Shown: positions 1 to 26,551 of the stretch, one piece after another
Numbering within the stretch: the first letter of the stretch is position 1
How the letters are laid out: each line of letters opens with the position of its first letter
From: a virus
Taxonomy: Duplodnaviria > Caudoviricetes
DNA length: 26,551 nucleotides
Virus record (IMG/VR): IMGVR_UViG_3300043640_000350
Location: 1 to 26,551 of that record
Reading direction: 5' to 3' (one strand)
The notes under the pieces: model-generated
Databases searched by the model: none
Told to the model about the DNA's origin: nothing
Seen by the model: only the letters and a program-made list of their open reading frames with translations
Translations under genes and position numbers: made by a program

Positions 1-1
1 C

Positions 2-898
2 ACCAACAGCAGCTCGTTCCTGGAAAACGCGGCGGCGCTGGACGCGATGAACCGGATGGCGCTGCGCAAGGCGACGGTATTGATGGCCTGGCTGCCAGCG
101 GGCGTGGCCAGCGTGAGCGTGCCGACCGAGATCGAGATGCACACCGCAAACGACAAGCCCGCCATCGTGATCGGGGACGCCGACTCGATGGTGCTGGACG
201 CCAACCCCCTGGTGAGCCGGATTCGCAACCCGGATTGGACGACCATCCTGCAGCGGCTGCAGGGTGAACTGGAGGAGGCACGCGGTTTCCCGGCGGAAGA
301 CACTGGCGCCGTCCTGAAATCGGCGTTGGACAGGGCGCTGGCCAAGCCCCACCGGACCGTGCCATACATCGCGGGCAACGACCGGGCGGACGCACTGAGC
401 TACGCGTTCAGTCAGGGTCTTCGGGGCGCAACCCCGGCTGCAAGCCGGGATCTGCCGTACAAGCTGGCGGGGGACGAACCCGGCACGAATCCCGCTCCCC
501 TGGACCGGACCTTCGCGGACGATGCCGGGCTGGACCTGGTCACCACCACCGACGTTCATATGGACTCGGGCGGCTGGACCAAGATCCCGTGCGGGGTGGC
601 GGTGGGACTGCCTGCCGATGTGTTCGGCTGGGTGGTGGCCCGCAGCTCCACCTTCGAGAAATGGGGCATCATCGTGCTGCCCGGCATCATCGACCCGGGT
701 TACCGGGGCGAGCTGGGCGTGAGCGCACTGATGATCGATTCGAATCCTGGCGGGACGCTGGTTCCGGCCGGAACGCGGCTGGCACAGCTCCTGATCATGC
801 CGAACCTGGCACCGCAGTTCAAGCCCCGGTCGGTGGACGAGTTCATGGTGAGTGCCCATCAGCGCGGCACGAACGGGTGGGGGTCGTCTGGGTCATGA
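2..898 (+). CDS. dut: dUTPase with N-terminal nucleoside 2-deoxyribosyltransferase-like domain (5'-partial)
   Basis: C-terminal trimeric dUTPase motifs: DAGLDL, ARSS, GIIDPGYRGEL, RLAQL, RGTNGWGSSG. The frame is open from base 2, so the true start is probably upstream of the window. Confidence 0.88.
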   Translation, partial: TNSSSFLENAAALDAMNRMALRKATVLMAWLPAGVASVSVPTEIEMHTANDKPAIVIGDADSMVLDANPLVSRIRNPDWTTILQRLQGELEEARGFPAEDTGAVLKSALDRALAKPHRTVPYIAGNDRADALSYAFSQGLRGATPAASRDLPYKLAGDEPGTNPAPLDRTFADDAGLDLVTTTDVHMDSGGWTKIPCGVAVGLPADVFGWVVARSSTFEKWGIIVLPGIIDPGYRGELGVSALMIDSNPGGTLVPAGTRLAQLLIMPNLAPQFKPRSVDEFMVSAHQRGTNGWGSSGS

Positions 899-1254
899 CC
901 GAGCGGCGAAAGGGGCCGCTGAAACTGTGCGGTCGGTGCCACCGGACGAGGCAGCTGCACTACCGGGAACCTCCACTATGCGGAGGGTGCTACCGGACCT
1001 GGCACGGCCAGGGCAAGCCGGACCACATTTTGCCGATGGGCGAGGTGAAGCCGTACGAGTGCGTGATCGAGGGCATCGCGGAGTTGCTGCGGGTGCTGGC
1101 GACCGATCGCGCGGCGTATGGAGGCCCGATGGGCGGATTGGACGCCGAATACGTCGCGGCACGGATCGGGCGGTCGGTGCGGACGGTGTCGCGGTATCAG
1201 GCCAAGATCCGGGACAACCACCCGGCGGTGGAGCGAGCAAAACAGCTGATTTGA
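895..1254 (+). CDS. Zn-finger plus helix-turn-helix DNA-binding protein (119 aa)
   Basis: ATGA overlap with the dut stop. CGRC...CGGC pairs. C-terminal AEYVAARIGRSVRTVSRY is HTH-like. Confidence 0.65.
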   Translation: MTERRKGPLKLCGRCHRTRQLHYREPPLCGGCYRTWHGQGKPDHILPMGEVKPYECVIEGIAELLRVLATDRAAYGGPMGGLDAEYVAARIGRSVRTVSRYQAKIRDNHPAVERAKQLI

Positions 1255-1278
1255 CGGAGCGGCTGAGGCTGGTACAAT
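1251..1278 (+). promoter_or_regulatory. SigA-type promoter for terS, probably a leaderless transcript
   Basis: TTGACG (1251-1256), 16-nt spacer, TGn-TACAAT (-10 at 1273-1278). The ATG at 1286 lies 7 nt after the -10. Confidence 0.65.
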
Positions 1279-1285
1279 CAGCCTC

Positions 1286-1978
1286 ATGGATGGAGACATT
1301 GTGCGTCGGGGGGAGGACGGGAAACCGCTGCCCAGCGACCACCCCAAATGCGGTGCCAAGAAGGGCAGCAAGCGGGCTGGCAGCGAAGGGTTTTGCGGCA
1401 ACCCGGCCGGTTACGGCACCGACCACAAGGGGGTGGGACCCTGCTACCGGCACATGGGTTCCACCCCGGCGGTGGCGGCCAAATACAAAGAGGTCCTGGT
1501 CGAGCGCAACGCCAACAGGCTGCTGATCCGGCTGGACACCCAGCCGGTCGAAAACCCGCTGCTGGAACTGGCGATGCTGGCCGGGCAGGCGGTGGCCTGG
1601 AAGAACGCGATGGCCGAGCGGGTGAACGCCATCATGACCGAGCTGGACGATGGCGACCGGCCGATGGCGGTGCTGGACGCCGATGGGGTCGTGATCTATC
1701 GGCGCGACGAGGGCGACATCCGGTTCACCAACAAAGACGGAACCGAGCAGCTTCGCTCCGAGGTCGTGTTGTGGGAACGGGCGATGGCCAGGTGTGAGTC
1801 CGTTCTTGTCAATATCGCCAAGCTGAACATCGACGACCGGCTGGCAGCGATCGATGAGGCACAGGCCGAGATCATCACCAAGGCGCTGCTGCAGACCCTG
1901 AACGAGCTGGGCGTGGACGAGACCATCAAGCGGGAAGCCCGCAAACAGGTCGGTCGGCACCTGAGGCGAGTGCAGTGA
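1286..1978 (+). CDS. terS: Terminase small subunit (putative)
   Basis: Directly upstream of terL. N-terminal CGAK...C...GPCYRHMGST (HGGxSTG-like Zn motif) followed by a helical body. Confidence 0.65.
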   Translation: MDGDIVRRGEDGKPLPSDHPKCGAKKGSKRAGSEGFCGNPAGYGTDHKGVGPCYRHMGSTPAVAAKYKEVLVERNANRLLIRLDTQPVENPLLELAMLAGQAVAWKNAMAERVNAIMTELDDGDRPMAVLDADGVVIYRRDEGDIRFTNKDGTEQLRSEVVLWERAMARCESVLVNIAKLNIDDRLAAIDEAQAEIITKALLQTLNELGVDETIKREARKQVGRHLRRVQ

Positions 1979-1979
1979 A

Positions 1980-3383
1980 TTGGCCAGATTCTACGAACTG
2001 ACCAAACAGCGGACGATATCGTCGCTGGAGCGGGCAGCCGCCACCCTGGAGCGGTTGTCCAATAGCGAGGGCGTGAACCGCAACTGGCGGACGCTGGCAC
2101 GCGCGAAGCAACTGCCCCCGCCGGAGGAAGAACCCTGGCTCATCTGGATGCTGATGGCTGGGCGCGGGTTCGGCAAGACCTGGACCGGCGCGAACTGGAT
2201 CCTGGAACAGGCGCTCAAGCACCCAGACAGCGAATGGGCGATCATCGCCCCGACCTTCCGTGACGTGAGGAAGACCTGCATTGAAGAGTCGAGCGGGGTC
2301 CTGCACCACCTGCAGCCCGGGGAGCTTGTCAACTATCGTCGTAACGAGCTTCAGATCCAGCTGTCCAATGGTGCCACGATTTACGGCTACTCCGCCGACC
2401 AGCCGGAGCGAATTCGTGGCGCCAACCTTTGGGGTGCCTGGTGCGAGGAGCTTGGCTCGTGGCGATACGAGGAAACGTGGCACGAGGGGCTGATCCCGGC
2501 CCTGAGGAAGGGCGAGAAGCCCAGGGTCGTGGTGACCACGACGCCCCGTCCGACCAAGCTGATCAAGTTCCTGATGAAGCTGGACGATGGTTCAGTGTTC
2601 TATACCCGTGGGTCAACATGGGAAAACAAAGCAAACCTGAGTGAAGCCGCCCTCAAAGGTTTGGAAGCCCGGTACGGCGGGACCAGGCTGGGCAGGCAGG
2701 AACTGGAAGGTGAGCTACTTGAAGACATCGAAGGCGCGCTTTGGAAACGGTCCCAGATCGACGAGGATCGGCTGCGCCACCTCGACGACGTTCCGGACCT
2801 GGTGCGAGTGGTGGTGGGATTCGACCCGGCCGCCAGCACCAACGGCGATGAATATGGCATTGTCATATGCGGCATGGACGCACAGGGTCACGGATATGTG
2901 CTCGGGGATTTCAGTCTCCAGGGCAGCCCCAACACCGCGATCCGACGGGCCATCCAGGGACTGAACGCATTCAACGGTGACGTGATCGTCGGTGAGGCGA
3001 ACAACGGCGGCGACTGGATCGAGACGGGCATCCGGGCGATCAGTTCGGACGTGCCGTTTCGGTCGGTCCGGGCGACGCGCGGCAAACTGATCCGGGCCGA
3101 GCCCGTGTCGGCGCTGTATGAACAGCACCGGATTCATCACGTCGGCACGTTCGCCACGCTGGAAGACCAGATGTGCGACTGGACCCCGATCGACCTGGAC
3201 TCACCCGACCGGATGGATGCGCTTGTCTGGGCATTCACAGAAATGTTCCGCTTGGGCGGTGACACCTGGGCCGGGATGTACAAACACCTGACCTGCACCA
3301 AATGCGAGCGGTTGTTCGCCGTGGTCGAGGGGCGCGACTATTGCCCGCATTGCCGGAACACGATCCAAGGAGCCGTCGCATGA
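1980..3383 (+). CDS. terL: Terminase large subunit
   Basis: Walker A AGRGFGKT, Walker B-like AWCEE, coupling motif TTTP, RNase H-fold nuclease VVGFDPA...SPDRMDAL. Extra C-terminal CxxC..CxxC. Confidence 0.95.
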   Translation: MARFYELTKQRTISSLERAAATLERLSNSEGVNRNWRTLARAKQLPPPEEEPWLIWMLMAGRGFGKTWTGANWILEQALKHPDSEWAIIAPTFRDVRKTCIEESSGVLHHLQPGELVNYRRNELQIQLSNGATIYGYSADQPERIRGANLWGAWCEELGSWRYEETWHEGLIPALRKGEKPRVVVTTTPRPTKLIKFLMKLDDGSVFYTRGSTWENKANLSEAALKGLEARYGGTRLGRQELEGELLEDIEGALWKRSQIDEDRLRHLDDVPDLVRVVVGFDPAASTNGDEYGIVICGMDAQGHGYVLGDFSLQGSPNTAIRRAIQGLNAFNGDVIVGEANNGGDWIETGIRAISSDVPFRSVRATRGKLIRAEPVSALYEQHRIHHVGTFATLEDQMCDWTPIDLDSPDRMDALVWAFTEMFRLGGDTWAGMYKHLTCTKCERLFAVVEGRDYCPHCRNTIQGAVA

Positions 3384-3559
3384 ACGTGATCGAATTCATC
3401 TTGCTGTTGCTGGGGGCGATCTGCTTCATCGCCGCCGCGTTCGGCTACGGCACGGCTGGCGGGGCGAACCCGCCAGCCAGGCCGCTTTGGCTGGAGCCGC
3501 TGGGTTTGTTCTTCTGGATCCTGGTTCCGCTAATCCATGCCGCGCAGGGACTTGGGTAG
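3380..3559 (+). CDS. Small two-TM membrane protein (59 aa)
   Basis: ATGA overlap with terL, AAGGAG RBS, two hydrophobic segments. Confidence 0.7.
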   Translation: MNVIEFILLLLGAICFIAAAFGYGTAGGANPPARPLWLEPLGLFFWILVPLIHAAQGLG

Positions 3560-3736
3560 CGAGCCCATCCACGAATCGACCGTGAGGTCGACCGGATCCA
3601 GCCAGACCTCGCGGTCGTCCAGAGCGTCCTCGCACCTCACGGAGCAGACTTCTTTGCCCCGATAAACAACAGTCGGACCGACGGTCCGGCAGACATCACA
3701 TCGCATACAGACAATCCTATCGACAGGCGGCAAGCA

Positions 3737-4138
3737 ATGACAGACCCGACACCCAGCACCGGCAGGCCGCCACGCAGGGGCGAACGGGCGATGCCCGGAG
3801 TCGCGGTGGGCCTTGAAGACGGCAAACCGTTGCCGTTCGCCGGGCCAACGGGACCGGAAAAGACGGACGTGCTCACCAAGGAAGAGCAGGCGGTGGCCCG
3901 CCAGCAGTGGCGGTCCGGCAAATGCACTTGGTGCGGTGGCCTGCACCTCCGGGCCTGCCCCAGAGTGCGGAAATTCGAGTTCGGCAACGACGGCAAGACG
4001 GTCACCTCGGTCGAGTTCTGGCAGGCCAATCAGTGGCGGGACACGGACGTGCTTTGGCCCGAGGACATGGGCTGGGAGGACGACGAGGGCAGCCCGTTCG
4101 ATCCTCCGGCATCCGTTGACACTGAGACAAAGACGTGA
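3737..4138 (+). CDS. Hypothetical protein with CxxC-x3-H-x3-C Zn-binding motif
   Basis: CTWCGGLHLRACP motif, acidic tail, plausible codon usage. Confidence 0.6.
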   Translation: MTDPTPSTGRPPRRGERAMPGVAVGLEDGKPLPFAGPTGPEKTDVLTKEEQAVARQQWRSGKCTWCGGLHLRACPRVRKFEFGNDGKTVTSVEFWQANQWRDTDVLWPEDMGWEDDEGSPFDPPASVDTETKT

Positions 4139-4151
4139 TTCGATCGGTGGT

Positions 4152-4259
4152 ATGAGTGAATCTGAGCTGGACCGCCGGGCCGCTGTCGACAACACCACCG
4201 TGATCACCGATACCCTGTCCGCCCGTGAATACATGACCGACGTGCTGGCTCGCCAGTAA
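4152..4259 (+). CDS. Possible 35-aa hypothetical protein
   Basis: ATG after a weak GGTGG RBS; stop falls just before the 4266 hairpin. Confidence 0.35.
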   Translation: MSESELDRRAAVDNTTVITDTLSAREYMTDVLARQ

Positions 4260-4265
4260 CAAGCT

Positions 4266-4324
4266 GCGACCCCCGGTTCCGCGTGGGACACCGCCCGAAA
4301 GACCCAAGGCGGACCGGGGGTCGC
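4266..4324. terminator. Hairpin between convergent operons (putative bidirectional terminator)
   Basis: GCGACCCCCGGT (4266-4277) / ACCGGGGGTCGC (4313-4324) is a perfect 12-bp inverted repeat with further inner pairing. No long U tract. Confidence 0.6.
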
Positions 4325-4325
4325 T

Positions 4326-4673
4326 CTATTCGTCGCGCAAGGTGGCGCCGAGCCGCTCGATCGAGTAGACCGAGCCGTCCTTGAGCTGGATGATGGTCTG
4401 ATCTTTCATGTCATTCTTGGCCAGTACTTCATATTCAGCACGGTCCAGGGCCACCACCAGCTTGCCCCACCAGTCGGTGATCTTTTCTGTCATTTTTCGT
4501 TTCTCCCCATCTCTGAACAAGCTCGGCCTTCCGTTCACCCAGGGGGCGAGAATGTGGTGCCCGATCAAGACGCCGAATATCGCAGCCGACCAGCCGTCCC
4601 CCCAAAACGACTGATACACGGCCGAGGCCACCAGGAACGCAAAGAACACCGCCCGAACCACGTCACGTTTCAC
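4326..4673 (-). CDS. Hypothetical membrane protein
   Basis: GTGA overlap with the upstream gene; two N-terminal hydrophobic segments. Confidence 0.65.
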   Translation of the reverse strand: MKRDVVRAVFFAFLVASAVYQSFWGDGWSAAIFGVLIGHHILAPWVNGRPSLFRDGEKRKMTEKITDWWGKLVVALDRAEYEVLAKNDMKDQTIIQLKDGSVYSIERLGATLRDE

Positions 4674-4882
4674 CAGGTCATTTCCCAGTGGCAGACCGGG
4701 CAGTGCGAACCGTATTCGGGTTCAGGGCTGTCCCACGGGCCATGGACCGCGACCAGCCCGGCTTGCAAGATGGCGCCGTCCCACTGGCAGCGCATGAACC
4801 GCGTGCCGCTCACGACGAAGTCTACCGAGGTGACCTGGCCCAGGCCCAGCCCGTGGTCATCCGGCGACGGATAGATGTTCAC
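4670..4882 (-). CDS. Hypothetical Zn-ribbon-like protein (70 aa)
   Basis: GTG at 4882 with GGAGGAGG RBS; CQWD...HCPVC. Confidence 0.6.
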   Translation of the reverse strand: MNIYPSPDDHGLGLGQVTSVDFVVSGTRFMRCQWDGAILQAGLVAVHGPWDSPEPEYGSHCPVCHWEMTW

Positions 4883-4956
4883 CGGCCCTCCTCCGGGCGA
4901 TACCCTGTGATGGCGTCCGAAAGCCGACGGAGGGCCTCCAGGAACCCGCCCCCCAT
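4879..4956 (-). CDS. 25-aa microprotein MGGGFLEALRRLSDAITGYRPEEGR
   Basis: Not in the ORF track. Start overlaps the upstream stop (TGATG) and its stop overlaps the next start (GTGA), filling the gap exactly. Confidence 0.55.
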   Translation of the reverse strand: MGGGFLEALRRLSDAITGYRPEEGR

Positions 4957-5315
4957 CACGCGTCCCCCGGGGGCGTGCGGAACAGCCGGAGGGCTTCCCC
5001 GACTGCGTCCACGGCATCGACGCACAGCGACACCTCAGCGCTGTCGCCGTCGCTGGTCGGCAGGTTCTCGATCACCGCATCGGCCAAGGTCCGGTACTCG
5101 CACCGGTTTCGGTCTTGCGATCCGCCGACGCAGTTGCAGGTGTAGGAACGGCAGGACCTGTCCTGCACGCCCTCACACAGGACGGTCCGGGCCGGTTCGT
5201 ACACCTGTCCACAGCCGTTGTCGTTAAACCAGGTGTGAGTGTGGGCACGGTGCGGCCTCGTGTCGCCGCACTGTTTGCGCTCCAGGCCGCCGGGCTCGTA
5301 CTCGGGCTGTGGCAT
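4956..5315 (-). CDS. Cys/His-rich hypothetical protein
   Basis: TGATG coupling, GGAGG RBS, C..PHRAH..C motifs. Confidence 0.65.
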   Translation of the reverse strand: MPQPEYEPGGLERKQCGDTRPHRAHTHTWFNDNGCGQVYEPARTVLCEGVQDRSCRSYTCNCVGGSQDRNRCEYRTLADAVIENLPTSDGDSAEVSLCVDAVDAVGEALRLFRTPPGDA

Positions 5316-5425
5316 CAGTCCTCCATCCAGTCGTCGGCATCCGGGTCAGGAACCTCGTTGTAACCAAGCAGCTCATCCAGCCAGCCGGTCAGCCAGCCGC
5401 CCAAACGATTCAGTTCACGCAGCAT
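5315..5425 (-). CDS. 36-aa microprotein (amphipathic helix plus acidic tail)
   Basis: ATG at 5425 after GGAG, overlapping the upstream gene end; stop coupled to the next ATG. Confidence 0.55.
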   Translation of the reverse strand: MLRELNRLGGWLTGWLDELLGYNEVPDPDADDWMED

Positions 5426-5576
5426 CCAACGCTCCGATGTGCGCGGTGATGCCGACCAAGACCAGATGGCCAGTCGCCTCGTTGTGCTCGGTGGCCCGGA
5501 TGTCGGCCAGCGGTTCAGCGTCGTTCCAATCGCAATTCTGGTGAGTGCAGGTCGCCACGGCGTATTCAACGGTCAC
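5415..5576 (-). CDS. 53-aa C2H2-type Zn-finger-like protein
   Basis: GTG at 5576 with GAGAGGGGAG RBS; CTHQNC...H-x5-H. Confidence 0.6.
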   Translation of the reverse strand: MTVEYAVATCTHQNCDWNDAEPLADIRATEHNEATGHLVLVGITAHIGALDAA

Positions 5577-5602
5577 GGGATCTCCCCTCTCGTTATCCCC
5601 CA

Positions 5603-5631
5603 CAACAACACGCCGTGTGCCGTGGTGTCAA
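5603..5631 (-). promoter_or_regulatory. Conserved island promoter motif, copy 1 (leftward)
   Basis: TTGACA-CCAC-GGCAC-ACGGCGTG-TTGTTG on the minus strand, upstream of the 5576 gene. Confidence 0.55.
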
Positions 5632-5640
5632 TCCCGGGGG

Positions 5641-5669
5641 TTGACGTGCGGTCACCACCCTGATACCAT
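5641..5669 (+). promoter_or_regulatory. Conserved island promoter motif, copy 2 (rightward, back-to-back with copy 1)
   Basis: TTGACG-TGCG-GTCAC-CACCCTGA-TACCAT; 17-nt spacer and extended -10. Confidence 0.7.
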
Positions 5670-5696
5670 CGGCCCCAATCGACGAGAGGGGACGCA

Positions 5697-6068
5697 GTGG
5701 ACGACTTGCTGACCGAGATCGACCGGCGAATATTGGCGCCTGGCCAGGAATACGCCTGCTTGTGCGATTGGGTCGACAGCGCCGACCTCGACGAACCATA
5801 CCGAGTGCCGAGCTCAGACTGCTGGCACATGAATGGCAACTGGTCCTGGCCAGCGGCCCGCCGGACGCTGATCCCGCTGATGGGCGGTAGGCACAAACAG
5901 CCCCTTATCAAACTGAAGCCGCTGGTCGATGGGGCCGATTTCTGGCACTGGCGGCCAGCCGACCGAGGCCAATCGCCAAAGGCCAGGCACGTGCTGGAGG
6001 TGTTCCGCTTGGTCGAAATGAAGGATGAGCAGTGGGCGTACGAGACCACCGACGAATACCCGTTCTGA
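5697..6068 (+). CDS. Hypothetical protein (123 aa)
   Basis: GAGAGGGG RBS, own promoter at 5641, Trp-rich globular-looking sequence. Confidence 0.7.
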   Translation: MDDLLTEIDRRILAPGQEYACLCDWVDSADLDEPYRVPSSDCWHMNGNWSWPAARRTLIPLMGGRHKQPLIKLKPLVDGADFWHWRPADRGQSPKARHVLEVFRLVEMKDEQWAYETTDEYPF

Positions 6069-6075
6069 CCTCCAG

Positions 6076-6105
6076 TTGACATACCGGCACCGGGCATGAT
6101 CGGAT
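6076..6105 (+). promoter_or_regulatory. Conserved island promoter motif, copy 3, facing a non-coding structured region
   Basis: TTGACA-TACC-GGCAC-CGGGCATGA-TCGGAT-GG. Confidence 0.55.
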
Positions 6106-6111
6106 GGTCCA

Positions 6112-6487
6112 GCATCGCCGCCCAGGGGGGCGGGATTGCCCGTTCAGCCTCGCTGGACGATTTGCCGGTTCCGGCTTGTAGGCTGGTGCTATGGCGGGCA
6201 GTCTCGCCCCCCGCCCCCCGCCCCCCAAAGACCCAGCGGTCCCGTAGCAGCTTTCGTTCCAACCTCGCGGGGGGAGCGTCCGGACGTGCGGGACCGCTGG
6301 CAAGACCGGTGACCCGGGGGGTCAGTTCACGGGATTCTTGCAACCCGGGTCACTAACAGACTCCCTGCGCGGGGAGAGAGCGGTAAACGGTGAGGCACGG
6401 GACGCCGTGTCAATATCCAATCCGCCCAAGCGCGCACGAATCGGCCCCCAAGCTCGTACCGGAGCAGTGGGGGCCGATTCGTTTTTT
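6112..6487 (+). ncRNA. Candidate ~375-nt structured non-coding RNA of unknown family (5' end approximate)
   Basis: Lies between a promoter motif and an intrinsic terminator. Stems 6125-6142/6195-6212, 6233-6246/6287-6300 and 6308-6318/6344-6354; their non-Watson-Crick pairs are all G-U on the + strand. No ORF with an RBS. Confidence 0.5.
6436..6487 (+). terminator. Rho-independent terminator
   Basis: ACGAATCGGCCCCCA (6436-6450) / TGGGGGCCGATTCGT (6468-6482) is a 15-bp stem running into T6. It may also stop the convergent 6490 gene. Confidence 0.85.
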
Positions 6488-6489
6488 AT

Positions 6490-7395
6490 TCAGAACTTCC
6501 CGGCGCAGATCGGGCCGATTCCGGCTTCGATCGACTTCTCGTCGGTCAGCAGGGCGCCGCAGCAGCAGCAGGTGCCGTAAAGGGCGCCCCATGTCTTGGC
6601 CTCTTCGAGGGTCATCTTGTCGGCCGGGGTGAGGATGCTAACGACACCACTGGCGTACTCGAATTCGTGGGTACGGATGCCGCGCGCCATCTGCCGAGGC
6701 TCGTCCAGCTTTACCAAGCGCTTGGCGTACAGGTGGCCCGAGCCGTGCACAGCCTTCTGGACCTTGTAAATCTGGTCGTTCTTGCGATACATGCCGTCGG
6801 TGATGGCCGTTGCCTCGGTCGGACGCTTGGTGTCGGGCATTGCCGCGACCATGGCCAGCTCCTCGTCAACGTCAATGGCGAGCAGCTCCAGGGCGGCCAG
6901 GGGGCGCAGGCCCTTGGCGGAGCGCCTGGCGTTCACCATGCGCAGCTGGGCTTCACTGGCGGGCCGAGGGCCGACCAGGCGACGAGCCATCAGGAGCTTA
7001 TCTTCGTTGGCCGCCAGCATGGGCTGGTCGTTCAGCCAGTCGATCAGCTCGCTGGCCTCGGCTTTGCTGATGTTGTCGTTGCGGTACTTGGCGACCAGCT
7101 TGTCGAAGTAGCGAGCCGACTGCAGGGTCAGGGCGGCCAGGTCGCGCTCGGCCATCAGCCGCCCGATGAACCCGTACTGGGGACCGGTGGCGCTGGGAAC
7201 GTCCATCGTGCGGCTGCTGGTACCGTCGCTCAACCGCCCGGCGAAGCCGGGCAGCTCGCCAACGTCGCGGGACGGGCGGGAATCGGCGATGGTGGCGCGG
7301 TACGCGACCAGCTTGGCCTTGGCGGCGGGGTCGTCGGCGTTCGCCAGGATGGCGTCATCCACCAGGGAAAGCCGGTACTGCGTGCTCGTGTCCAT
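6490..7395 (-). CDS. DUF6011-like Zn-finger domain protein (301 aa)
   Basis: C-terminal CCCCGALLTDEKSIEAGIGPIC matches the DUF6011 pattern as I recall it. ATG at 7395 lies 6 nt after the promoter -10 (leaderless). Confidence 0.75.
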   Translation of the reverse strand: MDTSTQYRLSLVDDAILANADDPAAKAKLVAYRATIADSRPSRDVGELPGFAGRLSDGTSSRTMDVPSATGPQYGFIGRLMAERDLAALTLQSARYFDKLVAKYRNDNISKAEASELIDWLNDQPMLAANEDKLLMARRLVGPRPASEAQLRMVNARRSAKGLRPLAALELLAIDVDEELAMVAAMPDTKRPTEATAITDGMYRKNDQIYKVQKAVHGSGHLYAKRLVKLDEPRQMARGIRTHEFEYASGVVSILTPADKMTLEEAKTWGALYGTCCCCGALLTDEKSIEAGIGPICAGKF

Positions 7396-7401
7396 AAACC
7401 C

Positions 7402-7430
7402 ATCCAATCACGCGTGTGACCCCGAGACAA
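7402..7430 (-). promoter_or_regulatory. Conserved island promoter motif, copy 4
   Basis: TTGTCT-CGGG-GTCAC-ACGCGTGA-TTGGAT-GGGTTT-ATG; overlaps inverted repeat GTGACCCCG/CGGGGTCAC (7416-7446). Confidence 0.65.
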
Positions 7431-7458
7431 TGGGTCCCGGGGTCACGATTTCGTGCGG

Positions 7459-7623
7459 TCAGTCGCGGGGGGTGGTGGTCTCCCGGATCTCGTCCACGAT
7501 CACGCCGTACCCGGAGAACGCCGACGTGATCGCGGTCTCCAGACCCTCGGTCGTCATTGGGTCGCCGAACAGCTCGGTACACTTGGCGTCGTCGGTGCTC
7601 ATCCGTACTACGAAATCGGCCAT
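7459..7623 (-). CDS. Hypothetical protein (54 aa)
   Basis: ATG at 7623 with GAAGGGA RBS, downstream of promoter copy 5. Confidence 0.65.
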   Translation of the reverse strand: MADFVVRMSTDDAKCTELFGDPMTTEGLETAITSAFSGYGVIVDEIRETTTPRD

Positions 7624-7669
7624 TTCCCGGTTCCCTTCGTCCGTCCCCCTGGCGGGGGGCCAAAACACC

Positions 7670-7698
7670 AGCCAAGCATATCTGTGACCAGAGGACAA
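7670..7698 (-). promoter_or_regulatory. Conserved island promoter motif, copy 5
   Basis: TTGTCC-TCTG-GTCAC-AGATATGC-TTGGCT-GG. Confidence 0.55.
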
Positions 7699-7708
7699 CC
7701 CCCCAATG

Positions 7709-7885
7709 TCACAGGACGTGGGGCGTGACCCGGAAGAACAAGCGGGGGCTGGCGGTGCGCAACTCGTGGCGCCAGCGCTGGGCGGTCGGCTCCCAGTCGG
7801 ACCAAGCCCAGCCTGTGGCGTCGGGGCGCCGGGCGACGCGCCAATCCGCGCCGTCCCGGCTGACCTCGACCATCCACACGTTCAC
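7709..7885 (-). CDS. Hypothetical protein (58 aa)
   Basis: GTGA overlap with the upstream gene stop. Confidence 0.55.
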   Translation of the reverse strand: MNVWMVEVSRDGADWRVARRPDATGWAWSDWEPTAQRWRHELRTASPRLFFRVTPHVL

Positions 7886-8091
7886 GGCTTGAGCCAGTCG
7901 ATGGCGTCGCAATCGCCGTCCTCGGCTCGGGCGGCCAGTTCCTCGACGATGGAGTCGATCCGGCGCTGGCGGGGACCGGTGTCGGTGTACCGGCCAGCGT
8001 GGGAGCTGATGGCCTCGTTGTACTGCTCGATCAGGGCGAGGGTGGCCAGCGTGTCGAGCTTGGCACGGGGGACGGTGGCCACGTCACTCAC
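7882..8091 (-). CDS. Hypothetical protein (69 aa)
   Basis: Overlaps neighbours in a tightly packed operon; helical composition. Confidence 0.65.
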   Translation of the reverse strand: MSDVATVPRAKLDTLATLALIEQYNEAISSHAGRYTDTGPRQRRIDSIVEELAARAEDGDCDAIDWLKP

Positions 8092-8359
8092 CGTCCACGG
8101 GCGGGCTCATGGCGTCGATGAGGGCGTCCACGAAGTCGGCCACGGGGCGCTCGGATTCGCGGTACTCGGCCCAGTCCTGGCCGAAACCCTCGGCGTCTGC
8201 CTCCACCTCGTCGGGGTTGGCGCCACGTCGGGCCAGCTCGTCGCGAACGCTGTCCTCCCATGCCTGCTGGTCGCTGCGCACCCGGCAGCCACTGACGTGA
8301 CTGTCGCGGTCCAGCGGGCCACCACACACGGTGCACAGGACTTCCTCGCCAGCGTTCAT
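8084..8359 (-). CDS. Hypothetical protein with CxxC-x6-H-x3-C motif
   Basis: ATGA overlap; CTVCGGPLDRDSHVSGC. Confidence 0.65.
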   Translation of the reverse strand: MNAGEEVLCTVCGGPLDRDSHVSGCRVRSDQQAWEDSVRDELARRGANPDEVEADAEGFGQDWAEYRESERPVADFVDALIDAMSPPVDGE

Positions 8360-8559
8360 CGGTCAGCGACCTTGGCCACGGGTCGGACGGCGTCGTAAGC
8401 GACGGTCAGGCTGTCCTTGCCGTGGGCCTTGCCGACCGCCGGGTCGGTGTTCAGGCCAGTCCAGGCCACGCCGTATGCGAACCCGAAGTCGTGGACCACG
8501 GTGCCGGTATGGGCGCCGTCGTGCTCGATGCACTCGACTCGCTGCCTGGTGTCCGCCAT
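8356..8559 (-). CDS. Hypothetical beta-rich (SH3-like?) protein (67 aa)
   Basis: ATG at 8559 with GAGGGAAGGA RBS, downstream of promoter copy 6. Confidence 0.6.
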   Translation of the reverse strand: MADTRQRVECIEHDGAHTGTVVHDFGFAYGVAWTGLNTDPAVGKAHGKDSLTVAYDAVRPVAKVADR

Positions 8560-8599
8560 TTGGGGGTTCCTTCCCTCGGTCTCGAACCTTACAAAACCC

Positions 8600-8628
8600 A
8601 TTCAATCACGGGTGTGCCCCCGTGTCAA
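8600..8628 (-). promoter_or_regulatory. Conserved island promoter motif, copy 6
   Basis: TTGACA-CGGG-GGCAC-ACCCGTGA-TTGAAT-GGGTTT; near-identical to copy 4. Confidence 0.65.
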
Positions 8629-8647
8629 CCACCCACGGGGGCACACC
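8611..8647. repeat. Perfect 14-bp inverted repeat overlapping promoter copy 6
   Basis: GGTGTGCCCCCGTG (8611-8624), 9-nt loop, CACGGGGGCACACC (8634-8647). Confidence 0.85.
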
Positions 8648-8660
8648 TTCGGTGAACCTG

Positions 8661-9026
8661 TCAGGCGCCGTGGTCAAGGGTCTCGCGGTCGATCTGAACC
8701 GAGTCGCCGCGACCGGCGACCCGGAGCTGGCGGCCGTCCTCGGTGAAAGCGACTTCGTAGATGTGACCGTCCTCGGTGACCAGGCGGGCCTTGGTGACCA
8801 CCTTGTCGAGTTCGTTTTCGGTGGTGGTCTCGCCCTCGCCGCCGTCCTCCTCGGCTCTGGCCAGCGTGCGGGTGAGTCGGTTCAGGAACTCCTCGTCCTC
8901 GTGTTCGACGACGAGGTACGCGTTTTCGCGCCAGCCCAGCTCAGCGGCCGTGCTGGCAGCATCGTCGCGATTCTCCAGCGGTACGGCTTCGGTCGGGTTG
9001 TCGGCGTTCACCAGAGCGAGTGCCAT
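8661..9026 (-). CDS. Acidic hypothetical protein (121 aa)
   Basis: ATG at 9026 with AGGAAGGA RBS. Confidence 0.7.
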   Translation of the reverse strand: MALALVNADNPTEAVPLENRDDAASTAAELGWRENAYLVVEHEDEEFLNRLTRTLARAEEDGGEGETTTENELDKVVTKARLVTEDGHIYEVAFTEDGRQLRVAGRGDSVQIDRETLDHGA

Positions 9027-9049
9027 CGTGAACCGTCCTTCCTGTAGAG

Positions 9050-9081
9050 AAAAGGGTGGGGCCACCAGTCCAGCCCCACCC
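9050..9081 (-). terminator. Putative intrinsic terminator
   Basis: Minus strand GGGTGGGGC-N10-GCCCCACCC-TTTTCTCT, downstream of the 9110-9535 gene. Confidence 0.6.
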
Positions 9082-9109
9082 CCAGACGAGCACAAGGTTT
9101 GCCCGTTCG

Positions 9110-9535
9110 TCAAGTTCCATCTTCCTCCAGCGGCCAGGCCAGCCGGAACAGCCGGACGATCTGCAGCGCCTTGGTCCGGTACCGGTCGCGAGTCGCCTCG
9201 GTAAGGACGTGGGTCCACCAGTCCTCGAAGTCGATGACCGTCTCTCCGAAGTCGACCAACTGCTGAGCGGACAGGGTCCGGGCCGCCTGCTCGATCATGG
9301 TGACCAGGTTCGAGTCGTGGAACTTGATCCGGCGTAGCTCGTCGAGCAGGAACGCCCGGCAGACGGCACAGCCATTCATCGCGGCCTGGACTGCCGCCGG
9401 GGTGGATGCGTTCGTGTATTCAGCCTTGTGGCGGACGGCATGGATGGCATCGACGCGGATGATCTCGTTCATCACGAACAGCTCGGCGCCGGACAGGTCC
9501 TTCTCGTTCAGCTCGATGTCCTCGAATGCGCTCAC
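9110..9535 (-). CDS. Hypothetical helical protein (141 aa)
   Basis: GTGA overlap with the upstream gene, GGAG RBS; contains a CxxC. Confidence 0.7.
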   Translation of the reverse strand: MSAFEDIELNEKDLSGAELFVMNEIIRVDAIHAVRHKAEYTNASTPAAVQAAMNGCAVCRAFLLDELRRIKFHDSNLVTMIEQAARTLSAQQLVDFGETVIDFEDWWTHVLTEATRDRYRTKALQIVRLFRLAWPLEEDGT

Positions 9536-9720
9536 AGAGAACTCCGGTTCGGTAGGGCGGACAGGTCGGCGATCTCGTGATCGGCCTGCTCGAAGCTGAT
9601 CACGTCGTTGCGCAGGTGAGCCTGAAAAATGTCGGACATCAAGTCACCAAACTTGCGGGTGACCAGTTCGGCCAAGCGTTCGAGCTGGTCGGCGGTCGCG
9701 GCGTGCACGGTCATGGTCAC
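9532..9720 (-). CDS. Hypothetical protein (62 aa)
   Basis: GTG at 9720 with AGAGGGGA RBS, downstream of promoter copy 7. Confidence 0.6.
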   Translation of the reverse strand: MTMTVHAATADQLERLAELVTRKFGDLMSDIFQAHLRNDVISFEQADHEIADLSALPNRSSL

Positions 9721-9747
9721 GGGTCCATCCCCTCTGGGTCTGGGGCC

Positions 9748-9777
9748 AGCCAACACCCGTCCGTGCCTCGGTGTCAA
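9748..9777 (-). promoter_or_regulatory. Conserved island promoter motif, copy 7
   Basis: TTGACA-CCGA-GGCAC-GGACGGGTG-TTGGCT-GG. Confidence 0.6.
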
Positions 9778-9882
9778 CCATGCGCCGATGGCCGGTCTCG
9801 GCCGGGGGGTGTTTTACTTGGGGACAAGCGCGGCGGCCCGACCTGGCAGGTGGCCCGCCCACACAGGCCGGAGGCCGATCGC

Positions 9883-12800
9883 TTGAGCAAGCGCGGGATC
9901 GTAGCGGGCAGCAGTGCGACAGGACCGAAGGGTGGGACGTCAAGCCAGCCGAACACGCTGGGAAATGACGGAGGAATATCGCCGCTGCTGGCCCAGTATC
10001 AGCAGTGGACCATCGGATCCGGGAACACGTACGACCCGCTGCCCAGGTCGGCGGCCGAGTTCCTGCTGGGACAGTTCGGGCCACTGTCGCCCATCCAGCC
10101 GATGCCTATCGACGCGCCCCAGGGCGACCTGCACCGACCGGAGCCACGCAGGTTCCAGTACCCGGTCGGCTGGAACATGCCGCACAGCCCCCCGGGCACC
10201 GAGGGACTCAAGCTCACCGATTTCCCCACGCTGCGCACGTACGCGGACCTGTACTCGGTGGCCAGGTCCTGCATCCAGGTGCGCAAGAACGAGATCCGTG
10301 GCATCGAGTGGGACATCATCCCCACCAAAGAAGCCGAAAAGAAGATGCGCGGCGATGTCAAGGCGCACCAGGATTTTGGCGAACGCCGCGATAAGGTCCT
10401 GAAGTTCTTCAAGAAGCCGGACCCGGACTACCGCAATTTCTCAAGCTGGATCGACGCCCTGCTCGAAGACCATTTCGTGGTCGACGCGATGAGCCTGTAC
10501 GTTCACCCCAGCCGGGTCAAAGGAAAGGGCGTGCTTGGGTCGGACCTGGCCGCCCTGGAGATCATCGACGGGACGACCATCCGGCCGCTGCTGAACTTGC
10601 AGGGTGGCAAGCCCGCCCCGCCGTCCCCTGGATACCAGCAGTATCTGCAGGGCATCCCCCGGGTGGACCTGCTGACCTTGCTGACCGGCGAGGATATCAA
10701 GGATCTGGACAAACCCGCCCGTGAATACCGGGGCGACCAGCTGCTGTATCTGCCGTACACGGCCCGGTCCTGGACTCCGTACGGTTTCCCGGCGGTCGAA
10801 CGCACCATCGTGCCGATCCTGACCGGACTGCGCAGGCAGCAGTTCCAGCTCGACTATTTCGACGAGGGCACGCTACCGGGTGCGTACGTGAGCCCCGGCG
10901 AGAACAGCGGCTGGACCCCGAACCAAGTCCAGGAAATGCAGAACGGGCTGAACGCCATCGCTGGCGACCCGGCTTGGAAGCACAAGGTCATCGCCTTGCC
11001 GCCCGGCTCCAAGGTCGACCCCCAGCGGCCGGTAGAGCTGGCCAGCCAGTTCGACGAACTCACCATGAACATGGTTTGCATGGGTTTCGACGTGCAACCC
11101 CAAGAACTGGGCATCACGCCCAAGGCCAATTCCGGGACCATGGGCGGCAGTGCCCAGATGGCACAGGCCAGCGAGGACACCCAGGAACGCAAGGCCACCA
11201 AACCCCTGCTGTGGTGGCTTAAGACCTCGATCTTCGACGAGATCATCCAACAGACCCTCCAGCAGGAGGATATGCAGTTCATCTTCGAGGGTCTGGAGGA
11301 GGGCGAGGACGAGGCCACCAAGACAGAGGTTCTGACCAACCAGATCAAGACGGCTCTGCTATCGATCGACGAGGGTCGGGCCGAGCTGGGCAAGTCTCCC
11401 TGGGGTCTGCCGGAGACGTCCGACCCGGGTATCATGACGGCCAGCGGGTTCACCCCGCTCGGGCAGTACAACCCGATGACCGAGCAGCCGGGACCGCAAC
11501 CTGGCGAGCCGGATCCCAACGCACCGCCACCCGGCAGTCCGCCACCACCCGGGGCGCCACCTGGCACTCCGCCATCTCCCCCGACCATCCAGACCATCGG
11601 CCCAGGCAACAAGCCGCCAGCCCCCCCGCCGGGCACTGAGGCCGCCGAGGCAGGGGAAAAGGCCAAACCGGCGGCCAAGAAGCCAGCGGCCGGAGTGAAG
11701 GCCAAGGCCACCAAGGGCGAATTCATCGTCTCGGCCGAGGATGTCTCGCTCCTCAAACCGACGCTGGCCGAGCTGGACATGCTGGCGCGCCACCTGAACA
11801 AGGGCCGGGACCTGGACACATGGGAGTGCAGGTTCATCACCAAGAACCACCTGGACCTGATCGACCAGATGTTGAGTCTGGGCCAGCAGCCGTCCGACGT
11901 GATCGAGCGCCTGTCCACGCACGTGGAGAAGACGTGGAACGTGGTGTACGACGAGTCCAAGCACCCGCGCGGTGCTGGCGGACAGTTCGGCCAGACCAAC
12001 ACCGGGATATACGCGGGCAGCGAGAACGGCGCCATCGCGGTTCACTACAGCGGCAAGGCGCCACCGAAGGGTGCGGGCAAGAAGCCCAAGAAGAAGCCCA
12101 AGAAGGACGGCAAGAAGAAGCCCAAGAAGGGTGGCTCGACCAGTAACGCCCAAGCCGGGCCGATGACGATCAAGCCGGACAAGCCTGGTTCACCGGCGGC
12201 TGCCCAGCCCAAGACGCGTTTGCAGACTCAGCAGGAAGCGATGGCCAAGCTGCCACCGCCCAAAGCAAACGACCCGGTGGCTTGGGAGAACTACGATGAA
12301 TGGTACAACCAGTCTTCCGGTAAACACGACGGACAGCCAGACGTCGTAAAGGTCGGACCGAAGGGATATATTCACGGCTGGATCAAGGTCGAGGGTGGCA
12401 GCGACCATCCGCTGCTCGGTAACCACGATCCGAACCAGCGAGCCGCCGACGTGTGGTCCACCAACAAGGAAGCGATGGGCGCGGTGCGGCAGGCCGCCCG
12501 TAACAAGGCAGACGGGCGGCCGTGGCACGAGAACGCGGATGGCGCCGACCTGCGCAACGAGCCCGATTTTGTTGAGGGCGGTAGCGTTTATGGCGCCGGT
12601 GGCGACAAGTTCAGCGGCGAGGATTGGGAACATGAGGTCGCCTCGGCTGCCAGCCACCTGAACGAGTGGATGGGGCAGCAGAAACCGACAGGTGGCCCGC
12701 TGTACCGAGGCATGATGGTCACCCCGCCGGACGAGGATTCGACCGTTGAGGACATGTTCCCGCCCGGCATGGTGTTCGCCCATGACGTCAGTTCCTGGAC

Positions 12801-13056
12801 ACCTCAGGAAGACCAGGCGGTCGACTACGCGACGGCCAGCATGTACGACGACGATGAATACGCGTCGCCGGTAAAGCTGGTCATGCAGGACGGCTACGGC
12901 GTCGACATCGACCGGTTCAAGGCGGACAGCGCTTCGACCAAGGGCGACGGTGAGACGCTGTCCGGCGGCAAATTCGAGGTGGTCAGCGCCGAATGGGACG
13001 AGGACGACGAAGACGGTCCCTTGGTCGTTGTCGTGAAGAGAGTTGGTGACGCGTGA
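9883..13056 (+). CDS. Portal protein with long C-terminal extension ending in an ADP-ribosyltransferase-like domain (1057 aa)
   Basis: GGAGG RBS (9870-9874) and TTG at 9883. HK97-type portal motifs (IIDGTTIRP, PYGFPAVE, CMGFDVQPQELG, LSIDEGRAELG), then a Pro-rich linker, HPRxxGGQF, a Lys-rich tract, the KVGPKGYIHGW tag and LYRG..SSWT..DGE. Confidence 0.88.
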   Translation: MSKRGIVAGSSATGPKGGTSSQPNTLGNDGGISPLLAQYQQWTIGSGNTYDPLPRSAAEFLLGQFGPLSPIQPMPIDAPQGDLHRPEPRRFQYPVGWNMPHSPPGTEGLKLTDFPTLRTYADLYSVARSCIQVRKNEIRGIEWDIIPTKEAEKKMRGDVKAHQDFGERRDKVLKFFKKPDPDYRNFSSWIDALLEDHFVVDAMSLYVHPSRVKGKGVLGSDLAALEIIDGTTIRPLLNLQGGKPAPPSPGYQQYLQGIPRVDLLTLLTGEDIKDLDKPAREYRGDQLLYLPYTARSWTPYGFPAVERTIVPILTGLRRQQFQLDYFDEGTLPGAYVSPGENSGWTPNQVQEMQNGLNAIAGDPAWKHKVIALPPGSKVDPQRPVELASQFDELTMNMVCMGFDVQPQELGITPKANSGTMGGSAQMAQASEDTQERKATKPLLWWLKTSIFDEIIQQTLQQEDMQFIFEGLEEGEDEATKTEVLTNQIKTALLSIDEGRAELGKSPWGLPETSDPGIMTASGFTPLGQYNPMTEQPGPQPGEPDPNAPPPGSPPPPGAPPGTPPSPPTIQTIGPGNKPPAPPPGTEAAEAGEKAKPAAKKPAAGVKAKATKGEFIVSAEDVSLLKPTLAELDMLARHLNKGRDLDTWECRFITKNHLDLIDQMLSLGQQPSDVIERLSTHVEKTWNVVYDESKHPRGAGGQFGQTNTGIYAGSENGAIAVHYSGKAPPKGAGKKPKKKPKKDGKKKPKKGGSTSNAQAGPMTIKPDKPGSPAAAQPKTRLQTQQEAMAKLPPPKANDPVAWENYDEWYNQSSGKHDGQPDVVKVGPKGYIHGWIKVEGGSDHPLLGNHDPNQRAADVWSTNKEAMGAVRQAARNKADGRPWHENADGADLRNEPDFVEGGSVYGAGGDKFSGEDWEHEVASAASHLNEWMGQQKPTGGPLYRGMMVTPPDEDSTVEDMFPPGMVFAHDVSSWTPQEDQAVDYATASMYDDDEYASPVKLVMQDGYGVDIDRFKADSASTKGDGETLSGGKFEVVSAEWDEDDEDGPLVVVVKRVGDA
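12349..12384 (+). repeat. Shared coding tag, copy 1 (KVGPKGYIHGWI)
   Basis: Same peptide recurs at 14580, 15749 and 16696 with synonymous divergence. Confidence 0.95.
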
Positions 13057-15320
13057 CCAGCAAGGCCGTACGGGACGCCATCCAGGCGGCGATGGACCAA
13101 CCGCTGGCCCGGCCCAAAAAGAAGCGCAAAGCGACCAAATCGGGCGTCCCTCATACCGCCGATACCCCGAGCGACGAAGCGATAGCCGAACGGGGCCGGG
13201 AATACTGGCGAACCCACGTGGCCTGGGGACATCCGGGCGACTTCATGGAGTGCGTCCGGGGCGTGATGGAGCACGCCGGGATGTCCGAAGCCAACGCCAA
13301 GGGCTATTGCAACCTGCGTCACCACGAGGTTACCGGTGAATACGCTGGCCGGGGTGCCCACAAGTTCGTGGACGCCACTGTCCTGAAGATGGTCGAAGTC
13401 GAGATCGGGAAGACGGTGCCGGGTGAACGAGCTGAACACAAACCGCCGGGTTTTGGCACTCCACGGGACAATCGGCGACGGTTCCGGGCTGGCGTGGGAA
13501 AACCAGGGGTTCACGGTGGGTTTTCGCCCGGTGAACGGGACCACGAACCCCTGCAAGTGGGTTCCGAGCACGACCTGAACGACGTCGACATGGACGTTGT
13601 GGAAAACCGTCGGCACCGTGCCCCGGGCGAGGATGGACACAACCCCAACGAGGCCGGGGACGGCATTCCCGCCGATACCAATGACCCACGGGAGAACAGT
13701 CAGCACGTGGTGGCCGACGCCATTCACGACCATGAGAACGGTAGCGACATCGGGAGCGGGAATCTCCCAAAAGCGCTGGGCCCTGGGCGGGCTACGAGGG
13801 ACTTCCCGGGATGGCGGTATGACCAAGCGCTGGCGATTCACTACAGCCGGACGCTGGCCGCCTGCGGTGTTCTGGTCGACACCGAGGCAATAGCCGACCA
13901 GTGGCTGAGAGCCAACAAGGCCGAGGGGCAGACCCCGCCAGGCGGTGACCCAAAGCCCTGGGTCGCGGCGCAGGTGGCCCGCTGGTCGGTATCGTTGCGG
14001 CAAATGTTGAACGAACTCTGGCGTGAGGGCTGGTTCCTCGGTGCCAAATCGGGCCGAGCGGTGGTGGCCGCGAAAGACCCGGATTGGGGCGATTGGTCCC
14101 CCGGCAACCCGACCGCCGCCCGGATCGTACGAACATCCAAGGACCTGAGACGCTGGCTCAACACGTACGGCGTCGCTACCATCCGGTCGATCGAAGACAA
14201 CCGGATGAACGAGCTGGCCAAGGCGCTGCACCTGTCGTTGAAGGAGGGCTGGGCATCCGACACGCTGGCTCGTTACATTGAGAACATTCTGATAAACCCA
14301 AACAGGGCTCGGATGATCGCCCGTACCGAAACGGCCAGGGCGGTCAGCCAGGGCACGTTGTCCGAGTATCGGCACGCGGACGTCGGCCGGGTTCAGTGGG
14401 TCACCGCCGACGACACCACGGTCTGCGTCCCCTGCGACGCGAACGAGGCGATGGGCGCCATCCCCACGGGTTCGGTCTTCGGTGGCACGAGTACCGACGC
14501 CCCCCCTGGTCACCCGAATTGTCGTTGTGCAATAATCGCCGTGCCGGACGGCATGGAGGTCCCGCCCCGTGCGGTCACCAAGGTCGGCCCCAAAGGATAC
14601 GTCCACGGATGGATCTTTGTGGGGGCGCCGGGTGTCGGAGGCCGAGTGTTCCATCCGCACCACGGACACGGCACGGTGGCCGAACACCGTGGTGATTCGG
14701 CATCGGTTCATTTCGACGGGGGGCATAAGGCCGAATTCGTTACCGGTCATCACAACGGTTCTGCCCGAATTGAGAGAGTTCCTGGACTGTCCGGCGACGA
14801 AGCGTTCGAATCGGTACCCAGATTCCATCGGAGAAAGCTCACTGACGAACAGGATGAGGCACTCGACCTGTACACCAGGAGCGGCTATGTTCCGATCAAC
14901 AAGCATTTGCGGCACGGGGCAGCCGCCAGCGACGAGGACAAATCAACGATCCGGGAACTCGACGGATTGTTCGATTTGGTGCCAGCGCTGGAACGCCCGA
15001 TCGAAGTGCACCGGGGATTCCGGGATGCGGACACGGTATTTGGCGCCTCCGGCAGCAAAGTTGGCGAGACGTTCGTTGACAAAGCCTTTGCTAGTTCCAC
15101 TACCGACCGGTCGATCACGGTCGGGTTCACTCATGGACCGACGCCCGGGGTTGTTACCAAAATTCACGTACCAGCGGGAAGGAAGGCCATCCGGCCGAGC
15201 GTCAGCCTGGATTATTTCGCTGGGGAACACGAAGTACTGCTACCCCGGGAGACGCGGTTCCGGGTGATCAGTGACAACGGCGAGGGCAGCGACCGAGTCA
15301 TCGAGCTGGAGGTCTTGTGA
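13053..15320 (+). CDS. MuF / SPP1 gp7-like minor head protein with C-terminal VIP2-type ADP-ribosyltransferase
   Basis: RARMIARTETARA, WVTADD..VCVPC and PPGHPNCRC (MuF). YT..GY..IN..LR, VHRG, FASST and EHEVLLPR (R-S-E ART). Confidence 0.92.
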   Translation: MTSKAVRDAIQAAMDQPLARPKKKRKATKSGVPHTADTPSDEAIAERGREYWRTHVAWGHPGDFMECVRGVMEHAGMSEANAKGYCNLRHHEVTGEYAGRGAHKFVDATVLKMVEVEIGKTVPGERAEHKPPGFGTPRDNRRRFRAGVGKPGVHGGFSPGERDHEPLQVGSEHDLNDVDMDVVENRRHRAPGEDGHNPNEAGDGIPADTNDPRENSQHVVADAIHDHENGSDIGSGNLPKALGPGRATRDFPGWRYDQALAIHYSRTLAACGVLVDTEAIADQWLRANKAEGQTPPGGDPKPWVAAQVARWSVSLRQMLNELWREGWFLGAKSGRAVVAAKDPDWGDWSPGNPTAARIVRTSKDLRRWLNTYGVATIRSIEDNRMNELAKALHLSLKEGWASDTLARYIENILINPNRARMIARTETARAVSQGTLSEYRHADVGRVQWVTADDTTVCVPCDANEAMGAIPTGSVFGGTSTDAPPGHPNCRCAIIAVPDGMEVPPRAVTKVGPKGYVHGWIFVGAPGVGGRVFHPHHGHGTVAEHRGDSASVHFDGGHKAEFVTGHHNGSARIERVPGLSGDEAFESVPRFHRRKLTDEQDEALDLYTRSGYVPINKHLRHGAAASDEDKSTIRELDGLFDLVPALERPIEVHRGFRDADTVFGASGSKVGETFVDKAFASSTTDRSITVGFTHGPTPGVVTKIHVPAGRKAIRPSVSLDYFAGEHEVLLPRETRFRVISDNGEGSDRVIELEVL
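14580..14729 (+). repeat. Shared tag plus Tudor-like module, copy 2
   Basis: KVGPKGYVHGWIFVGAPGVGGRVFHPHHGHGTVAEHRGDSASVHFDGGHK. Confidence 0.95.
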
Positions 15321-16609
15321 CCGAGAACATGGTCTGGTCTCCTGACGATGTCGTCTGGGAAACAGGCGACGTCATCAAGTTCAGCCCGGGGGCGGTTCAC
15401 GACAAACTGTCGGGTCACTATCCGGACAAGGTGCTGGGTTGGGTCAGGGACGCCAAATGGTCCAGCCCCGAGGACGTCCCGCTCAAGCAGATCGACATGG
15501 CGCGGCGTCCCGGCGGCCGAGACATGAAGAAGGTTCGCGGGATGGCGCGGGCCATCAAGGACGGCAAGAAGATGGACCCGATCTTCCTGGTCGAGACTCC
15601 AGGCGACGGTCCGTACGTGATTGCCGACGGATACCACCGGGCATTGGCCCATCAGCACGCCGGTAAACCGACCATCAGTGCCCACGTCGGCGTTGTCGAC
15701 GACGAGGACGGACCTTGGGACCGGGCGATGCACGACGCCAAGCTGAACAAGGTCGGGCCCAAGGGCTACGAGCACAATTGGGTATTCGTTGGCGTGCCTG
15801 GCGCTGGCGGCCGGGTGTTTCACCCCCACCACGGGCACGGCACAGTGAACGAACACCGAGGCGACTCGGTATCAGTTCATTTCGACTCGGGCCACAAGGC
15901 CGACTTCGCTGCTGGTCACGGCCACGGCGAACCGAAGCTGCAGCCCAGACCGGAGCATTTCGACGATAGTTCGTTCAGCACGGCTCCGAATTGGAAACGT
16001 GTGGAAATCCGGGGTGGCAAGCCAGGGAAGATGGTTTACCAGGCTGGTCAGCGCGTACCGGAGGGTCTACCGACCGAGCTGGTCACGGAGACTCGCCGGA
16101 TGACGTTCGGCGGTATCCATAGCCGGGTTTCCAAGATACTCAGGTCTGGCCGGGTTCCGACCGACGACGACACGACCACGATGAATACCGGTACGATCGC
16201 TGAGTACCCGGTGTCTCTGGGCGATGTGGTTCGCAAAATGGATCAGGCGATCGAGCGCGGCCAGTTGTCCGAGGATACCGAGCTTTGGCGTACGATGCAG
16301 CTCACAGGTACCGAGGTGGGCGAGTTTGTGCCCGGGTTCGAATACGGCGATTTGGCGTACACCTCGACGGCCATGCAACGTTCAGGGGCGCAGCTGGTGG
16401 CCGACGCCAAGCACAAACACCAGAAGAAGACCGGGACACTGGATCCGGGCAAACAATGGGCGATGTTTCGTATCCTGGCCCGAAAAGGCCAGCACGTCAC
16501 GTATGCGGACACCCACAACAAAATCCGGGAGATCATACTGCCCAGGGGGAGCAAATTCCGGGTGGTCGACGTGGCACAGGACGGGACGATATCGGTGGTG
16601 CTGTCGTGA
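15317..16609 (+). CDS. ParB/Srx-like domain fused to an ADP-ribosyltransferase-like domain
   Basis: DPIFLV...YVIADGYHRALA (ParB/Srx). LWRT, AYTST and IREIILPRGSKFRV (ART). GTGA overlap. Confidence 0.85.
   Translation: MTENMVWSPDDVVWETGDVIKFSPGAVHDKLSGHYPDKVLGWVRDAKWSSPEDVPLKQIDMARRPGGRDMKKVRGMARAIKDGKKMDPIFLVETPGDGPYVIADGYHRALAHQHAGKPTISAHVGVVDDEDGPWDRAMHDAKLNKVGPKGYEHNWVFVGVPGAGGRVFHPHHGHGTVNEHRGDSVSVHFDSGHKADFAAGHGHGEPKLQPRPEHFDDSSFSTAPNWKRVEIRGGKPGKMVYQAGQRVPEGLPTELVTETRRMTFGGIHSRVSKILRSGRVPTDDDTTTMNTGTIAEYPVSLGDVVRKMDQAIERGQLSEDTELWRTMQLTGTEVGEFVPGFEYGDLAYTSTAMQRSGAQLVADAKHKHQKKTGTLDPGKQWAMFRILARKGQHVTYADTHNKIREIILPRGSKFRVVDVAQDGTISVVLS
15749..15898 (+). repeat. Shared tag plus Tudor-like module, copy 3
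   Basis: KVGPKGYEHNWVFVGVPGAGGRVFHPHHGHGTVNEHRGDSVSVHFDSGHK. Confidence 0.95.
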
Positions 16610-18081
16610 ACGAAGAAGACCAGCGCATCCAGGCCGCGTCCGACCGACTGACCGGGCAGTTTTCGGACTTGGTAGAAATTGGCACGAAGGTTGAAAAAGT
16701 CGGACCAAAGGGATATATCCACGGTTGGATCTTCGTCGGACCGGAAGCCCCCGGGGGGCGGGTCTTCCACCACAGTCACGGTCACGGCACGGTGGCCAGC
16801 CACGATCGGCCCGAGGGCGGCGAGCACGGCCAGGTGCAGGTTCATTTCGACTCGGGCCACAAGGAGACGTACCGGGCCAGGTTCAAGCCGAGCAGCAAAC
16901 CACGCCTGTACGGGCCGGTCGAGCCGGACCAGCCAAAACCGAAACTGAAGCCCGCGCGTACCAAGCCCGGAGCGCCGGACGTACCGGACGCGCCAAAGCC
17001 CCCCGGAGGGCTGGAATACCAGGGCATGAAGGTATTCCAGGACGGCAAACGGATCGGGCTGGTGTTCGGCCCGGACAGCAAGGGCAAATTCCACTACCAG
17101 GACGAGGACGGCGCGAACGCCAGGCGCTTTGGCTCGTTCGACAAGGCTGCCCTGGCGTTGCAGGCCGCGAATAAAACCCGGGCAGAAGAACACCAGAAGG
17201 CCCTGGATGAGGCGGAACGTATAAAGCAGCAACACGATCACGCGTTGCTGCTGGCCGAGAAGCACATCTTTGGACCACGACGTGACGCGTTCACCAATGT
17301 GCGGTCCAAGTCGGCCACTCAGGCGGCCAAGATAAAAGCGCGCAGAAAGCGCATCGTCGACATGTACGGAAAGAACCTGAAGATTCACGAGGATCCAGGC
17401 ACCTCCGTGGTCGACAAGCACATGAGAGAGTTTTTCTCGATTCCCGAGTCGCACCACAAGATCATTGCCGCTCAGGGATACCGGATCGACGTCGGAACCG
17501 AGACCGTGGAGGACTATCACCCCGAGCTGGCAGGGGCAAAACCCGGTGGATACACCGAGGGCACTTCCTTCCGGGACAGCGCTGGGGCGCATCAATCGGG
17601 ATCCAGTACCACCCAGCCCTGGATGGTCTTCGGGAACACGGTGGGGCATGGCAGCCATGCGATGGTGCCGCACGAATTGGGCCACGCGCTCGATGCTTCA
17701 CTGGGGAGCGACGGTTCCTATTTCTCAGACCAGCGCCAATCGCCCTGGGGCGGGGGGTTCATGTCGTACTTCAACGGTTTGAACGATTACGACAAGGAAA
17801 AACTGGCTGGCAGTTTCCAGGATTTCAGTGATCCGACAAACAGTTCGTACATTCCGTTGGCGCCGTATTATCGGGACACGACCCATGGCGGTCACGGCAA
17901 CGGAAATGTGGAAATGTTCGCGGAGGCATACAGCGCGTATGTCACCTCGCCCAAGCCCAAACGAGCCGAGGCCGTCAGCCGGACGCTCAAGAGCGGCGTG
18001 TTCGATGGCGATGATCACGTGGGGAAGATGCTGACCGAGTACTTCGATGACCTGACTGAATGGCTGGAGGCCAACGGATGA
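16606..18081 (+). CDS. Tagged protein with C-terminal HExxH zinc metallopeptidase (491 aa)
   Basis: GTGA overlap at 16606. VPHELGHALD (His codons at 17671 and 17683) and EMFAEAY (17911) give the lethal-factor-like zincin pattern. Confidence 0.85.
   Translation: MNEEDQRIQAASDRLTGQFSDLVEIGTKVEKVGPKGYIHGWIFVGPEAPGGRVFHHSHGHGTVASHDRPEGGEHGQVQVHFDSGHKETYRARFKPSSKPRLYGPVEPDQPKPKLKPARTKPGAPDVPDAPKPPGGLEYQGMKVFQDGKRIGLVFGPDSKGKFHYQDEDGANARRFGSFDKAALALQAANKTRAEEHQKALDEAERIKQQHDHALLLAEKHIFGPRRDAFTNVRSKSATQAAKIKARRKRIVDMYGKNLKIHEDPGTSVVDKHMREFFSIPESHHKIIAAQGYRIDVGTETVEDYHPELAGAKPGGYTEGTSFRDSAGAHQSGSSTTQPWMVFGNTVGHGSHAMVPHELGHALDASLGSDGSYFSDQRQSPWGGGFMSYFNGLNDYDKEKLAGSFQDFSDPTNSSYIPLAPYYRDTTHGGHGNGNVEMFAEAYSAYVTSPKPKRAEAVSRTLKSGVFDGDDHVGKMLTEYFDDLTEWLEANG
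16696..16863 (+). repeat. Shared tag plus Tudor-like module, copy 4
   Basis: KVGPKGYIHGWIFVGPEAPGGRVFHHSHGHGTVASHDRPEGGEHGQVQVHFDSGHK. Confidence 0.95.
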
Positions 18082-18251
18082 GGCCCACCAAGAACCCGGA
18101 CGGCAGCCTCACTGTGCCAGCCGCGATGTACAGCCCCGATGGGCTGACCCAGGGCGACGGCGTGGTCACGCTGAACCCGGGCGACGAAATGTACGACTCC
18201 TGGTCCGAGTGGATCCAGATTCGTGACCGGCACGCTCCCAAGGGGGACTGA
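18078..18251 (+). CDS. 57-aa hypothetical protein coupled to the peptidase gene
   Basis: ATGA overlap and GGAGG RBS. Confidence 0.7.
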   Translation: MRPTKNPDGSLTVPAAMYSPDGLTQGDGVVTLNPGDEMYDSWSEWIQIRDRHAPKGD

Positions 18252-18254
18252 CCG

Positions 18255-18632
18255 ATGCCAGTCGGTATTCTCACTTTGCCGTGGGACCTGAAACTGCCAC
18301 GAGGTGGCCAGCAGAGCATCAAGTTTGCCATGAAGCTGGCCAACGGAATCGCGCCGTATCCGGTCGTGGGCAAATCGTTCAAATACGTCATTCGGACCGA
18401 CCCGACCGAGGACGGTGTTCCTCTGGTCGGTATAACCGAGGCGCTGACCTCGCAAGGACAGCTCACCGTCGATACGGTGAAATCGACGGTCACCATGTCG
18501 ATCTTGGCAGCCGCGACGGCCGACCTGACCCCCGGGGTTTATTACCACGCCTTGTGGATGGACCCCCTGATGTCTACCCAGTTCGACTGGTTCGTCGGTA
18601 AGTTCATCCTCGAACCCGCTTCACAGCCATAA
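18255..18632 (+). CDS. Beta-sandwich virion adaptor-like protein (putative)
   Basis: AAGGGGGA RBS; TADLTPGVYYHAL...GKFILEP pattern resembles BppU-N-like proteins. Confidence 0.55.
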   Translation: MPVGILTLPWDLKLPRGGQQSIKFAMKLANGIAPYPVVGKSFKYVIRTDPTEDGVPLVGITEALTSQGQLTVDTVKSTVTMSILAAATADLTPGVYYHALWMDPLMSTQFDWFVGKFILEPASQP

Positions 18633-18642
18633 AGGAGCTGAC

Positions 18643-19263
18643 ATGCCGTTCTCCACCCTCGGTCTGAACAAGATGCTGGAGGGTCTGGAAGTCGCCACTT
18701 CCATGATCGCGTTCGCCAGCCTCCACACTTCGTACAGTGCCACCGGCACGCCCGGCGAGCTTACCGGCGGGTCGCCTGCGTACGCTCGTAAGGCGATCAC
18801 CTGGGCCACGGCCTCGACCGGTTCCAAGGCCGCGAACGGCACGCTGCCCACTTTCGACATTCCGCCGTCCACCACGGTCGCGTTCGTCGGCTTGTGGAGC
18901 CTGGTTACGGGCGGCACGTTCGCCGGGATGGGCGCCAACGGCGGTGCCACCCAGTTCGCGTTCACCTGTACGCTGGCCAGCCCTGGCAGTTTCACCGCTC
19001 CGGGCAGTTCCTACTCAGTGAATGACACGGTCGTGTTGTTCCCCGGTGTGGGGGCGACACTGCCGACCGGAACCACGGCGGGCACGGTTTACTACGTCGG
19101 CACCGTAACGGGAGCCGTGTTCACCCTGTCCACCACTTTGGCCAACGCCAACCCGGTGAATACCAGCACAGTCGGTGCCGGAATCGTTCAGAAGGTCACC
19201 ACCGAGACGTTCAACGCCCAGGGCACGTTCACGCTGTCCGCCGATACCCTGACCGTCGTCTGA
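18643..19263 (+). CDS. Virion structural protein (fibre/decoration-associated)
   Basis: AAAGGAG RBS; T/G/A-rich; ASLHT..G..GE.TGG..YARK..W pattern seen in phage fibre-associated proteins. Confidence 0.65.
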   Translation: MPFSTLGLNKMLEGLEVATSMIAFASLHTSYSATGTPGELTGGSPAYARKAITWATASTGSKAANGTLPTFDIPPSTTVAFVGLWSLVTGGTFAGMGANGGATQFAFTCTLASPGSFTAPGSSYSVNDTVVLFPGVGATLPTGTTAGTVYYVGTVTGAVFTLSTTLANANPVNTSTVGAGIVQKVTTETFNAQGTFTLSADTLTVV

Positions 19264-19267
19264 TCCG

Positions 19268-21313
19268 GTGGCCGTAGCCCTCGTCGGGACCAGTAGCGGC
19301 TCAGCCAGCGCAACATCGGCTACCATCCCGTGGGGGGTGACCCCTCCGGGTGGGGGGTCGCCAGTAAACCCGTCCGCTGGCGACCTCGCTGTTCTGTTCT
19401 GGGAGCATCTCAGTACCGACACACCGACCGACCCGACTGGATTCACGCTAAAGGACAGCACCAATACTCCAGCAGGGTCGGGCACCACCCGGTTCCTTAT
19501 CAAAGTTTGTACCGGTAGTGAGACCGGCAACATCACCATCGCCAGCAGCACGGCGAACAAGCTCACCGGGGCCTTGCTGTTGTTCAACGGCGTCGACGGA
19601 ACCACCCCCATCGACGGGTTCAACAGCCGTGCCGCAACGGCCAGCGGCACGGCCTGGCCCTGCGTGGGCGTGGTCACCACAGTGGCGAACTGTGCAGCGG
19701 TATCGGCGTCGATGTCCCGGGTCACTACTGGGCCGACCACCATGACCACTGTCGCTCCATTCACCCGACAGGAGACCACGGTCGGGTGGATCGCCGGTGG
19801 TGGCGCCACTCAGGTCTCAGCGGCGACCAACCTCACCCCGTATTCGTCCGGTGCCACAGTCACCCCGCCGAACTGGACCTCAAACCTTTCCACCAACGCG
19901 TACGTGACCTGGACCGTCACGATCCGGCCCAGCAGCGCACCCGCGTTCAGCGACCCCAGCGCTGTCCGGGCCACCGGCTCGATGAGCCCGATCGGAGCCA
20001 AAGGGGGAGTAAATTCGAGCGCCGTCCGAGGCACGGCCTCGACGGTTCCAGCAGGCAAAAAGACCGGAATCACCACCAACGCGATTCGGGCCACCGGAGC
20101 GACGGCGGCCACCGGCCGGAAGGTGGCCAGCAACTCGACCACCATTCAGGGAACCGGAACCGACTCGCCGAACGGGGTAAAGAAAGCGTCCGGTTCTGGT
20201 CGCACGTCGGCCACCAGTTCGGCTACGGCGAGCGCCGGTCCGGCGGGCCATACGGGCACGTCGGCCATCCGAGGCACGAGTAACAACGTCCCGCAGGGAC
20301 GGAAGGCCGCACAGACGGCCGTCGTGACCACGGGGACGGCCTCGGACGTTCCCAGGGGGTCCAAGGCCACATCCGGGTCTTCCCGCGTCCTCGGAGGCAC
20401 GAGGATGGCCTCCGCCGGTGCCAAGATCGCGACCGGTTCCAGCGCCGTCCGAACCTCTGGTTCGGTGTTCCCAGTCGGAAATCGCGGGGCAACCGGGACT
20501 TCCCGCATCGCGGGCGGTGCCACGCTGCTGGCGACTGCTGTCCGGCGGGCGTCCGGTCTGGTGGTGGTGACCGGCACTGGCCGGATATCGCCGTCTCAGC
20601 AGAACGCGGTGCAGGGTCTGGCGCAGATCCTGGCCACCGGAACGCTTGCCCCGTCCGGAATCCGCCATGCGTTCGGTTCGTCCTCGATTTCGGCTGGCGG
20701 GCTGCTGGTCGTCCAGACGGTTCACGGTGCGGTCGGCTCGGCCCGGCTGGCAGCAGGTGGCGCGCTGCGGTCGACCGGATTGCATACCGCCGTCGGGTCT
20801 GGTCGGATAGTTGCTGGATCTCTCGACTCCGCATCGGGTAGCAAGAGCGTCACGGCTCTGTCGACTATCCGCGCTGCTGGGCTGATCCACTCGGCCGGTT
20901 CCCGAAATGCCATCGGCGTGGTTGTCACTGAGGGGACCGGCCGAGCTGTGTCCGCCGGGTTGAAGCGGGCCAGCGGCGCGACCCGGCTGCTGACACAAGG
21001 AACGCTGACAAGCGCTGGCTCCCGGGCGGTATTTGGACTGTCCCGGATAACCGCGTCCGGCTTGATGGTCATCACCACCTTCAACCCAGCCGATCTGATC
21101 CAGCCCCTGATCGTATTGACCATCGCTCACGGGGACGATGGTGGTTCGTGGCTGGCTGGCCGGGAGAACTTCCTGCTGATGGCCGTCCCCCTGGAGGTCG
21201 GTATGTCTTACAGTTCACCGGACGACATCTATCCGCCCCGGGCGATTGAGACCGAGGACGAAGTCATCCTGATCTATCTTGAGCCCACCATCGTCCTTAC
21301 CCGGGGCGGCTGA
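19268..21313 (+). CDS. Fibre-like virion protein with ~19-aa repeats
   Basis: N-terminal ~220-aa beta-rich domain, then many degenerate G-x-S-x-[IV]-x-[AG]-[TG]-G-x5-G-x-[KR] repeats. Confidence 0.65.
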   Translation: MAVALVGTSSGSASATSATIPWGVTPPGGGSPVNPSAGDLAVLFWEHLSTDTPTDPTGFTLKDSTNTPAGSGTTRFLIKVCTGSETGNITIASSTANKLTGALLLFNGVDGTTPIDGFNSRAATASGTAWPCVGVVTTVANCAAVSASMSRVTTGPTTMTTVAPFTRQETTVGWIAGGGATQVSAATNLTPYSSGATVTPPNWTSNLSTNAYVTWTVTIRPSSAPAFSDPSAVRATGSMSPIGAKGGVNSSAVRGTASTVPAGKKTGITTNAIRATGATAATGRKVASNSTTIQGTGTDSPNGVKKASGSGRTSATSSATASAGPAGHTGTSAIRGTSNNVPQGRKAAQTAVVTTGTASDVPRGSKATSGSSRVLGGTRMASAGAKIATGSSAVRTSGSVFPVGNRGATGTSRIAGGATLLATAVRRASGLVVVTGTGRISPSQQNAVQGLAQILATGTLAPSGIRHAFGSSSISAGGLLVVQTVHGAVGSARLAAGGALRSTGLHTAVGSGRIVAGSLDSASGSKSVTALSTIRAAGLIHSAGSRNAIGVVVTEGTGRAVSAGLKRASGATRLLTQGTLTSAGSRAVFGLSRITASGLMVITTFNPADLIQPLIVLTIAHGDDGGSWLAGRENFLLMAVPLEVGMSYSSPDDIYPPRAIETEDEVILIYLEPTIVLTRGG

Positions 21314-21337
21314 TCGCGCCAGGAGGTTTCCGTCATG

Positions 21338-21343
21338 TACAAT
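21338..21343 (+). promoter_or_regulatory. Possible -10 element upstream of the protease/capsid genes
   Basis: TACAAT in the 56-bp gap, same hexamer as the terS promoter. No clear -35. Confidence 0.35.
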
Positions 21344-21369
21344 ACCACTCAGGGAAAGGGGGACTTCTG

Positions 21370-23418
21370 ATGGCGACCACTGTGGACGGAGTCCAGAGCA
21401 CGGCCACCTTCAGTTTCCCCATCACCCGCAAGGAATACACCCCGGACGGGGACTTGCTGGTATTCGGCAAGGCGACAGATGGCACAGTCGACTCCGACAA
21501 CCAGATCGTCGACCCCGAATGGTCCGGCAAGGCCCTACAGGAGTGGCTCGCCACGGGCGGCAATGTCCGGGTCCAGCACAGCCCCCACCTTTATCCGGCG
21601 GGTAAAGGCGTAGAGGTCGTTGTTGGCAAGGACGGCGCCCATTGGGTCCGTTCCATGATCGTCGAGTCCACGGCCAAGAACCTGGTCGAAAAGGGTGTTC
21701 TGACCTCCTACTCGGTCGGTATCGCTCGCCCCCAGATCGTGCGTTCTTATGAGGCTCCGGGCGGCAAGATCGTCGGTGGGATCATCGCCGAGTTGTCCCT
21801 GGTCGACCGGCCAGCAAACAAAAACTGCGCGTTTGAACTTTGCAAGTCCGCTGTCGACGGCCAGATCGAGTTCGTCGGCAAGATGCACACGTTCACCGAG
21901 ATCGACGGCCAGAAATCCGAGGACGGTATGCCGACTTTCACCCCCAAAGACCTGGCCAACGTGGTCAACAAGCGAGAAGCAGCCGCCGACCTGTCCAAGG
22001 GAGCGAAGGATTGCCCCAACTGCGGATCCAGCTTCGACGCGGACAGCAGCTTGCGCTCCTGCTCCGATTGCGGAACCAAGCTGCCCAAGGGCGACAAGGC
22101 AGCCGACGCCGATCTGGAAGAGCGCGAGGACGCCGACCTCGAAAAGGGCAGCATGCCCCCACAGTTCGCGGCGAACGCCAAGAAGAAGACCGACGGCGAC
22201 GAGGAAGACGACGACTCCGAATCGTCCGACTCGGACAAACCCGCATTCCTGACGGGAAAGTCGGCTCAGCCCACCGACGGCGTAAAGGCCAAGGACAGCA
22301 AGCCCCTGCCGCGTCACCGCGAGCCGGATGGCGGCCAGGTGGCAGCACTGGAGAGCGACGCGGGTCTGGGCACCGAGGGCGAAGGTGCCAGCGACGGGCT
22401 GCCCAACGGCATTTGGTCCGAAAACCGTGGATCCAACACCCCGGACACGATGAAGTCCGCCAGCTACTCGGTGAACCGACTGCACGATGCCCTGTGCTCG
22501 GCGTACCACATCGACGACATCATGGGCGAATACCCCACGATGAAGGGCCTTGTAGGCGCCATGAACGACGCCTGGGCCGACCTGGACACTGAGACCCGCC
22601 AGATCGTCAAGGGCGTCGGTGAGGCCGCCAGCATGGACGGTACCAACACCGACACGATGATCCTGGACGAGGCACGGGCGACCCTGTCCAAGTCGTTCGG
22701 CGAGATGTATCCGAACGTGCACGTCACGCCCGGCAAGATCACTGCCGGGCAGTTCACCCGGCCGTACCTGTCGGCGGGCCACCCCCAGCTCTCCATCCAG
22801 GGTCCGGCTCACATGCCGGGACCGGGCGACGCCAGCTTCGGGTCGACCCAGACGATGCGGGACGCCAGCCAGTTCAACCGGTCCAACATCACCGCCGGGC
22901 ACGCCTCGACCAGCCCCGGTTCGGCCGGTAACAACGGCAACTCGATCCCCGGATCCCGTCCGGCGGGTCCCCGGCTGGCGGCGGCGGCCAAGGCACAGGC
23001 CGCGAACGCGATGCGGGTACTGCACGACCACCTGGCTGCCAATCACCCGTACCTTTGCCCGATGTCCCCGGGCACTCCCGCACAGATCGGCGCAGTGGCC
23101 AAGGCCAGCACCACGGCGGAGACGGCCGAACTGCGCGGTCTGGTGGAGAAGCAGGCGGGCGAACTCAGCGAACTTCGGGCGATGGTCGACCAGCTCGGCT
23201 CTCAGCCCGACCCAAACGTCGCTCCCCATCGGGGAGTGGTCACCAAATCCGCCTCTGGTGGAACCGGGCCAGCGGACCGGCGGTCCCTGGTCGAAGAGGC
23301 ACTGACAGCAGAAGATCGGGAACGGGCGAAGTTCTACGGAGCTATCGCCGCGAGTGGAGATGCCGGGTTGCGGGAAGCAGCACAGCGAGTTCTCCGTAAC
23401 CAGACACCCACGAACTGA
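21370..23418 (+). CDS. HK97-type prohead protease fused to a scaffold-like region
   Basis: VDSDNQIVD, VRVQH, YSVG and ELSLVDRPAN motifs; then a CxxC..CxxC ribbon, acidic low-complexity sequence and a C-terminal coiled coil. Lies directly before the capsid gene. Confidence 0.88.
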   Translation: MATTVDGVQSTATFSFPITRKEYTPDGDLLVFGKATDGTVDSDNQIVDPEWSGKALQEWLATGGNVRVQHSPHLYPAGKGVEVVVGKDGAHWVRSMIVESTAKNLVEKGVLTSYSVGIARPQIVRSYEAPGGKIVGGIIAELSLVDRPANKNCAFELCKSAVDGQIEFVGKMHTFTEIDGQKSEDGMPTFTPKDLANVVNKREAAADLSKGAKDCPNCGSSFDADSSLRSCSDCGTKLPKGDKAADADLEEREDADLEKGSMPPQFAANAKKKTDGDEEDDDSESSDSDKPAFLTGKSAQPTDGVKAKDSKPLPRHREPDGGQVAALESDAGLGTEGEGASDGLPNGIWSENRGSNTPDTMKSASYSVNRLHDALCSAYHIDDIMGEYPTMKGLVGAMNDAWADLDTETRQIVKGVGEAASMDGTNTDTMILDEARATLSKSFGEMYPNVHVTPGKITAGQFTRPYLSAGHPQLSIQGPAHMPGPGDASFGSTQTMRDASQFNRSNITAGHASTSPGSAGNNGNSIPGSRPAGPRLAAAAKAQAANAMRVLHDHLAANHPYLCPMSPGTPAQIGAVAKASTTAETAELRGLVEKQAGELSELRAMVDQLGSQPDPNVAPHRGVVTKSASGGTGPADRRSLVEEALTAEDRERAKFYGAIAASGDAGLREAAQRVLRNQTPTN

Positions 23419-23450
23419 ACCAGACCAACAGGTTTCACCAGGAAGGTGGC

Positions 23451-25325
23451 ATGCAGGTGGCCGAGATCGTGGACACCAGCGCCAATCCGGCTGGCGGCAC
23501 TGCCGTAGCCGACGAGGCGAAGTGGTACAACAGCGCGGGCGACATGCTCACGAACCGGCTCCCCGAGCTGGTCAAGGGCGCGGGTTTTGCCCGTCCGGGC
23601 GGCAATCAGCCGCTCACCGACGAGAAAGAGATCCTGGACCGCGCGTTCCTCGCCAACAAGGCGATCAAGGCGTCGGTGACCAAGTCTCACACCGACCCGC
23701 AGTCGGTCGTGGCCGGGATCAACCCCGCGTTCTCCAGTCAGTTCGGGGCGTTCACCGCCGCGATGGGGATGCCGGGCCAGAACCCGATGAAGCAGATGAC
23801 CGACCAGGTCTCGACGATCCTGTCCGAGGCGCTCGGCAAGAACATCACCCTGAACTCGCCGCTGGCGGGTTCGGCGCTCGGGTCGGCTGGTTTCGTGCCC
23901 TACGACCTGGTCAGCCCCTCGCGGCTCATCTACCCGGTCTACAGCCCGCTGCGGAACAAGATTCCGCGTGTGCCGGGCCAGGGCACCAGCCGCCAGGCCA
24001 AGGTCGTCACCGGCATCTCCGGTTCGGGTACGGGCAGCGCCGGTCAGTTCATCGACATCAGCTCCGCCGAGACCACCCCGCAGTCCAACAACTACGGCAC
24101 GAACATGCCGGGCACTACGGGCAGCCAGTCGGCCACCCAGATCAACGTGCCGTACAAGTTCTTCGCGCTGTCCGAGTCCCTGTCGTGGCTGGCCCAGTTC
24201 TCGGGTCAGGGCTTCGAGGACATCTCGGCGCTGGCGAACCTGATCCTCCTTCAGGAGTTCATGCTGAACGAGGAAGCGGCGATGATCGCGGGTACCACGA
24301 CCGCCATCGCCGCTCCCACCACGGCCGTCACGCTGGCCCTGCGCACCGCCGGGGCGAACGAGACCGGTCTGCCCGCATCGTCCCACTTCTGGGTCACGGT
24401 CACCGCTGCGAACTATTTCGGCGAGACCGTGATGAACACCCAGTCGGCCGACCTCGGCGCCGTTCTGGGCACCCAGGTCATCGACGTCACGCTGCCCCAG
24501 AACCTGCCCGCCGGGGCGATGTTCTGGAACGTTTACGTGAACAACCAGGCCGCCGGTGCCCCGACCCAGTCCACCATGTACCGGTATGCCACCGGCATCG
24601 GCGGACGTCGGCTCACCGTTCAGGGTCCGACCATTCCCAACTCGGTGACCCCGGCGACGCCGAATCCGCCGGTCACGGCCGGACCGACCAACGGCGCAAA
24701 CCGGATCACCGGCATCATCCCGACCCTTGCGGGTCAGGACACCGGCGCCGGTTACCCGACGGGCGTCGGCTGGCAGGCCGGGTACTACAACCCGAACGTC
24801 GGGACGCACCTGACGTACAACAGCGTCTACCAGATGCTGAACGGGTTGTGGAACGGCGACCCCAAGTACGGCAACGTGGGTGGCGCGTTCAAGGCCGACC
24901 CGTCCGAGCTGATCGGTAACAGCACGGATATCATGAACCTGTCCAACGACGTGCTGCAGGTCGGTGCCGCGACCAACTACCGGCTCACGGTCGAGCAGGG
25001 CGACACCTCCGGGGTTCGCATCGGTGCGGCCGTCAGTGAGTTCCAGAACCCGGTCACCCGGTCGGTTCTGAAGCTCCTGGTTCACCCGTGGTGGCCTCAG
25101 GGCACGGTCGCGGGCATGTCCTACTCGCTCCCGTTCTCTTGGTCCAACATCTCCAACGTCTGGGAGATGACCATGGTCCAGGACTACCTGAGCATCTCTT
25201 GGCCCGTTATCGACCCGACGTTCCGCTACTCGATGTTCATGTACGGCGCCCTGGTCTGCAACGCCCCCCAGTACTGCGGGCTCATGCAGGGCATCCAGGC
25301 GTCTGACCTGACCCCCTTCGCGTGA
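23451..25325 (+). CDS. Major capsid protein with internal beta-sandwich insertion
   Basis: AGGAAGG RBS, position after protease, strong codon bias. YDL..P..LIYP..SPLRNKIPRV and EEAAMIAG are HK97-fold MCP-like, ending GALVCNAPQYCG..QGI. Confidence 0.85.
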   Translation: MQVAEIVDTSANPAGGTAVADEAKWYNSAGDMLTNRLPELVKGAGFARPGGNQPLTDEKEILDRAFLANKAIKASVTKSHTDPQSVVAGINPAFSSQFGAFTAAMGMPGQNPMKQMTDQVSTILSEALGKNITLNSPLAGSALGSAGFVPYDLVSPSRLIYPVYSPLRNKIPRVPGQGTSRQAKVVTGISGSGTGSAGQFIDISSAETTPQSNNYGTNMPGTTGSQSATQINVPYKFFALSESLSWLAQFSGQGFEDISALANLILLQEFMLNEEAAMIAGTTTAIAAPTTAVTLALRTAGANETGLPASSHFWVTVTAANYFGETVMNTQSADLGAVLGTQVIDVTLPQNLPAGAMFWNVYVNNQAAGAPTQSTMYRYATGIGGRRLTVQGPTIPNSVTPATPNPPVTAGPTNGANRITGIIPTLAGQDTGAGYPTGVGWQAGYYNPNVGTHLTYNSVYQMLNGLWNGDPKYGNVGGAFKADPSELIGNSTDIMNLSNDVLQVGAATNYRLTVEQGDTSGVRIGAAVSEFQNPVTRSVLKLLVHPWWPQGTVAGMSYSLPFSWSNISNVWEMTMVQDYLSISWPVIDPTFRYSMFMYGALVCNAPQYCGLMQGIQASDLTPFA

Positions 25326-25567
25326 CCAGCGTCGGAACCTCTGCTGTTCTCCTCACCAGCAATTCGGGCGCGGTGAATTGGACGGTGACCAACGCGGGTC
25401 CGGAAACGGTCTACCTCGGGTCGACCAACGGGGTGACGATCGGCAACGGATCGGTCTTGTTCGCGGGGGACAGCTTCACCACGTCTTCCCATTCCGCTGG
25501 TGCCCATGAGCTTTACGGGATCACGGCGGGTGGCACGACCAACGTGTCGGTCCTCGTTACGACCTGA
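25322..25567 (+). CDS. Small beta-rich head decoration-like protein
   Basis: GTGA overlap with the MCP stop; paralogous to the next gene. Confidence 0.6.
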   Translation: MTSVGTSAVLLTSNSGAVNWTVTNAGPETVYLGSTNGVTIGNGSVLFAGDSFTTSSHSAGAHELYGITAGGTTNVSVLVTT

Positions 25568-25577
25568 CCGGAGTGTG

Positions 25578-25608
25578 AGGGGGGCCGGATTGACCCACCG
25601 GCCCCCCT
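25578..25608 (+). terminator. Hairpin after the capsid genes (terminator or mRNA stabiliser)
   Basis: AGGGGGGCCGG (25578-25588) / CCGGCCCCCCT (25598-25608); weak U tract. Confidence 0.55.
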
Positions 25609-25626
25609 TCACGGAAAGGACATCGA

Positions 25627-26121
25627 ATGGCAATACTCCCGAACATCAATGGGATCGGTACCGCGCCGACCTTGATCTGGAACCCGTCGAGCAACCGCGA
25701 GAACCAGACCATCACCAACATCGGCTTGTCCACCCTGTACCTGGGTGGCGCCGGGGTCGACCCGGGCAACGGTTTGCCGTTCCCTCCCGGCAGCCAGGCC
25801 GAGCTGGTTCGCAATTCCGGCTCGCTTTACGCTTGCACCGGTCCGGGCGCCCCCGTTGCCGGGGGTGGTTCGACCACGCTCTCGGCGGCCGTTGCGTCTG
25901 GCGTGACCACGGTTCCCGCGACCTCTGCTACCAACTTCGCTACGGGCGACACGGTGGTCATCGGGTCCGGTTCCGATGCCGAGACCCGCAAGATCACGGT
26001 TGCGTCGCTGAACTTCTCGTTCACTCCAGCGTTGTCCTACGACCACGCGGCCACTGACACCATCGTCGAGGTCGCGGTTCCGGGCCAGGGCGCCGTCTCG
26101 GTCTCGGTGGGGGTTCAGTAG
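25627..26121 (+). CDS. Head decoration-like structural protein
   Basis: AAAGGA RBS; shares TN.G..T.YLG...V...NG with the previous gene. Confidence 0.65.
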   Translation: MAILPNINGIGTAPTLIWNPSSNRENQTITNIGLSTLYLGGAGVDPGNGLPFPPGSQAELVRNSGSLYACTGPGAPVAGGGSTTLSAAVASGVTTVPATSATNFATGDTVVIGSGSDAETRKITVASLNFSFTPALSYDHAATDTIVEVAVPGQGAVSVSVGVQ

Positions 26122-26123
26122 TC

Positions 26124-26405
26124 GTGAGCCAGCGAGTGGAGTTGCCGGGGGGCTGCTACGGGCTGGACGTGCCCGGCGGTGGCAAGTACGACGCGACCCG
26201 CAGCGGCGGTCACGTCGTGGTTTCTGACGATGACGCTCGTAAGATCAAGTCAGCCAATGGCGAGAACGGCATGCTGACAGCGGGCGCCGGGCTCGTCATC
26301 GGTACCAGGCGTGGCCAGCGATGCACGTCCCAAACGTGCAGATTCCTGGCCCAAGCGTGGGTGCGCTCGTGCCCGCGCTGCAGTTCACCAACGACAGAGG
26401 AGTAG
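26124..26405 (+). CDS. Hypothetical protein with C-terminal Zn ribbon
   Basis: CTSQTC...CPRC; co-oriented with the head operon. Confidence 0.65.
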   Translation: MSQRVELPGGCYGLDVPGGGKYDATRSGGHVVVSDDDARKIKSANGENGMLTAGAGLVIGTRRGQRCTSQTCRFLAQAWVRSCPRCSSPTTEE

Positions 26406-26407
26406 CT

Positions 26408-26551
26408 GTGACGCTTTATGCACGATCCGATGTGCAGGCGGTCGCTCTCGGTGGAGTGGATCACACGCACCGCAGGCCCATGCGCAAGGACAACACCCCG
26501 GTTCGACGCTGGGGGCTGGATTGCCCGACCTGCGAGACGATGTTGGACGAC
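26408..26551 (+). CDS. Hypothetical protein, 3'-partial (MTLYARSDVQAVALGG...CPTCE)
   Basis: GAGGAG RBS and GTG start; frame open to the window end. Not in the ORF track. Confidence 0.6.
   Translation, partial: MTLYARSDVQAVALGGVDHTHRRPMRKDNTPVRRWGLDCPTCETMLDD

Follow-up and report, generated by a model that had tools for sequence, protein, structure and literature searches.

Four consecutive head-module genes in a tailed-phage genome carry the same short peptide, here called the tag, ahead of different enzyme domains, and the question this raises is what a peptide in such a position could do. We analyzed the whole of a 26,551-nucleotide stretch (the window; IMG/VR record IMGVR_UViG_3300043640_000350, Duplodnaviria; Caudoviricetes), following up an earlier note that had read the peptide as either an encapsidation or ejection signal or a recombination anchor. 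The genes and domains first concerned are listed below.

1980..3383, + strand: terminase large subunit (PF03237 E 9e-24; PF17289), in the head-module context of a tailed phage
9883..13056, + strand: portal protein with a long C-terminal extension, 1057 aa (PF04860 E 2.7e-8; phrog_2662 E 1.6e-47)
12352..13053, + strand: predicted released unit 1, 234 aa, tag and ADP-ribosyltransferase (ART)-like domain without a Tudor domain (LYRG, SWT, single Glu in DGET)
13053..15320, + strand: MuF-domain gene, 755 aa, with a phrog_6439 domain, a MuF domain at about 14211-14537, and cargo
14829..15317, + strand: ADP-ribosyltransferase domain of the MuF gene (PF03496 E 3e-15; R-S-ExE signature VHRG, SST, GEHEV)
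15317..16609, + strand: gene with a ParB-like domain (about 15467-15706), site, tag, Tudor domain, and ART-like domain
16606..18081, + strand: stand-alone cargo gene, 491 aa, with a 31-aa leader, site, tag, Tudor domain, and HExxH metallopeptidase
18078..18251, + strand: 57-aa ORF, coupled to the peptidase gene by ATGA at 18078, no family match

The carriers were identified by family matches. The portal gene starts with TTG, preceded by GGAGG; the MuF gene matches PF04233 (E 1.2e-11) and phrog_6439 (E 1.6e-9); and the ParB-like carrier matches PF02195 in the precomputed annotation and TIGR00180 at E 9e-4. The three ART-like cargoes and one HExxH peptidase described in the earlier note are indeed encoded, the Pfam evidence being weak or none for two of them. 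The portal cargo had no Pfam match, and its ESM Atlas features score 0.95 to ADPrib_exo_Tox clusters; the ParB cargo is ART-like at 0.96 by ESM features and matches PF03496 weakly (E 0.018). Of the Arg, Ser-x-Ser/Thr, and catalytic Glu motifs that mark the R-S-E class of ADP-ribosyltransferases (Alt/VIP2-like), only the MuF ART has the complete set with the full ExE, the portal and ParB cargoes each keeping one Glu. The stand-alone peptidase, with HELGH at 17671-17685, matches phrog_4415 (E 3.2e-7) and, below cut-off, PF07737 (E 0.001-0.005). The GTGA overlaps said to couple the four genes are present at 13053, 15317, and 16606, with the ParB-like start itself ambiguous between GTG 15317 (430 aa) and ATG 15329 (426 aa, the record annotation).

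One peptide ahead of four cargoes

A six-frame search recovered K-VGPKGY[IVE]H[GN]W at 12349, 14580, 15749, and 16696, all on the + strand, with one copy in each of the portal, MuF, ParB-like, and stand-alone genes and each copy ahead of its cargo, just as first reported; no further match occurs in the window, and the chance expectation is 8e-10. Pairwise, the copies are identical at 23-29 of 33 nucleotides and differ by 0-2 residues, and 3-6 of 11 codons are synonymously different, which upholds the claim that the peptide rather than the DNA is conserved. Two points of the original description need amending. The Lys taken as the first tag residue ends a protease-type site that precedes the tag, and, while the tag is common to all four genes, copies 2-4 share about 40 further residues, a Tudor domain, that the portal copy does not have. 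The sites and tags, located by sequence, are as follows.

12343..12390, + strand: predicted protease site V-V-K at 12343-12351, then tag copy 1 at 12352-12390
14574..14621, + strand: predicted protease site V-T-K at 14574-14582, then tag copy 2 at 14583-14621
15743..15790, + strand: predicted protease site L-N-K at 15743-15751, then tag copy 3 at 15752-15790, with the Tudor domain next (about 15800-15916)
16690..16737, + strand: predicted protease site V-E-K at 16690-16698, then tag copy 4 at 16699-16737

Head-gene regions of many phages carry the tag

Beyond the window, the tag was found in 510 protein clusters, with up to 20 copies per phage, and wherever the context could be read it lay only in head-gene regions. 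Across many phages it thus recurs beside head genes and ahead of variable cargo, the outcome that the earlier note had named as support for its reading. Its core is aromatic-x-H-G-W-hydrophobic; Val at tag position 1 was part of the search patterns, which makes its frequency there partly a matter of construction. Ten genomes carry 1-20 tags each, all on one strand per genome, and the reversed control gave 0. Tags sit on portal, MuF, and protease fusions, most tagged ORFs have no fusion to a recognized head protein, and two to four tags occur in 27 of 178 tagged ORFs. The cargo types include ARTs, NUDIX, 2H, zeta kinase, NADAR, helicase-methylase, and peptidase domains, and about half of the tagged proteins (47/85) have no Pfam match. 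Given that the tag marks cargo by sequence, these last are candidate early-infection or counter-defense effectors.

A loose-pattern genome search gave 87 loci, of which 6, on 5 contigs, lie with head genes, all from Actinomycetota-labeled assemblies. We considered whether the tag also occurs in cellular proteins, and read the remaining loci, which have neither head genes nor a site and mostly short or no ORFs, as chance matches. One relative is classed as a provirus. The exact tag (VGPKGY form) was absent from the isolated phages searched, which returned six weak unrelated matches, and a literature search on tag spellings and on such a signal returned no phage paper describing it. The idea that the tag is a strand of an ordinary known domain can be set aside: the Tudor match begins only at profile position 17-18, AlphaFold gives no confident tag structure (residues 1-5 and 7-9 below pLDDT 50), and a Tudor domain follows only 57 of 204 tags. 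The first interpretation is thus partly supported, by the recurrence beside head genes and by the tag being no strand of a known domain, and is not supported as to the recombination anchor, discussed below; it had also overlooked the protease site ahead of the tags, which switches with head type.

The tripeptide ahead of the tag follows the head type

The residues directly before the tag are constrained as well. K, L, F, or R immediately precedes 209 of 211 tags, with I, V, or L three positions back in 192, and an alignment ahead of the site Lys contains no column reaching 50% conservation. The window encodes its own candidate for the enzyme that would cut there, next to a capsid-like gene.

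21370..23418, + strand: prohead protease (N-terminal ~175 aa) fused to scaffold, with invariant H70, S115, and E141
23451..25325, + strand: major-capsid-like protein, 624 residues (phrog_13692, an unnamed family, E 3e-62)

The gene at 21370 has both the family match and the conserved His and Ser of caudoviral prohead serine proteases. Of the 13 members of its family, 10 match the phrog_80 head maturation protease (best E 2.9e-10) and 5 match S78. For the gene at 23451..25325 we infer a capsid role from gene order and size. A solved-structure search found no relative of the capsid or of either protease.

Sorting phages by head module, we found that the pre-tag tripeptide is hydrophobic-x-K in 21/21 K-type groups, [IVL][DEN][LF] in 30/30 Mu-like groups, and x-x-R beside HK97-like proteases; there are three R-type groups, two of them with HK97-like proteases rich in x-x-R sites. 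No mismatch occurs among the 51 typed groups (21 K, 30 L/F; 6 of 57 were untyped), a covariation for which Fisher's P of 9e-15 is an overstatement, with about three phage lineages underlying it. Among 60 new metagenome loci the site fits the head type in 10/10 typed; one locus (L227) was scored as mixed only because of a tag at the locus edge, and AGP and VEM stand ahead of two of the metagenome tags. Ala-ending tripeptides not tied to a protease precede 4 of 123 tags.

The same tripeptides fill the proteases and scaffolds themselves. With tags masked, K-type protease/scaffolds contain 175 K-sites (59 expected) and 4 L-sites (7.8 expected), whereas L-type protease/scaffolds contain 87 L-sites (13.1 expected) and 23 K-sites (25.5 expected); the two protease families cannot be aligned by profile (probability 1.3%). 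In the window, the protease/scaffold has 13 hydrophobic-x-K-small sites (3.9 expected), and the three K-type sites of the capsid (K42, K78, K130) all lie within the first 130 of 624 residues, capsid relatives having a conserved K at the leader end. Judged by sequence enrichment, one three-residue motif is common to cargo, scaffold, and capsid leader. Because each phage's own protease/scaffold is filled with them, the tripeptides ahead of tags are likely prohead-protease sites, and cutting there by the prohead protease is, on this pattern, highly probable. The pre-tag tripeptide, in turn, predicts the protease specificity of each phage. Reported Lys-specific capsid processing in Listeria phage A511 found no confirmation in our literature search and plays no part in this argument.

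What the tag may do

Each cargo has a build order of carrier or cap, protease site, tag, and enzyme. The phage's own prohead protease would cut after hydrophobic-x-Lys inside the assembling head, freeing four enzymes that each start with the tag, and the exposed tag would then act as a retention or ejection signal, so that the enzymes are kept in the head and sent with the DNA into the next cell. The ART, NUDIX, 2H, zeta-kinase, and peptidase cargoes would there target the host or its defenses at an early stage of infection, in the manner of T4 Alt. We regard the packaging of cargo as probable, by fusion where it is joined to portal, MuF, or protease and by site plus tag where it stands alone. 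A role for the tag after cutting seems to us an evenly balanced proposition, and so does the explanation taken whole. In its favor, the shortest leaders consist of the site alone (3-4 residues: M-T-K, M-I-D-L, M-I-E-L, M-D-L), and such leaders, together with ORFs of two to four tags, indicate that the tag likely acts after cutting.

The alternative that survives best, though we think it unlikely, is that the uncut tag is an encapsidation signal, binding scaffold, protease, or tagged proteins, drawing cargo into the prohead as the capsid targeting sequence of T4 does, and, unlike that sequence, staying on it. Stand-alone cargo genes with leaders of 3-8 residues show no other evident targeting sequence, most tagged ORFs have no head-protein fusion to carry them, and genes whose leader is three residues long need an entry route, a need that speaks for a role ahead of cutting as well. 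A pure encapsidation role, however, would fit poorly with tags on cargo that is already part of a portal, MuF, or protease fusion and with polyproteins that repeat the tag several times; nor does the tag differ between head modules with non-alignable proteases. Encapsidation would be compatible with a role after cutting if tags self-assemble.

We give rather less credence to a role in the newly infected cell, where the tag would be an address label or a timed degradation signal uncovered by maturation. The tag is kept under a removable cap even where the cap is the site alone, and the Actinomycetota labels on all genome matches with head genes mean that one host factor could read it; yet the enzymes behind it differ widely, as do the targets to be expected for them, and the Tudor domain that follows some copies is a separate one. 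Improbable, too, is that the tag merely improves cutting, whether by displaying the site or by contacting the protease on the prime side. Although tag and site directly adjoin in 209 of 211 cases, the scaffold and capsid sites have no tag, the tag is common to three protease types with different P1 residues, and members of the wider family have the core 3-14 residues past a site (13 of 14 cases; random 0.22), which also means that Val need not be the exact free N-terminal residue. Conservation of the repeat as DNA microhomology for swapping cargo cassettes is hardly credible, for all the nucleotide identity between window copies and the highly mosaic downstream cargo, since 45-56% of same-residue codon pairs differ and in two 20-tag genomes not one of the 171 tag pairs per genome is identical (19 tags compared in each); with synonymous sites so diverged, such microhomology can be a by-product only and not the selected role once proposed.

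Returning to a signal exposed by cutting, the tag stays constant where protease, portal, capsid, and most of the tail proteins differ, so its reader is likely common to all these phages. It could be the packaged DNA, other tags (through self-assembly), or the generic portal-tail channel. A common tail protein was considered and is tentatively rejected: across the tail regions of ten genomes, the cross-type BLAST matches among those listed were few and mainly to tape-measure-like ORFs. The strongest form of the proposal, in which the tag, concealed behind the protease site during cargo synthesis and bared within the capsid, is a portable, maturation-switched ejection signal sufficient to take any small protein out by way of the tail across unrelated head and tail machines, is one that we advance tentatively and rather doubt.

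A Tudor domain behind some tags

14631..14747, + strand: Tudor domain of the UvrD/PcrA C-terminal type after tag 2 (PDB 7egt, E 4.8e-6)

The domain after tags 2-4 resembles the UvrD/PcrA Tudor domain in both sequence and fold (PMC5397179, PMC8318588; 7egt, 7egs). After tag 2, AlphaFold places strands at 21-54, and the top Foldseek matches are 7egt and 7egs, none at E<=0.001; sequence, AlphaFold, and Foldseek together describe a beta-barrel with an HPxxGxG motif. UvrD/PcrA residues needed for RNA polymerase binding include H681, W684, K712, and L714 (PMC5397179). The motif His, corresponding to H681, is retained in at least 90% of 30 aligned copies, but the aromatic position three residues further on, that of W684, is mostly His or Leu, and K712 and L714 fall outside the alignment. 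That the domain may dock some cargoes on host RNA polymerase or UvrB is a lead only, and a doubtful one.

Comparison with known delivery systems

Work on T4 accounts for the entry of head proteins, not for their selection for ejection. In T4 (PMC9026906, PMC7411985), head proteins are processed by a protease and then ejected. Internal proteins IPI-III and Alt, with a capsid targeting sequence and the protease gp21, are head-carried and include an ADP-ribosyltransferase, and a short propeptide ending in L/I-x-E, common to scaffold and capsid, is alike in plan to the sites here. T4 internal proteins are ejected with the DNA, as is predicted here. The T4 signal precedes the cut and is removed; here the conserved peptide comes after the predicted cut and would be retained, the leader may consist of the site alone, and the tag is found again within portal, MuF, and protease fusions of unrelated heads. 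A peptide of 10-13 residues kept on each released unit would give a mutable handle on the ejection step.

Phage polyvalent and portal- or MuF-fused effectors (Iyer et al. 2017, PMC5512222; Iyer et al. 2022, PMC9503650) include similar ART, metallopeptidase, ParB-like, NUDIX, and 2H domains. Those effectors are fused to MuF, portal, or capsid protease in head modules and are predicted to be packaged and injected; in the window, too, portal-terminase head genes have disparate effector domains joined to them or encoded next to them. Supplementary alignments aside, the available text of these papers names no common linker peptide or prohead-protease site and suggests autoproteolysis by metallopeptidase domains. 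MuF polymorphic toxins (Jamet et al. 2017, PMC5576092) likewise have a MuF N terminus and a variable C-terminal ART, in a gene directly after the portal gene, the arrangement found in the window; the words "motif" and "cleav" are absent from the main text of that paper. The window differs in that no small (<150 aa) candidate immunity ORF directly follows the muf gene, the next being the 430-aa ParB-ART gene, and in that the same cargo logic extends to three other carriers. The 57-aa ORF, which follows only the fourth cargo gene, is a possible antidote.

Eleven isolated Streptomyces phages (Marky, Microdon, and nine relatives) carry a divergent tag core. Their L-type protease is 52-55% identical (GenBank annotation), and between the MuF-position gene and the protease stands a large gene, encoding an ART in Marky, that contains two divergent cores, one after L-D-F. 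These phages differ in having no VGPKG half, and their second core does not adjoin a matching site. With their related core, isolated Streptomyces griseus phages bring laboratory tests within practical reach.

The tag may have a counterpart in the portal tail of the window.

11923..11988, + strand: second site-plus-tag, V-E-K with an HPR..G.F motif after it, at the start of a Lys-rich segment

A literature search on this motif returned only unrelated entries. Were a portable ejection signal real, the tag, HPR..G.F, and other such tags would together amount to a general phage protein-delivery code. HPR..G.F also occurs in several other phages, a few residues past K-, L-, or R-type sites.

Tag copies and neighboring genes in the window

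The 26.5-kb virus record encodes a terminase, a portal, a MuF protein, a prohead protease/scaffold, and a capsid-like gene. The peptide tag that the earlier note had counted four times, K-VGPKGY[IVE]H[GN]W, is present at 12349, 14580, 15749, and 16696, with no further match in six frames of the window and a chance expectation of 8e-10 matches. The synonymous divergence described among the copies is borne out (3 to 6 of 11 codons differ synonymously between copies), and all three GTGA junctions are real. The proposed cargoes, three ADP-ribosyltransferase (ART)-like domains and one HExxH peptidase, stand on family matches and ART-cluster scores: the MuF-gene cargo is PF03496, similarity scores to ART clusters are 0.95 for the portal cargo and 0.96 for the ParB cargo, with Pfam weak or silent for these two, and the fourth tagged gene encodes the HExxH peptidase. 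Other features of the window are the following.

3400-9800, mostly minus strand: small genes, about 6 kb, between terminase and portal
6490-7407: DUF6011 gene within this small-gene stretch
13180-13360: N terminus of the MuF gene, forming a small His/Cys domain (phrog_6439)
18078-18251: ORF of 57 aa without a family match, coupled to the peptidase gene
18255-21313: three genes (125, 206, and 681 aa) between the cargo block and the protease

The 57-aa ORF is a possible antidote. None of the three genes at 18255-21313 carries a tag; one matches the phrog_240 head protein, and one is fibre-like and rich in Ser, Thr, and Gly.

The residue before the tag follows the head type

Upstream sequence was available for 211 tags. 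Directly ahead of the tag stands K in 123 of them, L in 75, R in 6, F in 5, and another residue in 2; three residues back stands I, V, or L in 192. The directly preceding residue is uniform inside one phage, tracks the head module, and is a head-type code. When same-contig and shared-context tag loci were merged into 57 groups (6 untyped), K preceded the tag in 21/21 groups with the window's protease, portal, and capsid type (K-type) and L or F in 30/30 groups with a Mu-like portal and protease (L-type); because the typed groups span about three lineages, these are not 51 independent events. A further 60 metagenome loci include ten that could be typed, and these ten fit the rule, one of them scored as mixed solely because of a tag at the locus edge. 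Of the three loci with R before the tag (R-type), two encode HK97-like proteases, each containing nine x-x-R sites. Ala-ending tripeptides (VEA, FRA, VSA) precede the tags of four proteins (P0033, P0043, P0051, and P0056) and are possibly a fourth protease specificity.

The pre-tag tripeptide resembles a prohead-protease site

The tripeptide ending in this residue looks like a prohead-protease site. With tags masked, hydrophobic-x-K-small motifs number 175 in 14 K-type protease/scaffolds (59 expected), and L-type motifs ([IVL][DEN][LF]) number 4 in the same proteins (7.8 expected). In 23 L-type protease/scaffolds the counts are 87 for L-type motifs (13.1 expected) and 23 for K-type motifs (25.5 expected). 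The window's protease/scaffold has 13 sites (3.9 expected), and its capsid-like protein has three, all within the first 130 residues. A conserved K closes a 130-150 residue leader in K-type capsids, L-type capsids show neither leader nor sites, and portals are mildly enriched (83 vs 58.5). Head maturation protease matches were obtained for 10/13 K-type and 4/21 L-type protease family members; the two families do not align with each other, and both retain an invariant His and Ser. In T4, gp21 is described as cleaving scaffold, capsid, and the internal proteins behind a motif just as short (PMC9026906). In the phages studied here we infer cutting from sequence.

A second site-plus-tag, V-E-K then HPR..G.F, lies in the portal tail (11923-12340) at the head of a stretch rich in Lys; on this basis cutting would free two portal pieces, each with a different tag. 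Other loci also show HPR..G.F behind sites of the K, L, and R types.

Spread, cargoes, and hosts

The profile search proposed in the earlier note carried the tag well beyond the window, with 510 clusters (50% identity) matched by a 32-column profile that covers both the site and the tag. Searching with a DNA pattern that encodes the peptide gave 80 stretches (78 loci) in viral contigs and 118 in metagenomes. Ten genomes searched whole hold 20, 2, 3, 20, 2, 6, 2, 2, 2, and 1 copies, on a single strand per genome; the reversed control gave 0 matches in the same ten.

Among 85 non-redundant tagged ORFs, carriers include portal (9), MuF (4), and prohead protease (2) families and cargoes include ART-type (18) and PI3/4-kinase-like (3) families; zeta toxin, NUDIX, and 2H families occur twice each, and 47 ORFs match no family. 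Among the larger tagged proteins (17 of those listed were scanned), NADAR, helicase-methylase, and hydrolase domains also occur. Two of the phages reach 20 tags each, spread over 32 kb and 55 kb (loci L012, L018, L043, and relatives; G001 and G004); noted with these is a variant with a C-x-x-P-P-C end (24/212 tags), which suggests a disulfide- or Zn-stapled hairpin. One tagged gene (locus L284:11912-13267) lies outside the portal-protease interval: it is downstream of the capsid gene, with head-tail connector-like genes around it. A PF04957 ribosome modulation factor-like segment, about the cut-off, immediately precedes site and tag in two loci (L001:6448-8835 and L053:8003-10219), and the tagged portal polyproteins P0125 and P0187 contain intein-like segments (PF14890, below cut-off).

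In prokaryote genomes, 6/87 tag-pattern loci adjoin head genes, and the assemblies concerned bear the label Streptosporangiaceae or Mycobacterium; the remainder look like chance matches. One tagged protein is named from a Trebonia assembly. From these labels the hosts are likely Actinomycetota, binning being no proof.

A Tudor domain behind the tag

The sequence running on from tag copies 2-4 matches the C-terminal Tudor domain of UvrD (7egt, E 4.8e-6), with the match starting at profile position 17-18, and a Tudor lies behind 57/204 tags. AlphaFold folds residues 21-54 and gives the tag low confidence; the two best fold matches are structures of the UvrD Tudor bound to UvrB and to RNA polymerase, and no fold match falls below E 0.001. 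Because the UvrD Tudor is reported to bind RNA polymerase and UvrB (PMC5397179, PMC8318588), the tag-linked domain could direct ARTs against transcription, in the manner of T4 Alt, although His alone is clearly kept from the UvrD binding face.

Possible roles of the tag

The tag also occurs where portal, MuF, or protease and the cargo already form one protein. Two to four copies occur in 27/178 tagged ORFs, as if every released unit needed its own, and stand-alone genes keep minimal caps made of the site only (M-T-K, M-I-D-L, M-I-E-L, M-D-L), with no tag directly after the start Met among the contexts examined. Fused carriers, repeated copies, and site-only caps together point to a role after cutting. 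Exposed by cutting, the tag would act as a retention/ejection signal on the released cargo, a reading to which we give an even chance. In a wider family with the core [YWF]-x-H-[GN]-W-[IV], the core falls 3-14 residues past a type-matched site in 13/14 (random 0.22), a variable spacing that counts against a strict new-N-terminus model.

Stand-alone cargo with a minimal leader needs a route into the head, and an encapsidation signal would supply it, which makes that role possible if doubtful. It is unlikely that the tag works on the host side, and highly improbable that it serves as an aid to cutting. The recombination anchor also offered in the earlier note is disfavoured, since codons for the same residue differ in 45-56% of pairs and, among 19 tags per genome, no two have the same DNA sequence. 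DNA, other tags, or the generic channel is a more likely reader of the tag, we infer, than one conserved phage protein, because heads differ and tail regions give few cross-type matches among the matches listed.

Earlier descriptions and isolated phages

Earlier papers already describe ARTs carried in the head, MuF toxins, and effectors fused to the portal (PMC5512222, PMC9503650, PMC5576092); the available text of these papers names no common tag, and their supplementary alignments could hold it within an unnamed domain. A literature search covering few subscription papers found no phage paper on the tag, and neither Pfam nor NCBIfam matches it. The tag is a real, widespread, and apparently undescribed signal, and the type of system it belongs to is known.

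No isolated phage carries the exact tag. Eleven Streptomyces phages encode an L-type protease (52-55% identical) and, in a large neighboring gene, a divergent tag core after L-D-F, with an ART in the large gene of Marky; these phages offer a test system. In mycobacteriophage Patience, proteins of the portal-to-protease interval are reported from particles (PMC4324244), a precedent for gene position only. The isolated L-type phage Mwe-JY05 (L299:2199-8741) carries a different repeat, RYVRT..GA.RYG.PI, after V-E-L sites in two head-module proteins, which is probably another tag.

Follow-up and report, generated by a model that had tools for sequence, protein, structure and literature searches.

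Three consecutive head genes of an uncultured Caudoviricetes phage carry the same short, His-rich module ahead of putative enzymes, which raises the question of whether this module aims the enzymes at the host RNA polymerase (RNAP), as a first-pass annotation had proposed, or serves the phage particle. The window, i.e. the whole stretch of DNA analysed, is IMGVR_UViG_3300043640_000350, positions 1 to 26,551, one strand (Table 1).

Table 1. Head-gene features of the window, with leader tags and module copies.
Feature	Coordinates	Strand	Remarks
Portal protein with C-terminal cargo extension	9577..13056	+	phrog_2662 E=2e-47; PF04860 E=3e-8
Leader tag in portal C-terminal extension	12349..12390	+	Lys-type (WIKV), no module behind
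MuF head protein + tag + Tudor module + Vip2/Alt-type ART	13053..15320	+	
Leader tag 1	14580..14624	+	V-T-K ahead (predicted protease site)
Tudor-like module copy 1	14628..14780 (core 14637-14729)	+	between MuF domain and ART, gene 13053-15320
ParB-like domain + tag + Tudor module + diverged ART-like domain	15317..16609	+	weak matches
Leader tag 2	15749..15793	+	L-N-K ahead (predicted protease site)
Tudor-like module copy 2	15797..15950 (core 15806-15898)	+	gene 15317-16609
Tag + Tudor module + linker + zincin-like metallopeptidase	16606..18081	+	HELGH, about 17422-17946
Leader tag 3	16696..16740	+	V-E-K ahead (predicted protease site)
Tudor-like module copy 3	16744..16914 (core 16753-16863)	+	gene 16606-18081
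Prohead protease-scaffold gene	21370..23418	+	phrog_3270 head maturation protease E=7e-4; phrog_21715 E=3e-8
Probable major capsid protein, inferred from position	23451..25325	+	phrog_13692, unknown function, E=3e-62; distant phage matches

Judged from sequence comparison, the cargo is what had been proposed: a predicted R-S-E type ART, a weaker ART-like domain and a zincin-like peptidase, all in a phage head module. The first of these lies C-terminal to MuF, between portal and protease (gene 13053-15320; PF04233 E=1e-11, PF03496 E=3e-15, the Alt-like phrog_802 E=1e-6 and Vip2 E=2e-5), and its ART, at about 14829-15272, has intact R, STT and E-H-E motifs (HRG, SSTT, EHE), that is, the R-S-E catalytic motifs with ExE. 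The ART-like domain of gene 15317-16609 reads WRT, TSTA and IRE, with the first Glu of ExE missing, and the matches of this gene are weak (phrog_1033 E=0.006, phrog_3895 E=0.007, PF03496 E=0.018 and PF02195 E=0.25). Gene 16606-18081 matches the peptidase family phrog_4415 (E=3e-7) and, under the cut-off, PF07737 (E=0.005). The portal gene, whose true start is probably later than 9577, has an ART-like region behind its tag that is recognised by motifs only, with no ART family match in Pfam profile searches.

The repeated motif itself was recovered as first described, in three genes and not in the portal: all three cores translate in frame to it, each core starts 19 residues past the Lys of a KVGPKGYxH[GN]W tag, and the sequence behind the portal tag (12349) is unrelated. 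A loose motif pattern matched exactly these three places in the six frames of the window and none in 300 triplet shuffles of it. Copies 1 and 2 agree at 28/31 residues but at only 75/93 bases, with different codons behind 13 of the residues that agree. Hence, the likeness of copies 1 and 2 is kept at the protein level. Copy 3 carries 6 extra residues between strands 2 and 3; in P0009, whose cargo is different, the module matches it at 77% identity. Modules of this type form a single phage family, present in at least 100 proteins; the tag-plus-module combination was not found among isolated phages, the best match in 50,697 phage records having E=5.

Copies 2 and 3 have an exact 25-nt stretch in common, and this stretch, along with the swap points just behind the module described below, would suit a module with no partner at all, a stable folding spacer whose conserved DNA is a homology handle for cargo swapping. 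However, the synonymous divergence between copies 1 and 2 and the invariant surface His and Gly point to selection on the protein surface, and we consider a mere spacer very unlikely.

The module is predicted to be a Tudor-like domain of ~50 aa and five strands with the repeat as its core; the coordinates first given for it take in strands 1-3 and reach just into strand 4, and the predicted domain is ~17 residues longer (strand 5). AF2 modelled copy 1 as a five-stranded barrel (pLDDT 76) and this copy has a profile match to the UvrD C-terminal domain (CTD) 7EGT, while the Atlas model of copy 2 aligns to UvrD-family clusters with a TM of about 0.6. The closest solved relative in profile comparison is the UvrD/PcrA CTD (E=3.5e-8), and all of the nearest solved relatives are UvrD CTDs. 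These models and structure matches agree with the Tudor-like fold that had been suggested, and the profile matches bear out the proposed resemblance to PcrA/UvrD.

With the C-terminal Tudor of PcrA/UvrD/UvrD1 (PF21196; PDB 5DMA, 6YI2, 7EGS, 7EGT, 9DQS) the module has in common the predicted five-strand barrel, the GxxVxHxxxGxGxV...VxF signature over strands 1-3, H681 and a Phe-to-core spacing of 8 in the strand 3-4 hairpin. Unlike that domain, it has a long variable loop instead of the LLxYAP strand 4-5 linker, lies near the N-terminus of the predicted processed cargo behind a tag and not at the C-terminus of an SF1 helicase, falls under the Pfam cut-off and branches as a separate group in a rough tree; it also differs at W684 and K712. 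The window's copies had no match to PF21196 (gathering cut-off 23.9 bits) even when E was allowed to reach 10, and the own record gave 0/1; 5/20 module-family members match it weakly (best E 0.004). The GxxVxHPxxGxG signature is also present in proteins with RhoGEF, EF-hand, START or NIPA domains (5/37 scanned), which are probably eukaryotic; therefore it is not diagnostic of RNAP binding, and G-x-x-V-x-H-P-x-x-G-x-G by itself does not indicate such binding.

If the enzymes were aimed at RNAP, the injected module would bind the beta subunit, most plausibly at the TGE-containing beta1 hairpin, so that the ARTs and the peptidase reach RNAP or CarD is displaced. We regard this as unlikely. By both sequence and fold the module comes closest to UvrD CTDs whose structures were solved with the RNAP lobe or UvrB, the beta1 domain of RNAP is the binding site of CarD and Mfd (PMC5397179), and the sole TGE lies in beta1 in 25/25 actinobacterial RpoB N-terminal regions, but the full helicase-interaction motif is present in 0/25 actinobacterial RpoB N-terminal regions and UvrD and CarD occupy different sites on beta. 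Docking would also fit the Alt-like match and ExE motif of the MuF-fused ART, and an untagged relative, P0153, in which a Tudor of this type is fused to RNAP alpha-CTD and sigma-4 domains. T4 Alt modifies the RNAP alpha subunit; we know of no Tudor docking domain in Alt or ModA.

Against the proposed docking, key ones of the four residues that PcrA needs to bind RNAP are changed in the module. The W684A substitution in PcrA nearly abolishes RNAP binding (PMC5397179), and we found His at this position in 3/3 window copies and in 79% of 103 phage modules, with an aromatic residue in 5/103 modules versus 28/28 host UvrD domains. The same host domains keep K712 in 26/28 and L714 in 28/28. At the K712 position the 103 modules have His (50), Ala (22), Arg (15) or Lys (6), and at the L714 position 97% have Phe; the residue picture is the same in 27 tag-selected modules. 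H681 is His in 3/3 window copies and in 103/103 modules, a set whose selecting pattern required this His. With an invariant H681 and mostly His or Arg in place of K712, the module seems to keep a ligand-binding groove.

The strand-4 register has two candidate forms. In the gap-free register, whose Phe-to-core spacing of 8 is found in 84/103 phage and 26/28 host domains, the window copies have A, A and E at K712 with F, F and Y at L714. The one-gap register, favoured by HMMER and HHalign, speaks for docking in that it matches the Lys of the window's GHK to K712 in 3/3 copies, with E, D and T at L714; over the 103 modules it gives Lys in 19/103 and S, T, A or D at L714, and 0/103 keep Lys together with a hydrophobic residue. 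In neither register do the window's copies keep both K712 and L714.

The grouping of CarD, Mfd and UvrD as one type of domain did not survive comparison: the module's alignment with CarD spans just 23 columns, and Mfd gave no match. HHalign gave 88.9% for the CarD/CdnL RID (PF02559) over these 23 columns, strands 1-2 only, and the match of the host UvrD CTD to CarD extends to a similar length (76% over 21 columns); PF02559 matches 6/20 module-family members (best E 0.05), and the Mfd RID profile reached an HHalign probability of 1.7%, or 9% with the 103-sequence alignment. CarD P49/P51, at the end of strand 4, contact RNAP (PMC4182748). With this position mapped by inference from the core hydrophobic residue, Pro ends strand 4 in 20/20 CarD and 26/26 Mfd of hosts, in 9/103 modules and in 0/3 window copies, which argues further against docking. 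The module also differs from the CarD/Mfd RID in having no translocase, and the helical C-terminal promoter-binding domain of CarD is absent from the window's proteins, where ART, ART-like or peptidase regions stand behind the modules.

The module had been taken as an address for ARTs and the peptidase, and this specificity is contradicted by its distribution: it stands ahead of 51 unrelated cargo clusters (from 101 downstream segments), and the portal's ART-like tail lacks it. Recognised cargo includes ART, GNAT, metallopeptidase (ATLF-like) and kinase-like domains, the others being unknown, with no Pfam match at 1e-3 for 66/97 module proteins; the protease gene P0069 also holds one module. 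Alignments of the copy-2 protein to all 6 close relatives stop at residues 206-215, just past the module, and 0/6 reach the ART. Hence, close relatives exchange cargo immediately behind the module. Many recognised cargo domains are protein-modifying enzymes, which a host-targeting module fits too. The docking idea could be widened to a UvrD-type Tudor that acts as a universal address label in a large group of actinobacterial-type phages, retained where the cut would free the N-termini of dozens of injected enzymes, its His-relined groove sitting on the sole TGE hairpin of actinobacterial RNAP beta, in the beta1 domain that CarD and Mfd also use, and delivering any recombined enzyme to the transcription machinery; we think this improbable, and one common target for 51 cargo clusters is itself unlikely.

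The KVGPKGYxHGW tag, itself preceded by a predicted protease cut at [LVI]xK, stands immediately ahead of the module. Among 34 distinct modules of loci L001-L050, 28 stand behind a strict tag, 4 behind a tag variant, 1 behind another short leader and 1 is cut by the locus edge, a count favoured by the fetching of these loci by the tag. Tag position 13 is F/Y in 15/17 tags with a module versus 9/33 without, and Lys in 0/17 versus 16/33 (viral loci only, Fisher p=6e-5, the phages being related and so not independent); AF2 modelled tag residues 7-14 as a further strand, with modest confidence. Since the tag works without a module in 33/50 cases, the module cannot be essential for loading.

As to the cut, L/V/I stands two residues ahead of the tag Lys in 49/50 tags, against a background of L/V/I/M at this distance from 17.5% of 6298 Lys in 154 stored proteins. 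In the 10 proteins that have [IV][EDN]L ahead of the tag instead, this motif recurs elsewhere 2.19 times per 1000 aa versus 0.16 in 81 Lys-type proteins. Counting against the cut, [LVI]xK itself is unenriched (6.3 per 1000 aa in Lys-type versus 5.8 in L-type proteins). The prohead protease-scaffold gene has 8 matches to [LVI]xK itself, and its product is the likely cutter of the tagged polyproteins.

The best explanation, to which we give an about even chance, is that the module and leader tag form a constant N-terminal header on interchangeable head cargo, for loading, holding or ejection and not for RNAP aiming. The gene order and overlaps show one coupled head operon, in which the cargo genes would be made late. 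The polyproteins would enter the prohead, as the MuF and portal fusions and precedent suggest, where the protease may cut after [LVI]xK, in line with the motif statistics, and free pieces starting VGPKGY. In the W-I-[FY]-V-G tag subtype the tag strand may then pack on the Tudor barrel as a header of ~65 aa, whose UvrD-type groove, relined with His, would bind a partner common to all cargo. This partner would most likely be on the phage side, whether inside the head, at the portal or ejection channel, or on other headers. Speaking against this, no such partner was found: a TGE-type hairpin pattern had 0 matches in 426,591 aa of phage-locus reading frames and 0 in the window's + strand. New enzymes are swapped right behind strand 5, probably by recombination, and in the host they would act on targets set by their own domains.

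The His content of the module would also suit a surface with affinity for nucleic acid or a metal ion; cargo would then travel on the packaged DNA, or metal or pH would control its holding and release. His makes up 14.9% of the module core versus 4.3% of the same proteins and 3.5% of host CTDs, each window copy has 7-8 His, all three groove positions are His in 40/103 modules, and the E. coli UvrD CTD binds DNA weakly (PMC7585439). However, the net charge is low (core median +1; window copies -1, -1 and -2) and the third groove His is missing in the window's copies, which leaves this reading doubtful. It merges partly with the header reading if the ligand is packaged DNA. Nor do we think it probable that the module binds some other shared host structure (UvrB or another TGE-type hairpin, the ribosome, the nucleoid or a membrane protein) and concentrates freed enzymes at the DNA entry site: no candidate was found, the module was never seen apart from the leader in these phages, and its conservation over many phages contrasts with the fast change that would be expected of a host-facing surface.

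The cargo resembles the MuF- and portal-fused effectors and phage polyvalent proteins, which have ART, zincin metallopeptidase, GNAT and ParB-like domains on head proteins and are thought to be packaged and injected (PMC5512222, PMC9503650). Unlike those effectors as described there, the window's phage has a shared tag-plus-Tudor header, and the words 'Tudor' and 'SH3' have 0 occurrences in the main texts of these two papers. The header reading has its precedent in T4, where targeting peptides (the capsid targeting sequence, CTS) and protease processing serve head cargo (PMC9026906). As with Alt and the CTS (PMC9026906, PMC9503650), a head-packaged ART would be processed by a prohead protease, packaging and cutting being predicted here, and a short peptide is common to unrelated cargo; in contrast to the CTS, which is cut off, the present tag is located downstream of the predicted cut and would stay on the cargo.

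Enzymes packaged in phage heads are a familiar theme, and the module bears on the loading, release and aiming of many unrelated cargo proteins: at least 100 of them share it as a constant, folded header, and the swap point just behind it is sharp. Should this header serve delivery, it would offer a portable part with which to load proteins into the heads of actinophages; should it bind RNAP, phages would have in it a general means of targeting enzymes during host takeover.

As the first-pass annotation had described, three in-frame copies of the module (a predicted Tudor-like domain of ~50 residues) each follow the tag (the leader peptide KVGPKGYxH[GN]W), and the portal bears the tag without the module. 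The portal tail with this tag is ART-like (ADP-ribosyltransferase-like) by motifs only. A loose motif pattern matches exactly these three sites in the window and none in 300 shuffles. Copies 1 and 2 are identical at 28/31 residues and 75/93 nucleotides, with 13 synonymous codon differences. Copies 2 and 3 have an exact 25-nt stretch in common (15875-15899; 16840-16864), even though copy 2 is otherwise more similar to copy 1; hence, recent recombination between modules is possible.

Features of the window in genomic order
Feature	Position	Remark
dUTPase, then terminase		before the portal
Mostly small reverse-strand genes	3400-9560	~6 kb, between terminase and portal
DUF6011/phrog_636 gene	6490-7407	inside the reverse-strand block
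Portal	9577-13056	
Second leader-like motif of portal tail	~11929-11990	short; His-Pro-Arg, after V-E-K
MuF-ART fusion	13053-15320	
Small opening domain of MuF protein	13180-13360	matches phrog_6439 (E=2e-9)
Module motif, copy 1	14637-14729	
ParB-like/ART-like gene	15317-16609	
W-x-P/A-G/D-D-V/I-x-W motif	15317-15376	conserved, N-terminal, ahead of V-I-K site
Module motif, copy 2	15806-15898	
Zincin-like peptidase gene	16606-18081	
Module motif, copy 3	16753-16863	
phrog_240 head-protein gene and 681-aa Thr/Ser/Gly/Ala-rich repeat protein	18643-21313	between cargo genes and protease
Prohead protease-scaffold	21370-23418	
Double zinc-ribbon (CxxC...CxxC)	22009-22092	in protease-scaffold; [LVI]xK site on either side
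Probable capsid gene		after prohead protease-scaffold

The virus record is linear (26,551 bases; completeness estimate 28%), and GTGA overlaps join its genes from the portal through the peptidase. Searching the genome collection, we found the tag once, within the prophage-like head module of locus L050 from a Mycobacterium MAG; this is compatible with an actinobacterial host without proving one. The protease gene of that locus opens with a stretch similar to the phrog_6439-type MuF start, just before the tag. Tag plus module was found in none of the isolated phages.

The first-pass annotation also proposed that a 'CarD/Mfd/UvrD-type' module docks the enzymes on host RNA polymerase (RNAP); that label covers two different interfaces. 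In PcrA, H681A, W684A, K712A and L714A each severely lower RNAP binding (PMC5397179), and CarD-family contacts include a strand-3 aromatic residue and the Pro closing strand 4 (PMC4182748). We compared 103 tag-plus-module segments (from 100 proteins among the matches listed) with 28 actinobacterial UvrD C-terminal domains (CTDs) parsed from 31 loci and found His at the H681 position in every listed module (n=103) and host CTD (n=28). At the W684 position, 28/28 hosts have an aromatic residue, and the listed modules have His in 79% and an aromatic residue in 5/103, with His in 3/3 window copies. Hosts keep K712 in 26/28 and L714 in 28/28 CTDs.

Since the Phe-to-core spacing is 8 in both 26/28 hosts and 84/103 listed modules, a gap-free register matches L714 to the Phe that is conserved in 97%, and the K712 position is then His (50), Ala (22), Arg (15) or Lys (6) among the 103 listed modules and A, A and E in the window copies. 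HMMER and HHalign pair two glycines with a one-residue gap, so that K712 is matched by the GHK Lys in each window copy; this favours docking on RNAP. However, L714 is lost in this register (E, D or T in the window copies; S/T/A/D across the family), Lys occupies K712 in 19/103 listed modules, and both residues are kept in 0/103. From the sequences, we favour the gap-free register. The same residue picture was obtained with 59 representatives after near-duplicate removal and with 27 modules picked by tag instead of profile. All host CarD and Mfd domains compared have the strand-4 Pro (20/20 and 26/26), as do 9/103 listed modules.

Each of 25 actinobacterial RpoB N-terminal regions (loci L132-L162) has a single TGE, in beta1 (25/25), and the full helicase-interaction motif was found in 0/25. 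The beta1 TGE hairpin is presumably the CarD contact. This sole N-terminal TGE raises the question of whether UvrD1 of actinobacteria docks on RNAP at the domain used by CarD or does not bind RNAP.

The module profile matched 488 proteins at E <=0.001, the best 150 of which were listed. Among the matches listed, the strict tag lies upstream of the module in 97 of 153 stored proteins and is absent from 56, seven of these being tag variants or fragments, judged by eye. Scanning 37 of the 56, we found helicases, ARTs and one alpha-CTD/sigma-4 fusion, together with RhoGEF, EF-hand (2), START and NIPA proteins, often with tandem copies; these last four kinds of carrier are probably eukaryotic. Because the signature is generic across such proteins, the pattern is no indicator of RNAP binding. 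Hence, with key residues altered and a generic signature, RNAP/CarD targeting is the less likely reading, and docking through a remodelled groove is unlikely. Six untagged proteins (P0039, P0068, P0085, P0102, P0111 and P0118) have 2-4 tandem UvrD/CarD-like Tudors; five exceed 1100 aa and two also have an ART domain.

It is also unlikely that the module binds DNA or metal: His makes up 14.9% of the module core vs 4.3% background, and weak DNA binding is described for the E. coli CTD (PMC7585439), but the net charge of the core is about zero.

A leader precedes the module in 33/34 cases, the remaining one being cut by a locus edge, in phage loci biased by being fetched by tag. Among viral loci, 17/50 tags have a module; F/Y occupies position 13 of the tag in 15/17 tags followed by a module vs 9/33 without, and Lys in 0/17 vs 16/33. 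AF2 modelled the tag as an extra strand at modest confidence (overall pLDDT 68).

Two residues ahead of the tag Lys, L/V/I is found in 49/50 (17.5% background), forming the predicted [LVI]xK protease site. Ten proteins (P0035, P0044, P0064, P0065, P0077, P0081, P0083, P0090, P0094 and P0136) have [IV][EDN]L where [LVI]xK would otherwise stand, both ahead of the tag and at further junctions. This motif recurs elsewhere 14x more than in Lys-type proteins, suggesting that it marks junctions in a lineage-specific way, which prohead protease sites would be expected to do; the converse test with [LVI]xK gave no enrichment. Six further proteins have an Arg site before the tag. Protease specificity appears to vary between related phages, with the tag constant. 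The W-x-P/A-G/D-D-V/I-x-W motif also opens the MuF proteins of five relatives (P0004, P0005, P0007, P0008 and P0009) and is a candidate removable targeting peptide. In phage locus L031, the Tudor module is headed by a leader of the portal His-Pro-Arg type; hence, with the second portal motif, the system may include two or more types of leader.

Downstream of the module, 101 segments among the matches listed form 51 clusters: 18 of the unknown domain phrog_8314, 12 of phrog_1752 (found on head proteins), 9 unknown, 5 ART, 5 GNAT-like, 6 pairs and 40 singletons. Of the listed proteins scanned, 66/97 had no Pfam match. Similarity of six close relatives to the window copy-2 protein stops at residues 206-215, just beyond strand 5. 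Behind a module of copy-3 type (77% identical) lies a phrog_8314-type domain in place of the peptidase.

Fusions of ARTs and metallopeptidases to MuF and portal proteins have been described (PMC5512222, PMC9503650), and so have T4 targeting peptides with their protease processing (PMC9026906) and the Tudor of mycobacterial UvrD1 (PMC11975281). Among open-access main texts, we found none that deals with the tag or with Tudor headers on phage cargo. The three-copy module is real and is a variant of a domain already known, in a setting for which we found no description.

With the tag constant upstream and the enzyme variable downstream, the layout is one of polymorphic cargo behind a delivery header. 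The order and coupling of the genes, the altered residues and the swap point just past strand 5 are observations; the fold is a prediction. That the module instead meets a different host partner is improbable, and a passive spacer is very improbable; for module plus tag as delivery header on phage cargo, the chances are about even. In such delivery, the cargo would be packaged along with the head proteins and cut after [LVI]xK, the retained tag-Tudor header would bind a phage-side partner, and upon ejection the cargo would act on its own targets.
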